Of a stretch of DNA of 64,000 nucleotides, positions 1 to 64,000 are shown piece by piece; the stretch's first letter is position 1, and each line of letters starts with the position of its first letter. The DNA comes from a virus: the IMG/VR virus record IMGVR_UViG_3300030106_005394, positions 8,705-72,704 of that record; one strand, written 5' to 3'. The position numbers were made by a program, and so were the translations under genes. The notes beneath the pieces are model-generated. The model saw nothing but the letters and a program-made list of their open reading frames with translations, was not told where the DNA came from and ran no database searches.

Positions 1-126
1 AGCGTTGTCGTCCATATAACAACAGCGAGCTTGGTTGTGGATGCTATGCTCCATACAGTAATATGTTAGGCAAGGAATGCTGGGGGAGAAAAACCCAAGG
101 CGCTCCATTTGGATGGGGAGAAGAAC

Positions 127-498
127 ATGGAAACTAATCCAATAGATGCTTATCTCAAAGACTACATGCAGCACCTTATATGGGTAGGTCTGTCCCTAGT
201 GGTATGGATGCTTATAAAGGACATGCTGGCCAAGTTAGCCGCAGGTATTACTTTCTATGCAAGCCCCAACTGGAGTGTAGGAGACGAGTGTTTAATCGAC
301 AACAAGCGCGCAATTATCAGCAGCATAGGAATAAGGACCACAGTTTTTCAAATAAGGCAAAATGGTGAAGTTCGGTGGAGATTTGTCCCAAATGACAAGA
401 TTACGGAACTTACACTAGAGAAGGTTGTGGACATGCACAACATTGAGAACCACTTAAAAAGAGATGTGGGATCTGGACACAATAAAAAAACTGAATGA
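127..498 (+). CDS. MscS-like small mechanosensitive channel fragment (TM helices plus beta domain)
   Basis: Hydrophobic N-terminus followed by WSVGDECLID...ISSIGIRTTVF...FVPND, matching the MscS GD-x-I...IG-x-R-x-T...VPN pattern; ATG at 127 follows GGGGAG. Confidence 0.7.
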   Translation: METNPIDAYLKDYMQHLIWVGLSLVVWMLIKDMLAKLAAGITFYASPNWSVGDECLIDNKRAIISSIGIRTTVFQIRQNGEVRWRFVPNDKITELTLEKVVDMHNIENHLKRDVGSGHNKKTE

Positions 499-695
499 CA
501 AGGAAGTCGAGCGCCGCAGGGAAAAGGTGCAAGAGGTGGTATCACCATTCACGCCCAAGCCCTTCACTCTTGATAAGGATGGAAAGAAGAAGGTTAAGGA
601 GGACAAGAAGGATGGAGGGAGTTAGTTCAGTAATTTTAATTGGCTGGGTAGGGGTTATATGCTTTCTAGCAGCCGCATACATTATACATTCATGA
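495..695 (+). CDS. Hypothetical small basic protein with C-terminal TM helix
   Basis: ATGA overlap with the upstream stop; Arg-rich stretch then hydrophobic VILIGWVGVICFLAAAYII. Confidence 0.5.
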   Translation: MTRKSSAAGKRCKRWYHHSRPSPSLLIRMERRRLRRTRRMEGVSSVILIGWVGVICFLAAAYIIHS

Positions 696-992
696 ATGAA
701 GAGGACACCACTCAAGCGCAAGACACCACTGAAGAGAACGGGTCGTCTGAGGCCAATGTCGAAGAAACGTCAGGAGGAGAGCAAGACGTACTCCCAGAGA
801 CGCCAGACCTTCCTACAGAAATACCCCCAATGCCAAGTGTGTCGCCGCCGAAAGGCAACAGATATACACCACGTGGCGGGCCGAGGTAAGAACTATCTTA
901 ACGAAGATACGTGGCTTGCTACATGCAGAGAGTGCCACGAAAGGATTCACAGGAATCCGAAATGGGCTAGAGAGAAGGGTCTACTTCTTTAA
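696..992 (+). CDS. HNH endonuclease
   Basis: CQVC...DIHH...TCRECHERIH zinc/HNH motifs; KRTPLKRKTPLKR N-terminus typical of phage HNH proteins. Confidence 0.85.
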   Translation: MKRTPLKRKTPLKRTGRLRPMSKKRQEESKTYSQRRQTFLQKYPQCQVCRRRKATDIHHVAGRGKNYLNEDTWLATCRECHERIHRNPKWAREKGLLL

Positions 993-1413
993 ACTCGTTT
1001 CTGTGTATATGACCAACAGGTTCCTCGTCTTGGTCATCCCTAGGCTTAGCGTTACCACCTATAAATCTTCCACCCCATCCGAAGTATTCGATGCCTGATG
1101 GGTTATATCTCCACCACCAAAGTCCGTCTGCATTCTTGAGTAAAAGAGTTACTGGTATATTCATGTTGGAGTAAGTCTGCATGTGCATCAGCTTTGCCAT
1201 GCTCATAATCAATGTACTGTACTTATTCCAAGAGAAAGTCCTGCATCTTACCTCTACAAGCCCTAGCATTCTTTTGTCTCTGAACACAGCAAAGTCCATA
1301 CGATACTGTATGGGTATCTTCTTGAAGCTGTAACCATAACGCTTCGCGAATGTCTGCATGACTTGTAATTCCTCATCTAGATTCGCCTTAGTTTCGTATA
1401 GGGGTCTACTCAC
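967..1413 (-). CDS. PD-(D/E)XK-like nuclease-fold protein
   Basis: YRMDFAV...LVEVRCR resembles D...ExK with K replaced by R. Confidence 0.55.
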   Translation of the reverse strand: MSRPLYETKANLDEELQVMQTFAKRYGYSFKKIPIQYRMDFAVFRDKRMLGLVEVRCRTFSWNKYSTLIMSMAKLMHMQTYSNMNIPVTLLLKNADGLWWWRYNPSGIEYFGWGGRFIGGNAKPRDDQDEEPVGHIHRNEFKEVDPSL

Positions 1414-1595
1414 TTACACTCCACCATTCTATATACTGGTACAGCCGTGTACGTCTCGCCCTCATGTGAATACTCTACTACATCCTCCCCAAAGATGTCC
1501 TCTGACATATTTATCACATTGACATCGCTTAATCGCAACCACTCCCCGTGCAGATTAACAAATGCAACAGACTCAAGCTTCTTCACTTCGTGCAT
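1410..1595 (-). CDS. Hypothetical protein
   Basis: In-operon ORF overlapping its neighbours. Confidence 0.55.
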   Translation of the reverse strand: MHEVKKLESVAFVNLHGEWLRLSDVNVINMSEDIFGEDVVEYSHEGETYTAVPVYRMVECK

Positions 1596-1905
1596 TTGGT
1601 CTATTATCTATAAAGGTTCCGTGTTTTGCTGAATCCAGTAGTATGGCACAGCTTGCCGCAATGTGAGCCAAGTGACATTCGCCCGTTTCCTTATCAAGGT
1701 CTTCTCCGTCAATCCAAGCGTCTATGTGTCTTCTCATTGCACCCACATAAGTCATTGCTGATATTCTTGATCCTCTTCGCCAGTTCCAAGCACCATACTT
1801 CTTTGCGCCAGAGGCAAGGGCAAATGCCATTGCCTCATTAAGTGCTGGAGGTATCAAGTGTAAGGGGGGCTTTTTGGATGCAGCGTGCTGCTTAGGGTCG
1901 CTCAC
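1573..1905 (-). CDS. dATP/dGTP diphosphohydrolase-domain protein (DUF5664-like)
   Basis: KPPLHLIPP...GAKKYGAWNWR...AMRRHIDAW.DGEDLD.ETG..HLAH signature. Confidence 0.85.
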   Translation of the reverse strand: MSDPKQHAASKKPPLHLIPPALNEAMAFALASGAKKYGAWNWRRGSRISAMTYVGAMRRHIDAWIDGEDLDKETGECHLAHIAASCAILLDSAKHGTFIDNRPNARSEEA

Positions 1906-2165
1906 TTCTTCTTGGCCTTTCTTGCTGCCTTCTTTAGTCTATTGTCTCTTTTGTCGATGAACTCCTGCCACTTATCCCTTGCAGATAATGCATCCTCTAG
2001 GGTCATGCCAGCATGTTCGGCAGGAAAACTAGGTTCCCCCTTTAGGTGTCTCTCTCCGACTGCACCCCATTTCGCAGACATAATCCTTAAGTCCCAAGTG
2101 CTTGGGTCCTTATAGTTGGGCACAAGAAGGACGTCCGTCAGTTTATAATCACTGGAACTTTGCAT
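1902..2165 (-). CDS. Hypothetical protein
   Basis: In-operon ORF with basic C-terminus. Confidence 0.55.
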   Translation of the reverse strand: MQSSSDYKLTDVLLVPNYKDPSTWDLRIMSAKWGAVGERHLKGEPSFPAEHAGMTLEDALSARDKWQEFIDKRDNRLKKAARKAKKK

Positions 2166-2358
2166 GCAATGTGCTGATTAGCTCAACCTGCATTTGCAAG
2201 GCTGCCTCAGTCATATCTTGCTTCTCAATCCACAGAGCATAGGCATCAATGTGCGATGCTATATTCCTGTAAACGTCTCCTATTGCTTTGAATCCGTCGA
2301 TGACTTGTTCTTTAGTAGCCACTCCAGATGTTGTTTTACTATCCTCAGATGCCGACAT
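2149..2358 (-). CDS. Hypothetical protein
   Basis: In-operon ORF. Confidence 0.5.
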   Translation of the reverse strand: MSASEDSKTTSGVATKEQVIDGFKAIGDVYRNIASHIDAYALWIEKQDMTEAALQMQVELISTLHAKFQ

Positions 2359-2585
2359 TGCTTTTTGGGTTTGATGTTATTATTCAGCTTGGGTCGTATG
2401 TTAAAGCTGAAATACTCACAAGAGCACTCTCCGTAACCATCGTACTCTTCTAAATCTACTAGGTGGACGTTTTCGTTTCGGGTTAAGCTTTTAACTAGGA
2501 ATCGGTATGGTGGATCAAGAACTTCTACTTTCATCCTCTTCATCATCTCGATTCTTTTCGCTTTTGCCAAATTCGAAATCACCAC
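2280..2585 (-). CDS. SWIM-type zinc finger protein (start probably downstream of 2585)
   Basis: ECSCEYF...QCRH matches the CxC...CxH SWIM motif. Confidence 0.65.
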   Translation of the reverse strand: MVISNLAKAKRIEMMKRMKVEVLDPPYRFLVKSLTRNENVHLVDLEEYDGYGECSCEYFSFNIRPKLNNNIKPKKQCRHLRIVKQHLEWLLKNKSSTDSKQ

Positions 2586-2703
2586 GCATTGGCTTACCTC
2601 CCCTTTTGGCCCAAAACTTTTCGTATCCCTCGTCTATCATTTTAGCGGTCTCTGACCACCATGACTCAGGGAGAGAATATAAATCTATCTCATCCCTGTT
2701 CAT
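2515..2703 (-). CDS. Hypothetical protein
   Basis: In-operon ORF. Confidence 0.5.
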   Translation of the reverse strand: MNRDEIDLYSLPESWWSETAKMIDEGYEKFWAKRGGKPMRGDFEFGKSEKNRDDEEDESRSS

Positions 2704-2717
2704 GGCAGCCCTAAATG

Positions 2718-3041
2718 CTATTCTTCCTTTTTCCCGCCTAAGAACCGAAACTCTCTTGCGCGAAACTTGGTTATAGTCCTGTTGTTTCCCTCCTTGTCCT
2801 GATAGGTCTGTTGATCGACGTTTCCCTCAATAAACACAGGCTCACCTTTGGAGGCCATGCAGATGATGTCTGCCAGCTTTCCCCACGCCTCACAGCGAAG
2901 GAACTGAACCTCATCTTCTCTTTCGTTCACCGCAATAGTGAACTCCACTTTTGTGATTTCTCCATTTTCAGAGTTAATCGCTCGCTTTTCTGGGTCAGCC
3001 GTAAGGTTGCCCATGATTACTACTTTAGCGTATCCTTTCAT
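2718..3041 (-). CDS. ssb: Single-stranded DNA-binding protein (no acidic tail)
   Basis: KVVIMGNLTADPE...FTIAVN...CEAWGKLA...KGEPVFIEG...YQDKEG OB-fold pattern. Confidence 0.92.
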   Translation of the reverse strand: MKGYAKVVIMGNLTADPEKRAINSENGEITKVEFTIAVNEREDEVQFLRCEAWGKLADIICMASKGEPVFIEGNVDQQTYQDKEGNNRTITKFRAREFRFLGGKKEE

Positions 3042-4384
3042 AGTCCGAATCTAGTTTGGGTTGTTGTTTTTGGGATGTCTTGTTCTTCTGAACCATCATC
3101 ATATGGTACGAATCTTTGGACTTCCCTTTGAAAGTTTAAGTCTGCAAATCCTTGTTGTCCGTTTCTGTTTTTAGCAACAGAGCACCTGACCAAGTTTGGG
3201 CTGCTTTGCTCCTCTGGTCTCCAGAGCATAAGGCAAACATCGCAATCTTGTTCAAGCTGTCCACTTTCTCTTAGGTCTGATAATTTAGGTCCTCTCTGAG
3301 CAATCTCGCTCTGTCGATTTAACTGACATAGCAAAAGGATTGGAATGTCAAGCTCCTTGCATAAGTTTTTAATAGAATTGGACATTTCTGCTACTTGTTG
3401 CTCTCTAGGGATGCGAGGATCTCTTGGTCTCACTAGCTGGAGGTAGTCAATTATTAGGAACCCAAGCCCACTACTCTTCAGTCGCCGTGCTCGCGCTCTA
3501 ATCTGAGCAACTGAGGGAGAAGGTGTTTCATCAATCCAGAAGGTAGAGTTCTCTAAATCTTTCTCAGCTTGATCTACTGCTTTCTCTTGGTTTTCAGTAA
3601 GCAAACCATCAACCATAATATCTGCTTTCACGTTCGCCAAGGAACAGACCATTCTCTGCATTAGCGAATCTGCCGACATCTCAATGGATTGATACAGCGT
3701 AGGGATATTATCCTTTAGTACCGCTTGCAGGAAGCAATGAAGTGAGAATGCAGTCTTTCCTACGCTTGGCCTTGCAGCCAGTAGAGTCAGCTCATTCCTC
3801 TTAAATCCTTTTAGCCTCACATCCAAGTCACGTATTCCAGAAGGGATGCCGCTTTTCCCTTGCGCTTCCTTCAGCCTAGCAATGGATGACTTTGCTATCT
3901 TAACAGCCTCAGAGCTATCGTGGAAGTATTCATTCCTGCATCTCTCCTTGGAGATTTGCATTACCTCGTTATCTACTGTATCCAAGATTGTTTCTATCTG
4001 GATTCGTTGCTGTGATATGGAATCCAGAGTCTGATTACATAAAGCTCTCAGCTTTCTTGATGCAGAGTCATTCTCTATGATCTCGGCCCACATATCGAAG
4101 TGTAAGCTCGTCTCAACTGATCCACTTATTGAATTTAGTGTGGCAAAGTCTATTTCATCTGCCCAACCAAGTTCCTTGATTCTCTCAAGTAGACTTAATT
4201 CATCAATCTCAGGGGAGGTATCCCAGAGGGATAATAGAGCCTTGAAGATCATTTGGTACTTTAGGTCATGGAAGGATGTGTGATCTATCCTCCTGTCTAG
4301 TGCCCTGCCTATGCAGTCTGGGTCAATTATGCAACAGGCGAGTACGCCTCTTTCTGCGTTTTGGTTGTATGTTGGTTCTGTCAT
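3038..4384 (-). CDS. dnaB: Replicative DNA helicase
   Basis: AERGVLA N-terminus, Walker A AARPSVGKT, SIEMS, IIDYLQL, QLNR, LSDLRESGQLEQDCD, AKNRNG. Confidence 0.96.
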   Translation of the reverse strand: MTEPTYNQNAERGVLACCIIDPDCIGRALDRRIDHTSFHDLKYQMIFKALLSLWDTSPEIDELSLLERIKELGWADEIDFATLNSISGSVETSLHFDMWAEIIENDSASRKLRALCNQTLDSISQQRIQIETILDTVDNEVMQISKERCRNEYFHDSSEAVKIAKSSIARLKEAQGKSGIPSGIRDLDVRLKGFKRNELTLLAARPSVGKTAFSLHCFLQAVLKDNIPTLYQSIEMSADSLMQRMVCSLANVKADIMVDGLLTENQEKAVDQAEKDLENSTFWIDETPSPSVAQIRARARRLKSSGLGFLIIDYLQLVRPRDPRIPREQQVAEMSNSIKNLCKELDIPILLLCQLNRQSEIAQRGPKLSDLRESGQLEQDCDVCLMLWRPEEQSSPNLVRCSVAKNRNGQQGFADLNFQREVQRFVPYDDGSEEQDIPKTTTQTRFGL

Positions 4385-5064
4385 GATAGTCCTTTCTCTT
4401 CTAGGTATTCGATTCTGTAAACGTCTAGGTTTGTAGCTTTCTCAAGCCACCCCTTTTCTTTCATCCACTTAATGAAGTCTTTCTCTGGGAATTCAACGGA
4501 AGGCGCAGGTATTCCCTTTCCCTGCAACCAAGTTCTGCAAGCATTTCTCCAAGTTGCATTCCAGTCGGCATAAGCCTTACCGCTTCCAATTGCCCAATTC
4601 TTGAAGAACTCAATTGCTCCTTCTGGGTCAAGGTTATTTTCGGAAGCATACTTAGGGTCACTGGGCTTCCAGTTTTCCTTCATTTTTGATCTTCTGCCTT
4701 TGATGGTTCCTTTTGATGGTTCTTTATAAAGAGAGGGGGTGTCCTGTGGGACACTACCCCCCCTGTCCTGTGGGACACCCCTGTCCTGTGGGACACCCCC
4801 CTCGCCCAATGGAGAAACTTGGTAGACGGAAGTCTCTAATCCGCCTCCAACAGATAGCCTCTCTAGAAGTCCCTTTGATTCCAGCTTCTCAATTAGCTTA
4901 GTCACTGATCTCCTCTGGACACGAACCTTTTGAGATAGGGTCTTAATTGAGGGCCAGCAAACTCCCTCGTCATTGGCATGGTCGCAGAGCGCCAGAAGCA
5001 GAAGTAGTTCTGATCCAGCCACATCCTCGTTACTCCAAGCCTGAGTCATTAGTCTTATGCTCAC
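4381..5064 (-). CDS. Phage replication initiator with N-terminal winged HTH
   Basis: LLLLALCDHANDEGVCWPSIKTLSQK HTH; internal direct repeats; lies directly upstream of dnaB. Confidence 0.85.
   Translation of the reverse strand: MSIRLMTQAWSNEDVAGSELLLLLALCDHANDEGVCWPSIKTLSQKVRVQRRSVTKLIEKLESKGLLERLSVGGGLETSVYQVSPLGEGGVPQDRGVPQDRGGSVPQDTPSLYKEPSKGTIKGRRSKMKENWKPSDPKYASENNLDPEGAIEFFKNWAIGSGKAYADWNATWRNACRTWLQGKGIPAPSVEFPEKDFIKWMKEKGWLEKATNLDVYRIEYLEEKGLS
4699..4803. repeat. Putative replication origin: three palindromic iterons plus an adjacent AT-richer direct repeat
   Basis: TGTCCTGTGGGACAC at 4740, 4764 and 4782 (TGTCC-N4-GGACA dyads); TTTGATGGTTC twice within 4699-4722; inside the initiator gene, as in lambda O. 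Confidence 0.8.
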
Positions 5065-5512
5065 CTTTCTGTATCCTTTCTTTTACTTTTTTTACAATTT
5101 CATCCCAGTCATCATCTAGGGTTATATGAACTCCAGTTCTGTCGCCCCAGCCCTTCATCAAGGTCATCTTCCAAATGATCTGGTCAGATACTAACCATCC
5201 GCAAGTAACCATTGAGTCAACAAAAATCTTACTCAAGTTATCTAGGTCAGGTTTTGTATACATTGGTAGCCACCCAAGGGTCTTGTTTTTTTGTGGCTCT
5301 GATTTCCTCCAAGGCCAAGTAAATGCAACCTTCAGAGTACACGGCTTAGAGAATGGTTCCTCTGGCGCATTAGGGGCAAGCAGGGATACCCAAGTATCCC
5401 TGCAAGCCACTCCACGCTTATCCTTAAACATCTTACCATCTTTGGTAAAGCGCAAGGAGCTTTGTGCTGTAGTCTTTGGAGCTACGCACGATATGAAAAC
5501 GTCATGCTGCAT
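5030..5512 (-). CDS. rusA: RusA-family Holliday junction resolvase
   Basis: TKPDLDNLSKIFVDSM...W..SDQII motif. Confidence 0.88.
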   Translation of the reverse strand: MQHDVFISCVAPKTTAQSSLRFTKDGKMFKDKRGVACRDTWVSLLAPNAPEEPFSKPCTLKVAFTWPWRKSEPQKNKTLGWLPMYTKPDLDNLSKIFVDSMVTCGWLVSDQIIWKMTLMKGWGDRTGVHITLDDDWDEIVKKVKERIQKGEHKTNDSGLE

Positions 5513-6266
5513 CGGCTAAAACCATTTTGTCCATTACTTTGGTTAGTAGATGCGTCCTGTCCTGCATTGTCGGGTATGACCATTTTTTGGCTACTTCCGT
5601 GAATGCATTGTACAGGCTCCAACAATCTCTATTTTTGAACGCATCATGCGTTGGATTATAGAAGGTGTTGACCCAAGGCTTCAGCATTGATGGAGGGATT
5701 GCTCCAGCACGCATAGCAACCATTATGATGTCGTGCGCTGTCAATCTATCCAAGGAGTGAGCCTTGTAGGCCTCAACTCGCTTTTCATTTTCCTCGAACT
5801 GCTTATTGAGTTCAGTTATTGCACCACTTAACATCTTAGGCAAGTCCTTGAAGATATTCTTGGTGTGCCTTCGGCCCACTACGATGTTAGCAGAGAAGCT
5901 CAGGTTGTCGCACACGAATACACGATTACCACATCCCATATTCGCCCTAAACTGCATAGTGCTGGAGTTCCTTAAGCCTACAAGCTTAGCCATATCCTCA
6001 TGGTTATTGCAGTTACGCAATTCCATAAGGCCAAACATATTATCCTGAGTAAGCTTACCATCTTTCTTTGAAAGAAAGCGTTGTAGGCTAAACTCCTCAT
6101 GGACAATTTTGTATCCAGCATTCTCTAGAGCATTCTGCACTTCGTTTAAGAAGTAGTCATGCCGAATGGGATAGTGAGTTTCCGTCATAGGTACTGGGTT
6201 TGTTAGTTTACCGAGTTCCTCTCTTGTGATATGGCGACCGCCACAATGGTTCATGAAACCTTTCAT
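5502..6266 (-). CDS. DUF932-like protein
   Basis: THYPIRH, GLRNS, RVFVCDNLSF, RHTKN, WSLYNAFTE motifs. Confidence 0.75.
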   Translation of the reverse strand: MKGFMNHCGGRHITREELGKLTNPVPMTETHYPIRHDYFLNEVQNALENAGYKIVHEEFSLQRFLSKKDGKLTQDNMFGLMELRNCNNHEDMAKLVGLRNSSTMQFRANMGCGNRVFVCDNLSFSANIVVGRRHTKNIFKDLPKMLSGAITELNKQFEENEKRVEAYKAHSLDRLTAHDIIMVAMRAGAIPPSMLKPWVNTFYNPTHDAFKNRDCWSLYNAFTEVAKKWSYPTMQDRTHLLTKVMDKMVLADAA

Positions 6267-7399
6267 GATTCGTCTTCCTTCTTTTTAGTATTCTTGATTA
6301 TACGGGCGGTAGATTCCTTAACCTGAACGGCACTAGCCGATTTCATTATATCCCGTAGTTCTTTTTTAGCTTTAGCTGTAGACTGGCCTGTTTTTTCAGC
6401 CCATATCTTAATTAGGTTCCTTTCTTGTAGTTTTACCAGCTTGTCCATCTCTTCGATGTCAAAGCCTCTTTCTCTGAGGATAGGCAGAGCCTTCTCCGTG
6501 TCGTAGGTGGCAATTTTCATGCCCCTACCCAGTTTGTAGCCCTCTACGGACTCAGGGTCGCTTTTAAGCTTATCCCTTACAGTTGACTTCACGCTCGCTG
6601 CGAACTTTTCGTACATTCCAGCCAGCGCATATGCCTTGCCCAGTTCTTCAGGGTCTTTGGATATCTCCTCAATGGTCTTACCCATTATTTCTTCTAGTAG
6701 TTGTCGAGCCTCTGGGCAGAATGGTAAGGCTCTGCAGTATTTGCATTGCTTCGCTCCAGCCACCCTAGGGGCATCGGGGTTTTTGATTGCCTTGGACAGC
6801 TTATACAATTTACCCGCCCAAGCTTTGACTGTAGCCCTATCGAGCATTGACACCGTATACATCGGATCAAGCAAAGGAGTTACTAGGGCCACAAAGCACT
6901 CCTGTATATTTTTATTCTCCTGCATTACGAGAGCCGCCAGCGTAAACAGCTGAGGGTTTACGTGAGCAGGAGAGTGCTCTCCGTACAGCATCTTGTAATC
7001 TACAATAAGCGCACGTTTATATTGAGGTATTATTTCAACATAGTCAGGTTTACCGCTAAGGAATGGAACGTCATTACTGTCACGTAACCACATCCGTTGT
7101 TCCTTAATCTGATAACCTTCACCCTTTATTGTGCGTTGACGTAGCTCATGTACTGCCAACTTTGAATTTGTGATGGCCCTAGCACGCTCAGGATCATCAA
7201 TCTCGTCAATGGGCATATCCATTTCAGCAAGTGCATGGCGAATTGTGCCTTCACTAGATTCAGAATACTGAATATCTGGCAGTCCCTTCTCCGCAAGAAA
7301 CTTACCCTTGCAGAGGAATAGGGACTCTACTCCCGACGCAGAGGGCATACCTCCACGCTCGTCAGCTAGATCATCAGAATGGGAGCTCATCTCCGTCAT
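6263..7399 (-). CDS. DUF2800/Cas4-like PD-(D/E)XK exonuclease
   Basis: GTIRH, EQRM, SGKPD, IVDYK, NPQL and CKYC...CP motifs; adjacent to ERF. Confidence 0.8.
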   Translation of the reverse strand: MTEMSSHSDDLADERGGMPSASGVESLFLCKGKFLAEKGLPDIQYSESSEGTIRHALAEMDMPIDEIDDPERARAITNSKLAVHELRQRTIKGEGYQIKEQRMWLRDSNDVPFLSGKPDYVEIIPQYKRALIVDYKMLYGEHSPAHVNPQLFTLAALVMQENKNIQECFVALVTPLLDPMYTVSMLDRATVKAWAGKLYKLSKAIKNPDAPRVAGAKQCKYCRALPFCPEARQLLEEIMGKTIEEISKDPEELGKAYALAGMYEKFAASVKSTVRDKLKSDPESVEGYKLGRGMKIATYDTEKALPILRERGFDIEEMDKLVKLQERNLIKIWAEKTGQSTAKAKKELRDIMKSASAVQVKESTARIIKNTKKKEDES

Positions 7400-8096
7400 C
7401 TCCTTCTAGATCAAATGGAAGCTCATCTACCTTCTTTGGTGTTTTAGCTTCCTCTATTTGCTTCTTACCTTCACTTGACGCCGCATCAAGTGCCGCACGG
7501 AATTGTGGGTTCTTGTTGTCAATGTTATCAATATACCATTGGAGTGACTGTTCTGGCAGGGAACTCAGGGGCTTACCCTTGTTTTTGCCAAACGGAACCA
7601 CGAAGTCGCCCCAGTCGCCAGTTTTATTTAACTCAACAGCTTTTGGTTTTTCAAACCTAGTCTCTTGTTTTTTGGGCTTAGGTTTGCTTGCTGGCTTTTC
7701 GTCTTTTCCGTGAGTATTGACCGCATCAGCATCCTTGCTGTCATCTATTGCGAATAGGCCATTTAAGGCATACTTGCGAGCGTAGGAGCTTGCTGCTCCC
7801 GTACACTGACTAGGTGACATTCCCTTGAGACTGCCTTCTTGCGCCCAGCCTACGCTTGAAACGCTCTCGCCGTTTGCGTGTAAGCTGGCTATGGCCTTAA
7901 CGTAGGTGTTTCCGTTTATATCATAAACCTCATCACTTAATGTGACTGCAGCTTTATGCGTTTCCAGTAGGGGCTTGAGTGCCTCAAGTATGTCCTCACA
8001 GCTCCTGTAGTTGTACCCGCCAAACTTATTTGTCTGTCCTTTGGGCGCGTTTAGCTGGCTCTGTATAAAGCCAAGCGTTTCTAGTGCTTCATTCAT
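7374..8096 (-). CDS. ERF-family ssDNA annealing protein with DUF3820-like module and acidic DELPF tail
   Basis: APKGQTNKFGGYNYRSCEDILEALKP...Q.TGAASSYARKYALNGLFAIDD; C-terminal VPFGKNKGKPLSSLP. Confidence 0.9.
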   Translation of the reverse strand: MNEALETLGFIQSQLNAPKGQTNKFGGYNYRSCEDILEALKPLLETHKAAVTLSDEVYDINGNTYVKAIASLHANGESVSSVGWAQEGSLKGMSPSQCTGAASSYARKYALNGLFAIDDSKDADAVNTHGKDEKPASKPKPKKQETRFEKPKAVELNKTGDWGDFVVPFGKNKGKPLSSLPEQSLQWYIDNIDNKNPQFRAALDAASSEGKKQIEEAKTPKKVDELPFDLEGDDGDELPF

Positions 8097-8198
8097 TTTT
8101 ACCTTCCTTTTGAGATTATCGGCTAAATCGGTTCGCCGAATAAACTGCAGTTTTGTGAATTAATCCTCGACTGCAAGTTTTTTCTGAAAAAAAATTAA

Positions 8199-8228
8199 TT
8201 GACAGGATATGTGCGTATACCTGACACT
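8199..8228 (+). promoter_or_regulatory. Sigma70-like promoter with upstream A-tract
   Basis: TTGACA at 8199, 18-nt spacer, weak -10 GACACT; A/T tract upstream. Confidence 0.5.
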
Positions 8229-8234
8229 CCACGC

Positions 8235-8293
8235 ACATCTTCCACGTGCCCCTCGGTAGGTTCTTATCCTTTCTTCCTGCCGAGGGGTTTTTT
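8235..8293 (+). ncRNA. Candidate ~60-nt small RNA or leader ending in an intrinsic terminator with an anti-Shine-Dalgarno loop
   Basis: Lies between the promoter at 8199 and the hairpin at 8249-8287 plus T6; loop TTCTTATCCTTTCTT. Confidence 0.45.
8249..8293 (+). terminator. Rho-independent terminator
   Basis: CCCCTCGGTAGG / CCTGCCGAGGGG 12-bp stem (one G-U pair), 15-nt loop, TTTTTT. Confidence 0.8.
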
Positions 8294-8335
8294 ATAGTTG
8301 ACTGACTAGTGTCTTTTGGTTTTGGGTTTTAATCT

Positions 8336-8602
8336 ATGGACAGCGATACTGCGGACTTGATACAAAAAACAGTAAACCCACTTTTATCCGAGTTTCTTGA
8401 CGGATTCATAATAGCAGGAGTTAAGGCTGGCACAGACAAGAAGGTGATATGCATTAAAATGCCACCTCCTCGTCCTGCTAGAGGGTATGAAGACCCAGAC
8501 TTCTATCACAATGACGAGCCTTACGTAAGAGCCGAGGATAACTTTTTGCCCCTATTATCATGTATAGAGGAGTGGGCTGAAATAAATATAGATTTAGAAT
8601 GA
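8336..8602 (+). CDS. Hypothetical protein
   Basis: First ORF of the rightward operon; ATGA overlap with the next gene. Confidence 0.65.
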   Translation: MDSDTADLIQKTVNPLLSEFLDGFIIAGVKAGTDKKVICIKMPPPRPARGYEDPDFYHNDEPYVRAEDNFLPLLSCIEEWAEINIDLE

Positions 8603-8955
8603 GCTGGAAATGGTTTGATAAGTACCCACCACCTCTCGTTAGGTGCTTGGCTAGACGTAAGCTATCAGGTAGCCACGTTGTTGCGATGTCTGATGAAGAG
8701 GTAGCCCTGCGGGCAGATATACCCTTACTAAGGATAAAGGAGATATCAACAAAGAATGATTGGAGTGACGTGCCTATAGATGAGGCGAGAAGTTTCTGCA
8801 GTGCATGCAACTTCGATATATTCAATTCTGCAGACAGGAACAGAGCAGGAGCCTACCTTCGAAAAGGCGCTAAGTTTCAGTATTTAAAAGTATCTCCACA
8901 CTGGAAGACAACATTCCTCCCATTGATACAAGCCATGAGAAGTAATGCCCAATAG
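8599..8955 (+). CDS. Hypothetical protein, possible HTH
   Basis: MSDEEVALRADIPLLRIKEIS resembles an HTH. Confidence 0.55.
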   Translation: MSWKWFDKYPPPLVRCLARRKLSGSHVVAMSDEEVALRADIPLLRIKEISTKNDWSDVPIDEARSFCSACNFDIFNSADRNRAGAYLRKGAKFQYLKVSPHWKTTFLPLIQAMRSNAQ

Positions 8956-9619
8956 GCAATCCATACCGATAGCAGAGCTATCAGAGGCTCTCCGCAGGAA
9001 CGAGGGAGATAGGGATGCTACAGCAAAGGAGCTAGGCATTACAAAGAACTATCTTAGTGTCAGAATCAACAAGACACCAGCCCTTAAAGCTCTTTGGTCT
9101 AACACCGAGCCTATTGACCCATCTAGTGCAGAAGCTGAAATTCGAAAGGCTCCACACAAGCCTACGGCTGATCCAATATCGGATAAGCGAAGTCTGGAGG
9201 TTTGGCAGAAGAACGGAAAAGATGTCTTCATGGAAGAAATCTCTTCTATGCTACATAACAAGGATAACATTGCGAAGCTGGACATATTTAAGGGCTTTGA
9301 GGGCAATGTTGGACTACATATGGCCAGAGCCTTGGAGATGACCCAGAATGTGAATATGCGTCAGAACGTAACACTTTTTGAGGTAGCAGAGAACCTGAGA
9401 GATCAAATACTGAGCGGAGCCTTAGATGAAGAGTCCGAGATTATGAAAACCAGACTTTATGTATCATGCTGCGAACAGCAGGGTAAGTTCTACGACAGGC
9501 TACTTAGGGGACTGGAGGCCATGCTCAAGATGACCGAGAAGGAGGCTGGCAAGAAAAAGAAGAAGGCTGGGTTCCAGCCACTGTCAGAATTACAAAAGGC
9601 TGAAGATGCAGAAGAATAA
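8945..9619 (+). CDS. Putative terminase small subunit (N-terminal Fis-like HTH)
   Basis: EALRRNEGDRDATAKELGIT HTH, helical body, position upstream of TerL. Confidence 0.5.
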   Translation: MPNRQSIPIAELSEALRRNEGDRDATAKELGITKNYLSVRINKTPALKALWSNTEPIDPSSAEAEIRKAPHKPTADPISDKRSLEVWQKNGKDVFMEEISSMLHNKDNIAKLDIFKGFEGNVGLHMARALEMTQNVNMRQNVTLFEVAENLRDQILSGALDEESEIMKTRLYVSCCEQQGKFYDRLLRGLEAMLKMTEKEAGKKKKKAGFQPLSELQKAEDAEE

Positions 9620-9797
9620 GCAGATACAGCAGTTCTTAACTCAGTCAGATATAATTAATGGATTCTGGGAGGAGTTTGAGGCTAAGCATGAAACCCAGAA
9701 AGAGGAGCACCCTTGGAAACTTAAATACTTTGTTGCTCTTGCATTCGCAGAGGGAGTAGCGATGGGTATGAAGAATGCCAAAGCAGAAGAAAATTGA
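9606..9797 (+). CDS. Hypothetical protein
   Basis: In-operon ORF. Confidence 0.5.
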   Translation: MQKNKQIQQFLTQSDIINGFWEEFEAKHETQKEEHPWKLKYFVALAFAEGVAMGMKNAKAEEN

Positions 9798-11313
9798 TAC
9801 AGCCGCAATTCTTAATCGCTTAGGCGACTTACAGGATGACGAGAAGAAGGAGACAGAGCCATGGCTCCCATCACTTTCTAAGACCCAAAGGGAGATATTT
9901 GACGACTCCTCAAGGTACATACTTGCTTATGGCGAGAGAGGTACTGGAAAGACTTATGTACTGGGTGGACACAAGCTCGTACGCCATTGCTATGAGAACT
10001 TTAATGCTCTAGCTCTTTGTGTAGTTGGCGTTAAGTCACAGGCCACCATGGGTGGGGTCTGGCATAAGCTTCAGACTGAGATACTGCCCCTGTGGGCAGA
10101 GGGCCTAGGTATAAACATTACCGAGGAAAGAAGGGACGAGCAAAAGAACTTATATGTTGATGTAGAGAATAGGTATGGTGGATACTCTAGGGTTGTAGTA
10201 ATATCTGTTCCATATGGAGCTTTTATACGAGATAGGATAAAAGGGTTTGAGCCATCTTATGTATTTATTGATGAGCTTACTAACTTGGATACCGATGATT
10301 ACTTTAATGCGGTAGTACAGCAGATAGGTAGACGTCCGGGTATTCGTGGGCCACAGCAATATACTGCCGCATGCAACCCTGACGGCCCATCACATTGGGT
10401 ATACAAGAGGTTCTTTGAGATACCTTATAATGACGAGGGGGAGTGGAATGACGATTATTCCGTGTACCACCTCAAGATAGAAGAGAATAAGGACAACCTA
10501 CCCAAGGGATACTACGATAATGTCATGGAGGCTGTGGCCGATGATCCTATCGAAGAGGCCCGAATGATTCGCGGTGAATGGATAGATAGACCGCTGGGAG
10601 ATGCTATATTTAGACCCTACTTCCTAGAAAACATACATATGAAGGGGGATGCCAAGCATGACATACTCCCTAACCCAAAGTACCCGATAATATGCGGATG
10701 GGATCCGGGTGCCGTAAATAACGCCATCATATTCCTTCAGTGCTTAGTTGGTTCAGACAAGACTATATGGTTATGTTTCGACGAGATGATATGGATAAAT
10801 GAGAAGATGCCTTACACTGCCATGATACCAAAGGTCATGAGACAGATGAGGTATTGGAATAATAAAATGGACACCAAGTTTACCTTTGAGCACATAAGTG
10901 ATAACTCGGCATTCAATCAGTTTAGGGCTAGGAGCGGAAGTTACGATGTGAGGGATATTCAGCAAATATCAGCCGAAAAGGCCGAATCCTTTGACATGGA
11001 GTCCATAAGAATGAAGGCCGCCCCAAAGTTTTCTGGTTCCGTCGAGGCTAGAGTTAGGCTTATGATCTCAAAACTACAGCAAGAGGAGTTTATGCTTTCA
11101 CATAGGTGCTCAAATATTAAGAAGATGTTTTATAGTCTTGTGGCCGAAAAGGGCAGGTCTGGCAAGTATGACCCATCATTGCCATTTAAGCCAAGAAGGA
11201 GTGTGTACATACATGGATTTGATGCCCTTACATATCCTATGCTTTATTATAACGCAGGCGCAATGATGCCTACCGAAAGAGCAGCATCTGAAATAATTGA
11301 AGTCGGTGCTTGA
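9775..11313 (+). CDS. terL: Terminase large subunit
   Basis: Walker A GERGTGKT, Walker B VFIDE, ACNP coupling motif, nuclease GWDPG and DALTY. Confidence 0.93.
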   Translation: MPKQKKIDTAAILNRLGDLQDDEKKETEPWLPSLSKTQREIFDDSSRYILAYGERGTGKTYVLGGHKLVRHCYENFNALALCVVGVKSQATMGGVWHKLQTEILPLWAEGLGINITEERRDEQKNLYVDVENRYGGYSRVVVISVPYGAFIRDRIKGFEPSYVFIDELTNLDTDDYFNAVVQQIGRRPGIRGPQQYTAACNPDGPSHWVYKRFFEIPYNDEGEWNDDYSVYHLKIEENKDNLPKGYYDNVMEAVADDPIEEARMIRGEWIDRPLGDAIFRPYFLENIHMKGDAKHDILPNPKYPIICGWDPGAVNNAIIFLQCLVGSDKTIWLCFDEMIWINEKMPYTAMIPKVMRQMRYWNNKMDTKFTFEHISDNSAFNQFRARSGSYDVRDIQQISAEKAESFDMESIRMKAAPKFSGSVEARVRLMISKLQQEEFMLSHRCSNIKKMFYSLVAEKGRSGKYDPSLPFKPRRSVYIHGFDALTYPMLYYNAGAMMPTERAASEIIEVGA

Positions 11314-11338
11314 CCCTACTTAAATTTAGTAACACAAT
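11310..11338 (+). promoter_or_regulatory. Sigma70-like promoter overlapping the terL stop
   Basis: TTGACC-N17-CACAAT. Confidence 0.5.
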
Positions 11339-11347
11339 TCTAAAACC

Positions 11348-11605
11348 ATGCAAAATCTAGACAGCGTACATATTGACATTGAGGATAACGAAGACGTGGC
11401 CGAGCTATTTGAGGGATGCAAGGCTGGCCATGTAGTAAGAATTACTATGGAGGCTACCATTACCGAGCGAACCGAGGATCGAGTTGCGGCAAGCGTTGAT
11501 GGCATTGAGCAGGTAGATAAAATTGGCGGGTACGATGAGGACGAAGAGGACGAGGATATGGAAGATGCCGAAGAGGATGAAGAAGGGGCCGACGAGGAGT
11601 ATTAA
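11348..11605 (+). CDS. Small acidic hypothetical protein
   Basis: D/E-rich C-terminus. Confidence 0.65.
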   Translation: MQNLDSVHIDIEDNEDVAELFEGCKAGHVVRITMEATITERTEDRVAASVDGIEQVDKIGGYDEDEEDEDMEDAEEDEEGADEEY

Positions 11606-11942
11606 TGGAGCCAGATCTTCCACGACGGCTTCAAGAATCATCGACGCGCATTATGAAGAAAAAAGCATTAGACGCTTGTGGAATCTTGGCAGAGCTGAAA
11701 GGCTTGCTAGGGCGCTCAACCTCACTCTTCCTGAGATTGCTAGCATTATTGCTTACCCGCATCCGGACTTTCTTAGGCAAATTGAAAAAGGGAAGTTAAA
11801 CGGACCAGCTTGCGTACTACTTACACTTATAGAGCACGCATACCTAAACGACCTAGTACACGATACAGTAGACTTATTTAACTTCCATGGTAGACCTGAA
11901 GATATTAAAGGAGATGGGGTGCACATCGGCGCGCCTGCGTGA
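11565..11942 (+). CDS. HTH-containing protein
   Basis: LARALNLTLPEIASIIAY...QIEKG...GPACVLL, XRE-like HTH. Confidence 0.55.
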   Translation: MPKRMKKGPTRSINGARSSTTASRIIDAHYEEKSIRRLWNLGRAERLARALNLTLPEIASIIAYPHPDFLRQIEKGKLNGPACVLLTLIEHAYLNDLVHDTVDLFNFHGRPEDIKGDGVHIGAPA

Positions 11943-14145
11943 GATTTTCACATCAGAAGAAGGCGGTGAAGATCATAAGATAAAGGAGAGGCTCACCGAA
12001 AAGATAGAGTCTAGAATACATGATGGAGTCATGTTTAGCTCTAGGCACGCGAATTTATATATGTCCGTTGACCTTGCTTGGGATAGTCTGCCAATTAATA
12101 AGGCAACTATACCTTTGCTTCAATATGCTCAGGGCAAAATAGACATAGAGTCATGCCATAGGGACTTAGAGGGACTTGATTGTGCTGACCAGTTCTGTGA
12201 GTACGACGAGGAGAATGCTCTGAAGTCAATTAACATAATGAGACTGTACGAGGTTTCTGTTAATTTAATTAGGTCTTACGTAACACGAAGAGTTGCCGCT
12301 CAGGTATCAAGATTTAACAATCTATTTCCTTTCTTTAAGTACGAGCCGAGAGGCACAGGTACCATAGATAAGGTCAGAGGGGATGTTTTGTCTCAAAGAA
12401 TAGAGATTATGGCAGACCAGTTTGGTTACCGACATCACTTCTCTCAGGCCATACGTGACATGTTCCTGTATGGGAAAACAGTAAACTTTCCGACCCAAGG
12501 GTGGACTAGGGATGTCTCTTGGAGGAATGTATCAGACCCAGTTACTGGGGAGACCGAAAAAGAATCCTATGTTGAGCGTGAGGGCGTAGCATTTGTTAAG
12601 CCCCACCCAACTAGGGTTTTCTGGGATCAGTCCAGTCCATTGCCTCAGATTAACGACAATATTGGCCCTGACTGGATCGGGTACTGGGATATCGTTAAGT
12701 ATTCAGATATGCACAAGAACCCTGCATATTGGAATACCGATAAGATCGAATTTAACAATAGTCTTATCGGCGTGTATGACCAGAACAAGCAGTTCTTTAA
12801 GTATTACTTCGACTCAAGTAGCCTTACGTTTCCTCGCACCAAAGATAACTTTTCCTTCCAGAATGAGCGCACAGCCAATATAGGGATATACTCTGCTGAA
12901 GAGCAGGACAAGGGAATGTTCCTAACTAATCTATTTATGAAGGTAAATCCCAAAGCCGAGGGCATTGGTGATTATCCTTTTGATGTATGGATGAAGCTTG
13001 TTGTGGCATCGGACTCGACAGTTCTTTATGCGGAATTCCTTCCATCTATTCCTGCAATATATGGAGGAATTAACGAGAATGACGACAGGTTGGCAAATAT
13101 CTCAATAGCCCATGAGATTATGCCTTTTCAGGATCAGATGAATAACATTATGACATCAATGCTTCACCTCATGAAGGTCGGCATGATGAAAATAATTGCA
13201 ATTGATCAAGATGCTATAGACCCAGAAATTAGAGAGTACATAAAAGATGCACTTGCCGAGGACACGTTCTACGCCAAACCAAAAGCTATATTTTATTCAG
13301 GAACTAAAGCAGCGGACCTTGGAATTAACGCAAATAACTTTGTTAATGTCGTTGATGTTCATACTGAGCTTGCGGGCAGTATCAATCAAAGCATTCAAGG
13401 TATTTTGCAGTTACTTAACTTGGTTGAGAGACTGCTTATCCTGTCTCCGCAGGAGCTAGGGCAACCATCACCTCGTGAGATCTCGGCAACAGAAGTAACC
13501 GAGATAGCCAATACCACGAATGCCTTATATACATTTATATCAGACGGAATTGATGACCTCCGATCTGCTGCAAAAAAGATGCTTTACGAGCACCTTGTTG
13601 GATGCTCAACAGAGCCATTTAATGTTCCAGTTAAGGGTAGATATACTGTAAAGGCTATTCAGAATGCAGGATTTGAGGCAGAGGATACTGGGGATTTGCC
13701 AGAAATTCCTCGCCGAAGAAATGTAGTCGGGCTACCCATGGATTTACAGCACGAATATATGTTTTCTTCTAGGGATGGAGCCGAGAGAGCTAGGGATGTT
13801 CAGTCTGCTCAGGTGCTGGGTCAGTTGCTACAGCAGTTACTACAGGTTCCAGAGTTAGCTCAGTCGGTTGGTAAGGAAAGAATTTTTGATATGCTAAATG
13901 AGGTCTTTAGAATGAGCGGGGCAGGATACGATCTGCTTCTAGAGACAGACGAGATGGAGGATCTGCAATTGACTCAAAGTATGCAACAGGAGCAGTTCTT
14001 GCAGCAACTTCAAGAGCAGATGCCTCAATTAATGCAGGCATTACAGAATCTCAATGAACGTGTTGGCGGGATTGAGCAAATGGCTGGGGTTGAGCCTCCT
14101 GCAGAAGGCGGTGCACCCCAACAGGAGCAACCTCCCCCACAGTAA
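11887..14145 (+). CDS. Portal protein (head-tail connector)
   Basis: Size and position after TerL; REISATEV motif reminiscent of the podoviral portal TATE motif; Q-rich tail. Confidence 0.8.
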   Translation: MVDLKILKEMGCTSARLREIFTSEEGGEDHKIKERLTEKIESRIHDGVMFSSRHANLYMSVDLAWDSLPINKATIPLLQYAQGKIDIESCHRDLEGLDCADQFCEYDEENALKSINIMRLYEVSVNLIRSYVTRRVAAQVSRFNNLFPFFKYEPRGTGTIDKVRGDVLSQRIEIMADQFGYRHHFSQAIRDMFLYGKTVNFPTQGWTRDVSWRNVSDPVTGETEKESYVEREGVAFVKPHPTRVFWDQSSPLPQINDNIGPDWIGYWDIVKYSDMHKNPAYWNTDKIEFNNSLIGVYDQNKQFFKYYFDSSSLTFPRTKDNFSFQNERTANIGIYSAEEQDKGMFLTNLFMKVNPKAEGIGDYPFDVWMKLVVASDSTVLYAEFLPSIPAIYGGINENDDRLANISIAHEIMPFQDQMNNIMTSMLHLMKVGMMKIIAIDQDAIDPEIREYIKDALAEDTFYAKPKAIFYSGTKAADLGINANNFVNVVDVHTELAGSINQSIQGILQLLNLVERLLILSPQELGQPSPREISATEVTEIANTTNALYTFISDGIDDLRSAAKKMLYEHLVGCSTEPFNVPVKGRYTVKAIQNAGFEAEDTGDLPEIPRRRNVVGLPMDLQHEYMFSSRDGAERARDVQSAQVLGQLLQQLLQVPELAQSVGKERIFDMLNEVFRMSGAGYDLLLETDEMEDLQLTQSMQQEQFLQQLQEQMPQLMQALQNLNERVGGIEQMAGVEPPAEGGAPQQEQPPPQ

Positions 14146-14162
14146 CATAAACAAAAAGAACT

Positions 14163-15458
14163 ATGGACGAGACACAAGTTACGGAGGACCCTAACCTGCA
14201 AGAGGAGGTACAAACGGGTGAAGAGGAAACAGAGGACGGAGGTCTGGTAGGTGCTACCCTATTCGACTCGCTTTATGCCGCCGCCGAGGGCGAAGAGGCT
14301 GAGGTAAGTGATGGGGGGCAAGCTGTAACAGACAGCTTATCGGGCGAAGCTCAGCAGCAACCTCAGGCCGAAGAAGAGCCACAGGCAGAAGCTGAACCCA
14401 AGAAAAAGGTTAAGCGGATACACAAGAAGGAGGTCATTGATCCCGATCTTCCAGAAGAAGAGTCTAGTGAGGGCCATGAGCCAGTATCTGAATCCGATGA
14501 CGACGAGGAGTTTTTACTTCCAGAGGAGAGGGAGCAACTTAAGGTAGTTAAGCACATCTCTAATAAGAATAATACAAATCAAGATAAGGAGCTTAAGGAG
14601 TATTTTAGGAAGCAGAAGGAATACATCGAAAAGCGACTGGAGGAGAATCCAGACTTAAACCTTAGCGATGACCACGACTTTGAGCAATTTGTAGCAAGAA
14701 ACCGACCTCAGTTAGATATGGCCGAGGTGCGTGCTGCAGAAAGGGAAATGTTGCTGGACGAGGCAGAAGAGAGGGCATTAAAACGCCTCAGGCCAGAAGT
14801 CGAAAAGACTAATATTGAAACTAGACGCTTGCAAATCAAGCCCAAGGTCGAAGAGGAGAAGCAAAAGGCAGAACAGAAGGCTATGTCTATGGTTCCAGAG
14901 TTTCTTGCAGATGACCTAAAGAATAGAAGTCCAGAGGATGTCCAGAAGGATAACCCTTATGAATTTAATATTGTAAATACTGCGGTAACAAACGCCTCAA
15001 GATTTGCATCTACCTTTCTTGATATATCAAAAGGCATGGTAGATTATGACCCACACAATCCAGAGCATGACCAGTTGAGGGATTGGCTGGTTAAGGAGCA
15101 GGATGCCTTCATTAATGGTGGTCAAACGAAGGATCAACAAGGAAGGCCATTCATGCGAAGGGAAAGATATCTGAGGCTTTCTTCTGCGGATCAGCAGAAA
15201 TATTGGACTTGGACTGACGACCAGTGCGTAGATATTATGTACGCAAGGGCAAAGACCACAATGGAATCCGAGCTAGAGCAGCACAATAAGGCAATGCAAG
15301 CCTACTTAAGTAGGAATGGCCAGCAGCGACCTCAGGCCGCTCCAGCACAGGCTGCACCAACTCCACCAGCACCTAAGCCCACTCCTAGAGCTGGAGGAAC
15401 TCCTCAGGCTCAAACCCAAGACCAAGTGCCCTCTCCATTATCAGTGTTAGGTATGTAG
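14163..15458 (+). CDS. Putative capsid scaffolding protein
   Basis: Acidic and coiled-coil with a Pro/Ala-rich C-terminus; lies between portal and capsid. Confidence 0.65.
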   Translation: MDETQVTEDPNLQEEVQTGEEETEDGGLVGATLFDSLYAAAEGEEAEVSDGGQAVTDSLSGEAQQQPQAEEEPQAEAEPKKKVKRIHKKEVIDPDLPEEESSEGHEPVSESDDDEEFLLPEEREQLKVVKHISNKNNTNQDKELKEYFRKQKEYIEKRLEENPDLNLSDDHDFEQFVARNRPQLDMAEVRAAEREMLLDEAEERALKRLRPEVEKTNIETRRLQIKPKVEEEKQKAEQKAMSMVPEFLADDLKNRSPEDVQKDNPYEFNIVNTAVTNASRFASTFLDISKGMVDYDPHNPEHDQLRDWLVKEQDAFINGGQTKDQQGRPFMRRERYLRLSSADQQKYWTWTDDQCVDIMYARAKTTMESELEQHNKAMQAYLSRNGQQRPQAAPAQAAPTPPAPKPTPRAGGTPQAQTQDQVPSPLSVLGM

Positions 15459-15493
15459 TTCTTAGTATTTAAAACCCAGTTTTGAGGTTTCAG

Positions 15494-15528
15494 CCCCAAG
15501 CCTGTTTTATCGGGTTTGGGGTTTTTTT
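15494..15528 (+). terminator. Rho-independent terminator between scaffold and capsid genes
   Basis: CCCCAAGCCTG-TTTTAT-CGGGTTTGGGG followed by T7. Confidence 0.75.
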
Positions 15529-15614
15529 GCACTTTTTTCACTTTTTTCTAGGGGTTAGCACATAACATCGGTTATGTTCCTGACGTTTTAAACCATTCAA
15601 CCCACATATATAAA

Positions 15615-17621
15615 ATGGCACTAACAGACATCACGGGCGCACAAACAAGCGCCAACACCACAGACGGTGGTCTGGTAAAAGGTGGCAGTTTACCTCGCAT
15701 TGTGAAGGTGGACTCCAGTACCGGATGCACCTTAACGCGAGCACAGGTCAAGGGCTTAACCCCTAATGACTTTGCGGCATTAGCCAATAAGGAGACCGAT
15801 CTCGCACGAGTAATCGCAAATGCAGCCGAAGCTAAGGCTCTCGGCGTTGAGGAACGTGGGCTTACTACTTTGCTTACTTCCTCAGTAACCAATATTAAGC
15901 CTCTGATTAATAAGGTCAATGTAGCCGAGCAGTCACTTATACTGCCTTACATTCAGCGCCGTCAGAAGAGCGTAATCAATGCCAACTACTTCATTGTTAC
16001 TGGCGGCGGCTATGCTTCATCTGAAACGCTATCGACCTATAAGGCAATGTCCGCCCCCAGCTCAACTGGTCAAGGCGAGCATGGTCAAGCTGCAAGTTCA
16101 CTCCGTAATGGAGATTGGCGAGTAGACGTTAGCTTGGGTAACTCCGACTGGAAATCCCCAATCACTAACATCGAACGCTATTTCCTTCCGGGTTCTTATG
16201 TAGTAATCTCAGGCTGGCGCACAGACGCTGAAGGAACAACCACTGGTGGTTCTGACGCTTTCGACTCACAGTTTGAAGTTATTGGCGCAAAACAAAAATC
16301 TGGCACAACTGACGAAGCTCAATTGCTTTTACGTCCAGTTGGTCGTGACGTTGACCATGATGGCTCCACCTTTAGTGGATCTACTCACAACCTATCACAC
16401 TACCAGCCAGAGTTTGGCGTACTGCAGACTGTTGCAAATAACGTAAACGACTACGAGGCATGGTGCTACAACCAGCCAACCGACCTGTCGATGCGTCTTA
16501 TTGTCAACTGGTTGCAAACCACACGTGAGTCCCGCATTGTAAACCAAGAGTACAAGGAAACCCTAGCCAAGATTATGGATGGCAAGGTTAATCCTTTCCT
16601 TAATAGTATGGTCTACAATCCTCTTGCAGAGCAGAACCGCATTGCGGCTCAAGTCTCACAAGATCAGTGGACACGTGCAACTTGGTACAATCAGCCTATC
16701 AGCTCTGAGCAGACCCCAGAAGGTTATATGAACCTGCCTGCGGTTACTGACCCAGAGGATAGCTCCTGTACTCTTGAGTATAAGGCTCAGGCATTGGGTA
16801 TTAAAACCCTTCTGTATGAGGGCAACAGAATCAAAGATAATCTCGGTAATCCTCTCAACTTGGATTCCGTGTTTGGCGATCTGTACTACCTCAAGCGCAA
16901 TCGTGAGCAGGATGGTGATCGCGTAAGCGTCATCGACTGTATGACAGACCGCATTACGGCAAACCTCATCTTTGAGGCCATGAACAACTACTACAAAACT
17001 AAGTATAGTTGGGACGTTACCCGTAATGTTGATATTAACCAGAAAATTACTCATGACGGCATCGTTCTGTTTAATTACAATCTGTATGATATCCCTGAGG
17101 TCGGCGTTCAGTTAGCTGTATTCCATGACCCATTCTTCGATGACCTCGTCAACGTAACGAGTGGATACAATGGAACTGGCTATGACAGTGACCGCCCAGA
17201 AAGCCGCTCACGTGCGTTATGGTTCCTTGATTGGTCCGATATTAAGATCGGTGTCGCTGGAACCAATTCAGTTACTCGCAAGAGCCCTAACCCTGATATT
17301 GATCGCTTATACCGCTGTCGTATGGATTCGGTTGAGCGCGAATACAGCCTACGTTCAACGAAATGGACAACTATGGTAGATCGCCCTCACCGTCACCTCA
17401 TCATCGAAAACTTCGCTGAGGATATCCGTGTGACCGCTAAAGGTCCTAACCAATACAGCGCCATGACTGGAACTACCGATAGCACTACTGCTGGTATCTA
17501 TAGTTCCGCTGGTAGCCTTACCTACACAGCTCCTGTTCTGGACAGCTTCTCTGCTGACTCCACAGATGCTGATGAAGGTGGTACCGCTCAAGGTGGTGGA
17601 TCACAGGATACGACCGCATAA
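15615..17621 (+). CDS. Major capsid protein (large, probably with an insertion domain)
   Basis: Position after the scaffold, own leader region, strong downstream hairpin, codon bias toward CGT/CGC; no diagnostic motif verified. Confidence 0.7.
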   Translation: MALTDITGAQTSANTTDGGLVKGGSLPRIVKVDSSTGCTLTRAQVKGLTPNDFAALANKETDLARVIANAAEAKALGVEERGLTTLLTSSVTNIKPLINKVNVAEQSLILPYIQRRQKSVINANYFIVTGGGYASSETLSTYKAMSAPSSTGQGEHGQAASSLRNGDWRVDVSLGNSDWKSPITNIERYFLPGSYVVISGWRTDAEGTTTGGSDAFDSQFEVIGAKQKSGTTDEAQLLLRPVGRDVDHDGSTFSGSTHNLSHYQPEFGVLQTVANNVNDYEAWCYNQPTDLSMRLIVNWLQTTRESRIVNQEYKETLAKIMDGKVNPFLNSMVYNPLAEQNRIAAQVSQDQWTRATWYNQPISSEQTPEGYMNLPAVTDPEDSSCTLEYKAQALGIKTLLYEGNRIKDNLGNPLNLDSVFGDLYYLKRNREQDGDRVSVIDCMTDRITANLIFEAMNNYYKTKYSWDVTRNVDINQKITHDGIVLFNYNLYDIPEVGVQLAVFHDPFFDDLVNVTSGYNGTGYDSDRPESRSRALWFLDWSDIKIGVAGTNSVTRKSPNPDIDRLYRCRMDSVEREYSLRSTKWTTMVDRPHRHLIIENFAEDIRVTAKGPNQYSAMTGTTDSTTAGIYSSAGSLTYTAPVLDSFSADSTDADEGGTAQGGGSQDTTA

Positions 17622-17644
17622 TAATTCATCCCGTAACATAGTCC

Positions 17645-17685
17645 GCCTGCTGGAGGGGTTCTTCGGAGCCCCGCCAGCGGGTCTT
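17645..17685 (+). terminator. Stable C(UUCG)G hairpin after the capsid gene (weak terminator or stability element)
   Basis: GCCTGCTGGAGGGGTTC-TTCG-GAGCCCCGCCAGCGGGT; poor U-tract. Confidence 0.65.
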
Positions 17686-17701
17686 GGGCTAAGATTATGT
17701 T

Positions 17702-18007
17702 ATGCCTTATTTATATACGGAACGAGCAAATGCGAACTTCGGGATTAAAGGCCTGAAGTTTGAGTCGCATCTACAGGGGAGGACTTGGATTGGTTTTGCA
17801 AAGGCAAATCAAGCAGTCGCAGATCAAGCTAAGAACTATCCCCAGATCAAAGAGATAACCGAAGAAGAGTACGAGAGATTAAAAAAAAACGCAAAGCTTC
17901 GGTCTCCGGAATTCGTAACATCAATGGTGGATCCAAGCAAACCAATACATGCTCAGTCTGTGGTGGCTGAACAACAGACGGCAGAGGAGCTGTTGATGGT
18001 AGAATGA
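17702..18007 (+). CDS. Hypothetical protein
   Basis: In-operon ORF. Confidence 0.65.
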   Translation: MPYLYTERANANFGIKGLKFESHLQGRTWIGFAKANQAVADQAKNYPQIKEITEEEYERLKKNAKLRSPEFVTSMVDPSKPIHAQSVVAEQQTAEELLMVE

Positions 18008-18228
18008 ATGATACAGCAGTGTTAGGCGTACAAATATTGACAGGAGTTTTAGTTGGAGCACTTGGCTTTACTATTAAGCTTGGATTTGAGGCCATACAGA
18101 AAAACGAAGATAGGATTAACGAATTAGAGAAGGATGTGTCTGGTTTAAGGGAAAGGAGTAAGAGTATTTTCCAGAGGCTAGACAGCATTGAACAGAAGTT
18201 GGACAAACTACTAGATAGGGAGGTATGA
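18004..18228 (+). CDS. Membrane-anchored coiled-coil protein (holin-like candidate)
   Basis: One TM helix followed by the coiled coil IFQRLDSIEQKLDKLL. Confidence 0.55.
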   Translation: MNDTAVLGVQILTGVLVGALGFTIKLGFEAIQKNEDRINELEKDVSGLRERSKSIFQRLDSIEQKLDKLLDREV

Positions 18229-18229
18229 T

Positions 18230-18670
18230 ATGTTATCGGGACCGATACTTAACACAATGATTGGCGCTGGCATTAAGTTGGGCGCTAATGTTGTAAATGG
18301 ATGGCTCGCCGCAAGGGAAGAGCAGCAGCGAATAATAGCCGCACGGGACAAGCAGATGTTTGATGCGGCAGTGCAACAGCAAAAGGACAACGCTAAAGAT
18401 CCATTCGTAAAAGTCACAAGGCGCATGCTATTCATGAGCCTAACAATGACATATTGCTTTCTATTAATATACTACGCAATGAACCCGAACATTGAGTATG
18501 ACGTCATCATGCCCAAGACAGGAGCAGACGGCGGCATATTCTCATTCATATTTGGCCCAGCCAAGGAATTCCATGTAGTCAAACTAACTGGAGGCTTGCT
18601 CCTTATGTCATTTATTGATTTGATGTTTATGGTAGTAGGGTTCTACGCAATACCTTCAAAAAAACGATGA
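18230..18670 (+). CDS. Membrane protein, holin candidate
   Basis: N-terminal amphipathic helix, DPFVKVTRR, two TM segments, basic C-terminus. Confidence 0.55.
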   Translation: MLSGPILNTMIGAGIKLGANVVNGWLAAREEQQRIIAARDKQMFDAAVQQQKDNAKDPFVKVTRRMLFMSLTMTYCFLLIYYAMNPNIEYDVIMPKTGADGGIFSFIFGPAKEFHVVKLTGGLLLMSFIDLMFMVVGFYAIPSKKR

Positions 18671-19578
18671 ACTGGGGACAATTCAAAGAAGCTGTAAGAA
18701 CTTACCTTTTGGTGGATGCCCAAAGGAAAGGAAGAGGTGTACAGAAGTACATTAACCAACTGATGCGCTCTGCGATCATAGACCTACAGCGTTATGTACC
18801 AGAGCTGCGAGCCACGACAATTGAAAGCTATAGGTCTAATGATATAGTAACTGACTGGAGTTCAACAAAGCAGTACGCCTTTGGTGATATAGTCACAAAA
18901 AGAAACCTTTCCGTAAACTCAAAGTATGGAGCACAATCTTATCAAGCCATCAGAGGAAGTGATGACGCAATCACCCAGCCGCCATTAGGCTCTGACCCAG
19001 AGACATCTTCTTACTGGGCTAAAGCAAATGTGCTGGCCCCAACAGAAGAAGGCGCCCATGAGGGAAGCTTTGACAAACAGTTCTCAATGGTTGATAGGGT
19101 TTACATAAGACAGTTCCCTATGGAGGGAGTAAATACCTTAGATAAAAGCGCATATCATCCAGTCAGGCAGATAGATTGGGACGACAGAGCTTTACTTTTG
19201 GATGGAAAGACTCCTCACAGAACAATATCATTTGGAGATGATGGGTTTATTTATGCTCCCCAGTTAGCCAAGGACGAGAAGTTACTTATTGAGTGGAGGG
19301 GCGAGAAGCATTTCGATACACCTGATTACTTTGAAACTACTAGGGATACCGAGGAGGTAGTATTTGATGAGCGTGAGGCTAAGGCCGTTGCGGAGTACAT
19401 TAAGGCGCATCTACAGCGTGAGGTCGATAAAGATTTAAATATGTACAAGTCTCACTCCACGCAATACCAGAAGGAGCGTCAGGAGATTTACAGAGAGCGA
19501 AGGGAGTACAAGCCAACCAGCCTAACTAATCCATACCCCGTATCTACCGCAACAGTTGGGCCATACCAAGTGAATTAA
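18667..19578 (+). CDS. Putative head-tail adaptor / tail tubular protein A with an inserted carbohydrate-binding-like module
   Basis: MNWGQFKEAVR...YINQ N-terminus typical of adaptors; internal WSSTKQYAFGDIV...YQA...YW. Confidence 0.55.
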   Translation: MNWGQFKEAVRTYLLVDAQRKGRGVQKYINQLMRSAIIDLQRYVPELRATTIESYRSNDIVTDWSSTKQYAFGDIVTKRNLSVNSKYGAQSYQAIRGSDDAITQPPLGSDPETSSYWAKANVLAPTEEGAHEGSFDKQFSMVDRVYIRQFPMEGVNTLDKSAYHPVRQIDWDDRALLLDGKTPHRTISFGDDGFIYAPQLAKDEKLLIEWRGEKHFDTPDYFETTRDTEEVVFDEREAKAVAEYIKAHLQREVDKDLNMYKSHSTQYQKERQEIYRERREYKPTSLTNPYPVSTATVGPYQVN

Positions 19579-19579
19579 G

Positions 19580-20440
19580 ATGACCACAGATACAACAACT
19601 AGGGATTTATTGAAGTCATACTTTCAGTATGGCGACACTCCAACGGAGGCACAGTTTGCCGATTTAATTAATAAGCTAGCTACAGTAGTTGAACTACAAG
19701 CAGAAGAGGATGCAAGGATTGCAGCCGATACCGCAGAAACAAGCGCTAGGGTAGCAGCAGATAATGCACTTGATGCAAAGATAACATCAAATGACGCTGA
19801 GTTTTCAGCAATACACGCTCTACTTGGAACACTTTCCCTAGCGCAAAACCTAGGCACATTTACTGGCGGAACCATACCCGACTCTTCTACTGTAAAGTCT
19901 GCACTGCAGTCCATAGAGACATATATAGAGACCCTAGCAACAAGTGCTACAGTTTCTGGACATAACAGTAGGATAGCAAGCCTAGAGGCCAATATAGGGC
20001 TAGACAGCTTTACATTCGCGTGCTCAGCGGAGATAGGAAACGTCTCAACGGGAACTGTCTGTACATTTAGGATGCCTTATGACTATAGCCTAGTTGATGT
20101 ACGTGGAGCACTTACCTCAGCATCATCAAGTGGCAATACATCATTTACTGTTGCGGTAAATGGATCAAACGTCACAAACCAGATAGACCTAGGCGTTGGA
20201 TCAAAGACTACATATTCAGCAGGAGCAGCAAGCTCACTTGTAGGCATAAATAGCTCACCCATTGGAATTACGATGGACTCAGAGATTACAGTTAGTGTTT
20301 CATCTGCTGGAACAGGAGCCTCTGGCCTCAAGGTAACTCTTGTCGGCTCCCTAGGCACGACAACAATAACATCCTCTGACGGGAACATAACATTCCCGAT
20401 AACATTCCCATACGGAACCACTTTAACCACTATATCTTAA
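19580..20440 (+). CDS. Virion fibre/structural protein
   Basis: LKSYFQYGDTPTEAQFADLI N-terminus, E..ARIAAD coiled-coil repeats, S/T/G-rich beta C-terminus. Confidence 0.65.
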   Translation: MTTDTTTRDLLKSYFQYGDTPTEAQFADLINKLATVVELQAEEDARIAADTAETSARVAADNALDAKITSNDAEFSAIHALLGTLSLAQNLGTFTGGTIPDSSTVKSALQSIETYIETLATSATVSGHNSRIASLEANIGLDSFTFACSAEIGNVSTGTVCTFRMPYDYSLVDVRGALTSASSSGNTSFTVAVNGSNVTNQIDLGVGSKTTYSAGAASSLVGINSSPIGITMDSEITVSVSSAGTGASGLKVTLVGSLGTTTITSSDGNITFPITFPYGTTLTTIS

Positions 20441-20712
20441 TGCCACGGAAGAAGTCCAAGAGGAAGCCCGCTAAGGGCAAAAGATTCACTAAGGTAGTAA
20501 AAAACCCAAAGACGGGTCGCTCCCGAAAAGTATCTTATGGACAGGCAGGCAAAGCCAAGGGCGGAGGGGATAGAATCCGTCCGGGCACCAAGAAGGGTGA
20601 TGCATACTGTGCACGCTCCGCAAAGATAAAGAAATGCAAGAACCCACCTTGCCCCAATGACCTTTCTCGTAAGAAGTGGAAATGCAGGGGTAAGAAATCC
20701 ATGAGGAAGTAG
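20440..20712 (+). CDS. Small very basic protein (DUF6321-like)
   Basis: RKVSYGQAG...PGTKKGDAYCARS...SRKKWKC. Confidence 0.65.
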   Translation: MPRKKSKRKPAKGKRFTKVVKNPKTGRSRKVSYGQAGKAKGGGDRIRPGTKKGDAYCARSAKIKKCKNPPCPNDLSRKKWKCRGKKSMRK

Positions 20713-20716
20713 GTCG

Positions 20717-22228
20717 ATGCCTATAAACCTCATAAACTCATACCGAATTCAAGTAGTCGGTTTGATTTCTGCCACAGCGGCAGGAGGTATTGCAGTTGGC
20801 GGTAGTGCTACGGCAAGCGCAATAGCCCCAGCTGTAGCATCGGCAAATATTTCACTTTCAGGATCAGCAACTGCATCAGTAGCAGTATCTGCACCAGCAT
20901 CAGCAACAGGCAATGTAGTTTTAACTGGAGCGTCTTCCGCTACAGCCCAAGGCATAACATTAAGCCCATCGGCATCTGGTGGTATCGTTATGTCTGGATC
21001 AGCGACATCATCATCAAATACGAATGTCTTGGGAAGTGCAGCAGGGGGCATAATATTTACTGGCACTGGGTCCGCAACGGCAACTACTTCAATATCAGCA
21101 ACTGCATCTGGTGGCATAGTCATAGGAGCATCAGCCACAGGAATTGCAAATATTCCAGTATCTGCAGTAGCGGCAGGAGGTATAGTTTTAACAGGATCAA
21201 CCGAATCTCCTACAGTAGAGTGCTGGCCACTAACATTCCCCATTACATTCCCAATCCCGTGTGGCGCTGGGAACATAACAGAATCCGCATCCGCAAGCGG
21301 GGGTATAGTATTAACAGGATCGGCTACAGCGAGCACATCATCGACAGCTTCAGCGGTAGCGGCAGGAGGTATTGTATTAACAGGATCGGCAGACGGAGCC
21401 GCACAGATGTCATCAACCGAAAACCCAGTAGCTACAGGCAATATAGTATTTGGTGGCAGTGCTACATCAACAACAAGCACAAACACTCCAGTATCTGCAG
21501 CGGCAACAGGTAACATAGTCATAGGAGGCTCCGCTACTGCAACAGCAATAACACAAGAAGGCCAAGTTGAAGCCTTAACTGATAAACTGCTCTGGCTGGA
21601 CGCTGAAAGCATAACAGGCAAAACCGATGGTGATAGTGTATCAAGCTGGACATCAAGGCACAGTAGTAGCGTAAGCGCGAGCAATAGCACATCTAGCACC
21701 CAGCCAGTATACAGTACAAACGAAATCAACAGTCTGCCAGCAATTGACTTTAATGCTGATTATTTAGAGGTAGACTACGGCAGCAACACATCACAACCAT
21801 TGACCGCCTTTATCGTTTGCAAATACGATGTTACGAGTGGCGGCGGTAGTAATAACGCAATAGACGGACGCGACGACCCTAGCGGATACCGAGGTGTAAA
21901 CTTCTCGATGCGTTCGACGGGCTGGGGTACATACGCAGGTAGTTCATGGGTCGCGCCAGCATCAGGTTCACCAGATACCAACTGGCACATATTTACGATC
22001 CACCTCAATGGTGCCTCCTCAACAATTCGCAAGGATTCAAGCGCACACGCAAGTGGAAATCCGGGTTCGCAAGGTACTAACGGACAGATTCTTGGAATGT
22101 GGAAAGGCAAAAACACCTCCTACTATATGAACGGAAAAATCGCTGAACTACTGATATTTGAAGGCACACTAAGCGACTCAAATCGTGATCTGTGTGAAGG
22201 CTACCTTGCGGGCAAATACAACCTCTAA
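20717..22228 (+). CDS. Repeat-rich fibre protein with C-terminal LamG/ConA-like domain
   Basis: Many A-x-A-x-GG/GN-IV-x-x-GSATA repeats; LWLDA...VSSW...QPVY...NGKIAELLIFEGTLS...EGYLAGKY. Confidence 0.75.
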   Translation: MPINLINSYRIQVVGLISATAAGGIAVGGSATASAIAPAVASANISLSGSATASVAVSAPASATGNVVLTGASSATAQGITLSPSASGGIVMSGSATSSSNTNVLGSAAGGIIFTGTGSATATTSISATASGGIVIGASATGIANIPVSAVAAGGIVLTGSTESPTVECWPLTFPITFPIPCGAGNITESASASGGIVLTGSATASTSSTASAVAAGGIVLTGSADGAAQMSSTENPVATGNIVFGGSATSTTSTNTPVSAAATGNIVIGGSATATAITQEGQVEALTDKLLWLDAESITGKTDGDSVSSWTSRHSSSVSASNSTSSTQPVYSTNEINSLPAIDFNADYLEVDYGSNTSQPLTAFIVCKYDVTSGGGSNNAIDGRDDPSGYRGVNFSMRSTGWGTYAGSSWVAPASGSPDTNWHIFTIHLNGASSTIRKDSSAHASGNPGSQGTNGQILGMWKGKNTSYYMNGKIAELLIFEGTLSDSNRDLCEGYLAGKYNL

Positions 22229-22482
22229 TGGCAAAGCAATACATACTGATCGACACTGTTTCTGAATGGGACGCTGCCAATCAACAGGCTGAAGATGCAC
22301 TAGGTATACCCAACGCCAATGCTGCTCAGTACGCAGAACGTCACACCATAGATAACCCTGACCACGCTGACTACGGCAAACACATACTGCCCGTAATGGA
22401 GGAAGTAGCGCATCTATTCAACGGGCAAACACTTTTAAACAATCCAGATGGAGGGTGGTACACCGAAGAAGAAGGCCCTTGA
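22228..22482 (+). CDS. Small acidic protein, possible fibre chaperone
   Basis: TAATG coupling to the fibre gene. Confidence 0.6.
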   Translation: MAKQYILIDTVSEWDAANQQAEDALGIPNANAAQYAERHTIDNPDHADYGKHILPVMEEVAHLFNGQTLLNNPDGGWYTEEEGP

Positions 22483-22507
22483 CACTATTAGCCAGAAGAC
22501 ATATTTT
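22479..22507 (+). promoter_or_regulatory. Sigma70-like promoter
   Basis: TTGACA-N17-TATTTT overlapping the upstream TGA stop. Confidence 0.55.
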
Positions 22508-22538
22508 TTCCACATACTAACCGCAACCTTATTTTATC

Positions 22539-23171
22539 ATGGCCCACGCATCCGCACAACTTGAAGACCTACTAGGCGACTACCTTATGACCTCAAACTC
22601 TGGCGGAAGTAGTCAGAGTACATATAGTAATACTAGTTATAGCACAAGCACTCTATCTAGTGTCTATACCTACTCAGACCTACAGGGCAACCTGACCAGC
22701 CAGAACAGCAATAGCGCATACTACTTTCAGCTTGCACTAGCAACGGATTCCAGTCTGGCCGCAAGATTTGACACATTTACCGAGGTAAGTGGAAATGGCT
22801 ACACCAGAGTTCCTCTTGTTAGTACAACGCTAAATGGAGGTTCTGGAACAGGCATCGTATTTGCCCAAGGCACCTGTGATACCGCTGGATACGACCAAGG
22901 TAATTGTTCTGGCACATGGACAGCCAATACCGCTGGTGAATACAAGAATATTCAAGCTGTTTCATTCCCTCAGTCTTCTGGGGCTTGGAATAGTAGTAGT
23001 GCAATTCCTTATGCTGTCATTGTTTACAGTGAGGATGATGTGTCGCTAAGCAATAGCGCCGCATGGATTCCGCTCTTGGCAATGCCGATTGCAAGTGGAG
23101 GAGTTACGGTGTCTGGAACAAATACTACTGTCACGTTTGGCGTAGGCGACCTCAAGTACACAATAGCTTAA
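22539..23171 (+). CDS. Virion structural protein (tail fibre-associated family)
   Basis: EVSGNGYTRV...N...VSFPQSSGAW...VTFGVGDL pattern seen in phage fibre/decoration proteins. Confidence 0.6.
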   Translation: MAHASAQLEDLLGDYLMTSNSGGSSQSTYSNTSYSTSTLSSVYTYSDLQGNLTSQNSNSAYYFQLALATDSSLAARFDTFTEVSGNGYTRVPLVSTTLNGGSGTGIVFAQGTCDTAGYDQGNCSGTWTANTAGEYKNIQAVSFPQSSGAWNSSSAIPYAVIVYSEDDVSLSNSAAWIPLLAMPIASGGVTVSGTNTTVTFGVGDLKYTIA

Positions 23172-23192
23172 CCTTGATACCCACAGCATCCC

Positions 23193-25187
23193 ATGGCTAA
23201 CATAAACTTCGACACCTCCGTTACGGGGTGGACTGCTGCTAGTGGTAGTGCCACAGCAGTTCCAAGCTCCATCAGTAAGACTATGTTTGAGTCCATGCTG
23301 ACTGGGCTAACTCCACAATCAGACTTCTTCGACCGATCCATCGTAGTCAACGAGTCAGGCACAAGTACATATGACTTCCGAGTAGAGTCAGACAGTCAAA
23401 CCCACGCTCTATTCGTTGACTCAAGTGCGGATACAGTTTTCATCAATACAGACGCAACAGTAGGCTTCCCAAGTGGAATGTCTGCATCTGACTTCCATTT
23501 AGTTGGCAAGGGTAGTGCATTGTTTGTAGAGGATGGCACAGGTTCCCCAACGGAGTTACGAGTTCTGGACGCAACTGACAGTGGGGAGGCAAATATCTTT
23601 GCACAAGCTACAGGCACTAGCAGTTATGGTAGATTGATCCTAAGGGGCACTGAAGGTGCGAGTATCGACCTTCAAGATACGGCCGAGACCAATGATAGGC
23701 TTACTATAACAAATGAAGCAGGTAAGATTGATTTCGACATATACAACACATCCAATACTAAGGTTGCCGACCCCCTCCAGATCGACACCGCAACAGGTAA
23801 CGTAGGTATCGGTGGAGCTGCTGCTACTTCTACGTATGAGCTAAAGGTGTATGGCAATACACAGATAGTCGGAGATAATTCTGCCAGTTCGACTGAATTG
23901 ATAATAACAGAATCTTCTGATACTGCAGCCATAATACTTGAAGGCACTACTGGCTCATCTCAGCACATAAGAACGCTAACAAGTGGACAGGCTGAGATAT
24001 TCCTTACTACCACAGCAGGAACTGTAGGGTCAGCCAACAACTCCCTCAATATCAGGGTTGATGGAACAAGCACGGACTTTCTTATATATGACTATGACAC
24101 CTCAGGTGGACATAGTAACGGCCAAGCATTCTTGGATGTAGACAACGCCACAACCAGCGTAGGTATCGGCGGAAATGCAGACACCAACTATCAACTAAAG
24201 GTAGTAGGTGACACATGGGCTTATGGTAAGCTTAGTATTGGAACTTCCAGTACGATAGCCGACAACCCATACCTGTTAGTGTTTTCTGCTTCTGACACTG
24301 ACATTATAAGCGCAACTTCATCTGGGTCTACACTTACTGCTTCCGAATTTGGACTGGTAGTATCGGGAGATCCTGCTGGCCATATTGTTGCTGCTGTACG
24401 AGCCAATGACGCAAATGATGCTTTTATTGTAGCCGTACCAGATACAGTCGCAAGCGGAACAACTAGCCCCAACTGCGATAAGAGCGTATTTAGGGCCACC
24501 TACAATTCGGTTATAATCAACGAAGATAGCCGTGACGTAGACTTCCGAGTAGAGTCTGACGCCAACGCCAATATGCTAATTGTTGATGGCGGTCTTAACG
24601 CAGTAGGCATCGGCAATACTCCCCTAACAGGGTATGAGTTGACAGTTGACGGGCAGGTACTCATAGGTGCGAATGCACTTACGGGTACTGGTGCAACTGC
24701 ATCTACTTTTGCAAGCACATATGGGCCAAGCGGAACGAACCCTGCCGAGGTCATTATAACACAAGGCGCAGATTCCACAGGAACTACACTTTTAGTACAA
24801 AGTAGTGCAGCCAACAATGACTCTACTTCTATAGATAACGCCACTATTTCCATCCAAGGCAACGGGGAACCATTGTTGCAACTTTATGACACCAACGGGA
24901 CTGGCAATATAACCCACATATATCACAAAGAGGATGCGTTTAATGTGGATTGGTCGATGACCAATGGGAGTACCGCATCTGGAGATACCCATAAGATACT
25001 TAGGGCGACCTCAAGCCACGATCTCGCATTAACTGTTAATACTTCAGCAATGGGAGTTGGTACTGGGACAGCCCAGATGGGGGGACAGATGATAAACTTT
25101 TACATAGATGGCAGTAACCTGAAGGTGCAATACGTTGCGGCTGACGGAACTACCACGACAACGGGAACGGTAGCTACACTAAGTTAA
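23193..25187 (+). CDS. Tail fibre protein
   Basis: Repeated DFRVESD and GNVGIG-type motifs; S/T/G-rich. Confidence 0.8.
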   Translation: MANINFDTSVTGWTAASGSATAVPSSISKTMFESMLTGLTPQSDFFDRSIVVNESGTSTYDFRVESDSQTHALFVDSSADTVFINTDATVGFPSGMSASDFHLVGKGSALFVEDGTGSPTELRVLDATDSGEANIFAQATGTSSYGRLILRGTEGASIDLQDTAETNDRLTITNEAGKIDFDIYNTSNTKVADPLQIDTATGNVGIGGAAATSTYELKVYGNTQIVGDNSASSTELIITESSDTAAIILEGTTGSSQHIRTLTSGQAEIFLTTTAGTVGSANNSLNIRVDGTSTDFLIYDYDTSGGHSNGQAFLDVDNATTSVGIGGNADTNYQLKVVGDTWAYGKLSIGTSSTIADNPYLLVFSASDTDIISATSSGSTLTASEFGLVVSGDPAGHIVAAVRANDANDAFIVAVPDTVASGTTSPNCDKSVFRATYNSVIINEDSRDVDFRVESDANANMLIVDGGLNAVGIGNTPLTGYELTVDGQVLIGANALTGTGATASTFASTYGPSGTNPAEVIITQGADSTGTTLLVQSSAANNDSTSIDNATISIQGNGEPLLQLYDTNGTGNITHIYHKEDAFNVDWSMTNGSTASGDTHKILRATSSHDLALTVNTSAMGVGTGTAQMGGQMINFYIDGSNLKVQYVAADGTTTTTGTVATLS

Positions 25188-25366
25188 TGAATAAGGACGA
25201 AGTTGCGGAAAAAAAACAAGAACTGGAGGGACTACTCCGCCAAACACAGGATCAGCTCAAAGCACTAAGCACTCAAGAACAGAGAGTAATCGGCGCTTTG
25301 GCACTCCTGCAAGACATAGAGTCTGGCGCAGAGGAGAAACCACCAGTGAAGAGAGCTAAGAAGTAA
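25187..25366 (+). CDS. Small coiled-coil protein (59 aa, not in ORF track), possible fibre chaperone
   Basis: TAATG coupling; MNKDEVAEKKQELEGLLRQTQDQLKALSTQEQRVIGALALLQDIE... Confidence 0.65.
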   Translation: MNKDEVAEKKQELEGLLRQTQDQLKALSTQEQRVIGALALLQDIESGAEEKPPVKRAKK

Positions 25367-25373
25367 TGCTTCA

Positions 25374-28300
25374 ATGGCAAAAAAGAGATATGTCCACAAG
25401 ACCGTAAGGCCCTCTGATGGCGGTCGGCTACTGACCGCTACATCCGAGGAGACTGTGGGTATATCCAATTATGTCGAGAAGCTAAACTTCCGAAGAGAGC
25501 TAGACGGCGAAATTCGCCGCGAAGGCTGGAAGCTATTAGATGGCCATCAAAACATAAAGGATGGCGATATGGATGTGTCTGGATCGGTAAGACTTCTTCA
25601 TGAGTTTACCGACCACCTAGGCAATCCTAGGCTATTAGCTGAAAGAAACGGGAATATATTTGCATTTGTTCCAACCACGGGAACCGAGTACTGCACGCAC
25701 ACTCCAAGTAGGGCGGCTGTATTGGTGGTAACCAAGGTTTCGGGCGGAGCAATTACTGAGGTTATACCCAGAGATAAGGGGTATGGATATCCTGCTGGAT
25801 ACGTTACCCTCACGGCTGGCTCTGGCGGGGCAAGCCTTACAGCTAATGTAGTTGGTACATATATAGATACAGTATCTGTAGTAAGTGGAGGATCTGGTTA
25901 TTCTGTAGGGGATTTAGTTACTGCAACTATAGATAGATATGATGCCATAGAAAGCTCACAGGCCTACTGGAATGAAGCAGAGGGAGTGTCTGGATGGAAG
26001 CTTATTGCTAGTGGTCTTCACCATTTAGATGACGGGACTTCTGGAGTTCGCAGATGGGAATGCGTGGAGGTTGATGGGCATGCGATACTTAATAATGGCT
26101 TTGATCTTCCATTGATCTATAAGTCAGATTGGGATTCAGCTAAACCACTTTATGGTCTTCGAGAAAATAAGGTGGCTAGCGTTGGGACGATACAAAGCTT
26201 CGACGGCCGATTGGTGTGTGGCGATATAGTAGAAATAGATAAGGGATTCGATTTAGTAAGGGGAAGCTCATCTGGTGCTTACTCATGCGTATATGATCTA
26301 TCTGGATACGGGTCAGACATAACAACAAGGAGGAATCAGTACAGCCTGTTGTGGTCTGCCTACGGAGAGCCTTGGCTTTTCAATCAATCTCTGGACGTAT
26401 CAATTGAAAGAAACTCAGTTATATGTGCGTCGACCCACTCAGACTTTGCTGCAAATAAAACCAACGCAACATTCAGCGTAGGTGATCCAGTATACGTAAC
26501 GGGCGCAGGCCAGCATGGTGGCAGACTTTCCCTGAAGCACGGAGGAAATGCAACCATAACTGGAATCACAGGTCAGAGTGCAAACGATGTATTTACCAAG
26601 ACCAAGCATGGCCTTGATGACGGAGAGCGTATTCGGGTCATACAGCATGATGGCGGTGGCCCTATTGAGGGAGATGATTATTATGTAGTCTACCTAACCG
26701 AGGATACATTTAAGCTTTCTATTACCCAAACCAGACAAGCCAAGGCAACCCCGACACTTAACGGATCGACTCTATCCATAAAAATAGATGACCATGGTGC
26801 AGGATATCAGAGCGCACCAGCGGTAACAGTTACTGGATTTACCCAGAGTTCTGGCACTGCTCCAGTAGCTGTAATAAGCTCAATAGGCCAAGTCGTAAAG
26901 GTAGCCGACACATTAAACTGGTCAACGACTACAGCCACGGCTCCAGCAGTAGAGATAGCAAGGCCAGCATCTACACCAGTAGACATAACAACATCAATGA
27001 CGTCCATGATAATAACCAAGCCAGACTTGGTTGATTCATATCGTGCCATCCTTGATGAAGCAATAGCCCAAGTCAGTAAGGTGGGGATAACAAGGACTGT
27101 ACCATCAAGTGCCCCGACAGTGGCATTCGCATATCAGATTTCCATAAATAACGAAGTTTATTTACTAACCAATGACCCGACAGCTAGCCCAGCAGTTGAG
27201 GACTTTGCTTGGGATTCAACGGCAGAAACTATAGCCAAACAGTTTGCGGACAAGATAAACTCTGATTCTACCGAGGTTACTGCCACATCCGATAAGGATG
27301 GATTGACGCTAACTGCCAAGATGGCAGGTTCTGGTTTTAGTTTGGGCGTATCAGACTCAGACACAGATGGTGATATTACTAGCTCAACAACCACACTTAA
27401 TTCCGCCGAGGGTGCATCCGATTCAGATTTAGATGAGGCATATATAGAGCTGTATGGAACACAGAGGGGATTTGAGGATGAAGCCTTGTCCTTTAATAAT
27501 GCAATTACCATAACCGACATAGAGGGTCCGTTTGGTATGATAGTTGCAAATGGCGCATTAGTCCCAACGCCAACATCATCATATCTGCCACAGTATGATA
27601 TAACTTTTGTAATAGATGCTGGATTGCCATCTGAAATAACCGAAACGATTCGGTATGACTTTGCGACTTGGTATAATTCTGGAGGATACTCCTCTTACTC
27701 CACTTCTAGTTACCCAGATATAGTAGGCTCTGCATTTGTGGCTGGCCTTGCTAGGACAGTATACGACCACCCAGTATTAGGTAATAAAGTAAAGGTATCA
27801 GCCTACGGCTTTGATACCAAGCAACCTTATATGTGGTACTGGCCAGAAGAGGTAGGAGGTACAGTAGACATAACAGCAATACAGCGTGTAGGATCTACAT
27901 CATATACTGGACAAGATGACCCTTGGGAGAACATAGCAACATGGGCCACAGAAATAAGTGGAGGCTACTATTACCATGCCTCAGCAGGATACTTTTATTG
28001 GGATGGATCAAGCGAGTGGGTATATGTTGCGTATGATGCCTCTGGAGCAAACACAACCCCAGCATGGGTTTACGTAGGCAGGTATGACGATTCCTTTTAT
28101 TTCACGGATGGGCTGGCGACATACAAGCCTAAGCCCGAGTGGCAAAGACGCATATATCTTGATGCCTATGCCGAAACTACAAACACCACGGCAGAACTTC
28201 ATAGAAGCGTAAGCATAGCTGGCGGTATAGTATTTGATATTAGTCTTGGGTCTGGCTACCAAGACTGGCAGGAGGATGGTTCCACGATAATGAAGATGGA

Positions 28301-29318
28301 GCCAATAGGAGATCACCTCGCTTGCTACAGAGAGAACGGATACTTCATTACTAGCCAAACAGGTGACGTAAAGAACCCCTTCTCATTTAAAACCAGATAC
28401 GTAGGCAGAAACGTACCTTCATTCCGACACACAGTTATGCTCGTTGGTGGCAAGAAGCATGTGTACGCTGGATATGAGGGCATATATGAACTTTCATTAG
28501 CTCAACCCCAGCCTATACCATCAGTTGAGTTGGCCGCTGCAACAGACTTCTGGGAGGAGATAAGCGAAGCGGAATCAGAATATGTATTTGCGATTGATAA
28601 TGTCGTAACAAGTGAGCACTTTATACATTTACCCAAGGGATATAAGACTGGCTCCAGTATCCATACTATAGCCTTTGACTATAAGTATGGATCTGTATCG
28701 GAGATGGATGCGGAGATAACTGCTTCAGCTTCATGCAGACAGCCATCTACTGATGTAAATCCTGCACCAAATGACTATAGCGATTACATTTTCCTGATGT
28801 CGATAGACGATGCCTCTGGCAATGGTCATTATGTAGCCAAGTACGGACTGGAGGCGGCATCTGGAAATCAGCCTAGGAGTGCAATTTACTATAGGCATGA
28901 TATATTCAAGAATCAGATAGCTTACGACTCAAAGCTGAGATTCGGACTTATTGCTTTTGGGGACACATTTAACGAGAAGGATATGCGGTCATATATCCTA
29001 CATACAGCTGATGTTAATGCATCTGTAGGTGTTGAGGTCTACACTGCATATACTACTGCGGCAACAGCATCTGAAAAGTTTCTATTCGGTGAAGAGAATG
29101 ACCCGAATACAGCAATTATATTGAGCGATTTAAAAAACGAGAATGCTATACCTCTATACCTGCGAGCACCTTTATTCCAAGATCAACTAGTCGTTACAGG
29201 TACTACTGCAGGAAATTCAATTAAGTTTCTAGGGAGAACCTTTGAGGTCGGAGGCGTGTATGATCGGGCTGCAATGCAGATGATAGGCATAGGAGGTTCA
29301 GTAGATGTCTCTAGTTAA
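25374..29318 (+). CDS. Tail tubular/nozzle protein B-like (DNA stabilisation) with inserted accessory domains
   Basis: Position before the ejection genes, beta-rich N- and C-terminal parts, internal GxGY repeats and a HGL..G..I...YYV...DTFKLS module. Confidence 0.6.
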   Translation: MAKKRYVHKTVRPSDGGRLLTATSEETVGISNYVEKLNFRRELDGEIRREGWKLLDGHQNIKDGDMDVSGSVRLLHEFTDHLGNPRLLAERNGNIFAFVPTTGTEYCTHTPSRAAVLVVTKVSGGAITEVIPRDKGYGYPAGYVTLTAGSGGASLTANVVGTYIDTVSVVSGGSGYSVGDLVTATIDRYDAIESSQAYWNEAEGVSGWKLIASGLHHLDDGTSGVRRWECVEVDGHAILNNGFDLPLIYKSDWDSAKPLYGLRENKVASVGTIQSFDGRLVCGDIVEIDKGFDLVRGSSSGAYSCVYDLSGYGSDITTRRNQYSLLWSAYGEPWLFNQSLDVSIERNSVICASTHSDFAANKTNATFSVGDPVYVTGAGQHGGRLSLKHGGNATITGITGQSANDVFTKTKHGLDDGERIRVIQHDGGGPIEGDDYYVVYLTEDTFKLSITQTRQAKATPTLNGSTLSIKIDDHGAGYQSAPAVTVTGFTQSSGTAPVAVISSIGQVVKVADTLNWSTTTATAPAVEIARPASTPVDITTSMTSMIITKPDLVDSYRAILDEAIAQVSKVGITRTVPSSAPTVAFAYQISINNEVYLLTNDPTASPAVEDFAWDSTAETIAKQFADKINSDSTEVTATSDKDGLTLTAKMAGSGFSLGVSDSDTDGDITSSTTTLNSAEGASDSDLDEAYIELYGTQRGFEDEALSFNNAITITDIEGPFGMIVANGALVPTPTSSYLPQYDITFVIDAGLPSEITETIRYDFATWYNSGGYSSYSTSSYPDIVGSAFVAGLARTVYDHPVLGNKVKVSAYGFDTKQPYMWYWPEEVGGTVDITAIQRVGSTSYTGQDDPWENIATWATEISGGYYYHASAGYFYWDGSSEWVYVAYDASGANTTPAWVYVGRYDDSFYFTDGLATYKPKPEWQRRIYLDAYAETTNTTAELHRSVSIAGGIVFDISLGSGYQDWQEDGSTIMKMEPIGDHLACYRENGYFITSQTGDVKNPFSFKTRYVGRNVPSFRHTVMLVGGKKHVYAGYEGIYELSLAQPQPIPSVELAAATDFWEEISEAESEYVFAIDNVVTSEHFIHLPKGYKTGSSIHTIAFDYKYGSVSEMDAEITASASCRQPSTDVNPAPNDYSDYIFLMSIDDASGNGHYVAKYGLEAASGNQPRSAIYYRHDIFKNQIAYDSKLRFGLIAFGDTFNEKDMRSYILHTADVNASVGVEVYTAYTTAATASEKFLFGEENDPNTAIILSDLKNENAIPLYLRAPLFQDQLVVTGTTAGNSIKFLGRTFEVGGVYDRAAMQMIGIGGSVDVSS

Positions 29319-29499
29319 GACAATGCCGAAGGCAACGCCTCAGTACATAACGGTTGATATTGATACGATGCCTAAGGTTCCAGATGCAATTCGTGAGCTA
29401 GACCCAGATGGTGTTAATGCATACGAAGATAAGATGAGGATATTTTGGATTAGTCTAGCAGACTCAATCAACAGCATCATAGAAAAGGTCGAGTCTTGA
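29305..29499 (+). CDS. Hypothetical protein
   Basis: In-operon ORF. Confidence 0.55.
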   Translation: MSLVKTMPKATPQYITVDIDTMPKVPDAIRELDPDGVNAYEDKMRIFWISLADSINSIIEKVES

Positions 29500-29526
29500 C
29501 TATGAAAACTCAAACAGTAATATAGT
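29496..29526 (+). promoter_or_regulatory. Sigma70-like promoter
   Basis: TTGACT followed by TAATAT (16-nt spacer) or TATAGT (19-nt spacer); overlaps the upstream TGA. Confidence 0.45.
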
Positions 29527-29533
29527 ACGCGAA

Positions 29534-30391
29534 ATGGCAACTAACTTTCAGACGCCTACAGACCTTTCAGGCCACACAATAGATACTGGTCAGAGCATAA
29601 CCACAAGGACGGGATCAAGTGCTCCAATATCACATGCAAATATAGACGCAAACTGGAATCGACTCACCACAAAGGTAAATGGAATCCATGCTGGCCTAGG
29701 CGCAATTCATACTGCTGTAAACGCACTGGAGAACAGTAGTCTTTTCTCTTCTGGACTTCCAACTGCCACTGCTACTGTAAAAGGGGGAGTTAAAATTGGA
29801 AGTGGACTATCCATGAATGGTGAAGTCCTTAGCACCGATTCTGCTGTTCTCAATAGCGCAATAGACACTAGGATCGCCACACAGGTACAAGCAGATAACT
29901 CAATCAGCAGAAACTCTATAGAGTCTGAATGGACATGGCTTACAACTCCATATGTTGCTTCTGTTTCTGGATCAGGTACCGCCAGCCAAGGCGGCAGTAG
30001 CGTAAGTGACCCAACAAGTATTGGGTGGAAGTTTGTTCAGGTAATAGGACTAGGCGGAGTTCCTTCCACCGCAAGGCAAGTGCTTGTTAATGTCAGCGTG
30101 AATGAGCTTGATATGTGGGCATACAACCCAGATACGGGAGTGCTGGCGCCTTATGCCGCAAATGCTTGGGATAATTCTGGCGATGTCTACGCTAATGTAG
30201 TTCTTCATGCTGGCTCGGCTCCTTGGCCAATACTCATGGGCTCCACCAACTATAAAGCATCAAACAATGCAGTAAGCTCTCCTTCTAATACTGGAGGAAT
30301 AACCCCCTCAACCCATGTCGTTGTGTACTTCGCTAGGCAGGACGGCAATGGAGGATCACATGGTAATTTTGAAATCTTAGCATACCGATGA
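29534..30391 (+). CDS. Fibre/spike protein
   Basis: LPTATATVKGGVKIGSGL fibre motif; ISHANIDANW N-terminal attachment motif. Confidence 0.7.
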   Translation: MATNFQTPTDLSGHTIDTGQSITTRTGSSAPISHANIDANWNRLTTKVNGIHAGLGAIHTAVNALENSSLFSSGLPTATATVKGGVKIGSGLSMNGEVLSTDSAVLNSAIDTRIATQVQADNSISRNSIESEWTWLTTPYVASVSGSGTASQGGSSVSDPTSIGWKFVQVIGLGGVPSTARQVLVNVSVNELDMWAYNPDTGVLAPYAANAWDNSGDVYANVVLHAGSAPWPILMGSTNYKASNNAVSSPSNTGGITPSTHVVVYFARQDGNGGSHGNFEILAYR

Positions 30392-31179
30392 AACCAATAA
30401 TATTCCCATTCAATATCTTAGCAAATCCTTGGAATGCCATTGGAGAACTCCTTAAGGCTATACCAATCTGTTTTTTTCTTGGTAAATTATTTGGCGTAAA
30501 GAAGCCACCTTCGCCGTACCAGCAAGCTCTTCAAAGCATGAAGGCTAAGCGTACTGCCGACCAATGGGCATACGACGACTGGATGAAGAGGAACCCTTGG
30601 TATAGCAACTGGAGGAATTACGCATCAGATGCAGCCAGCTCTCTTGGTGATTACGGGGATAGGTTTGCTCAAGCTCAGGCCATTAATGATATGTACCAAA
30701 GGGATGTAGATAGCCTTTACGATCAAAACGTAAGGCCACTTTTGGGATCAGGGATAGGCTCATACGAGTCAGACCAGCAGGGATTATTTGGTGACAGAGC
30801 AAGAGCTGCAACGGCTGGCGCAAGGGCATTTGGTGAAAGTAACCAAAAGATATTTTCCGATGGCTTAGCTCAGATGGCCAAAAAGTTTGGAACAGAGCAG
30901 GGCGGGTTTGGCTCTGGTTTTGCTTCTTCGTTTGGAGAAGCTGCACAACAGGGAGCGCAATCTGCGGCCGACATGTTTGCATCCGCACAGCAGGGCATTG
31001 CAGCAGATAAGACCGATACATATGATAAGGTTTTCTCTGCACAATCCAAGGCTCCAGCTAGAGTAGATGAATTTAGAAAAACCGCACTTGATAGCTTGGT
31101 TGCTCCTACTGAGTCTGCGCTTGCAGGATGGGATAGCATAACCAGCAGAGAGCGACAAAACGCACCTCAAATGGCATAA
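30388..31179 (+). CDS. Putative internal virion/ejection protein
   Basis: Hydrophobic N-terminus, A/G/Q-rich helical body, position before the large ejection proteins. Confidence 0.55.
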   Translation: MKPIIFPFNILANPWNAIGELLKAIPICFFLGKLFGVKKPPSPYQQALQSMKAKRTADQWAYDDWMKRNPWYSNWRNYASDAASSLGDYGDRFAQAQAINDMYQRDVDSLYDQNVRPLLGSGIGSYESDQQGLFGDRARAATAGARAFGESNQKIFSDGLAQMAKKFGTEQGGFGSGFASSFGEAAQQGAQSAADMFASAQQGIAADKTDTYDKVFSAQSKAPARVDEFRKTALDSLVAPTESALAGWDSITSRERQNAPQMA

Positions 31180-31181
31180 CA

Positions 31182-32678
31182 ATGGCAACCCTACTAGAGC
31201 AGATTTCCAATAGGGCAGCTTCTGCGCCGCAGCAAAAAATACAGACCATCGACCCCAACAGGTTGATGCAAAATGTAATGAGCATGGAGCAGGACTACCG
31301 CATGGCACAACTCAACAGCCAATACGAGAGTGACCGCATGCGTGCCAAGGCTCACATGGATCAACTCATGACCCTACAAAGGGATAAGAAAAACTTCAAA
31401 AGGGAAAGAAAGCTAGCACGTGAATCCGACAGAAATAAGGCCATAAGTGGTTCAATTGGGTTGGCCGAGCAAGGCTATGGATCAGCCCCCTTGGGCATGT
31501 CCCCAGAGCAGTCTACTCTATACTCACAAGCTTCGTTAAAAGGAGCAGAGGCAAAGAGCCAGAGAGAGGGTCAGGGAATGTTTGCCGCAAATCTATATAA
31601 GGAGATGGAGGCCTACAATCCAGCCTTATACCGAGAGCAGGTCACAGATAGTATTTACAGCGAAATGGCCACCCCAGAAAAGGTGGACGAGTGGCTGACA
31701 TCCAAAGAGGGCAGAGCATATCAGAGGACTCCAGAGTATGCTAACCTGAGGATGCAAGGAGGCGCAGACGGAGGAGAGGTCCCAATGGGAGTGCCACTTC
31801 ACCCAAGCTCTCCAGCCTTTAAGATGCTTCAGCGCAGATATATAGCGAGCGACCCAATGATTCAAGCCCAAGCGGATCAAGCAATACTTAGTATTGCAGG
31901 GGCTAGGGAAGCGAAGCACATGTCCCAGACCAATCAATTTAATACCCTTACAAATGCTGGGGTAAATTGGTATCCATATTATAATGCTCAACCTCAAGCT
32001 GGTCAGGATAACCCACTCTTGCCTCAAGGTAAAAATGAGGACAGCGAATCTAAAACCGAAGGCTCAGGAGGAGGCTCTGAGGAAGAGGAAGAAATGAACC
32101 CGATACTGGGAGGAGCACTTAGGGCTGCTGGTACTGGAGGATTAGCTTATGGTGCTGGAAGAATGACCACAACTCCATATAGGGCCGCTACATCAACCTT
32201 ATACGGAAGACAGCTTAGCACGGAATTAAAGAGAGCCACCAATAATTTAGCCAGAACACCATCATTGCAATGGAATACTCCACGATCAGCTGCTGGGCCA
32301 AACCCAGCCTTGGCGAAAGCACAAAGCGAGATTGACTCTGTAATGAAGTCCCAGAGAAGCCTACTCAAGGCAAATGGGGTTCAGGACGTTGCCCAGTTAA
32401 GCAACCAAGAGGTAACCGAACAACTCAAGCAGATGGTTGAGGACGGCAAGATAAAGAAGATACCTAAAGCTGATAAGGCACTTGCTAAGAAGCTTGGGAA
32501 AGGGGTATTGAGTTCCGTATGGAAAAAAGCTTTAGCCGCCGTAGGTGGCGCCACAGCAACTGGTGCATCTGGCGCGAACCCTTGGACAACAGCAGCAGGA
32601 TTTATAGCAGGACTAGGCATGGCCGCATGGACAGTCCATGACGTTTACGGGATAGCAAAAGACTTAATGAGTGAATAA
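31182..32678 (+). CDS. Putative internal virion/ejection protein
   Basis: Helical, Gly/Ala-rich hydrophobic segments near the C-terminus. Confidence 0.55.
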   Translation: MATLLEQISNRAASAPQQKIQTIDPNRLMQNVMSMEQDYRMAQLNSQYESDRMRAKAHMDQLMTLQRDKKNFKRERKLARESDRNKAISGSIGLAEQGYGSAPLGMSPEQSTLYSQASLKGAEAKSQREGQGMFAANLYKEMEAYNPALYREQVTDSIYSEMATPEKVDEWLTSKEGRAYQRTPEYANLRMQGGADGGEVPMGVPLHPSSPAFKMLQRRYIASDPMIQAQADQAILSIAGAREAKHMSQTNQFNTLTNAGVNWYPYYNAQPQAGQDNPLLPQGKNEDSESKTEGSGGGSEEEEEMNPILGGALRAAGTGGLAYGAGRMTTTPYRAATSTLYGRQLSTELKRATNNLARTPSLQWNTPRSAAGPNPALAKAQSEIDSVMKSQRSLLKANGVQDVAQLSNQEVTEQLKQMVEDGKIKKIPKADKALAKKLGKGVLSSVWKKALAAVGGATATGASGANPWTTAAGFIAGLGMAAWTVHDVYGIAKDLMSE

Positions 32679-35600
32679 TGTCAGATACATATGGACAAAC
32701 CAATCCCTACACGCAGAGGTACAGGGTACAGCTCAAAGCGCAAGGGGTGGATACATCCCAGCTATCTGATGACACACTTACGTTTAGGTTAGGCAAGCGC
32801 CTAGAGTCTGAGGGCAAATCGCTCTCTAAAGTCGGCGGTGATGCTTTCCAGAAGCAATATCTCGACATAAAGAATCGACCAGCTCCTGACATGCAGGGGC
32901 CATTAGCTCTGCCTAAAGAGCTATATCGTGCTGGCAGGATGTCTACGATAGGTATGGCTGGTAGTGGCTTAAGTGCATTAGGTCTAGTAGCAGATCAGAT
33001 ACCTGTTGTTGGTGACGATTTGAATGCTTGGATGCAGGAGAAAGCTAATGCCCTCAGGGCCGAATCAAGTAGATATACTCCTACAATTACAAGACCTACC
33101 GATATTAGGTGGAACAAGCCTGACGAGGCTATGCGTGGTGCAGCGTCTATTGCAGGACAGGCATTTCCTTCATTGGTGCAAGGTCTGGTTGCCGCAAGAA
33201 CTGGAGCTGTCGGCTCAAAGGCACTAGCAAAGACACTAAGTAAGAGAATACCAGAGGGAAAGAAGGTCACTAAGAGAGTAAAGGGAACCTACGTTCAAAG
33301 GGACGCAAGAGAAGACTTTATTGAGAAGATGGAGATGGGCGGCATGTATGCGGCTACAGCTCTAAATAGTATTGGGATGAATGCGGGAGAGATTTACAGC
33401 TCCCTATACGACAGCACTTTACTACCTGAGAGCGACCCAGAGTATGTTGATCCAGTAGATGCACGTAATGCGTCTATGGTCGGAGGAGTTATTTCTGGCT
33501 CTGCGGACTTCGTATTGCCTTCGATGATAATGAGCAAGTTCCTGAGGAATACAGGTCCAAAGGGTAAGCATTATTGGTCTAGATTTGTACAGTCACTACC
33601 TAGGAACATAACACTTGAGGGTGGAACTGAAGGCTTCCAAGAGCTCGTCAATATGATGAGCGAGAAGTACGCCAAGGGTGAGCCTATGGACTGGAAGCAC
33701 ATGACCAGCTCGGAGCGAATGAGGCTTGTAGATGCTGGTATTCTAGGTGCAGCAGGCGGTGCACAGGCAACACTTATAGAGGCTTTAGCCCAGCCAGAGG
33801 AAAGGCCCCTTAGCTCCGTTATGGCGAAGGAGCTTGAGGCTAGAGTGAAGCAGGGGAAAATAGATCAGCAACGCAGACTTGAACTCGCAGACGCAAGGGA
33901 GACTTCTCGTATAGGCAGAATCTTTAAGAAAGGGGAAGCCATACTTGACACAAGCACTGGCAAGATAGGCACATATAATCGGAGACTATCGGAAGACTTT
34001 ATAGAGATAGAAGCAGACGGGCAAAGCCAGACAGTACCTATATATAGGGCGGTAAAGGCAGTACCCGAAAATCAGCAATCACAATTTGAGACAGGTGATT
34101 ATGTAACCTTCTCTGATATAGACGTCCCTGAGCAGGGCGGAATCATAACTAGCATCAGTGGCAATAGGGCCAGCATAGACGGAATAGACTTTGATGTAGA
34201 GCTAAGTAAGCTAAACAAGGTTGCCAGTAAGAGAGAGAACGAGCAAGATCGTGCGCTCCAGAATCTATCTAAACGCACAAGGAGCGGAAATATTGCGGCA
34301 GCAACAGTAAATAAGATACTTAACTCTGGGCTTACAATCGACCAGCTAAAGGGAACGACCGCAGAGGGAAAGGATTTTGAGGTCGTTGAGCAAGGCGGTA
34401 AGTATAAGTACAATCTATCATCCAAGAAAGCCAAGCCAGTAGATGTCAAAGTTGATCCGCCAACAGCCGAGGTTCAGGTACCCCAGAGCGATATAAACGC
34501 CTATGTAACATACGCTACGGATTTCATTAACAAACTAAAGGAGAAGCCGAATGCCGATCTTACTGGAGATTACATATATAACATAACCCGAAAATCCTTC
34601 ATGAATAAGTACATGAAGGATAAGGGTGTTGATGCTCAAGTTGCCAATAATATCTGGCAGCAGTCGAACAGTAACGGGATCGCATGGAACCTTAGGGAGC
34701 GTGGAATACTTAAGGGGATCAGGGTCAGTGGAGAGACTGCTGGAGAGCGATTAATTGCAGACACCAAGGAGAAGCTTGGTGACATAAGGAAGGAGTACAA
34801 CCTAAAGAAGGGTGTTATTGCGTACAATGGCAACCTTGGTGTTACTGGGAGGCTCAATGAATCTAACGGGAGAGTTGAGGTACATTACATTTCCGATGCA
34901 ATAATACAGACTAGACAGGTAGACGTTGGTGATATTGAGAAAATTAAATCAACAGGGGATAAGGCATCAATCAAGAGGCTAGGTTTTGCCCTGCAGCAGC
35001 AAGGCATTGAATCCTACAGGGAGCACATGGATGAAATCCTCAGGCTTCAAGGCAGGACTGATAAGGATATAGAGTCTAAAAAAGAAGACGTTACTCGCAG
35101 TATTGAAGAGGAAGGGAATAGGCAGGCTTGGTTGAGTTATGTTTCATCGCTTGAGTCAAAGATAAGTGAGGATGAAACCAAGCAGAGGAACGGGAAGGGA
35201 TTTACGGACCCAGCAGGAAATCCTAATGATTTTGGAAGGCATTATTTTGCCAAACAAAACATATCTGATCTTGAAGATTTATATAACGGAACGCTACTCA
35301 ATCTTGGTATATATGGAGATGGGTCCAATAAGGAGTACATAGATGCCTTGGCCTACTACAATATCCCAGCAAGATTTAATGCAAGCGACATAAAGAAAGT
35401 CGCAGATGTAAAGCCATACTACAATATGGCGAGAAGAAGGTTCAAGTACCACCTTAGCAAAACGCAGAAGGAGTGGGAGAGTTTCTTGATTGACCAATAC
35501 AAGGCTGACAAGAGCGACAAGGAGAGGCGGGCAAGGGAGAGTGAAGCCAAGAATGAGAAAGAGAATGAAAGGCGAAAGAAACTTAGTCAGGCCACAAAGA

Positions 35601-38600
35601 ATAACACACCCCTGCCTCCTGACTTTGAATACTCAAATGAAATAGTAGGTCGCATTGAGCGTGAGCATTTTTCGGGAGTGAGAGAAGGTCAGGAGGATGC
35701 TTTGGCCATCATTGATTCAATAAGATCGTTTTTATATAATGATGGTCGCTTTAGTTTCAGTGAAGAGCAACCTGCTCTCACGGGAGACAAAATGAGACTT
35801 TATCAGGCATTCGATGCCCACATAAGGAAAAATCGCGGAGTCTGGACTCCTCTCGTAGAGGGGCATTGGTACAAAGAGCCTCACTGGGAGAAGTTTATAA
35901 ATTACGCAAGGCAAGAGCCATCCATGAGGGTAAAGGGGCTAGTGTGGGAGGATGGAGATCAAGCATTTCCAAGAAAGCAGAATGCTTCATTAAGGGCTGA
36001 GATTAATCGATGGGGTAGTTTTTATGCATCTTGGGAAGGAACTTACAGGGATGCGGTAAGCACCGCCTTAGGGGAAACTCTTCCAAAGAAGTTAAACGTA
36101 GAGCAAGCCTTGCTTCATATGGATGAGGATTTCAGTAATTATATTGGAGAAAATACAGACTCTGCTTTAATTCAAGATATCTTAACTGGTGGTGAGGTAG
36201 AGGGAGTATTTACAGGCTTATTCGATAAGCTCATATCTGTTTCATCTGACGCAAAAACGGATTGGGACACAATCGCTAATTTAAGCGGCGGACAGCAGTA
36301 CCCAAAGCTTAGGTTTCTTAAAAGGCCAACGAAATACGGCAGCCATAAGGTTGCAAGCATTAACGAAGATGAATTTGCCGAATTGCTGGCCGCAACCCAG
36401 TTCGATGGCGCAAACACCATGGTGAATGCTTGGGGTAACGCAATAGACATAACGGTAACAAAACAGTACAAGCAGAATACCTCCTTTAAGAATTATGTAG
36501 TTACAGATAAGGCTTGGGGCAGTGAGGACAGATACTGGCTTGAGGTTCGCAGAGATGGGGGATACTATTATGTTCTTCTTGACTCTGGCAGTAATGATCT
36601 GCGCAACTCTAAGCGAGGTATAGATTTTACTGAAGAGCAACATAGTACATCCGTACAGCCCGAGACAGATACCATCGAGGAGAGCTTCGATGAGTTTAAG
36701 AGTTACATAGGGACCCTAATAGAAAGTAGTATAGAAGGTCTGGATGATTATGATATCCTCAATCTTGCGGCAGAGGACATAATCAAAAATCACAAGGATA
36801 AGATTCCTAGTATATTAAAGAGAGCTAAGGCCCCTAAGGTATATGATGATTCTGACGGATATGAGGTACTTCCTTACTTTGTAAAACTCCTTGAGCAAGC
36901 CGAGCAGCAGGGCAATCTTCTGGAGTTAGCTAAGGAGCAGGCCAAGAATGTGACCGAGGAACAGCGACAGGACGCATTATTTAGCGAGTTCTATAAAGAA
37001 GCTGGGGATAGGATATCCGAACTAGAAGACGAGCAGGCTGGTGATATCCCGCCCGATATTGGGCTGGCTATTATGGGTGAGGAAAGGCGGGGCATACGGG
37101 AGCTTTCTAAGGAGTGGGCTGAGTGGTTTGGGCGTTCTGCCTACAGGTATTTACAGATGTCCGTACTTCGGGCCGCTAGGTCAGGAATAAGCCTTACTCG
37201 AGTATTTGAGGAGTGGTATACGTCCTTGATTAAGTACATATCGACCTTGACCAATACAAACGGGCCTGTGCCTACAGATACCAAGGCAAGGCTCATGAAG
37301 GTCACAAACTCCGAGCTGTTCTCCGAACTACTAGATGAATTATCCAAGGATAAGGATTTCCTTAGTGAATTAACCCCGCAGCAGCAGCGCAACCTGAAGG
37401 ACATAATAAAGTACGGAGATAGCTTTGGATACATGACCAAGGATTCTGTAGTCGATTACTTTGATGTCATAGAGGATCATATGCTTACTCGGATTAGGGT
37501 TGAAGCACTTATATCTGATGGCGATATTAATAATGATCTTATTTCTCAACTACAGGATCAGATTGGCCCCGTAAGTCTTGCTGAAAAAATCAGGCAATTA
37601 CAGGTGGCTGAGGGAACGGGCACAGAGGAGATAGCTTTGCATACAGCCCTAGTGGGAGCAGAGAATATTTACAGCAAGTACAATGAGGCAATAAGCAAAT
37701 ACGACTCAGTGGAAGATTGGACTGGTACGGAAGACTACAGGAAGCTAAGAGCCGAGCTTCAGGATTCCCTTTACGATAAATATAAGTCAGGTAAAGGTGT
37801 AAATCCTATTGCTGAGCTAAAGGACATTAAGATCCCATTTGGTCAGGCCGATATGTTTGGTGCAAATGAGTTTGATCCTATTAATGCATTCCAGTATGAA
37901 GACATTGATTGGTTCAATCGACTAGACAATATGGATACCCCAGAGTTTGACTGGGCCTCAATCTTGGGTGCTACATCCTATAACAGGTATCGCATTGAGA
38001 GGGGAGACACGCTTAAGGGTATCGTTAATATGATAGCTGAACAGAGCGGGGGAGATAGGGATAAGATTCGTGATGCGATAATAGAGAGTACCAATGATGA
38101 CTTAAATTGGATACCAGACCCATTAAGGTCACTTAATGATGCAGAGCGAATGACCTATAATGCCCTCAAGGCGCATAGGACTTTTCTTGAGAGCAAAGTA
38201 AGAGATCTTGGCTCCAGTCTCGAACTAGATGAGGCACTAAAGAAGGTCAACAAGCAGATGGATGACCTGACCATAAATGCGGAGAAGCATAACCCCCAAA
38301 CTAGGGTAGAGGATTTCGACGGAAAAGCTTGGCACGAGCAGGACATTATCGGCAGTGGTGATAATATAGGTAGATTTATAATAATTCCATCAAGAGGGGG
38401 TTTCGGACAGGCTCTTCTTGATGACATTAAGGCCGCTGAAGACGCAAGGCGTATCGCCATTGAATTTAGTGGCAACGAACAAAAGGCCTTTGAGGCTCTG
38501 ATAGCGGAAGAAAAGGCCAAGGAAGCAAAGGCGAATCTTCCGTCCCCAGAGGTACAGAAGTCTGTGGCCATAACAGTAAGGTCTCTTTCTGACGAAAACG

Positions 38601-41600
38601 GACAGCTCAGTATTAGCGATGAGGATAAGTATGTAAACGCAGAGGCTACCGCTCAGAAGATTGACTCTGTGTATGCTCAGAGCCAAATGCAGGCTGCCAT
38701 GCAGAAGTCAACTGGTGCGGGCAAGCGGGCCAAGGGTCCATATAAGAAGTTTTTTGGATTCTACTCAAAGAGTACAGCAAGTGGACTTGGTAGCTACTTT
38801 ATGGTTGGTACTTATCAAGGAAAAAACAAGAGAGTAAGTATTGGTTCAGATAATTTACCTATTGTAAAGAAGAGGCCTGATGGGGAGCCAGTTATTAACC
38901 TGACTGGAAAAACATTCAAGGAAGTTCGAATTCAGAATAAGTCTACGCAACAAAGGAGCGCAGGAACGTATGTGATCTATAGGGACAACAAGGGTAACGC
39001 TCACTTTTATAATAGTAATCTTTTCGAGTCATATGCACCAATAATGATAAGGCCTGATGCCTTTGGACTTGATCGACGTGAGGGCATGACACTAGGCCAA
39101 TTCCTTGTGGAGCATGGAGATAAGTTCAGCCTTGATGGTGAGACAATAACATTTAGGAATCCTCCGATGCTGGCCGATAATCAGCCTAGGGTATCTTTTA
39201 AGTTTTCCAGCTATGAAGACTTCTTAAACGCAAAGAATCTTGCGTATGGTAACGTAGCTAGCGTTGCAGCAAGCACTGGAGAGAAAACACTTACTGGCGA
39301 CAGGAAGACAATAAAGGTACTTCGATCAGAGAGGAACAGGCTGGCGGAAAAGATAGAATCATTTGATGTAGGCGATCCTGATAAGCTAGTAAATCAATAT
39401 AAGTTTAGCCACAAGGCGAAGTCTGATGAGCTACATAAAATAGAGGCCAGAAGTAACCCATTGATGACAGGCCCAGAGCAAGACCTAGACAGCTTTAATG
39501 AAAACCAAAGGAAGAACTACACCGATGATACTGTGGCTACAGTGGGCCAGCATGCCAGTAAGATTATAAAGATAGGAGAAAGGTCTTTCCAAGTTACCGA
39601 TACTGGGGTAATTGATGCCACCACAGGACTCGGCGTTGATTCCAGCAAGAACTTCATCGTAGAGACCCTCAGGCCCTCAAGGGATATAATGATTGAGCTA
39701 GTGGAGCTATCTGCCGAACTGAGCTATGCGGGTGACCCAACTAATTTATACGAGCTTAAGCCTGACGAGATACAGAATAAGTTCGACAGGATTGTGGAGC
39801 TGGAACAGAAGTGGAAGGACCTGTACAGTAAGAACGAGAACCTTCGCTACATAATAGAGCAGATTGGTGTACCAAAGGACCTAGGCTACTCATTTGGCTC
39901 TAGGCTTTATTCGGTAAGCCAGAAGATGACTGGAGAATCTCAGATGGAGAACACTCGGGCGCTAGAGCCTGAGGTGGCAAGATACATAATTGAATCACTA
40001 TTCGGCAGGACTCGGCTTCTTGTTCCAAGTAAGTATGAGCTTTCCATTGAGATGACCAGAGATATCCACAAGAGGCTCATTAAGGATAATCCCCTGTTGA
40101 GCTTTCTAGATAGGTACATCGTTGACTTAAGCCTCAAGCAATCAATAAGAAATGTAAAGAGGGGCGATGGTAAGGCTGATGAATTTATAATGGACTCGGG
40201 CGTTACTCCCGTCGAGAACGCCATCATGAATGACCAGCGAGTTGTTGAGGTTCGGGAGGGCACTACACTTGCGGATATAGCAAAGGCCGAGGGCATTGAG
40301 ACTTGGGACCTAGTTAGACTCAATGGACTAATAGAGTCTGAGGCACTTACGCTAAGGGGTGAGTTCTCCCAACAGCAAAAGAAGATTGATGTTGAAAATG
40401 CTGAGGCTAAGTTTGCCGAGAAGCTCAGCAGGATAAAGGGAACATACCCAGATTATGAAGTTATAATCCTTCCAAATATAGAAGACTCTACTGTTGAGGT
40501 ATCCAGAACTTCCGATCGGGAAGACACAGGATACTCTGACGAGGATGTGGATATTTCAGATCCCGATATATCTGGCGATAGGCTTGGCTATAGTAATACC
40601 GAACGGATGCGAGAGTATCTTAAGGAAGAAGATACTGGTCGTGAGTCCGAGGTAATAGAGGTAGAGAGAAGGCAGATCAAGGATAGGAGTGTTGAGCTTA
40701 GCAGGTCTTTACAGGGGGAGTATATTGACCTTGGCGAGGAACTTAGTGAGCTGGAGAGGCAAGGATTTACTACAGGCTCAATAGCTGGGAAAAACCAAAC
40801 ACGCTCTAATAATATCAGAGCAAGGATGCGAGAAATCCTTGTCACAATCGACAGGGCTAGAAGAAAATCATACTGGTACACTATAAGGCAAAATATATAC
40901 GGAAGTCGGATTGCAGGATCTAGTATAGAATTGGTAACTCCCGAGTCTCAAGCCCTGCAAGAAGCTAGGGCAGAGCAGGGTATCGTTCAGTCGCAAATAA
41001 AGCTTGAGAGGATTGAGCAGGGAATATCTCAACAGAGTAGTGACCTTCAGGAATTGCGAGAAAATATAAAGAAGTTGGGTGAGGAGACTATAACTGTTAA
41101 TACCGCTGACTTTGACAGATACGCCAATGAACCTGCGGACGCAACATTTGTAATCAAAAGGGATAAGCATGTAACATTTACCCTAGAGCAAGGAAAGGCT
41201 CTTTCAGAGTTAAAGGGGAAGTTATTTAACGACCTATCAAAGCTAGGCCATTACTATAAGCAGATTGAGATATTTGTTGAAGCCGAGATAGAGGCTAGCG
41301 GATTAAGTGCCGCAAGAGCCAAAAGAAGTGCCACCATAAGCAAGCTAAGGAATCTCATGGTCGAGAAAGAGGCGGCCATGATGGAGTCAAAGGCATGGAC
41401 GCAGGTAGTTAATATAACTAAGGACCCCGAGGACGCGGCCAATAGAGTATCTGATCTAGGCTCCACCAAGCAGGCTTTACTGGATTATGTAGATGAAGAG
41501 ATAAGCACCATAGAGGAGCAGTACACAAGCCCAATAGACGGAACTTCAATAAAGGTGGATATGGGGTCCCTGTCTCCATCTGCGGCCAGCGAGATAATAA

Positions 41601-44600
41601 CTTCCTTAGGGAATGTAGTTTTGGCTGGCTCTAGTGAAGGGCAACTTTCCGAGATTAAGAACAATGCGGAGGTTATCGGGGAGGTTTCAATTAAGATTGA
41701 TGACATGCCAGAAAGCCTGCAGGTTGAGCTAAAGTCGGCACTTGAGGCATACGGAACAAATGATCCACGCATTGCTGAAAAGCTAATGTCAATATCGAAG
41801 AACCCTGTTGTTCTTGAGTATGCCTTGGGGCTATTTCGGGGAAACAGGTGGCAGCGCAGTGATGACTCCTCAACCTATTCTGTCAGCTCAAGAAACCCTT
41901 GGACATCGGCAGCGGGCACAACTCAGGTTTTTGACTCCAGAAAGAATTTCAATACCCAGTCCCTTCGGAACTTTATACATAACGGAATGGGACCCATGGG
42001 AGGCAGGAAGGGATACAGCCAGCAGTTTCTTCAATATGTATTCAGGCAGTTCTTTACTGACATCAACTACATCTCAAGCGAGGGGGACACAACTGTGTTC
42101 TCCCAAGCTACGGCGGATACTATAATAAAAGAAGCTCCACTTAGGGGGTCAACAAAAGAGCAGCTGCTTGAGATTAAGAGGCGCAACGAACAGCAGTGGG
42201 CGCAGGTCGTGGGAAGACTTATGGCTGGTGGCCTTGGGCCAACATACCTATGGGACCCATCGTCTATACCCTCCTATGTACCTGACAGGCCAAGCATAAA
42301 TAGAGAAGACATAGACAGGGGTGAATTTGGATTCCTTGGGCTTGATCCCAATAGGCTTAATGCGGCGATAAGTAATAATGAAGACATAAGCAAGCTAAAG
42401 CCAGATGCTGAACTTATATATGAGCAATACCAAAAGGCGTTAGAAAGCCGAAAGATAACCTACCGAGAAATTGACGAGGCAGACCTAGCTGGGCTAACCC
42501 CAACCCAGAGGGAAGAGTTTATTAATGCCGAAAGGGTTAGTGCCATTGAGGCCATACTGGATATAGGCAAGAACGAGCCATCAAATAGAACCATAGGCAG
42601 CTTGGCTATGGTCTTGGATAATGCCGTACTTGCATCAAAGACTCCTGAGATGCTTGAGGCATACATACAGGACGTATTGGATAAGGGTGGAGATATCCAC
42701 CAGCATTGGTCTCGTTTGATACTTCAAGACCCAGACGGGGTTGTTAGCGATCAGGAGGGATATAGGGTTGGTGGCTCTCAGGGGACTAGGGAATACTCAA
42801 CACCAAGAGAGTTTGTTGATGCTCTATACCAGAAGGCTGCCGATATAGTTTCGGACATTACTGAAGCTGTTGGCGGTGTTGGCGTAAATAGAAATTTGGT
42901 AGCGGAAGCCCTGCGGGGACAAACCGACCACTCTCCCACCAATGAATACAAATCAGCAACAGAGCCAGACGAAAAGATAGACCCAGACGCTCACATATTC
43001 CATTCAGCGGAACCCCTAGAAGGCCAACTTGACTTTGACGGCCAACCAATGACAGGTCCTGTCCTTACTTCATCAGATAAGGCAGAGAGACATAACGCAT
43101 CAGTATACGCAAAGACTCCATCCAGAATACCAGTAGCTCCTCCAATACAGGAAACCATGGTAGAGGACAACAATAGGGCGGTAGACATCCTATTGGATAA
43201 CAACCTCAACTCCGAGTACGCGGGTAAGCTATTGCACAGAGTGGCCGCGAGGGGAAATGTGGACGAGTTCACAAAGGAGATAGCAGATAGGCTAAGGAAT
43301 GCCCCTGCCTTACGTAGTCTACCTATCAACTTTGAACAGTGGGCCACCTTTAAGCATAAGGCGTACACGAAGTCGGGTGCCTTCGGGAAGGCATACTACA
43401 ACGCCACCACGAAGTCGGTACACATCTCAAAGGATGCCTTCCGAATCAGGGGCGCGGATGTAGATGCCCAGCTTGACTACATAATAGTTCACGAGATATT
43501 CCACAATGTACTCCGAGATGCCCTAACGCAGAAGGCCCAGATAAGAATAAACGATATCACCGAGTACAGGGTTGCTTACCTAGAGGATGAGGCAAATGAG
43601 CTTTTCAATGAGATAAAGAAGATAGATATACCAGCGGAGTTTGCGCATCAGGTATCCAGTATGGAGGAGTTCCTTAATGCGTCATGGAGCGACAAGAGGT
43701 TTTCCGAATGGCTTAGCAGCCAATCCCCAAAAAGCGCCAGCGGTAGCAAGTTCAAGAACTTCTTAGACTGGTTGCTTGACATATTCTCAAGGGTCATAAG
43801 CAAAATAACCCAGCGGCAAGACAAGAGGGAGGACAGGAAGTCCCTGAGCAGAATCCACGAAAGGGTTAAGGCCTTGACCGAGGCCCTAGTGCCCTTCCAG
43901 CCCCCAGAAGGCCTTGCGGGCAAGGTGTTCCGTAGCAGGGGGAGGCATGACCAGATAGCAAGATCCATTTCTTTTTCTGGGTATGAATTAGATGGCAATA
44001 ATATCCGCGCGCTTCGGAGCAGCCTAATCTCTGATTACGTAAGCGATTTCAAGGCCGCCGAGGTCGAGAACCCATTTGAGGACTATGAAAAAGAACTCGA
44101 TAGATTAAAAAAAGAAGTCATCGAGGAGGAGGGGGGCTTGAACGATGATTACCTGTTGACCCTAAAAGAAAGAGCTGCCAAGGCGGTCGGGCAGTCCCTC
44201 CGGAGGGGACAACCTGTGCGGCACTTATACGAAACCCACTCTTTTGGGAGATACAAAACAGTTGGGGTGCTGTTTGACGAGATATATAAGTCCGCTAAAT
44301 CTAGACTGCCTGCCGACTCTGCAAATATCAAGCTACTGAAGGCGCTAGACAAGGCCCTTAATTGGGACGTGTCAAATGCCCAGCCGATAAGGGAGGCCAA
44401 GCTTGTCCCCATTGAAGATCGCATGGGCTCCTCCAGAAGAGGGCGGGTTGGTCTAAAAAGTGACGCTAGCGTTGGCACCTTTATTCATGAGTTAATTCAT
44501 CAATTTACTCAGCCAGAAATCAGAGCCCTTGAGCGGGCGCATCTCAATGAGCACGCCAACTACATTGAGTTCGCAAGGGCTATAGCAGAATCCGATAGTG

Positions 44601-47600
44601 GAAGCTCCGCATCAAAGGTGGCCCAGATGTACATTAAAGTGATAGATTCTCTTCCTAGAGATATGCGTCATACGCTCGTTGCTGGCGAAACGTACAACCT
44701 TGGGAAACCTATGAGGAGATTGAACTGGAGGGGGCTGATTGGAAAAGATGTGTCTTCGGGTATTGCATATGGGTTAAGTAGCCTGCATGAGTTTTACACC
44801 CAAAGCCTAACTGACAGTGATTTCCAGAGTCTTTTAGCTGATATTTTTGTAGACAGAAGCTCCACTGTCCTGACCGAGCTTCAGGATGCATTCGCCAATC
44901 GGTTTAATACTATTGCCGATACAATGCTGGATCTCGTACTCGCCTCCGAGGCTTACGCTCCGTCATACGCGCTACCAGAGGAAGGAAAAGCAATGGACCT
45001 CAGCGATCGGCGAGACATCACCGAGCAATATCTAGACTCTCTGCCTGTTGAAAGAGACTCGGACGATGATGTTTTACTATTTAGCTCAGAACCCAACCCA
45101 GATGTAACAATCACCCCAGATGAAAATGTTGCCCACCAGATGCTGCAAGAGCTTGGTGGAGCAAATACTGTACTCAAGGAGATGGAGGTTGTTCTGTCCG
45201 AGCTTGCTGAAGAAGGTTATGTACCAAGCACGAAGGAGGGAGAGGAGCCGCTTGCTGCATTCGTAAGGGAGTACGGCATAGTTGAGGGCAAGCCAATAAC
45301 CTACCACATTAATAAGCTATCAAAGTACGCCGAGGCTATAGGTGAAGACCCGAAAAATGTTGGTCTAGGCTGGGGAGGCAACGATGTAAACTTTAAGATG
45401 CAGTCAGCCCAGCTGGCAATTAAGTACCTTGAGATAATAAGAAAGAAAGCAAGAGATCAGGCAGAGTCTTCAGCTACATCCATAGATAACCTAGAGACCG
45501 AGATCGAGGAGCTAAAGAAGCTACTTGACCCCAAGCAAGCATTTGAAACCTCAAGGAATGGACGCACACTAAAAGGCAAGTTTACCACCACAATCAATGG
45601 TAAAATCAAGAAACTCAAGGCAACAAATACAGACCAATCCCTTGCCTTGGCAGAAGAGCTAGAGTCTATAAAGGGCGCAACAAGCACCCAAAGGGTTGTG
45701 GACACGTTGATACATGTAGTAGACAGGGATGTAGACATAAAAGGACCTGTCGAAGATATATCCAGCGCAATATACGACCTAACTAATGATCGTAATTACT
45801 CAGATGTAATGGCTGAAGTAATACAATCCTCTCCAACCTCATTTGCATTCATGCAGATATCAAGAGGAACGCTACCTAATCAGCAGGAGCTAGTGGATGA
45901 AATATCAAATTACGCCAACTACTCAAGGATCAAGCTTGAGATGGAGGTACCCAAGCTAACAGGCGATGACTTCGAAACTAAGATCAAGCGACAATTCGCT
46001 GAAAGGTGGAGAGACCTTAGGCTCAAGGAGGCGGATATTGAGTACGAGCGTTCAGTTAATTCAGTTGGTAGGGAGATTAACAACAGACTATTTCCATTAA
46101 GACAAAAGCTCGGAGTTATACTTGGAGACATGGAGCCATTCTCGTTAAGCGATGGCGTGACCATGATCCACATGAAGCAGACTGGCGAAGGCAATTGGAC
46201 GTCTGGTACTTATGTAATCAGACTAGGCAATGACATGTCCCCTGCTGACTTGGATGAATATAATCAAGTAGTAGGAGATAACCTTAAGTTCCTCAGAGAC
46301 AAGAGTAACGACAGGTACAAGGATGAGCCATTCTATGATATAGTAAAGACCCAGACCAATGAAGCCGCCAAGGCTCCAACTATGAAGGAGTGGCATGAAT
46401 CAAGGCGTGCATCATACTTCTCGGTAGTACAGAGCCTTAGTCAGCAGTTTGCAAACATGGGACTGCTAGGCAAGACCATGAGCCAAATGCTCAATCAAGT
46501 GGTTACGCTACATAAGGCTCACGACTCTTATTTTAAAAATCAATCCTTCAAATGGAACCGCAAGCTTAAAGACGCTGCCAAAGCACTAGGATACAATGAC
46601 TGGCAAAAGCTTATTGAGGGGCCATACACAGACGCCCTCAACTGGCTGGACAACCACCCAGAGCTTATAGGCAAGGGTGATGTTGCGTATGAGCGCATGT
46701 GGGAATACCTAAAAACATCTGGTACTTTTGCAAACCCAGAGAAGGCTACCCTGCTGGGCAAGAAAGCATTCATAGCCTTCATGAAGGAAACGAACACATC
46801 CAGAGAGATGCTTCGTGACTTATCCCTATCCATAGGTAATAAGGTTAAGGCTGTACATAAGGGAGATAACATTATGGTTCAGTCTCCAGTTACAGGAGAA
46901 ATGGTTCCATTGTACAGAGACCCAATTGACGTAGGTCCAGTTACTGTAGCTAGGAGGATAAACAAATCTCTTATTGCCACAGTAGAGGTTCTAAGTAGAG
47001 CAGGGTGGGGCGATATTAAGCCACCAGAAGAAGGCGAGGATATCGGATTGTACCTATCTAGGTACTTCACCCCTCAGGTTGTTGAGCGATTTGTTGCTCC
47101 CTATGCAACAATGAACACAATGACTGAGGCATTCAAGCTCAAGGGTCAGATGATTCCTCAGTCTGTAATCAGATCAGCTTGGATGAAGACAAGCGGAGAG
47201 GGTACGGATAGATTCATAGAGTGGGCTCAAAACTTATCTACCACACTTGGTATGGAGCTTGAGGATACAACCAAGCAGTTGTTTAGCCAACTCCAAGGAT
47301 TCCATAGCGAGATGGTTAGGGTGAAGGATTCTGCCGACAATAAGGAGACCTTCCGAATAACAGACTCAGTAGCTCACAAGATCATGGATGGCCGAGACAT
47401 CAGGACTGTCATGCCCAAGGAGTTCTGGCAGTACGACACATTTGATGAGATGGGCTTCAATATTCAGCTTGCCAATGTTATAACCAATGCGGTTATGGGC
47501 CGAGGTGGAGAGCGCAGGCGAGGAGTACATAACGGGCTGATGGATCAGCTTAGGATTAAAAAGAAAGCTTTTGCTGAGCTTATAAGTCAGGCTGGAGGCA

Positions 47601-49777
47601 GGATGAATATGGTGTCCGAGAAGCCTCAAATGAGGATTAGCGGAAAGGTTCGTAGACGTGCAGAAGCTATACTCAAGGGTCAGGGTATAACAAACCCGAA
47701 GCAAAAGTTTGAGGAACTAAGGTCTGCCGCAGTCCAAGAGGGTCAAGCGAGAAAAGCTTTCGAGATGATGGAGCTTTACTTTGGCGGCAAAGATGGCCCT
47801 TACCAAGATGTTAGGTTCCTTACAGAAATGCTTGGCTTCCATGCGTTCATGCTATTGTCGCAACCAAAGTCCTCAATGCTTAACTTCCTGTCCATACCTG
47901 ATATATTTGTTTTCTCTAGGGGACTCAATAAGATGGGACTAAAGGGAACCGCAAAGGCATTAGGCAATGTGCTGGATCAAGGCTTTGGTGGAATGCTTGA
48001 GTCAATGGGTATACAGTATAAAAGGGCTCATGACTACGCAAAGGATACTGGAGAGATGTTCTTTCACTTTAAGGAACACGAAGCTCCATTTAGGGATCAA
48101 ATTAACCTAGTTGGGCTAAGAGGAACAGGTAAGGCATCCTTTACGGATAGGAGTATATCTGGGGGGCTAGGGCCGATTCCGGGTGTCAAAGGATTATCTG
48201 CTATAGGCAGGGCACAGGCCGCTGGAGTGCGAGACCCAAGTAGACAGCCTCTATCGCTTAGGACGATGATTCCGGGCATAGGAGATCCATTTGGCTATAC
48301 AGCTAGAGTTTCCAACCACAGTATTGCTTTCGGGCTATCGTCGGTATACCACGATCTAGTCCTTGAGGCGTCTAAGTACATAAAAGCCAACAACCTAAAG
48401 CATGGTGATGAGATAACTGCCGAGGATCTAGGTTACGGAAAGGGCGTTGGAGGGATAGGATTCGGTAAGGCGACCCTAGATAACCTTGTTTTTGGAGGAG
48501 TAGAGGGCTGGAATAATTACAACGTAAAGCTAATTGACTCTGGCATTGGAAGTATAGCAGACCTTGCTCACGACTATTTGGCTAGAAAGAAGAACGGAGA
48601 TAATCGGGTATTATCTAAGGATGCTGTTTTAGGTATAGGAACAATTGGCCTGAATGAGGTATCTCTTGATGGGTTCCTTGCTCGAGCACCTTGGCTATAC
48701 ACGTCCCTGCCGGGCCGTGTAGCCGCTCCATTATTGGGTTGGTCACTTGGCAGGATCAATCAAGTTAATGAGTTTATGCGCACGAAGGACGGGAAGCTTT
48801 CGGGAATGCTACTCATTAAGTACATGGCCCTCATGTCTGGAAGCATGATCCCAGCAGGCCTATTCCTGTCCTTGACGCAGGATATCTGGGATGAAGACAT
48901 AACAGGTAAGCCATCTGCCTTAGGTTCCATAGCGCCTACTCAGGCCATACCATTCGTAGGTATGTTCATAAACAAAGACGATCCTAAGTATAGCATCATG
49001 GCCGCAATCGAAAGGGCTGGAAGAACCTCCTCCCCTTATGGGTTGGTGTATGATGCTATCGCTCAAACCATATCATTTGCAGATCCACACTCTCCAGCTA
49101 GAGGATTCTCCCTAGATAGTAGAATACTTATATTCTCTCAATTGAGTGGATTTATGAACATACTCAGAAATGTTGCGTCTACAGGCCTAGAAGGATTAAC
49201 GGATTATGGGACATTCACTAGACCGCTACTTTACAACATGGGAGGCAATGCCTACTTCCATTACCATCAAGCGTTTACAAATCTCATGGGCTCTGACTCT
49301 CAGGAGCGCAGGATGGCAGACATAATAGGTATTAAGAATACCTTACGTAAAGGGGCTAAGGCTACTGGTCTTCCGCTACGCACAGCCATGAAGTTTGGTG
49401 CTGCACCCACTCGACTCTCCATGTACATAAAGCAGATGGAGAGAGCGGCTATTGCAAATGACACAGACGCATTTAGGAATTCATATATTAGTGCGGTGGC
49501 CGTTGCCCGAGCCGATGGCAAACCTAACCCAGAGAAGTATGTTATTTCATCATTTAAGGACAGGGACTTACGCAGGTCTGTTACGGCTAGAAAAATACAA
49601 GATGAGGACTGGTCGAGACTACTCAATGAAATAGACCCTGAGATGAGAAGGAAGATATTGCAGTTTGAGGCTTCCAAGCAGAGGTATATTGAGCTACTAA
49701 GTCCACAAGTAGAAGCCTACAAGCAACCTAGAAGAAAGAGCTTAGCGCAACTCAGGAGAGAAGCATTAGGCTTATAA
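32678..49777 (+). CDS. Giant (5699 aa) internal virion / large polyvalent protein with LysM-like and two zincin HExxH domains
   Basis: Single uninterrupted ORF; EGGTEGFQE membrane-type N-terminal motif; RIERGDTL and VREGTTLADIAK...LVRLNGL LysM-like segments; HEIFH and HELIH. Confidence 0.85.
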   Translation: MSDTYGQTNPYTQRYRVQLKAQGVDTSQLSDDTLTFRLGKRLESEGKSLSKVGGDAFQKQYLDIKNRPAPDMQGPLALPKELYRAGRMSTIGMAGSGLSALGLVADQIPVVGDDLNAWMQEKANALRAESSRYTPTITRPTDIRWNKPDEAMRGAASIAGQAFPSLVQGLVAARTGAVGSKALAKTLSKRIPEGKKVTKRVKGTYVQRDAREDFIEKMEMGGMYAATALNSIGMNAGEIYSSLYDSTLLPESDPEYVDPVDARNASMVGGVISGSADFVLPSMIMSKFLRNTGPKGKHYWSRFVQSLPRNITLEGGTEGFQELVNMMSEKYAKGEPMDWKHMTSSERMRLVDAGILGAAGGAQATLIEALAQPEERPLSSVMAKELEARVKQGKIDQQRRLELADARETSRIGRIFKKGEAILDTSTGKIGTYNRRLSEDFIEIEADGQSQTVPIYRAVKAVPENQQSQFETGDYVTFSDIDVPEQGGIITSISGNRASIDGIDFDVELSKLNKVASKRENEQDRALQNLSKRTRSGNIAAATVNKILNSGLTIDQLKGTTAEGKDFEVVEQGGKYKYNLSSKKAKPVDVKVDPPTAEVQVPQSDINAYVTYATDFINKLKEKPNADLTGDYIYNITRKSFMNKYMKDKGVDAQVANNIWQQSNSNGIAWNLRERGILKGIRVSGETAGERLIADTKEKLGDIRKEYNLKKGVIAYNGNLGVTGRLNESNGRVEVHYISDAIIQTRQVDVGDIEKIKSTGDKASIKRLGFALQQQGIESYREHMDEILRLQGRTDKDIESKKEDVTRSIEEEGNRQAWLSYVSSLESKISEDETKQRNGKGFTDPAGNPNDFGRHYFAKQNISDLEDLYNGTLLNLGIYGDGSNKEYIDALAYYNIPARFNASDIKKVADVKPYYNMARRRFKYHLSKTQKEWESFLIDQYKADKSDKERRARESEAKNEKENERRKKLSQATKNNTPLPPDFEYSNEIVGRIEREHFSGVREGQEDALAIIDSIRSFLYNDGRFSFSEEQPALTGDKMRLYQAFDAHIRKNRGVWTPLVEGHWYKEPHWEKFINYARQEPSMRVKGLVWEDGDQAFPRKQNASLRAEINRWGSFYASWEGTYRDAVSTALGETLPKKLNVEQALLHMDEDFSNYIGENTDSALIQDILTGGEVEGVFTGLFDKLISVSSDAKTDWDTIANLSGGQQYPKLRFLKRPTKYGSHKVASINEDEFAELLAATQFDGANTMVNAWGNAIDITVTKQYKQNTSFKNYVVTDKAWGSEDRYWLEVRRDGGYYYVLLDSGSNDLRNSKRGIDFTEEQHSTSVQPETDTIEESFDEFKSYIGTLIESSIEGLDDYDILNLAAEDIIKNHKDKIPSILKRAKAPKVYDDSDGYEVLPYFVKLLEQAEQQGNLLELAKEQAKNVTEEQRQDALFSEFYKEAGDRISELEDEQAGDIPPDIGLAIMGEERRGIRELSKEWAEWFGRSAYRYLQMSVLRAARSGISLTRVFEEWYTSLIKYISTLTNTNGPVPTDTKARLMKVTNSELFSELLDELSKDKDFLSELTPQQQRNLKDIIKYGDSFGYMTKDSVVDYFDVIEDHMLTRIRVEALISDGDINNDLISQLQDQIGPVSLAEKIRQLQVAEGTGTEEIALHTALVGAENIYSKYNEAISKYDSVEDWTGTEDYRKLRAELQDSLYDKYKSGKGVNPIAELKDIKIPFGQADMFGANEFDPINAFQYEDIDWFNRLDNMDTPEFDWASILGATSYNRYRIERGDTLKGIVNMIAEQSGGDRDKIRDAIIESTNDDLNWIPDPLRSLNDAERMTYNALKAHRTFLESKVRDLGSSLELDEALKKVNKQMDDLTINAEKHNPQTRVEDFDGKAWHEQDIIGSGDNIGRFIIIPSRGGFGQALLDDIKAAEDARRIAIEFSGNEQKAFEALIAEEKAKEAKANLPSPEVQKSVAITVRSLSDENGQLSISDEDKYVNAEATAQKIDSVYAQSQMQAAMQKSTGAGKRAKGPYKKFFGFYSKSTASGLGSYFMVGTYQGKNKRVSIGSDNLPIVKKRPDGEPVINLTGKTFKEVRIQNKSTQQRSAGTYVIYRDNKGNAHFYNSNLFESYAPIMIRPDAFGLDRREGMTLGQFLVEHGDKFSLDGETITFRNPPMLADNQPRVSFKFSSYEDFLNAKNLAYGNVASVAASTGEKTLTGDRKTIKVLRSERNRLAEKIESFDVGDPDKLVNQYKFSHKAKSDELHKIEARSNPLMTGPEQDLDSFNENQRKNYTDDTVATVGQHASKIIKIGERSFQVTDTGVIDATTGLGVDSSKNFIVETLRPSRDIMIELVELSAELSYAGDPTNLYELKPDEIQNKFDRIVELEQKWKDLYSKNENLRYIIEQIGVPKDLGYSFGSRLYSVSQKMTGESQMENTRALEPEVARYIIESLFGRTRLLVPSKYELSIEMTRDIHKRLIKDNPLLSFLDRYIVDLSLKQSIRNVKRGDGKADEFIMDSGVTPVENAIMNDQRVVEVREGTTLADIAKAEGIETWDLVRLNGLIESEALTLRGEFSQQQKKIDVENAEAKFAEKLSRIKGTYPDYEVIILPNIEDSTVEVSRTSDREDTGYSDEDVDISDPDISGDRLGYSNTERMREYLKEEDTGRESEVIEVERRQIKDRSVELSRSLQGEYIDLGEELSELERQGFTTGSIAGKNQTRSNNIRARMREILVTIDRARRKSYWYTIRQNIYGSRIAGSSIELVTPESQALQEARAEQGIVQSQIKLERIEQGISQQSSDLQELRENIKKLGEETITVNTADFDRYANEPADATFVIKRDKHVTFTLEQGKALSELKGKLFNDLSKLGHYYKQIEIFVEAEIEASGLSAARAKRSATISKLRNLMVEKEAAMMESKAWTQVVNITKDPEDAANRVSDLGSTKQALLDYVDEEISTIEEQYTSPIDGTSIKVDMGSLSPSAASEIITSLGNVVLAGSSEGQLSEIKNNAEVIGEVSIKIDDMPESLQVELKSALEAYGTNDPRIAEKLMSISKNPVVLEYALGLFRGNRWQRSDDSSTYSVSSRNPWTSAAGTTQVFDSRKNFNTQSLRNFIHNGMGPMGGRKGYSQQFLQYVFRQFFTDINYISSEGDTTVFSQATADTIIKEAPLRGSTKEQLLEIKRRNEQQWAQVVGRLMAGGLGPTYLWDPSSIPSYVPDRPSINREDIDRGEFGFLGLDPNRLNAAISNNEDISKLKPDAELIYEQYQKALESRKITYREIDEADLAGLTPTQREEFINAERVSAIEAILDIGKNEPSNRTIGSLAMVLDNAVLASKTPEMLEAYIQDVLDKGGDIHQHWSRLILQDPDGVVSDQEGYRVGGSQGTREYSTPREFVDALYQKAADIVSDITEAVGGVGVNRNLVAEALRGQTDHSPTNEYKSATEPDEKIDPDAHIFHSAEPLEGQLDFDGQPMTGPVLTSSDKAERHNASVYAKTPSRIPVAPPIQETMVEDNNRAVDILLDNNLNSEYAGKLLHRVAARGNVDEFTKEIADRLRNAPALRSLPINFEQWATFKHKAYTKSGAFGKAYYNATTKSVHISKDAFRIRGADVDAQLDYIIVHEIFHNVLRDALTQKAQIRINDITEYRVAYLEDEANELFNEIKKIDIPAEFAHQVSSMEEFLNASWSDKRFSEWLSSQSPKSASGSKFKNFLDWLLDIFSRVISKITQRQDKREDRKSLSRIHERVKALTEALVPFQPPEGLAGKVFRSRGRHDQIARSISFSGYELDGNNIRALRSSLISDYVSDFKAAEVENPFEDYEKELDRLKKEVIEEEGGLNDDYLLTLKERAAKAVGQSLRRGQPVRHLYETHSFGRYKTVGVLFDEIYKSAKSRLPADSANIKLLKALDKALNWDVSNAQPIREAKLVPIEDRMGSSRRGRVGLKSDASVGTFIHELIHQFTQPEIRALERAHLNEHANYIEFARAIAESDSGSSASKVAQMYIKVIDSLPRDMRHTLVAGETYNLGKPMRRLNWRGLIGKDVSSGIAYGLSSLHEFYTQSLTDSDFQSLLADIFVDRSSTVLTELQDAFANRFNTIADTMLDLVLASEAYAPSYALPEEGKAMDLSDRRDITEQYLDSLPVERDSDDDVLLFSSEPNPDVTITPDENVAHQMLQELGGANTVLKEMEVVLSELAEEGYVPSTKEGEEPLAAFVREYGIVEGKPITYHINKLSKYAEAIGEDPKNVGLGWGGNDVNFKMQSAQLAIKYLEIIRKKARDQAESSATSIDNLETEIEELKKLLDPKQAFETSRNGRTLKGKFTTTINGKIKKLKATNTDQSLALAEELESIKGATSTQRVVDTLIHVVDRDVDIKGPVEDISSAIYDLTNDRNYSDVMAEVIQSSPTSFAFMQISRGTLPNQQELVDEISNYANYSRIKLEMEVPKLTGDDFETKIKRQFAERWRDLRLKEADIEYERSVNSVGREINNRLFPLRQKLGVILGDMEPFSLSDGVTMIHMKQTGEGNWTSGTYVIRLGNDMSPADLDEYNQVVGDNLKFLRDKSNDRYKDEPFYDIVKTQTNEAAKAPTMKEWHESRRASYFSVVQSLSQQFANMGLLGKTMSQMLNQVVTLHKAHDSYFKNQSFKWNRKLKDAAKALGYNDWQKLIEGPYTDALNWLDNHPELIGKGDVAYERMWEYLKTSGTFANPEKATLLGKKAFIAFMKETNTSREMLRDLSLSIGNKVKAVHKGDNIMVQSPVTGEMVPLYRDPIDVGPVTVARRINKSLIATVEVLSRAGWGDIKPPEEGEDIGLYLSRYFTPQVVERFVAPYATMNTMTEAFKLKGQMIPQSVIRSAWMKTSGEGTDRFIEWAQNLSTTLGMELEDTTKQLFSQLQGFHSEMVRVKDSADNKETFRITDSVAHKIMDGRDIRTVMPKEFWQYDTFDEMGFNIQLANVITNAVMGRGGERRRGVHNGLMDQLRIKKKAFAELISQAGGRMNMVSEKPQMRISGKVRRRAEAILKGQGITNPKQKFEELRSAAVQEGQARKAFEMMELYFGGKDGPYQDVRFLTEMLGFHAFMLLSQPKSSMLNFLSIPDIFVFSRGLNKMGLKGTAKALGNVLDQGFGGMLESMGIQYKRAHDYAKDTGEMFFHFKEHEAPFRDQINLVGLRGTGKASFTDRSISGGLGPIPGVKGLSAIGRAQAAGVRDPSRQPLSLRTMIPGIGDPFGYTARVSNHSIAFGLSSVYHDLVLEASKYIKANNLKHGDEITAEDLGYGKGVGGIGFGKATLDNLVFGGVEGWNNYNVKLIDSGIGSIADLAHDYLARKKNGDNRVLSKDAVLGIGTIGLNEVSLDGFLARAPWLYTSLPGRVAAPLLGWSLGRINQVNEFMRTKDGKLSGMLLIKYMALMSGSMIPAGLFLSLTQDIWDEDITGKPSALGSIAPTQAIPFVGMFINKDDPKYSIMAAIERAGRTSSPYGLVYDAIAQTISFADPHSPARGFSLDSRILIFSQLSGFMNILRNVASTGLEGLTDYGTFTRPLLYNMGGNAYFHYHQAFTNLMGSDSQERRMADIIGIKNTLRKGAKATGLPLRTAMKFGAAPTRLSMYIKQMERAAIANDTDAFRNSYISAVAVARADGKPNPEKYVISSFKDRDLRRSVTARKIQDEDWSRLLNEIDPEMRRKILQFEASKQRYIELLSPQVEAYKQPRRKSLAQLRREALGL

Positions 49778-49780
49778 GGT

Positions 49781-50203
49781 GTGGACTCAAAAAGATTCGG
49801 CACCACATGCGAGGTTGCCTTCAAGCTTCATGCATTAAAGAGGAACCTAGAGGTCTTTCCTTCCGAGGGAGACTTTAGTGTTGTTGACTGCATTATAATG
49901 AACCCAGCAGGTAAGTGCTATAGGGTTCAGATAAAAGGGACAAGCACTATCACTAGCGATGGGATAGATAGACCAAAGCCCAAAAATAAGTATCGAGTAG
50001 TCTGTGGTAGAGGTACGGCAAAAGAATCCTTGAAGGCAACTGAGGTTGATGTGCTTGCATGCTACATAGAGCCTAGGGACGTGTGGTATCTTATTCCCAT
50101 GACCAAAGCCCACGGCAAGAAGTCATTTGCGTTTTTTGTCAAAGAAGATAGTAAGTCTCAATGGTCTCCATTTAGAGACAACTGGGATATTTTCTTGAAG
50201 TAG
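49781..50203 (+). CDS. PD-(D/E)XK endonuclease (group I intron-associated type)
   Basis: GTTCE...GD...VDCII...YRVQIKGT...EVDVLACY...WYLIP. Confidence 0.8.
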   Translation: MDSKRFGTTCEVAFKLHALKRNLEVFPSEGDFSVVDCIIMNPAGKCYRVQIKGTSTITSDGIDRPKPKNKYRVVCGRGTAKESLKATEVDVLACYIEPRDVWYLIPMTKAHGKKSFAFFVKEDSKSQWSPFRDNWDIFLK

Positions 50204-50229
50204 ATTGATCGAAGTATATATTTATAATT

Positions 50230-50526
50230 ATGCCAGCCAAGAAGAAGAGTAGGAGAAATACCTTAGCCAAGGGTGCATCGTCAGCAAAGAAGCTGGCCTA
50301 TCAGCGTAAGTACAATAAGAGTACAAAGGAGAAGCGTAGGCGGGCAAAGCTCAACAAGGCAAACCGAAAAGCAGGTACATACGGAAATAAGGACAAGAAG
50401 GACGTATCGCACACCAAGGGAGGCGGGTATGTCATGGAGTCCGAGAAGAAGAACAGAGGTCGGCGTGGCAAGAAGTCCGTCAAGAGGTCACGCAAGCTAC
50501 CAACTATCAAGCACAAGAAGAAGTGA
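50230..50526 (+). CDS. Very basic protein with a degenerate HNH-like DVSH motif
   Basis: K/R-rich; KDVSHTKGG...ESEKKNR. Confidence 0.65.
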   Translation: MPAKKKSRRNTLAKGASSAKKLAYQRKYNKSTKEKRRRAKLNKANRKAGTYGNKDKKDVSHTKGGGYVMESEKKNRGRRGKKSVKRSRKLPTIKHKKK

Positions 50527-50837
50527 GATACCTACTCCTATTGATACTGCTCTGCGGCTGCAGGACAGGCCAGCAGAACATAGAGAAGAGCACGTTTTAT
50601 AACCCAATAGGTGAGGCTCGCCACCATGTATCTAGGGCAGAGCGACATATTGATCGTGCAATTAAAAAGACTCCCTCAGTAGAGCAATTAAATAGGTCCG
50701 AACCATTGAAGTGGTTCGTAATATTAACGAGCATAACTTTAGTCCTCACCTTCGGCGTAACTACCTGCGTGGTTGCTGCGAAGAAGATAATAAGCCACAT
50801 TAAGCTCAAGAAAAATGACAATACCAGAACAGACTGA
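50523..50837 (+). CDS. Lipoprotein with C-terminal TM helix (u-spanin-like topology)
   Basis: MRYLLLLILLCGC lipobox-like signal; hydrophobic WFVILTSITLVLTFGVTTCVVAA. Confidence 0.5.
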   Translation: MRYLLLLILLCGCRTGQQNIEKSTFYNPIGEARHHVSRAERHIDRAIKKTPSVEQLNRSEPLKWFVILTSITLVLTFGVTTCVVAAKKIISHIKLKKNDNTRTD

Positions 50838-51000
50838 CGCATTTTACACCGACCTGTATCAGCTGATCTCTAGGTATAGTAATGAGTTTGACTTGCCACT
50901 TGAGACCCTAATTGGTGCAATAGAGATGGTTAAGGCAGACTTAGTGTCGGGTGTAGCTTTCCAAGTGGATTTCGAAATTGATACAGAAGAAGATGAATGA
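50815..51000 (+). CDS. Small acidic hypothetical protein
   Basis: In-operon ORF. Confidence 0.6.
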   Translation: MTIPEQTDAFYTDLYQLISRYSNEFDLPLETLIGAIEMVKADLVSGVAFQVDFEIDTEEDE

Positions 51001-51316
51001 GGAGCTTTCAGAGAACACACAAGTAAAGGCCAACATGGCCTTCGCAATCAAGGTCATCATGGCCGTTGGTACTGCTGTGTGGGGGTATAGTGTCATTGAG
51101 CATCGCATAAGCGACACAGAGAATGAGATCGTACGCATGAAGTCGGACGTAGAACAGAACTCAGAGTTCAGGGTCAAATGGCCAAGAGGAGAGCTTGGAG
51201 CATTGCCCGATGATGCAGAACAGAATTTAAGGCTGGGCTATATAGAAGCTCAGATTAAAGTTCACTCAGAGCATATTGATAACCTCAGACATAAAGACGA
51301 TGCCCAAATTAGGTAA
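50993..51316 (+). CDS. Membrane-anchored coiled-coil protein
   Basis: TM segment FAIKVIMAVGTAVWGY, then coiled coil and WPRGELGALPDD. Confidence 0.65.
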   Translation: MNEELSENTQVKANMAFAIKVIMAVGTAVWGYSVIEHRISDTENEIVRMKSDVEQNSEFRVKWPRGELGALPDDAEQNLRLGYIEAQIKVHSEHIDNLRHKDDAQIR

Positions 51317-51416
51317 AAAGAAATTCCCATACACAAAAGCAGGTATGAAAGCATACTCAAAAGCTAAGGCTAAAAAAGCCCCAGCCAAAAAGGCTAAAGC
51401 CAAAAAACGCTACTAA
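51300..51416 (+). CDS. Tiny Lys/Ala-rich protein (38 aa, not in ORF track)
   Basis: MPKLGKKKFPYTKAGMKAYSKAKAKKAPAKKAKAKKRY. Confidence 0.65.
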   Translation: MPKLGKKKFPYTKAGMKAYSKAKAKKAPAKKAKAKKRY

Positions 51417-51550
51417 TGCCCAAGAAGTCCAAAACCAAAAAGGACTCTTGCTACAAGAAGGTGAAGGCCAGCTACAAGGTGTTCCCTTCTGCATATGCAA
51501 GTGGTGCCATAGCTAAGTGCCGAAAGCGCAAGGCTAGGAAGAAAAAGTAA
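51416..51550 (+). CDS. Tiny basic protein (44 aa, not in ORF track)
   Basis: MPKKSKTKKDSCYKKVKASYKVFPSAYASGAIAKCRKRKARKKK; TAATG coupling on both sides. Confidence 0.7.
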   Translation: MPKKSKTKKDSCYKKVKASYKVFPSAYASGAIAKCRKRKARKKK

Positions 51551-51789
51551 TGGCTGTCCGCAAGACAAAGAAGGGAGCCTCCCTCAGGCGATGGTTCAAG
51601 GAGAAATGGACTGATCAGCATGGGCGGCCCTGCGGGAATAAAAAGACCAAGGGAGTCAAGAAGTGCCGACCCACAAAGAGGGTATCAAAGAAGACTCCTA
51701 AAACATGGAAGCAGGTAGGAAAGAAGAAGAAGGCTTTAGTTGCAGCAAAACGCAAAGTAGGGATGGGTAAGAGAACCAAGAAGGCATGA
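51550..51789 (+). CDS. Small basic protein (DUF5872-like)
   Basis: LRRWFKEKWTDQ.G.PCG...CRP.KRVSKKTPKT. Confidence 0.65.
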   Translation: MAVRKTKKGASLRRWFKEKWTDQHGRPCGNKKTKGVKKCRPTKRVSKKTPKTWKQVGKKKKALVAAKRKVGMGKRTKKA

Positions 51790-51854
51790 AGCGCACCAAC
51801 AACTACAAGCGCAAGATGAAGCCTTGCTGTCGCAAGTGCGCCAAAAAGAAATGA
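51786..51854 (+). CDS. Tiny basic Cys-containing peptide (22 aa)
   Basis: ATGA overlap; MKRTNNYKRKMKPCCRKCAKKK. Confidence 0.4.
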   Translation: MKRTNNYKRKMKPCCRKCAKKK

Positions 51855-51862
51855 CACTCATC

Positions 51863-51891
51863 AAGGGCGACCCCCGAAGGAGCCGCCCTTT
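51863..51891. terminator. Hairpin between convergent operons (probably bidirectional terminator)
   Basis: On the minus strand AAGGGCGGCTCC-TTCG-GGGGTCGCCCTT. Confidence 0.7.
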
Positions 51892-51895
51892 ATGA

Positions 51896-52123
51896 TTAGC
51901 TTAGTGCTTTATGTTCGTCAATGTCAGGCAGGATCACATCCAGCCATATCTGAAGACAGGCTTCATTGTCCTCAGGAGCCAGCCTCTGCTTCCATTCGTT
52001 AGTTGTATCCGAGATGGATACCGTATCTTCCTGTAGGTCAGGCAAGCCATTCTCCGCAAGAGGACCAACTTGGCCATCGTTGCGAATGTAGCTACCTACG
52101 GATTTTAGTATTATTAAGTCCAT
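51896..52123 (-). CDS. Hypothetical protein
   Basis: Last ORF of the leftward operon. Confidence 0.6.
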   Translation of the reverse strand: MDLIILKSVGSYIRNDGQVGPLAENGLPDLQEDTVSISDTTNEWKQRLAPEDNEACLQIWLDVILPDIDEHKALS

Positions 52124-52307
52124 GCTTAACCCAACAGTTTCCTAATGTGTAACCGTACTTACCCTTTCTTATTGGATACTTGGACGGATCTTTGTATGTC
52201 CAAGTATTATTGTTACCCTTGTGCTGCTCATAGGCAGCAACCAGTGCTTGTTTTGGAGGTAGTGAGTAGCTCAGCTCCTCCATACTATGCCTAACTATTG
52301 TCGTCAT
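52092..52307 (-). CDS. Hypothetical protein
   Basis: SLPPKQALVAAYEQ..GNNNTWTY. Confidence 0.6.
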   Translation of the reverse strand: MTTIVRHSMEELSYSLPPKQALVAAYEQHKGNNNTWTYKDPSKYPIRKGKYGYTLGNCWVKHGLNNTKIRR

Positions 52308-52455
52308 CGTAGTCGATTATGTCATTATCTCGCATCATATCTGCGACTTGATCTTCCGACATATACTTGAGGCATGCCATGATTACGTAGTCTTTGGTTA
52401 CTAGTCCTTGATCTAGCATTTCAAGGAGCTTGTTCGTTTGCTTTCTTACGCTCAT
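52291..52455 (-). CDS. Small hypothetical protein (54 aa, not in ORF track)
   Basis: MSVRKQTNKLLEMLDQGLVTKDYVIMACLKYMSEDQVADMMRDNDIIDYDDDNS; TAATG coupling. Confidence 0.7.
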   Translation of the reverse strand: MSVRKQTNKLLEMLDQGLVTKDYVIMACLKYMSEDQVADMMRDNDIIDYDDDNS

Positions 52456-52787
52456 TAGTTGATCTTGGTAAAGCCTAGGTTATCAATAACGTAGACTGAT
52501 TTATTTCCTTCTTCCTTATCGAGAACTATTATGTCTCCGACTGAAGCGGAGTGCGATAGGTTATCTTCAAATACAATTAAGCCAGCATTCTCAGTCCAGC
52601 TCTCCTCGTATTCATCTGGACAATTGCACCTTGCAAAAACATTGTGCAATTGCTTCTCGTCCTCGTCGCCATCGACATATGGAACTCTAACAGCTCTCTT
52701 GTATTCATCGAAGTGACCCTTCTTTTGCCACAACTCAGCATACTGAGAATGATGCTTAATAAACGCCTCTAACTGGGGTATGTTCAT
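52455..52787 (-). CDS. YodL-like domain protein
   Basis: LHNVF.RCN...HSASVGDIIVL...YVIDNLGF. Confidence 0.65.
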   Translation of the reverse strand: MNIPQLEAFIKHHSQYAELWQKKGHFDEYKRAVRVPYVDGDEDEKQLHNVFARCNCPDEYEESWTENAGLIVFEDNLSHSASVGDIIVLDKEEGNKSVYVIDNLGFTKIN

Positions 52788-53410
52788 TCGAATACATCCT
52801 CCGTTGGGTTTACCTTTGTTGTTCCCTTGCCGTAGCACTCGATCCAGAATCCAACGTGTGCAATGAACTCTCTATTTCGCTGTTCGTGTCGAAGCTGCCT
52901 GAGCTTATCCTTGACATCGTAGCGATCTGAATCGGACTCGGCATCATCAAGTGCCAGCCCTAGATCCTCCCGCTCCTTCTTTATGTCGCTCATACTTTTG
53001 CCTGACACAAACTCACCCCTGTCACTCCATAGCTGATACATAGGCTCATCACTTTCGCCATTGTAGTGTTTCATTAGGGCATGCAGAGGGTAGTCTGTGT
53101 ACTCGTGCCTAGTGCCGTTGAGCTTGAAGGGAACATGAACCTTTCGCAGTTGATCTGGGACGCAACAGCCAAGTGCATCTCTGTACTCTCGGAGCGGATC
53201 TATTATGTACTGTTCAATCCACTCCTCGGCGAACTCGCGTGACCATCCATAGTGATGGTGACCATACTCCCCCTCATAGGGGAAGTAATGGTCGTCTTGC
53301 AAAAAGGTTACGGCCGCATCATAGCCAATCCTTCTTGCTTTTTTATCGCCCCACAGATTTAGCATCTGTATTACGACTGATATTAGGTTTAGTTTTGGTT
53401 TTATAACCAT
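52784..53410 (-). CDS. Hypothetical protein
   Basis: In-operon ORF; likely start MVIKPK. Confidence 0.6.
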   Translation of the reverse strand: MVIKPKLNLISVVIQMLNLWGDKKARRIGYDAAVTFLQDDHYFPYEGEYGHHHYGWSREFAEEWIEQYIIDPLREYRDALGCCVPDQLRKVHVPFKLNGTRHEYTDYPLHALMKHYNGESDEPMYQLWSDRGEFVSGKSMSDIKKEREDLGLALDDAESDSDRYDVKDKLRQLRHEQRNREFIAHVGFWIECYGKGTTKVNPTEDVFE

Positions 53411-53613
53411 TTGTCTTCCTTTGCTTTCTTTTCGATTTCGAGTGTTTCGACACTGTAGTACCTTGCGTTGCACTTGGGGCAATGCCTCACTCTGCCTACG
53501 GCATTGTCGCCACCTATATCTAGGGCGATGCTACCGCAGACAGACTTACCTAGGTACATAGAGTGCCTACTGTCGATTATTTTGAGTTTATTCTTACACT
53601 TGGGGCAGTACAT
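53401..53613 (-). CDS. NrdR-like zinc-ribbon protein
   Basis: MYCPKC...IIDSR...RVRHCPKCNARY.S.E; no ATP cone. Confidence 0.7.
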   Translation of the reverse strand: MYCPKCKNKLKIIDSRHSMYLGKSVCGSIALDIGGDNAVGRVRHCPKCNARYYSVETLEIEKKAKEDKWL

Positions 53614-53616
53614 AAC

Positions 53617-54063
53617 TTAGTCTTCAAACACGAACCTGAGTATCTTCATGCAGTTCTCTTCGTCCTGCAGTTTATTATACAGGTCGTCGTTTTCCTTTAG
53701 GTAGTCATCAACCCCCTTGTCAACCCTTTCAATGATCTTATACATTTCCTCCTCTTCGAATGGAAACGATATGAGCATTGGGCCAACTTCGTAGTCGTGA
53801 CCTTCAATGATTGAGCCAACAAGAAGCCCAATACACTTTGATGGGCGAACGCCATTCCATACTTGCTTGACCCATTGTACCCAAGGCCATCTACAAGTAT
53901 GAGGCGCCCTAGCTAGTGGGTCTTCGTAGCATAACTCCTTTCCGTTTTGGAAACGGAAGGCGACCCAAGGGCCGCAATCCGTGTATTTGTATATAGCTCT
54001 ACCGAAGTGAGCCATAGAGTGGAAGTCTCCACTTATTAGTTGTGGTAGGTTATGTATTATCAT
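53617..54063 (-). CDS. Hypothetical protein
   Basis: RAIYKYTDCGPW...VGSIIEG.D.EV. Confidence 0.6.
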   Translation of the reverse strand: MIIHNLPQLISGDFHSMAHFGRAIYKYTDCGPWVAFRFQNGKELCYEDPLARAPHTCRWPWVQWVKQVWNGVRPSKCIGLLVGSIIEGHDYEVGPMLISFPFEEEEMYKIIERVDKGVDDYLKENDDLYNKLQDEENCMKILRFVFED

Positions 54064-54332
54064 CGTAGTGATATTTGCCTCTCTATCATTAGTATATGTT
54101 TTTTACGTATGTTTGTTACCATCTTGCACTTGCTGAACCATTCAGGGTCTGCGGCTATGCCTGTCTCCCTGAACTTCTTCATTGCTCCATTTAGCTTATC
54201 CTGAGCACCATCATGTATGTACTTGATCTCGCTCAGCAACTCCCTTAGGTCCTCGATGTCAAGGCTCCTGATTTCGTAGAGGAATTCACCATCGGAATAC
54301 TTTCCTTTCGATATTTCCTTTACTCGGTCCAT
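54060..54332 (-). CDS. Hypothetical protein
   Basis: In-operon ORF. Confidence 0.55.
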   Translation of the reverse strand: MDRVKEISKGKYSDGEFLYEIRSLDIEDLRELLSEIKYIHDGAQDKLNGAMKKFRETGIAADPEWFSKCKMVTNIRKKHILMIERQISLR

Positions 54333-54550
54333 GACCAGTCCTTACTGCTTACTATCATTGATAGGTTAGTGCCCTTTAGTTCTGCAATTAAGTCCCCATC
54401 TTTATGGTGCTTATATGTAACTACTGGCTTCATATCTATGTGAGGATTTAGCTGGTGGTACAGGATTTGGAGCTTTGACCACTTATCCAATACCTCCTTC
54501 GATACTTGTATTTGTGGTTCTTCGTCTTCTGAGTGATTAACTATGTACAT
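54320..54550 (-). CDS. Hypothetical protein
   Basis: In-operon ORF. Confidence 0.55.
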   Translation of the reverse strand: MYIVNHSEDEEPQIQVSKEVLDKWSKLQILYHQLNPHIDMKPVVTYKHHKDGDLIAELKGTNLSMIVSSKDWSWTE

Positions 54551-55373
54551 GATTGTAACCTTCTGTGGTCGATGTGTCTGAGTGGCCTACATATCGGCCT
54601 ATGTCTGTGATTGATAAGCCCATGCCAGCCAGCCTAGTCACAAAGCTGTGACGTAGGCTATGGAATGAGCGGCCTTCTATGCCGTACTCCTTGAGTAGCT
54701 TGCTGAATTTGGATGACAGTCTAGCTCTAGCTTTTGGGTACTCAACGGTAGCCCTTTGCCTAGGGAAGCAGAACACATCGTCCTCCTTCTCTATCTCCTC
54801 TAGATACTGACATAGCTTGCCAAGTCCAGTTGCTATATGGCCCAGTGGGAGAGACACACGCTTATCCCTCTTCTGTGTCCACACGACCATATGCGTATCG
54901 GATATGGAGTTCCACTCCAAACAGCATATATCGCTCAACCTTAAGCCAGTATACCAGCTTATAGCGGTCGCCTGTCTATAGAAGTAAGGCGCGTGATCTA
55001 TGACATACTGTACCTCCGTTTCAGTGAAGGGCCTCACATTGCGACCCTCGCGCTGACTGTGGTTTAGTATGCGCTTGTTCACCTTAACTATATCGGCTGG
55101 ATTTGTACTACAGTAACCCTTACCCTTTGCGTAAGCAAAGAACGCCTTGATTGCTGCAAGGGTGAAGTTCTTCGTAGAAACGGACTTGCCGTCATCCGCA
55201 TTAACCCAAGCATTGATAATCTCTGGCGTTACAGCCGTTATCGACTTAAGCTTGCGCTCCTTGATGAACTTCTCCACGTACTTGCCTTGGGAGTATATGG
55301 TATTCTCGGAAGAGCCGCTTATGTATCGCCACTTCTTCCAGCATATTAACATCTGCGGTATTGTAGGTGTCAT
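54537..55373 (-). CDS. Tyrosine recombinase/integrase (Xer-like size)
   Basis: TGLRLSD, QK, FHSLRH, VGH, TTEGY: full R-K-H-R-H-Y catalytic set; SAM-like N-domain ending NPA. Confidence 0.93.
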   Translation of the reverse strand: MTPTIPQMLICWKKWRYISGSSENTIYSQGKYVEKFIKERKLKSITAVTPEIINAWVNADDGKSVSTKNFTLAAIKAFFAYAKGKGYCSTNPADIVKVNKRILNHSQREGRNVRPFTETEVQYVIDHAPYFYRQATAISWYTGLRLSDICCLEWNSISDTHMVVWTQKRDKRVSLPLGHIATGLGKLCQYLEEIEKEDDVFCFPRQRATVEYPKARARLSSKFSKLLKEYGIEGRSFHSLRHSFVTRLAGMGLSITDIGRYVGHSDTSTTEGYNHVHS

Positions 55374-58039
55374 TTAGATGCCTCCAATTCCGTAATCCTA
55401 TGACGAAGTATAGGCCAGTCCTCCTCGCATTTCTGCTCGCATATATTCCTTGACTCCTTGTTGAAGTTAAGAACATGAGTGGACATTATTTCGTCAGGAT
55501 GAACCGAGTTCACATTGCGAGGCACATGCATACCTCGCAGACATATCGTAGCGGAGTCTTCCTTTAGCCCCAGCTTCTCAAACAGAAGCTCCTCTATAGT
55601 ATCCTTGTGAAGTATCACAAAGATATTAACAGGACGAGGGGATATGAGCCTCCATACTCGACCTTGAGCTTGGTTAAACTTACCATAGCTCCACTCTAGA
55701 GAGCCGATAATAAGATTGTTACATTGCTCAAACGAGTAGGATTGGGCACAGTTAATGCCCATCAACATAACACGAGTCTCTCCAGCCTTAAACATAGCAG
55801 CCTCCACAGCATGCTTGCTTCTTGTGCTGTCAATACGTGATACTTTTATGCCAGCTTCATCCAATCTCCGCTCTATCTCAGAGCTTTGATGGATGCGAGC
55901 AGATACATGAACTACCTGCTCTCCATTGGCTAGACACTCGTATATCTTTTCCAGTATAGCAATCGTCTTAGGATTGAAGTTGCTATTGATTTTTACTATA
56001 TCTGGATCGGATTCCTCTTGCTTCGCTCTCTTGTGATACTCCACGACAGTTTCCACAGGAGCGGCACACAGACCACGCAACCAAGTAGACTGAACAGCCT
56101 TAATATTCTTTGGGTCTGTGAATGGTATGTTTTGTACCTGCACCAAGTGAGCATAAGCATCAAACTGCATTCTGCCCATAGGTACTGTTGTGGTGGTAAC
56201 ATTACACGGCACTATCTCAGAGTTACAGTCCTTCTTGGCTATGTATGCCATGCTTGGCTTTAGTAACTTGAGTAGTCTTCCTGCCTGACTAATGATAGGC
56301 GACACCTTTGTTGACTGAGGGTTCTTTACTCCCCTCTGTGCCTTTATCATCTTGTCGGTGAGATCCTCCTCGTAGGAGCAGAAGTGCTCCTTGAAGGTAC
56401 TCAGTTCGTCCTTTGTGTATGGCCAGTTCTTGTTTGACAGCCCACCGTGATGCCACTTGTAGACACATAGCCAGCCCATCAGGCTGAACAGGTTGTACAC
56501 CATATTGGGTATAGGCGTTGCCGTAAGAGCGTACCTATACGGAGGCTCCAGCCTAATCATAGCCTTAGTCGTCTGTGACTCAAGGTTACAGATTAGGTGC
56601 GCCTCGTCGAGTATCACCATGTCCATAGCATCTCCAATGCGAGTAGCTAGAGATGGATTACCGATACAGCGAATGCCATTGAAGCTAGCACCTAGCCCCA
56701 TAGACAGTCTTTCTGGCACAGTTCCGATGTCCTCGTCTTCTTCGTCCTCCTTACTAGGATAGCCGAACCTCTTACGAGTTTTATCTTCACGCTCCGCCTC
56801 TGACCAAGAGGCAGGTATAGCCTCGAATGCATCACCACTAGTGAATAGTGCTTGAGGCCAAGTCAAGTAAACACCTCTCGGTAGCTTACCATCATTCTCA
56901 GCCATTAGCTTCTCCATCTTCTTGCGCTTTGTCATAAGACGAACTGGAGCCTGACAGCCGAACTTCTTTAGCTCTGCCTCCCACTGTGCTATGTGGAAGT
57001 CACTACCCTGTTCGACAGTGCCCTTGGGTGCAATGATCCACACAACATCTGCGTTCTTGGTCATTATTAGACTTATTGCGATAAGCGACTTACCGCAACC
57101 CGTCTCAGCCGCAATCAAGCCAGAGTCCCTACAGCTCATGCGAGCAATGTAGTCTTTCTGGCCATCGAAGTAATCAAACCCCTGCAAGAGTTCAATCACA
57201 TCAAGCTGGGCCATTGCAGAGTCATACTCTACTGACTTAGTTTCCTTGATCGTAGGTATGCTAGGCTTATCAAACACATCCCACAGCTTACCCTCTTGAA
57301 CCTCTCGTTCTCCGTCTGGGTGAGCTATGAAGTGCAACCGAACATCGTCATCATCATATATGCAGTAGATAGCATCCTTACCATGTAGCACCATTTCGTG
57401 CTCCATCATAGTCAGCTCCCTCTCCTGCGGATTATAGTGAGACTTCATTCGTGTGAATGGTTCCCGATACCTTCTTGACATCAGTCTCACCTCATACTCC
57501 CTACCCTTGGTGAAGCGATAGAAGTAGTGGTTTGCTGCTGCTCCAGTTATCTGCTCTCCTGCAGTAACCAGCTTGCGCTGGAAGTCCATTCGGTATGGCT
57601 TGTTAGGCCACTCCGCAAGACCATTATCTGATTCATTCACCATGTACACGCCACCGCCATATTCATAGCGATCGGCATACACCTGACCCCCTGCAATTAT
57701 ACAGTTATTCTTGCAGGTGAGTGTTCTGAACTCGTCAGTCCACGCTATAGCCTCGTAGTCAGTCCAAGGCATAATAGGTGGATCTATACTCTTACTATCC
57801 TCAAGTGCCTTGAGCATAGCGTCCTTTGCTTTTCGTTGGCATATCGCCCACTTACTTTGGCATACATACTGCATGGCATCACGATCTGCCGTAACAGTAG
57901 TGAGCTGTATTGGAGTCTGGCCATGTATTCGTTTTAGCGCACCCTCAAGTATATGGTAGTCGGGTGTCTCATTGGGGATCGCATCTGGGTTGGTGCGAAT
58001 AACACCTATCCCCGTGATCCATATGTGTGGTTTAGTCAT
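55370..58039 (-). CDS. SNF2-family (SF2) helicase/ATPase with an uncharacterised N-terminal region
   Basis: AAETGCGKS, ILDEAH, LTATP, QAQGRVWR, DTIEE. Confidence 0.88.
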   Translation of the reverse strand: MTKPHIWITGIGVIRTNPDAIPNETPDYHILEGALKRIHGQTPIQLTTVTADRDAMQYVCQSKWAICQRKAKDAMLKALEDSKSIDPPIMPWTDYEAIAWTDEFRTLTCKNNCIIAGGQVYADRYEYGGGVYMVNESDNGLAEWPNKPYRMDFQRKLVTAGEQITGAAANHYFYRFTKGREYEVRLMSRRYREPFTRMKSHYNPQERELTMMEHEMVLHGKDAIYCIYDDDDVRLHFIAHPDGEREVQEGKLWDVFDKPSIPTIKETKSVEYDSAMAQLDVIELLQGFDYFDGQKDYIARMSCRDSGLIAAETGCGKSLIAISLIMTKNADVVWIIAPKGTVEQGSDFHIAQWEAELKKFGCQAPVRLMTKRKKMEKLMAENDGKLPRGVYLTWPQALFTSGDAFEAIPASWSEAEREDKTRKRFGYPSKEDEEDEDIGTVPERLSMGLGASFNGIRCIGNPSLATRIGDAMDMVILDEAHLICNLESQTTKAMIRLEPPYRYALTATPIPNMVYNLFSLMGWLCVYKWHHGGLSNKNWPYTKDELSTFKEHFCSYEEDLTDKMIKAQRGVKNPQSTKVSPIISQAGRLLKLLKPSMAYIAKKDCNSEIVPCNVTTTTVPMGRMQFDAYAHLVQVQNIPFTDPKNIKAVQSTWLRGLCAAPVETVVEYHKRAKQEESDPDIVKINSNFNPKTIAILEKIYECLANGEQVVHVSARIHQSSEIERRLDEAGIKVSRIDSTRSKHAVEAAMFKAGETRVMLMGINCAQSYSFEQCNNLIIGSLEWSYGKFNQAQGRVWRLISPRPVNIFVILHKDTIEELLFEKLGLKEDSATICLRGMHVPRNVNSVHPDEIMSTHVLNFNKESRNICEQKCEEDWPILRHRITELEASK

Positions 58040-58534
58040 TTAACGTAGTATTAGTTGTTCTGGCTCGAAGTCGTCAGTTAGGTATCCGTTGGCGGCAAAG
58101 CTGTAGTAGCCTAGCCCCTTGGGACACTGCTTCGGATCTCCGAGTATAAGGTGCTCCACACATGGCACACCCAGAGCCATACCAGCCTTCTTCACCATCT
58201 CTGTTGACTTATAGTCAGCATCGCTCGGTGTAGTGTTGCCAGATGGATGGTTGTGCGCCATAACAATGGAGCAAGCATTCACGTTTGGTGCTAGCGCTGG
58301 GGCAAACAACTCCCTCATATGGAAGATGACGGTATCAACAATACCGACAGTAATCTGCCGACGACAGATAGGCTTATCATGCCGATCAAGGCACATAACC
58401 CATATCTGCTCCTGAGTAGGAAGCTCATCAAAGCCCGTCCGTAGATACTCTAGCCTACAGCGAGTGGAGTCCAAGCCATCGGCACAGAACTCCTCACGCA
58501 ACTCAAACGAGTATTTTAGATCATATATGCGCAT
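58040..58534 (-). CDS. RadC-type JAB/MPN domain protein
   Basis: QE...AHNHPSGNTTPSDAD JAMM motif (E...HxH...S..D); EHLILG. Confidence 0.9.
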   Translation of the reverse strand: MRIYDLKYSFELREEFCADGLDSTRCRLEYLRTGFDELPTQEQIWVMCLDRHDKPICRRQITVGIVDTVIFHMRELFAPALAPNVNACSIVMAHNHPSGNTTPSDADYKSTEMVKKAGMALGVPCVEHLILGDPKQCPKGLGYYSFAANGYLTDDFEPEQLILR

Positions 58535-58540
58535 TGACTC

Positions 58541-59215
58541 TTACAGCTCAGATATAGCGGTAAGTAGAGTCTTGATACCAGCTTCAGCCTTCTTGACATC
58601 TGCGGACAGAATCCGAATAGCCTCATGCATGGTAGCAATAGCGGTAGTATGACCTTCGATGCTTGTGTCTGTACTTGTTATGTACTGACCGATCTGGCCT
58701 TCTGTGGTATCCAGCCGACCCTCAAGCGTATCCAAGCGTTCCGCCATAGTGGCAAGAAGTTCGTTGGATGTATTGCTTGTGGCCTCCTCCTTCTTCCTCT
58801 TCAGCTTGGCTACTGCATCAGCAATAGCGTCATCAGCCTCAGGCTCAGGGGCAGGTTCAGGCTTAGGCTCAGGCTTAGCTGGCTCAACATTAACCTCTGA
58901 CCCACTTTCGTTAGAGTCAAGGGTAAGGGTCTCCATCTTAGGTAGCCACTTACTGATAATAAACACACGTTCAGCGCGAACAGCGGAGGCAATCTCCTCT
59001 GCCGACATTGAATTAGTATCTACTCCTTCTGGCTTGATTACGCAGTCGAAGGACTGATCTTGGAACCAGCGCATATACTCGTCAGTATTCCCGTTGGTCC
59101 ACAGGCTAACGCAATGGCTAGCGAGTTTTGTGCTTTCAATACCAAGCTCTTTAGAGCGAGACAAGAATGCGGCGTTGATGCTTTGCACGAACTGATTATG
59201 TTCCTTAGCTTCCAT
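58541..59215 (-). CDS. Hypothetical protein with PE/PK linker and C-terminal coiled coil
   Basis: EPAKPEPKPEPAPEPE; heptad repeats. Confidence 0.65.
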   Translation of the reverse strand: MEAKEHNQFVQSINAAFLSRSKELGIESTKLASHCVSLWTNGNTDEYMRWFQDQSFDCVIKPEGVDTNSMSAEEIASAVRAERVFIISKWLPKMETLTLDSNESGSEVNVEPAKPEPKPEPAPEPEADDAIADAVAKLKRKKEEATSNTSNELLATMAERLDTLEGRLDTTEGQIGQYITSTDTSIEGHTTAIATMHEAIRILSADVKKAEAGIKTLLTAISEL

Positions 59216-59897
59216 TTGTTTTGATTGGGTTAGTAATGCCAGATTTGAGATTTACAAATACACCACGATAATCTAGCGAACCGTAGCGTACCATTTTCCA
59301 CACAATATTTAAGGCGTGTGTAGCGATCGCCTGATTGATAAACAGGTCTTGCCTGTTTAAGGATTCCGCCAGTGAGCATGATGGGCCATCGTCATCGAAC
59401 TTAGTTTTCAATGCAGGATGATCCTCGTATGGAGATGGATACTCCATGCCACCTAGGATTACCTGACCGAAGTCACGCTCGTTTCCGCAGTCCATTATGT
59501 ACTGACGCTTTGGAGAGCTTAATCGCTCTATCTGTTCTCTGCCTACGCCTGTGTCGATACAGACCATGACAAGATCAGCGGATACATCACCTGCCCACTT
59601 ACTATTCATCCAGTTCCAATGAGCACCATAGAATAGGTTGAGCCGACGAATGAGGCATTCAGCTTTGTATTCACCAACATCATTCATGTGGAACAGTTGT
59701 CTGCCCACATTGAATGTGCCCACCCTGTCTGGGTCATAGGCACGAACAAACAGTCCATGCTGATGGCCACAAGACTTGATGGCATTGTGAATGCGTGCCA
59801 GCCCCGTGAGGACTTGTGATCCTGTGCCACCGCAACCGATGACATCGACCTTGATTGCCCGATTAACAGGTAGCATTATAGAACCCGTCAAGATCAT
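59205..59897 (-). CDS. PRTRC-type ThiF/E1 ubiquitin-like activating enzyme
   Basis: VIGCGGTGS, DPDRV...NVGRQ.F...KA, CID...R, DCGN..DFGQVILG, PSCSLAESL.RQDLFINQ. Confidence 0.92.
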   Translation of the reverse strand: MILTGSIMLPVNRAIKVDVIGCGGTGSQVLTGLARIHNAIKSCGHQHGLFVRAYDPDRVGTFNVGRQLFHMNDVGEYKAECLIRRLNLFYGAHWNWMNSKWAGDVSADLVMVCIDTGVGREQIERLSSPKRQYIMDCGNERDFGQVILGGMEYPSPYEDHPALKTKFDDDGPSCSLAESLNRQDLFINQAIATHALNIVWKMVRYGSLDYRGVFVNLKSGITNPIKTNGS

Positions 59898-60579
59898 AGA
59901 CTGGAAGCGACCGATCTACAGCCACCATAGTCTTCACTCGCTTGTCGTATACCTCATACCCCAAGCTCCTCACTTCAAAGGTGTCATGGAACTTAGGCTT
60001 ACGGGTGAACCTGCTGTTAAAGAACAGATCTTCAACAGTCTGGCAATCGTCAGATAACTTCATACCCACATTACAAGTGTGGACACGAAAGCAACTGATG
60101 TCCGGCAACACCAAGGGCCTTATTTCGTACTCCATCTCGTGCTTAGGAGATACTTCCCAAGCTGCAACGAATAACTCGTTGCTTGGTGTCCGTCTGAAGA
60201 TGAGTGACGGCCAATTGACAGTCTCCGTCTGGGACTCCTTGAGACTTCGCAGGTTGCTGTCCACCAAGTATCTGAGCTTTCGACGTTGCAGACCTGTCCA
60301 CCAGATGACGTCTGCTCCATTTTGATAGAGCAGTCCACCTCCATGGTGCTTGGAGGTATCAAGCCAGCTAGGCCCGCTAGACTTGTCCATGGAGTCAATT
60401 GCTCTACGCAAATCCTCCTTGGATAACATCTTGCCAGACTGAAGCTGACCATCAACCGCCTCCGCAAGGGTGGCAATTGTGGACCTATCACCGTATACAG
60501 GAGTGGCATCCGTGAAGAACAGGATACCACTACTTAATTTATAGTCCGTATGTGTTGTCATAGGGGTCTGGTGCTCCAT
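59863..60579 (-). CDS. PRTRC protein B-like (prokaryotic E2 family D)
   Basis: VIWW...RR.L.Y...WPSLIFR...LFVAA...candidate catalytic Cys in HTCNV...EDLFFNSRFT; start at 60579 or 60561. Confidence 0.7.
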   Translation of the reverse strand: MEHQTPMTTHTDYKLSSGILFFTDATPVYGDRSTIATLAEAVDGQLQSGKMLSKEDLRRAIDSMDKSSGPSWLDTSKHHGGGLLYQNGADVIWWTGLQRRKLRYLVDSNLRSLKESQTETVNWPSLIFRRTPSNELFVAAWEVSPKHEMEYEIRPLVLPDISCFRVHTCNVGMKLSDDCQTVEDLFFNSRFTRKPKFHDTFEVRSLGYEVYDKRVKTMVAVDRSLPVYDLDGFYNATC

Positions 60580-60991
60580 CAGTTGAGGACTCGAAGTCAT
60601 CACTCTCCAAGTAGGAGTGATGGTGATGACTTGTTGGGTCTGACTCTGGCTCACAAAGAGCCAGCTCGCATGGGTTGATCTCGGTCTCCACCTCCTCCTT
60701 GAAGAGGTTATGTACCAAGTCGACCGCATCCTTGTCGTGCCCACCTATGTGCCAGTCGGTGATCTGGCTTACTGGAGTGCCATCGGCTCCCCAGTAGTTG
60801 CGTCCATCCTTCCAGTTATAGATAGTGGCAATGACGCCGCTATCATGGTGTATGATCCATTGGGCATCAACCTTGAACCCATCACCATCAGTAGGTTCGC
60901 CCAGTCTGTCTACGATCTGGTCGTAGTTGAGTTCGATTCTGCCCTGCAGGGAAGTACCGCACCCATCGTGCTGATTAACTATTATTTTCAT
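60539..60991 (-). CDS. Phage hypothetical protein
   Basis: TSLQGRI...LGEP...KVDAQW...ATIYNWKDG...WHIGG. Confidence 0.65.
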   Translation of the reverse strand: MKIIVNQHDGCGTSLQGRIELNYDQIVDRLGEPTDGDGFKVDAQWIIHHDSGVIATIYNWKDGRNYWGADGTPVSQITDWHIGGHDKDAVDLVHNLFKEEVETEINPCELALCEPESDPTSHHHHSYLESDDFESSTDGAPDPYDNTYGL

Positions 60992-61670
60992 TTATTATTC
61001 TTTCTAGTCTTTTTATCTCTGACCTTATGTATTTCAGTGTGCTGACCTTAACTCCATCACATGCCCAGACTATCATATCATCTGCGCCCATAGCATCCTC
61101 GTATATAGACTGTATGAAGTGACCATACATAGAGTGACCATTAATGTAGTCACCGAATATAGGTAGCTCCTCCGTCTCTACTATAACAAGACCCCATCCA
61201 TAACCGCTTGAGCCAACGTGTTGAGCGTATTGCCACTTGGGTATATTATCCCAATTGGGCACGTCTTCATTGTCCACGCATTCTTCGTCTCCATAGCAGT
61301 AATCATAGAATGCGGCTGGAGTTATGTTATGTACGCAAGATGATGCGATTCTTTGCATGGTATGCTCATCCTTGACCTTAATGATGTTAGGTGTGCCCGA
61401 CTCAACGGACAGTCCAGCGCCATTAAAAGACCAGCAATCGTGCATACCTGCATTGATCCATGTCCCCAGAGGTCCACCCCACCACTCTTGGAGAGTATCC
61501 GCAAGATGGCTAGGTGGAACCCCAAACTCCTTGCAGAGAGCGTGGACATGGCTGACATGATATGTCTGTACATCGACAGAAACAGGCACAGTCAAGGCAT
61601 CGGTGGGATGTCGATACCTTTGGCTGGGCTTGGTCTCTTGTCTATTGCTTGGAGCAAGAGCTTGTGCCAT
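60975..61670 (-). CDS. Hypothetical protein at the position of PRTRC protein F
   Basis: Immediately downstream of the Ubl; assigned by position only. Confidence 0.5.
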   Translation of the reverse strand: MAQALAPSNRQETKPSQRYRHPTDALTVPVSVDVQTYHVSHVHALCKEFGVPPSHLADTLQEWWGGPLGTWINAGMHDCWSFNGAGLSVESGTPNIIKVKDEHTMQRIASSCVHNITPAAFYDYCYGDEECVDNEDVPNWDNIPKWQYAQHVGSSGYGWGLVIVETEELPIFGDYINGHSMYGHFIQSIYEDAMGADDMIVWACDGVKVSTLKYIRSEIKRLERIINENNS

Positions 61671-61673
61671 TTC

Positions 61674-61874
61674 CTAACCTTTTTGACCGTAATTGGCCTT
61701 GATGGTGTAGACGATGGCTTCAGACGTTTCTGACTTCTTGAACTCTGCATTTGATATCTCTGGATACTGCAACCCAAGCACCCCCTTTACTGCATCTATA
61801 GGCAGGTCAGGGTTTGGGTCACTGAGTCTTAGTCCGTTGAACTCAAACACGCGAGGCAATCTTGAGACTTCCAT
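61674..61874 (-). CDS. PRTRC protein C-like prokaryotic ubiquitin-like protein
   Basis: L.RVFEFNGLRLSDPNP...VK..L..QYPEISNA...YT...GQKG-stop. Confidence 0.88.
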   Translation of the reverse strand: MEVSRLPRVFEFNGLRLSDPNPDLPIDAVKGVLGLQYPEISNAEFKKSETSEAIVYTIKANYGQKG

Positions 61875-62386
61875 TACCCAAGAAGCTCCGCGAGTAGGTC
61901 ATCAGTTTTTTCAGCTTTCGGCTCAGGCTTAGCTGGCTCAGGCTTAGGGGTCGGCTCCGAGCCAAACCTTGGGCCATCACTCTTGATGGCGGCAAGCCTC
62001 TCGGCGTCCTCCTTAGCATCAGCCTCCTTCTTAACGGCCCTCTTTGAGGGTGCCTTCTTGTTAGCAGGAGCTTTCTTCCTTGTTTTCTTCTTAGCTTCAG
62101 CCTCAGCCTCAGCTATCTGCTTGTCGATTGCCTCCATATTGTCGAAGTGCTTACCGAGCGCACCTCCCCATATGGCCACAGTCTGACCAAGCTTTTCATC
62201 TATTTCCTCTGCTGTGCCGTGAATGCGTAGAGGAGCCATCTCTTCAATGGACTTAACTGATTCACCTGCCTTTCCCTGCGCCTTGCAGGAGAGGGACAAC
62301 GTATAACGCCCCTCGCTATCCGCTGGATATATCATTACGCATACTCGCTCCAGCTTGGCGAGCATATCGGTCATTTCAACTAGCAT
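61874..62386 (-). CDS. PRTRC protein E-like
   Basis: PLRIHGTAEEIDE motif, then coiled coil and K/A/P-rich tail; TAATG-coupled to the Ubl. Confidence 0.75.
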   Translation of the reverse strand: MLVEMTDMLAKLERVCVMIYPADSEGRYTLSLSCKAQGKAGESVKSIEEMAPLRIHGTAEEIDEKLGQTVAIWGGALGKHFDNMEAIDKQIAEAEAEAKKKTRKKAPANKKAPSKRAVKKEADAKEDAERLAAIKSDGPRFGSEPTPKPEPAKPEPKAEKTDDLLAELLG

Positions 62387-62640
62387 ATTACTTCTAGTGC
62401 TTCTGGGTTGTGTTTTTTTAACCATAACTCGCCTGTCATTGTAAGCGGAGCAGGAACTCCACCTAGCAACTCAGATGAGCCAATCATTCTGTAGAGCCAC
62501 ACGAAGTGACTCCATGGGTGACCTTCGATTAATTCATCGGGGTCTTTGATGCTCTCCAAGACTTCATCGAAGAAGCCTTGAGGCAACGCACAGTCGTAGG
62601 TTTGATACCCACGCTGTTTACATAGATCAGCCTTGTTCAT
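62380..62640 (-). CDS. Hypothetical protein
   Basis: In-operon ORF. Confidence 0.6.
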   Translation of the reverse strand: MNKADLCKQRGYQTYDCALPQGFFDEVLESIKDPDELIEGHPWSHFVWLYRMIGSSELLGGVPAPLTMTGELWLKKHNPEALEVIC

Positions 62641-63046
62641 AGGTTATCTCTGGTTGTTGTGTATTTATTGTGGGTCGGACTATATCTACTCCATATTGGG
62701 TGCATATTGCATACAGCCCGCCACTAACGAGGTCACCTTGATACTTACGGAACCAGCCCTGCTTCTTCAGTAAGACCTCGTAAGTGTCATCCCAATGGAC
62801 TCCATTACTTGCGAACATCTTATGCCTTGGGCTGATCGTAGTGGTGTGTCCGTGTATCTGATTGCCGATGAGAGTCACCGACCTAAGTACACAGTTCTGA
62901 ACCTTACGATCCTCGTCTTGGTAGCGCAAACGCCACCATATATTCATGCCGCCAGCATACCACCCTGCGGATGATATGCTGACGACGGCTGGAACTGAAG
63001 GATGTGACTCCTCCTGCCAGCGTTGGATTTGTGTTTGGTAATCCAT
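62627..63046 (-). CDS. Hypothetical protein
   Basis: In-operon ORF. Confidence 0.6.
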   Translation of the reverse strand: MDYQTQIQRWQEESHPSVPAVVSISSAGWYAGGMNIWWRLRYQDEDRKVQNCVLRSVTLIGNQIHGHTTTISPRHKMFASNGVHWDDTYEVLLKKQGWFRKYQGDLVSGGLYAICTQYGVDIVRPTINTQQPEITYEQG

Positions 63047-63258
63047 TACTCTGCAGTGCTAGTTGTCCAGATCGTCTGCCACTTGCCGTGAGGGTTCTTG
63101 ATTAGGTCGGACTTGCTGGCATCACGCCATAGTCCTTTCCCAAGCCAAACTCTCGCACCAAAACCTTTGATGCGCATAGACGGGTTTGTGAACTTAATAT
63201 TGTAACTAGTCTCGGATGTAGGTCTCTTTTTTATTCTTTTCTTGTGAGTATTTTTCAT
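63046..63258 (-). CDS. Small basic hypothetical protein
   Basis: AGAAAGGA SD upstream; TAATG coupling. Confidence 0.55.
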   Translation of the reverse strand: MKNTHKKRIKKRPTSETSYNIKFTNPSMRIKGFGARVWLGKGLWRDASKSDLIKNPHGKWQTIWTTSTAE

Positions 63259-63273
63259 TATGTATCCTTTCTA

Positions 63274-63927
63274 TCAATTAAGTTGATCGAATCTGTATTT
63301 CACCCAGTACGGGTACTTACGCTTGTTAGTCACATAGGGATACAAGGAATCTGGGTCTTTGGCCACAATACCCTCGTAGACGTGTTTCCCTATATCCTTA
63401 TTGTGCTCCTGCATGGCCTTCCAGTGAATAGGATTGTATTCTGTCCGCCATGTAGGTAGAACGAACACACCCTCGTTAGGCTCAAGCTCCTCGTACATTT
63501 CCCAACGAGGAAAGAACCCTCGTATCTTTGTGAGTCGCTCGCTGTATGTGCTTCCAAGCCTTGGAAGGTCATGGATAACCAGAGCTGTAGGCTCATCTCC
63601 ATAGGCAGGACCCATGATGCCAGCATCAAGGAGGTACGGCCAGTCAGTAGTCAGCTTTGCGTCGATCATGGCTGACTCCTCTAGCCACTCCCAGAATCCA
63701 TGAAGCATCTTGATCCACTCGTCAGGCAGTGTTGCCTTAGTGTACTCGTTGCCATCGCTTGCAAATGCGATGTGATCAACTTGATTTCTGTTTAGTAGTA
63801 TTGCCAGCCGATGGTCATTGACCTTTGGCTGACAAGTCCAGTCTTTGGGGCAACGCCTATAGCTGTTACCCGCAGAAGGCTTTATCAGCTTCCGCAATAG
63901 TGTAGGTTTTGATGCTACTGCTGTCAT
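63274..63927 (-). CDS. ATP-dependent ligase-like nucleotidyltransferase domain (no OB-fold)
   Basis: QPKVNDHR (motif I), LLDAG (III), IHDL (IIIa), EGIVAKDPDSLY (IV), WVKYR (V). Confidence 0.7.
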   Translation of the reverse strand: MTAVASKPTLLRKLIKPSAGNSYRRCPKDWTCQPKVNDHRLAILLNRNQVDHIAFASDGNEYTKATLPDEWIKMLHGFWEWLEESAMIDAKLTTDWPYLLDAGIMGPAYGDEPTALVIHDLPRLGSTYSERLTKIRGFFPRWEMYEELEPNEGVFVLPTWRTEYNPIHWKAMQEHNKDIGKHVYEGIVAKDPDSLYPYVTNKRKYPYWVKYRFDQLN

Positions 63928-64000
63928 TTAGTCCTCAAGCTGAATGTTCTAGCTCCAAGTTTCTCTTCCAGAAGTGCTTGCTGTTCTGGCGTCAGATGAG

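Follow-up and report, generated by a model that had tools for sequence, protein, structure and literature searches.

What does a hairpin with a large pyrimidine loop do at the junction between the two oppositely oriented gene blocks of a phage? The window analyzed here, a stretch of 64,000 nucleotides, comprises bases 8705 to 72704 of a 72.7-kb viral record, and the phage has no close cultured relative, either by DNA or by terminase protein. Its genes diverge at positions 8097 to 8335. The minus strand to the left of this junction encodes an Erf-like annealing protein (7374 to 8096), which is the first gene of a leftward recombination and replication operon, together with an exonuclease, a RusA-like resolvase, an O-like initiator (4381 to 5064), and a DnaB-like helicase (3038 to 4384). 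The plus strand to the right carries three small open reading frames (ORFs) from position 8336, followed by the large terminase (9775 to 11313) and a long structural block. The first ORF of this late (packaging and structural) strand (8336 to 8602) lacks a Shine-Dalgarno site, and a conserved TTTGGTTTT..GGTTTTAA leader lies ahead of it; most genes of the window, and nearly all of its late genes, are without a Shine-Dalgarno site. A Pfam search of 10 small ORFs near the junction element detected an SSB, a MazZ-like domain, and a PDDEXK nuclease. A preliminary description of this DNA proposed that a promoter in the junction produces a small RNA whose terminator loop occludes the ribosome-binding sites of replication genes.

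Folding of the plus strand from 8199 to 8300 (102 nt) gave two hairpins with a free energy of -39.3 kcal/mol (z = -5.8), and none of 200 shuffled sequences folded as well. The downstream hairpin, which we refer to as the motif hairpin, has a 13-bp stem in which the 5' arm (8248 to 8260, plus strand) pairs with the 3' arm (8276 to 8288, plus strand), including a G8248-U8288 pair and one internal G-U pair. Its 15-nt loop, TTCTTATCCTTTCTT (8261 to 8275, plus strand), is unpaired in the fold and contains the conserved core TCTTATCCTTTCT at 8262 to 8274. The stem is mostly G-C, with the 59-nt segment folding at -26.2 kcal/mol, and a T6 tract (8288 to 8293, plus strand) lies directly 3' of it, giving an end like that of an intrinsic terminator. 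The proposed hairpin and T6 ahead of any ORF are therefore borne out, and no credible ORF was found between the hairpin and the ATG at 8336. The 15-nt loop lies outside the 3- to 8-nt loop range of our terminator scan, which listed only a sub-hairpin with a 6-bp stem and an 8-nt loop at 8268 to 8287. The upstream hairpin (8209 to 8238, plus strand), with an 8-bp stem (ATGTGCGT/ACGCACAT) and a 14-nt loop, probably has no functional role in the element: the closest relative of the phage (L082, described below) does not keep it, and a natural variant contig has an uncompensated change at 8214. None of the 24 sequencing runs listed is recorded as RNA, and variant contigs were drawn from the DNA of four runs; one, spanning 8168 to 8458, leaves the element unchanged, and the other, which ends at 8261, has changes at 8214, 8220, and 8230, in the upstream hairpin only.

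The proposed promoter fared less well than the hairpin. Its TTGACA hexamer is present at 8199 to 8204 on the plus strand, behind an A/T-rich tract, and TTGACAG is kept in L082; however, no acceptable -10 hexamer follows it in either the window or L082, and a sigma-70 promoter scan of positions 1 to 20000 on both strands lists no site there. The hexamer is a candidate -35 element or other recognition site, and the promoter remains putative. No plus-strand gene lies upstream of the hairpin in the window, where TTGACA without a -10 hexamer is found instead.

To place the element among related phages, we used terminase-based retrieval, which yielded 59 related loci. The closest is L082, whose large terminase (TerL) is 84% identical to that of the window and which also has the Erf gene; it is the only one of the 59 with a similar intergenic region. 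All 13 loop bases (TCTTATCCTTTCT) are identical in the two phages, and the L082 stem is rewritten (CCCTCGTCTTGG/CCAAGGCGGGGG) with compensation and with wobble pairs of the plus strand. The motif is absent from the other 58 TerL-related loci, both by sequence comparison and by the covariance model described below, so this genome architecture can do without it; all that these distant loci share with the window here is the TTTGGTTTT..TTTTAA leader ahead of the first late gene. When metagenomes were scanned for additional members of the lineage, the contig of L082 and two chance matches were all that came back.

The loop itself recurs well outside this lineage. Its exact sequence was found in at least 275 viral loci, and 38 of the 275 listed have at least 8 contiguous flanking base pairs, an extent of pairing reached by 0.71% of 200,000 random positions in the same loci; the 16-mer GGT plus loop was found in 49 loci, compared with 11 for a reversed control. 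Among the matches listed, the loop UCUUAUCCUUUCU occurs in about 15 hairpin stem families with unrelated arm sequences and compensating stems, where it takes the form (U/G)UCUUAUCCUUUCU(N), 13 to 15 nt long, above conserved closing GG..CC pairs. Five further clusters were left out as coding sequence or weak A/T stems, among them a coding-sequence family and a Collinsella gene end, and many 15-mer matches proved to be conserved coding sequence with a 6-bp pseudo-stem rather than the motif. A second loop allele, UCUAACCUUUCU, is carried by several unrelated stems, including the new stems L604/L605/L591 and L621, and keeps CCUUUCU; relatives of the largest family also have this second allele, as TTCTAACCTTTCT with the rarer forms TTCTAATCC and TTATAACC. 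The part of the loop that is invariant across alleles is UCU-WA-(U)CCUUUCU. Within one broad lineage (major capsid protein 49 to 83% identical), the loop is kept on entirely different stems. Phages carrying the motif span 38 to 55% G+C, and only one copy was found per locus.

Covariation of the stem around a conserved loop, which the preliminary description had named as a check in related phages, extends from L082 to the roughly 15 families and so reaches far beyond relatives. Among 18 chosen sequences, both-side changes were seen in 9 of 10 stem pairs, although this count is not independent, as the sequences were picked for having stems. We then built a covariance model, R1, with 63 aligned matches, of which 37 are distinct. 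Across these 37 rows, 85.6% of cells pair, compared with 64.1% after shuffling; double changes occur in 9 of 10 pairs; and the covariation score is 0.431, compared with 0.159 (no score as high in 500 shuffles), falling to 0.2 when partner columns are slid by one, all in an alignment that was fitted to the model and so favors structure. The window element (8245 to 8293, plus strand) scores 51 bits and is the sole strong match to R1 in the window. The 58 best matches, which remain after the 5 weakest are left out and form 33 distinct rows, contain 24 G-U cells and 6 A-C cells; most wobble pairs thus belong to the pyrimidine-loop strand, indicating that this is the folding strand. A reading of the opposite strand, in which the loop AAGAAAGGAUAAGAA would serve as a ribosome-binding site or stabilizer alongside a 40-amino-acid ORF at 8238 to 8116, was rejected on this count (24 versus 6 in favor of the plus strand), and it is also contradicted by other phages, where the pyrimidine-loop strand is the coding strand of annotated neighbors.

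Bacterial genomes yielded few copies. An exact-pattern scan matched at least 120 loci, with one true hairpin among them, and R1 found the motif in two gammaproteobacterial genomes, one of which the exact-pattern scan had already found, plus a third match in one further genome. The new gammaproteobacterial instance has another stem, the loop TTCTTATCCTTTC, and a T-tract after one A (ATTTTTTTT). The many matches in Collinsella correspond to the 3' coding end of a gene for a membrane protein and give no R1 match. R1 found nothing in 151 Bacteroidota and 151 Actinomycetota genomes, in a scan of low sensitivity that scored 40 candidates per genome. Pontimonas phage phiPsal1, the nearest cultured relative of a motif lineage associated with capsid genes, is without the motif. 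At the gathering score, Rfam 15 gave no match in the window and 14 motif loci save for unrelated tRNA and tmRNA matches, and when the window element and two further contexts were scanned by E-value, the matches were at chance level only. Literature searches, with the sequence itself among the queries and supplementary motif lists outside their scope, returned no description of the loop or the motif. Collectively, these comparisons point to a real, conserved, and unnamed phage RNA motif that is widespread in unrelated phages and apparently undescribed.

The motif sits at the boundaries of late transcription units, where it often serves as a terminator hairpin, and in the families with annotated neighboring genes it shares the coding strand with these late genes. 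In the largest family, the tail and lysis block ends in an M23-peptidase/endolysin-like gene, and the hairpin starts at its stop codon; it has no U-tract of its own, and one base after it comes a separate canonical terminator, followed by a RecE-like gene. The new gammaproteobacterial case lies 3' of a lysis cassette (amidase and small phage protein). For the capsid-associated lineage, the motif carries a UUUUCCUUUU tail and separates a prohead protease plus 74-amino-acid gene from the major capsid gene, and in three other families it is upstream of ParB-N/DNA-methylase genes. The window and L082 have it ahead of the first late gene; in other phages the hairpin closes late operons at their 3' end and does not stand behind a promoter of its own. 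In 8 of the roughly 15 families, the stem runs directly into a T-rich tail. No conserved AGAAAGG-like tract that could serve as a cis partner for the loop was found within 300 nt in 20 representatives. A tblastn comparison of all ORFs of the window genome with 49 motif loci gave one weak, unrelated match, and comparison of flanking ORFs linked only related lineages, apart from the downstream ParB/methylase genes in three families. With neither a cis partner nor a shared carrier protein, the partner of the loop should be common to many hosts.

Ribosome-binding sites, the targets proposed at the outset, are one candidate for such a partner. The 10-mer TATCCTTTCT occurs three times in the window (5072 to 5081, 8265 to 8274, and 63263 to 63272), compared with 0.20 expected, and none of 100 shuffled sequences reached three; the 8-mer TCCTTTCT occurs six times, compared with 3.3 expected, which is not significant (12 of 100 shuffles reached six). 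The matches named upstream of the minus-strand starts of the initiator gene, dnaB, and the gene starting at 63258 are all present, 5 to 13 nt from the start, at the normal Shine-Dalgarno distance. The best predicted pairing partner is the AGAAAGGATA Shine-Dalgarno region of the O-like initiator gene (minus strand, 5072 to 5081); AGAAAGGATA also forms the Shine-Dalgarno region of a 70-amino-acid gene (63046 to 63258, minus strand) at 63263 to 63272, and the DnaB-like helicase gene has a AGAAAGGA Shine-Dalgarno site at 4390 to 4397 (minus strand; TCCTTTCT on the plus strand). Within the window, AGAAAGGA stands ahead of four minus-strand genes and is absent from the plus strand. We computed duplex energies of the loop with 85 translation initiation regions; the best, -15.9 kcal/mol, was with the initiator, and 13 regions reached -9 kcal/mol or lower. 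Pairing of the loop with phage start regions exceeds that of shuffled loops only marginally: in 300 trials, base-shuffled loops equaled the best duplex in 5.7% and the region count in 8.3%. The result is marginal because start regions are purine rich, and pyrimidine loops of such composition pair fairly well with purine-rich start regions generally. Minus-strand start regions account for 9 of the 11 best loop duplexes. The candidate sites are generic Shine-Dalgarno tracts on the strand opposite to the hairpin, 3 to 55 kb away.

Comparison with other genomes does not support the specific list of targets. The ribosome-binding site of the L082 initiator homolog reads AGAAAGGAaaaaaa, which keeps the AGAAAGGA 8-mer and loses the 15-nt match, and the 9-mer AGAAAGGAT is present only as the complement of the motif itself in 4 of 5 other motif genomes. 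These five genomes contain 12 AGAAAGGA sites beyond the complement of the motif, and 11 of the 12, on either strand, are followed by ATG or GTG within 3 to 10 nt. One such site in the capsid-associated lineage precedes a late gene just after the capsid gene, so the motif is not a simple divider between early and late genes. The named targets are accordingly ordinary AGAAAGGA Shine-Dalgarno sites, found on either strand and before late genes too. As judged from these sequences, AGAAAGGA is a common strong ribosome-binding site in motif-bearing phages, and what is conserved of the complementarity is a generic 8 nt rather than a gene-specific target. As is expected of a base-pairing small RNA, the motif has a conserved single-stranded seed, unpaired in the fold and kept across about 15 families; conserved complementarity to defined targets was not found.

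The same 8 nt link the loop to the ribosome. The preliminary description had remarked on a resemblance to the 3' end of 16S rRNA, and this resemblance is real: the last eight conserved bases of the loop, TCCTTTCT, match the 16S 3' end at all eight positions in each of four bacteria whose rDNA 3' ends read ...CACCTCCTTTCT (Brucella and Paraburkholderia with GGATCACCTCCTTTCT, Ekhidna and Flavobacterium with GGAACACCTCCTTTCT). In RNA form, the loop segment UCCUUUCU equals the last eight bases of ...CACCUCCUUUCU and is complementary to the same AGAAAGGA sites as the 16S tail. However, the CCUCC core is not copied but replaced by UAUCC in the loop and by AACC in the second allele, so the loop would not compete for GGAGG-type sites, and the motif differs from the rRNA tail in being nonribosomal and in presenting these bases in a hairpin loop rather than at a free 3' end.

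We consider it plausible, with a probability of roughly 0.35, that the loop acts by an anti-Shine-Dalgarno mechanism, pairing with AGAAAGG-type ribosome-binding sites as a decoy of the 16S tail that short or 3'-terminal late RNAs would display, which generalizes the pairing proposed at the outset. The element at 8245 to 8293 is one copy of a conserved phage RNA module in which a variable, G+C-rich stem presents a fixed pyrimidine loop, and which would be carried on late-strand transcripts. The window copy may double as an intrinsic terminator, about 45 nt past TTGACAG and 43 nt ahead of the first late ORF, so that incoming transcription would yield either a brief leader or an RNA some 60 nt long, with the exposed loop as its sole notable feature. 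The loop would be the functional surface, its 3' part, UCCUUUCU, copying the 16S rRNA 3' tail; its CUUA/CUAA step, moreover, may fit the YUNR U-turn of antisense RNA recognition loops. Given the tail copy and the U-turn fit, the loop could pair with Shine-Dalgarno tracts of the AGAAAGG(A) type, which in the window would place its candidate sites before the genes for DnaB and the initiator, before two further minus-strand genes, and before no plus-strand late gene. Such pairing would lower the translation of those genes once late-strand transcription is high. This account supposes that a promoter fires at TTGACA, that the RNA accumulates, and that the loop base-pairs rather than binds a protein. 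The exact 8-nt identity to the 16S tail and the retention of CCUUUCU in both alleles speak for pairing; against it, pairing with AGAAAGG leaves the conservation of the 5' half of the loop (UCUUA) unexplained.

That unexplained half is where a protein-bound conditional terminator, which we regard as nearly as likely as anti-Shine-Dalgarno pairing, has its strength, in that the whole 13-nt loop is conserved beyond the part that pairs with AGAAAGG. The loop would here be a protein-binding site, and the hairpin a conditional terminator or stability element, with binding deciding between stop and read-through on the late strand or protecting the 3' ends of late mRNAs. Plain terminators do not usually have a 15-nt loop, the motif stands at transcription unit boundaries, no cis-complementary partner lies within 300 nt, and the lack of any phage protein common to carriers in the stretches compared points to a host factor. 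The binder would be a small phage protein or a conserved host factor with affinity for single-stranded, pyrimidine-rich RNA, the host candidates being cold-shock proteins, NusB-S10, and ribosomal protein S1. For NusB-S10, the GUUCUUA of the loop bears a likeness to boxA, though a partial one. For the cold-shock proteins, GTCTTAT and TTCTTAT in the loop resemble the heptamers GTCTTTT/G and TTCTTTT given in Table 1 of PMC5571963, and PMC1636342 describes these proteins as believed to act in anti-termination. Cold-shock proteins and S1, however, bind U-rich RNA at low specificity, a poor fit to a near-invariant 13-mer; Pfam found no antiterminator, Q-like or other, among the 10 small ORFs near the element; and binding by a protein would make the 8-nt identity to the 16S tail a coincidence.

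The tail identity would have a broader role if hairpins at the ends of late transcripts in many unrelated phages present a decoy of the 16S tail, soaking up AGAAAGG-type sites or a factor that handles the tail; we consider this doubtful. The abundant late RNAs would then shift translation from host and early phage messages to late messages without such sites, and most late genes of the window do lack a Shine-Dalgarno site. It is unlikely, too, that the hairpin is an ordinary intrinsic terminator insulating the divergent early and late units, stopping stray plus-strand transcription before the late genes, with the loop kept for a structural or kinetic reason and having no function in trans. The strong stem with T6, the T-rich tail in 8 of about 15 families, and the position between oppositely oriented gene blocks would all suit such a terminator, and the G+C-rich stem and U-tract of the window hairpin are common to Rho-independent terminators. 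Yet plain terminators do not hold a 13-nt loop across unrelated phages of 38 to 55% G+C while their stems turn over, and the window hairpin departs from Rho-independent terminators in its 15-nt loop of conserved sequence, as does the largest family in having no U-tract of its own with a separate canonical terminator next to it. Moreover, since a large loop makes a terminator weaker, its retention must have some other reason. Very improbable is a strand-specific, single-stranded DNA hairpin whose loop is recognized by a replication, nicking, or packaging enzyme: a variable stem presenting a fixed loop is the classic architecture of rolling-circle origins, the window element adjoins the replication module, and the one-strand G-T bias would also fit, but many families have T-tracts 3' of the stem, the folded strand is the late-gene coding strand with the element at operon ends or just past a stop codon in annotated families, the element is far from replication genes in other phages, and no Rep, nickase, or other protein common to the carriers was found in the stretches compared.

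Several known RNA systems share parts of this design. The c4 RNA of phages P1 and P7 is cut out of a longer transcript, and the CI RNA of P4 is comparable to it as an antisense RNA. PMC12197685 describes c4 as binding around ribosome-binding sites through complementary sequences, probably in loops, and thereby blocking translation. Among known systems, c4 is the nearest functional counterpart of the motif. However, c4 acts on long, specific sites in its own operon, whereas only 8 nt of generic Shine-Dalgarno complementarity are conserved in the motif, whose loop has no complementary ribosome-binding sites in the same operon; the motif loop sits in a terminator hairpin that recurs in unrelated phages, and the two RNAs show no sequence similarity, with no Rfam match for the motif.

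The late operons of lambdoid phages have a promoter-proximal terminator in the PR'-tR' arrangement, which gives the 6S RNA and is overcome by Q antitermination. The window resembles this arrangement in that a terminator separates a nearby candidate promoter from the first late gene, so that a short RNA would result unless termination were overcome. Unlike the lambdoid case, no Q-like protein was found by Pfam in the 10 nearby ORFs, the promoter in the window is only a candidate, and the motif stands at operon ends or before capsid genes in other phages; moreover, the loops of lambdoid tR' terminators are not known to be conserved between phages that are unrelated. The staphylococcal Rsa RNAs are host small RNAs that have several short, C-rich loops pairing with Shine-Dalgarno sites and that control defined regulons. 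The motif is like them in offering an unpaired pyrimidine loop as a seed for purine-rich ribosome-binding sites and unlike them in having a single 13- to 15-nt U/C loop in a phage terminator hairpin.

Short regulatory RNAs of phages are, to our knowledge, known from a handful of model phages, each RNA being specific to its lineage. By contrast, one 13-nt loop held constant across phages without detectable shared proteins, on stems that turn over, points to a partner common to their hosts. If the loop pairs with ribosome-binding sites, phages would have in it a simple, portable means of adjusting translation in late infection; should its partner instead be a host protein, the hairpin would represent a new conditional terminator. 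In both cases, the covariance model R1 provides a concrete motif that can be searched for in viromes and metatranscriptomes and tested in prophage-bearing gammaproteobacteria.

Immediately 5' of the first late ATG, the phage in the window carries a leader of the form TTTGGTTTT(N)GGTTTTAA (positions 8314 to 8335), which is also present in its closest relative, L082 (2595 to 2616). The same leader was found upstream of the first late open reading frame (ORF) in L108, L128, and other terminase relatives, and it is kept even where these relatives have no hairpin motif. It may represent a translation-start or promoter element. In two terminase relatives, L097 (2520 to 2600) and L136 (2650 to 2700), predicted folds suggest a tRNA-like cloverleaf on the opposite strand at the equivalent intergenic position, together with short direct repeats, CGCTCCCAATCGCTCC. 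A small hairpin also lies in the 5' leader region of the Erf-like gene (window positions 8110 to 8135, with an equivalent in L082); its stem differs between the window phage and L082 by a compensatory change (CGGC...GCCG versus GGGC...GCCC).

Inspection of start regions across the whole window revealed that Shine-Dalgarno usage varies between gene blocks. GGAG/AAGGA tracts are frequent before genes of the left minus-strand block, most plus-strand late genes have A-rich leaders without a Shine-Dalgarno sequence, and the same is true of most genes in the right minus-strand block (50941 to 63927). Within the structural block, a single ORF of 5,699 amino acids spans positions 32678 to 49777 on the plus strand; searched against Pfam as two halves, it matched no family, and a 1,314-amino-acid ORF at 25374 to 29318 likewise had no Pfam match. 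With E = 1.6e-29, a minus-strand ORF of 110 amino acids (1573 to 1905) matched the Pfam family for the dATP/dGTP diphosphohydrolase N-terminal domain (PF18909). Enzymes of this type are linked to phages with modified DNA bases.

The exact 13-mer of the hairpin loop is conserved in many Collinsella genomes (about 30 loci, L415 to L533). These matches were rejected as copies of the motif: they encode the C-terminal end of a membrane protein, and R1, the covariance model of the hairpin, does not match them. In the capsid-associated lineage (L382, L361, L332, and L353), a second conserved block, GGTTGAGYGTWAGCRCC ... CAGTTCNGCGTNAGCGC, lies 3' of the motif and 5' of the major capsid gene (about 3990 to 4060 in L382). 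This block is common to these loci and the cultured, motif-less Pontimonas phage phiPsal1 (L625, 5680 to 5730), and it may be another structured leader.

Follow-up and report, generated by a model that had tools for sequence, protein, structure and literature searches.

A predicted PRTRC-type ubiquitin-like conjugation cassette without a JAB peptidase in an uncultured marine phage

Genomic context and gene arrangement

The window, which is the whole 64,000-nucleotide stretch of DNA analyzed here, belongs to a 72,704-base IMG/VR record that is rated complete by CheckV. The record carries TerL (phrog_2 at 2.2e-27), portal and structural matches, DnaB, Erf, an exonuclease, and an integrase. The cassette carrier is an uncultured marine phage, and the presence of an integrase identifies it as temperate. 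No relatives of more than 46% identity were found among 185,579 species genomes. All of the cassette ORFs lie on the minus strand (span 58040-62425), and their leftward order is an E-like protein, a ubiquitin-like protein (Ubl), a 231-aa orphan, a 150-aa ORF, an E2-like protein, ThiF/E1, a coiled-coil protein, and a RadC-type JAB; an SNF2 helicase and the integrase come next. From E to the integrase, neighboring genes overlap by 1 to 35 nt or are separated by gaps of 0 to 6 nt, and this close packing suggests one operon. The motifs reported in the initial annotation are also on the minus strand and were all recovered: PLRIHGTAEEIDE in the E-like ORF, the GQKG end of the 66-aa ORF, HTCNV in the E2-like protein, and GCGGTG and PSCS in ThiF. 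The early-gene setting proposed there likewise agrees with the surroundings of the cassette, which are replication, recombination, and integration genes.

The SNF2-family helicase (889 aa; 55370..58039, minus strand; PF00176 and PF00271) follows the cassette throughout an SNF2-linked marine phage lineage in IMG/VR (loci L007-L009, L012, L013, L023, L027, L062, L066, and L083), with orthologs of 41 to 46% identity located after ThiF in L007, L008, L009, L013, L027, and L083. Two of the nine full-length SNF2 relatives in IMG/VR have no cassette upstream. The tyrosine integrase (54537..55373, minus strand; phrog_1 at 1.4e-44), which shares 4 nt with the end of the SNF2 gene, is part of the same backbone module, as the two genes occur together in related contigs both with and without a cassette. 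Upstream of E lie two minus-strand ORFs of 139 aa (62627-63046) and 217 aa (63274-63927). In the nearest relative, metagenome locus L086, their homologs (25% and 26% identity, respectively) stand ahead of E in the same order, so that collinearity with the cassette is preserved; a sub-threshold NHEJ-ligase match of the 217-aa ORF is the sole family match for the pair.

Predicted E1, Ubl, E, and E2 proteins

The ThiF protein, a PRTRC-type minimal E1 (59205..59897, minus strand; 230 aa as listed), scores 230.3 bits against TIGR03736 (cut-off, 144.75) and probably starts at 59876 (MLP...), matching its closest relatives. The ATP loop G21-x-G-G-x-G26 and residues D55, R66, K78, D115, and Cys174 are invariant across 16 relatives, and Cys174 is the candidate thioester cysteine. 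In the PDB, the E1 profile is matched best by SUMO E1 UBA2 chains, and the family cysteine column is aligned with the Cys of UBA2 PGC (chain residue 173). Pairing of a ThiF-family E1 with a Gly-terminated partner of the beta-grasp type is also the ancestral arrangement for sulfur transfer, and E1 and Ubl could therefore be a sulfur-carrier/adenylation pair, like ThiF-ThiS or MoeB-MoaD, that feeds nucleic-acid or cofactor modification with no protein tagging. Weak matches to ThiF and MoeB models and the location among DNA-metabolism genes fit this reading. However, the top-ranked PDB relatives found with the E1 profile belong to genuine Ubl-activating E1s, with the catalytic cysteine aligned, a Cys-bearing UBC-like protein is always found beside E1 (B in 82/82 viral loci), and the scanned ORFs around the cassette include no rhodanese, cysteine desulfurase, or sulfur-insertion enzyme, making a sulfur-carrier role very unlikely.

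The Ubl (PRTRC protein C/Prok_Ub; 61674..61874, minus strand) is a 66-aa protein with a GQKG-COOH end that exceeds the cut-offs of both PF14454 (Prok_Ub; 55.3 bits versus 25) and TIGR03738 (49.9 bits versus 45.95), and its beta-grasp fold is predicted from the Pfam match. The C-terminal Gly is retained in every one of 21 aligned sequences, and there are zero residues past the domain end; the Ubl is thus predicted to be translated in its mature form, with no trimming required. The adjacent PRTRC_E-like protein (61874..62425, minus strand; 183 aa as listed) scores 27.7 bits against PF19556 (cut-off, 26) and 31.2 bits against TIGR03741, below the cut-off of 37.95. It is also matched by a local E HMM (E = 1.8e-9) and by structure to PRTRC_E clusters in the ESM Atlas (TM 0.72). 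Since the TIGR03741 alignment starts at residue 15, E probably starts at 62386 (MLVEM...; 170 aa). In protein E, the N-terminal domain is folded, the linker is disordered and rich in Lys, and the C terminus forms an acidic-hydrophobic tip (...DDLLAELLG), which was compared across 69 E proteins. The protein looks like an adaptor that combines a folded head and a disordered linker with a conserved C-terminal tip for docking.

The divergent E2-like protein (PRTRC protein B/Prok-E2_D-like; 59863..60558, minus strand; about 231 aa) probably starts at 60558-60597 (about 231 to 244 aa) rather than at the GTG at 60744. It falls under both curated cut-offs (PF14460, 20.8 versus 25 bits; TIGR03737, 35 versus 131.45 bits) and matches a local B HMM, built from 11 phage-borne B proteins, at E = 7.9e-17. 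Across the profile searches, the assignments made in the initial annotation hold at curated cut-offs for ThiF and Ubl and at the Pfam cut-off for E, whereas E by TIGR03741 and E2 by both models remain below them. The HMM matches, together with the TerL, portal, and structural genes, bear out the initial reading that a virion-forming phage carries a Ubl/E2/E1 cassette of the PRTRC type.

Cys162 (HTC162NV) is the candidate catalytic cysteine of the E2-like protein. In a census of Cys and His in 162 B proteins, 143 keep the signature His, which is missing here, so the protein might lack activity or rely on another chemistry. The His-less type is common to 13 loci of the SNF2-linked lineage; a His stands 2 residues before the Cys in the window and L086 and about 7 to 10 residues before it in the other members. 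The AF2 model has a pLDDT of 71.6, with residues 152-163 (the Cys162 loop) below 50. Among its best 50 PDB matches, all of which have a Z of ≤4.3, UBC/E2/RWD/UEV folds predominate and the bacterial BubCD-BubB, CdnG-E2, and one E1-E2-Ubl complex are included; a Foldseek search of the model against the PDB returned zero matches.

Bil is an anti-phage defense system composed of Ubl, E1, E2, and DUB, and Bub operons and CBASS Cap2/Cap3 are likewise bacterial Ubl systems that have been studied by experiment. The cassette resembles Bil, Bub, and CBASS Cap2/Cap3 in its predicted E1 adenylation domain, UBC-fold E2 with a catalytic cysteine, and Gly-terminated beta-grasp tag, and the structural neighbors of the E2 model include the bacterial structures named above. 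In contrast to these systems, the cassette has no CD-NTase, DUB, or fused E1-E2, Cap2-type E1 models match weakly (20 to 21 bits, at the nucleotide loop only), and the carrier is a phage rather than a host defense island.

Departures from the canonical cassette

The canonical PRTRC (ParB-Related, ThiF-Related Cassette) corresponds to operon type 6d of Iyer, Burroughs and Aravind (2006; PMC1779556); its models are NCBIfam TIGR03734-03742, and Ralstonia phage Dina gp07-gp02 is an example. The present cassette shares with it the order E, Ubl (C), F slot, E2 (B), and E1 (ThiF), the passing of curated cut-offs by ThiF and C, the family G-x-K-G end of the Ubl, and the head, linker, and tip of E. Unlike the canonical form, the window lacks protein A (DUF2016 plus Prok-JAB), ParB, a recognizable F (alpha-hel2), and a C-terminal extension of the Ubl, it contains an extra small ORF inside the cassette, and its E2 is without the conserved His after the Cys, an E2 family hallmark in that paper (PMC1779556). 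Its JAB-less relatives are Bacteroidota-type E-C-x-B-ThiF cassettes of cellular genomes and other phage contigs, which have the same abutment of E2 and E1 with no JAB between them and the same mature Ubl. The cassette is like the SNF2-linked lineage in its short E2 without the family His and its E1 (222 to 239 aa in the lineage), followed by the SNF2 helicase and integrase, but the others keep a diverged F of ~300 aa ("Fx") that F-type HMMs link to canonical F, whereas the window and L086 have an unrelated-looking protein of 231 to 233 aa plus variable inserted ORFs.

The lack of ParB and canonical protein A had already been claimed from the sequence, and the searches agree. ParB (PF02195) is absent from the whole 72,704-base record. 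Protein A was not found in the record with TIGR03735, but the same search matched in no control genome either; better evidence is therefore that E2 runs straight into ThiF and that a local A HMM with matches in 62 of 82 viral loci has none in the window. The cassette might instead help to maintain or partition the phage genome in the manner of a plasmid. Pointing this way are the canonical form, whose name refers to a ParB partner and which often occurs on plasmids and ICEs, and the temperate nature of the phage; a 2026 prophage paper calls the canonical cassette a "ParB/ThiF partitioning cassette," in a passage that offers no experimental basis for the term. The absence of ParB, the rarity of a same-strand ParB-like gene (7/83 viral loci in a search of limited sensitivity), and the integrase, with which plasmid-style partition is unnecessary, leave this explanation only a slim chance.

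The JAMM protein near the cassette (58040..58534, minus strand) has an intact HNHPSG...SDAD motif and is a RadC-like JAB (PF04002, 101.1 bits; phrog_10276), not the Prok-JAB of PRTRC protein A. Its membership in the JAB superfamily with this motif intact, its position two genes downstream in the same packed leftward run, and the recurrence of RadC near PRTRC cassettes (L027 and 5/80 cellular loci) would fit a replacement of protein A as the missing peptidase, which would complete a writer-eraser set. However, of the 10 other lineage loci, L027 alone has a RadC gene, which there follows the helicase, and the Ubl requires no trimming by the prediction above. Mobile elements in general often carry RadC genes as passengers, and no RadC protein is known to cleave a Ubl. 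A peptidase role is thus unlikely, and the gene is probably an independent mobile-element gene; the initial view of the nearby JAB as a part of the system is unsupported. A Ubl was detected in 146 cassettes, and its C terminus extends beyond G-x-K-G in 57 of the 92 that have protein A and in 0 of the 54 that lack it (Fisher p about 1e-15, uncorrected for relatedness); the 54 include L007-L009, which were scored as intermediate by the script and show a GTKG end in the alignment. The confinement of extensions to JAB-bearing cassettes suggests that the JAB-less form makes a ready-to-use tag.

The canonical F position is occupied by the 231-aa orphan (60975..61670, minus strand), a candidate specificity or accessory factor with zero Pfam, NCBIfam, PHROG, or PADLOC matches and three credible relatives among 1.84 billion representatives; a fourth was rejected as an artifact. 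A 23%-identical homolog has the same position in L086. The AF2 pLDDT of the orphan is 53, and hhalign against the F family gave a probability of 11.5%, so it is not recognizably F. The inserted 150-aa ORF (60539..60991, minus strand) belongs through its N-terminal ~95 aa to a family of ~110-aa hypothetical proteins, which comprises 28 protein clusters besides its own, mostly of 106 to 134 aa and with a Pfam domain in none. It is missing from the other cassettes, where different ORFs occupy the slot, and contigs of independent marine runs span E2, this ORF, and the 231-aa gene. The 224-aa protein (58541..59215, minus strand) overlaps the ThiF stop by 11 nt. A PEPK-type linker joins its N-terminal domain to a C-terminal coiled coil, and family searches gave sub-threshold coiled-coil matches only. 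In metagenome locus L085, the gene immediately after ThiF encodes a homolog (57% identity over 106 aa), and the protein is absent from the other SNF2-linked loci, making it a possible lineage-specific accessory.

Distribution and proposed function

PRTRC E1 is found in 5 of 50,697 cultured-phage records and in 203 IMG/VR contigs, RefSeq already labels genes of Ralstonia phage Dina as E, C, F, B, A, and ThiF, and prophage copies are mentioned in one paper and one preprint. The premise that such cassettes come mainly from plasmids and ICEs is thus not upheld; PRTRC cassettes are common in phages, and this one is an unusual variant, not a first. What is particular to it is the lack of protein A and ParB, the orphan family in the F slot, and the E2 without the signature His. 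No biochemical work on any PRTRC system was found in the searchable literature.

The order 217-aa ORF, 139-aa ORF, E, Ubl, 231-aa protein, variable ORFs, E2, and ThiF also occurs in L086 at protein identities of 23 to 61%, which argues for long-term retention of the cassette, and marine-run contigs from four studies cover it at about 90 to 100% identity. These data bear on whether it could be a decaying, non-functional remnant of a plasmid-type PRTRC with an inactive E2 and a disrupted F. The sub-cut-off scores of E2 (both models) and E (TIGR03741), the missing F and A, the foreign small ORF inside the cassette, and the missing E2 His would all be expected of a remnant. Against this, every ORF is intact and closely packed, the E1 catalytic residues, Ubl Gly, and E2 Cys are retained, the His-less E2 is common to 13 lineage loci, the gene order persists at protein identities as low as 23%, and the region is kept in variants of 90 to 97% identity in other marine studies; decay is accordingly considered highly improbable.

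The explanation favored here, with moderate confidence, is a working JAB-less Ubl conjugation system of the PRTRC kind, carried as an accessory module of a temperate marine phage lineage beside its SNF2 helicase-integrase backbone. The 66-aa Ubl would be translated mature, with a free C-terminal Gly66 (...GQKG) and no trimming peptidase. As the conserved residues and the SUMO E1 alignment suggest, ThiF/E1 would bind ATP-Mg via G21-x-G-G-x-G26, D55, R66, K78, and D115, adenylate Gly66, and then take the Ubl as a thioester on Cys174. The Ubl may then be handed to Cys162 of the E2-like protein and attached to target lysines, probably with assistance from the fast-evolving 231-aa F-slot orphan and protein E. 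Such a modification would be irreversible unless some other peptidase removes the Ubl.

Identity to the nearest relative is about 23% for E2, the F-slot protein, and E and 61% for E1. The far faster divergence of these three proteins suggests that the module most likely acts at a conflict interface. The roles put forward in the initial annotation, namely tagging of host proteins, counter-defense, and exclusion, are guesses. According to a preprint, PRTRC protein B of a Phocaeicola prophage is a mutational hotspot tied to a diversity-generating retroelement, which fits an arms-race role for E2. As a guess, the conjugation system may serve the phage in counter-defense or in the exclusion of rivals.

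Gene content and organization of the phage cassette

The cassette is a divergent, JAB-less and ParB-less variant of a catalogued PRTRC cassette (NCBIfam TIGR03734-03742) already common among phages. The window covers bases 8705 to 72704 of a 72,704-base IMG/VR virus record, which is of the linear class and is rated complete by CheckV. Matches on the plus strand to a large terminase (phrog_2, 2.2e-27), a portal protein and an adaptor, and virion proteins identify a tailed-phage genome, and the minus strand encodes a DnaB-type helicase, an O-like initiator, Erf, an exonuclease, an SNF2 helicase, and a tyrosine integrase. The nearest cultured large terminase, that of Rhodococcus phage REQ3, is 27% identical over just 31% of the length, and the phage, as judged by sequence, is without a close cultured relative. 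A blastn search of the cassette and a tblastn search of the SNF2 helicase against 50,697 phage records gave zero matches, and a PHROG search gave no match for any cassette protein.

The cassette lies in a leftward gene run. Upstream of E are ORFs of 217 aa (63274 to 63927), 139 aa (62627 to 63046), and 86 aa (62380 to 62640), and E is followed by the ubiquitin-like protein (Ubl), a 231-aa ORF, a 150-aa ORF, the E2-like protein, and ThiF. Behind ThiF lie a 224-aa coiled-coil protein of no significant family (58541 to 59215), a RadC-like JAB protein, the SNF2 helicase (55370 to 58039), and the integrase (54537 to 55373), all on the minus strand. The run is tightly packed, with adjacent genes from E to the integrase overlapping by 1 to 35 nt or separated by gaps of 0 to 6 nt. 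A promoter scan of the cassette gave 18 promoter-like sites versus 18.7 expected, which is the chance level, and a terminator scan found none that was convincing within the cassette. The integrase gene, which shares 4 nt with the end of SNF2 including its stop codon, lies mid-record and not where a prophage would end. A tRNA gene was not found in the window. Directly after the structural genes, a single 5,699-aa ORF (32678 to 49777, plus strand) occupies about 23% of the 72.7-kb genome; neither half of it matches Pfam at an E value of ≤0.001.

A 31-nt direct repeat (90% identical; 58856 to 58886 and 61910 to 61940) encodes an EPAKPEPK-type linker common to the 224-aa coiled-coil protein and protein E, and the likeness between these two proteins is limited to that linker. 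Contigs of marine metagenome runs from four studies cover the cassette at about 90 to 100% identity, and one of them spans the E2, the 150-aa ORF, and the 231-aa gene. The pile-up of marine contigs at both repeat copies is probably low-complexity recruitment. No RNA run was among the 20 runs listed.

Activating enzyme, tag, and E2-like protein

ThiF, the putative E1 (59205 to 59897, minus strand; probable start at 59876), scores 230.3 bits against TIGR03736 (cut-off, 144.75; 229.6 bits in the genome search) and 33.3 bits against PF00899 (cut-off, 28.1). The Ubl (protein C, Prok_Ub; 61674 to 61874, minus strand) scores 55.3 bits against PF14454 (cut-off, 25) and 49.9 bits against TIGR03738 (cut-off, 45.95). 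The HMM searches proposed in the initial annotation thus place both proteins above PRTRC and Pfam cut-offs, and the motifs that it quoted are all present in the window translations. Residues G21, G23, G24, G26, D55, R66, K78, D115, and C174 of ThiF are invariant in 16 relatives, and the protein has the predicted nucleotide-binding Gly loop, the Arg finger, the catalytic Asp, and the candidate thioester Cys of Ubl-activating E1s. The best PDB matches of the E1 family profile are SUMO E1 UBA2 chains; in the alignment, the Cys column of the family falls on the Cys of the PGC in UBA2 (residue 173), the catalytic Cys of that protein. The terminal Gly of the Ubl is invariant across 21 aligned sequences; a PDB profile search with the Ubl gave chance-level matches only (E ≥ 0.34). 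Complex prediction of ThiF and the Ubl with E2 as the partner scored 0.00 twice, a result with no bearing either way.

Models of known Ubl-type defense systems from NCBIfam and PADLOC (CBASS Cap2/Cap3, 6A-MBL, and Bil) gave no family-level match in the cassette. Residues ~10 to 95 of ThiF have local matches of 14 to 21 bits to Cap2-type E1-E2 models, the Ubl, the E2, and the remaining cassette proteins match none of these models, and PADLOC gave the cassette no defense-system assignment.

The E2-like protein (protein B; 59863 to about 60558, minus strand) is below the curated cut-offs, with 35 bits against TIGR03737 (cut-off, 131.45) and 20.8 bits against PF14460 (cut-off, 25). It matches a local HMM of 11 phage-borne B proteins at an E value of 7.9e-17, by which its homology to B is clear, the call being one of lineage-level evidence. 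The AF2 model built from a 47-sequence alignment has a pLDDT of 71.6. No PDB match was found for the model by Foldseek at an E value of ≤0.001 or for the protein by profile search at an E value of ≤1, and Foldseek against BFVD returned one 100%-identical viral entry and one uncharacterized phage protein and nothing else. Exhaustive alignment of the model with 48,161 PDB representatives gave weak scores (best Z, 4.3), and the best 50 rows are mostly UBC, E2, RWD, and UEV chains over residues ~61 to 215, including Citrobacter BubCD-BubB-BubA, Serratia CdnG-E2, and a bacterial E1-E2-Ubl complex. From the model, the fold is tentatively read as UBC-like.

The candidate catalytic Cys162 (HTC162NV) lies in a loop of low model confidence between the beta-meander and helix 172 to 180. 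In a census of 162 B proteins, all but one (161) have a Cys no more than 4 columns away from the reference Cys, and 143 carry the F-T/S-H His; the window has Arg at that column (FTRKP). A conserved His C-terminal to the Cys (F-T/S-H) is described as the hallmark of E2 family D by Iyer et al. (2006; PMC1779556). Compared with this prokaryotic family (PF14460), the window E2 keeps the candidate catalytic Cys and has Arg in place of the His on its C-terminal side. In the 13 loci of the lineage of A-less phage cassettes linked to SNF2, including the window and its metagenome relative L086, the His column holds Q, Y, K, M, or R; in the same loci, the Cys has moved by ~3 residues and a His lies upstream of it. 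A testable comparative rule would be that one phage clade runs its E2 without the family His.

Lineage, missing genes, and variable slots

A tblastn search of ThiF against the 50,697 cultured-phage records matched five, namely, Burkholderia phage BgVeeders33, Ralstonia phage Dina (two records), Ralstonia phage YO105_4, and one faecal bacteriophage fragment; for Dina, the RefSeq annotation already lists E, C, F, B, A, and ThiF. A 2026 paper on Burkholderia gladioli prophages calls the cassette in prophage AB2 a "partitioning cassette," and in a Phocaeicola prophage, according to a 2026 preprint, PRTRC protein B is a mutational hotspot that recurs and is tied to a diversity-generating retroelement. 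PRTRC carriage by phages is not new. The survey of related phages suggested in the initial annotation found an E1 related to that of the window in 203 IMG/VR contigs; 326 loci with an E1 relative were found in cellular one-per-species genomes. None of the E1 relatives in cellular genomes exceeds 46% identity, the best being from Victivallaceae and Lentisphaerae metagenome-assembled genomes. Scans for close E1 relatives, in IMG/VR with a single protein and in GTDB genomes by lineage pattern, found none; protein searches gave six closer E1s, with 63 to 78% identity, and two metagenome loci with relatives (L085 and L086).

The viral loci compared in anatomy numbered 82 (80 from IMG/VR plus Dina and BgVeeders33) and were annotated with local HMMs. 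The exact order E-C-F-B-A-ThiF is present in 57 of them, and protein A is present in 62 and missing from 20. Ten loci (L007, L008, L009, L012, L013, L023, L027, L062, L066, and L083) form an A-less lineage with a diverged F of ~300 aa, Fx, which is linked to canonical F via F-type HMMs, a short B (194 to 215 aa), and a ThiF of 222 to 239 aa. Nine of the 10 have the SNF2 helicase, the remaining contig being too short to show it, and an integrase is present in the 6 that reach far enough. With six of these loci, the window shares 41 to 46% identity in SNF2, and the integrase is 35 to 38% identical; on such likeness the window is assigned to the SNF2-linked A-less lineage. The link to the helicase is not absolute: ThiF lies upstream in seven of nine full-length SNF2 relatives in IMG/VR. 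The other two, L170 and L171, carry SNF2 (36% identity) and the integrase (45 to 46%) at 7001 to 10544 with no Ubl cassette upstream, and therefore the SNF2-integrase pair is a backbone and the cassette an accessory module. Upstream ORFs were scanned in L170; among them are genes for a GP88-family protein, a DUF932-like protein, and an AAA ATPase.

Relative to canonical PRTRC, the window shares ThiF and protein C above the cut-offs and is without a recognizable F, A, or ParB. The initial assignment to a PRTRC-type cassette is confirmed, with the caveats that the E2 is called on lineage-level evidence and that the JAB is of the RadC type. The annotation had itself seen no ParB and no canonical protein A, and neither was detected in the whole record. 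A TIGR03735 (protein A, DUF2016 plus Prok-JAB) search of the record at an E value of ≤10 was empty, the same search being silent in every control genome, and a local A HMM matched 62 of the 82 viral loci and left the window unmatched. In addition, there is no room for protein A, because the E2 abuts ThiF. ParB (PF02195) is absent from the 72,704-base record, with control matches in 10 of 14 genomes. The JAB protein noted nearby (58040 to 58534, minus strand; PF04002, 101.1 bits; cut-off, 22.1) does have an intact JAMM-type H-x-H...S...D motif (AHNHPSGNTTPSDAD in translation), but it is of the RadC type. Of the viral loci, only L027 and the window have RadC next to the cassette, as do 5 of the 80 cellular loci.

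Among 146 cassettes with a detected Ubl, the Ubl ORF runs 48 to 97 residues past G-x-K-G in 57 of the 92 with protein A and in none of the 54 without it (Fisher p of about 1e-15, in which independence is overstated since the sequences are related). The 54 include L007 to L009, whose HMM score is intermediate through an internal insertion, yet their Ubl ends in GTKG. Since the extensions are absent from JAB-less cassettes, the JAB-less form, including that of the window, makes a tag with no need of processing, which leaves one reason fewer to seek a substitute peptidase in RadC. As a testable comparative rule, the JAB may be needed only where the tag has a C-terminal extension.

The 231-aa ORF (60975 to 61670), which occupies the F slot, and the 150-aa ORF (60539 to 60991), both on the minus strand, belong to no significant family. 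Neither matches TIGR03742 or PF14456 (protein F, alpha-hel2) or the local F, Fx, and Fy HMMs, and the possibility that they are a split protein F was rejected at hhalign probabilities of 11.5% and 0.4%. The 231-aa family is tiny: a search of 1.84 billion representatives yielded three credible relatives. None was found by a pattern scan of IMG/VR, the ESM Atlas gave no usable match, and the AF2 model (pLDDT, 53) is unusable; the 5,699-aa ORF of the window has no similarity to the 231-aa protein. A protein of 5,499 aa (P0126; E = 8e-16) was rejected as a repeat artifact, in which eleven matches of 3.7 to 7.9 bits to a tandemly repeated unit (residues 1847 to 4688) add up, and it stands as a caution on repeat-driven false positives. 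The first ~95 residues of the 150-aa ORF are common to a family of mostly 106- to 134-aa hypothetical proteins (~110 aa being typical) with 28 other clusters and no Pfam domain. Its slot is filled by different ORFs in L086, and the 150-aa ORF is therefore an insertion, as first annotated; it looks like a small mobile phage gene.

The order in L086 is 217-aa homolog, 139-aa homolog, E-like protein, 66-aa Ubl, 233-aa homolog of the 231-aa protein, two unrelated ORFs, E2, and ThiF. Its E1 is 61% identical to that of the window, and the identities of the other proteins are 26% (217 aa), 25% (139 aa), 23% (E), 38% (Ubl), 23% (231 aa), and 23% (E2); the conservation of E1 is thus far above that of the E2, E, and the F-slot protein. 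By homology, the 231-aa protein is classed as a conserved member of the window and L086 branch. In L085 (E1 71% identical), a homolog of the 224-aa protein directly follows ThiF. The 217-aa and 139-aa homologs lie at 2442 to 3604 of L086 in the same order. The two ORFs may be part of the module; the only match of the 217-aa protein, to an NHEJ ligase domain, is sub-threshold (E, 0.021).

Protein E and the predicted conjugation cascade

Protein E (61874 to 62425, minus strand; probable start at 62386) is above the cut-off of PF19556 (27.7 bits; cut-off, 26) and below that of TIGR03741 (31.2 bits; cut-off, 37.95), and its head matches ESM Atlas PRTRC_E clusters in structure (TM, 0.72). In E proteins generally, a disordered linker joins a folded head to a short C-terminal tip. 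A tip of the pattern hydrophobic-[D/E/N]-hydrophobic-[F/L/Y/W/M] or LDLPI is found in 52 of 58 E proteins from A-containing viral loci and in 12 of 1,618 other ORFs of ≥100 aa in the same loci, examples being ...TLDLF, ...GVDLL, ...GVDMY, and ...GLDLPI (E proteins of loci L001 to L084, e.g., L010:4273-4968 and L017:4414-4983). This tip resembles the bacterial sliding-clamp-binding peptide. The window tip (61874 to 61900), ...DDLLAELLG, is off the clamp-type pattern, and its nearest likeness is to the ...D[DE]IAELGI of L007 and L008, from the A-less lineage. The conserved C-terminal peptide of E may be of a docking type, which is likewise a testable comparative rule.

The cassette probably forms a working minimal ubiquitin-like cascade, the chemistry of which we infer. 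The mature tag would be adenylated and thioesterified by E1 (Cys174), handed to the E2 (Cys162), and joined to lysines of a target. The fast-evolving E and 231-aa protein could serve as adaptors or specificity factors, and the predicted scheme has no dedicated eraser. A function in conflict is suggested by how fast the E2, E, and the F slot diverge, by the mutational hotspot that the preprint describes in protein B, and by the module being accessory; we give it at most a minority chance, well short of even. A fuller version of such a function is improbable, a long shot by our own estimate: the SNF2-linked marine phage clade would have rebuilt the E2 active site, losing the His after the Cys and gaining an upstream His nearer the eukaryotic E2 order, and this phage would also have swapped F for an orphan specificity factor; the conserved E tip would dock a host hub (for example, the sliding clamp or an SSB-interaction site), and a host replication or defense protein would be covalently tagged early in infection. 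If true, the rebuilt E2, swapped F, and docking E would make this the first case in bacteria of ubiquitin-like conjugation encoded by a virus for offense.

PRTRC has been catalogued, as operon type 6d, since 2006 (Iyer et al. 2006; PMC1779556), and no PRTRC experiments are reported in the searchable literature. On mobile DNA, it ranks among the most widespread of the ubiquitin-like systems of bacteria. The window holds a minimal natural version, in which the mature tag has 66 aa, the E1 230 aa, and the E2 ~231 aa, without a peptidase or ParB. Its value is that of a compact test case together with three comparative rules, on the JAB and the tag extension, the E2 without the His, and the E tip. 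Finding the target would reveal the purpose of ubiquitin-like tagging in phages and plasmids.
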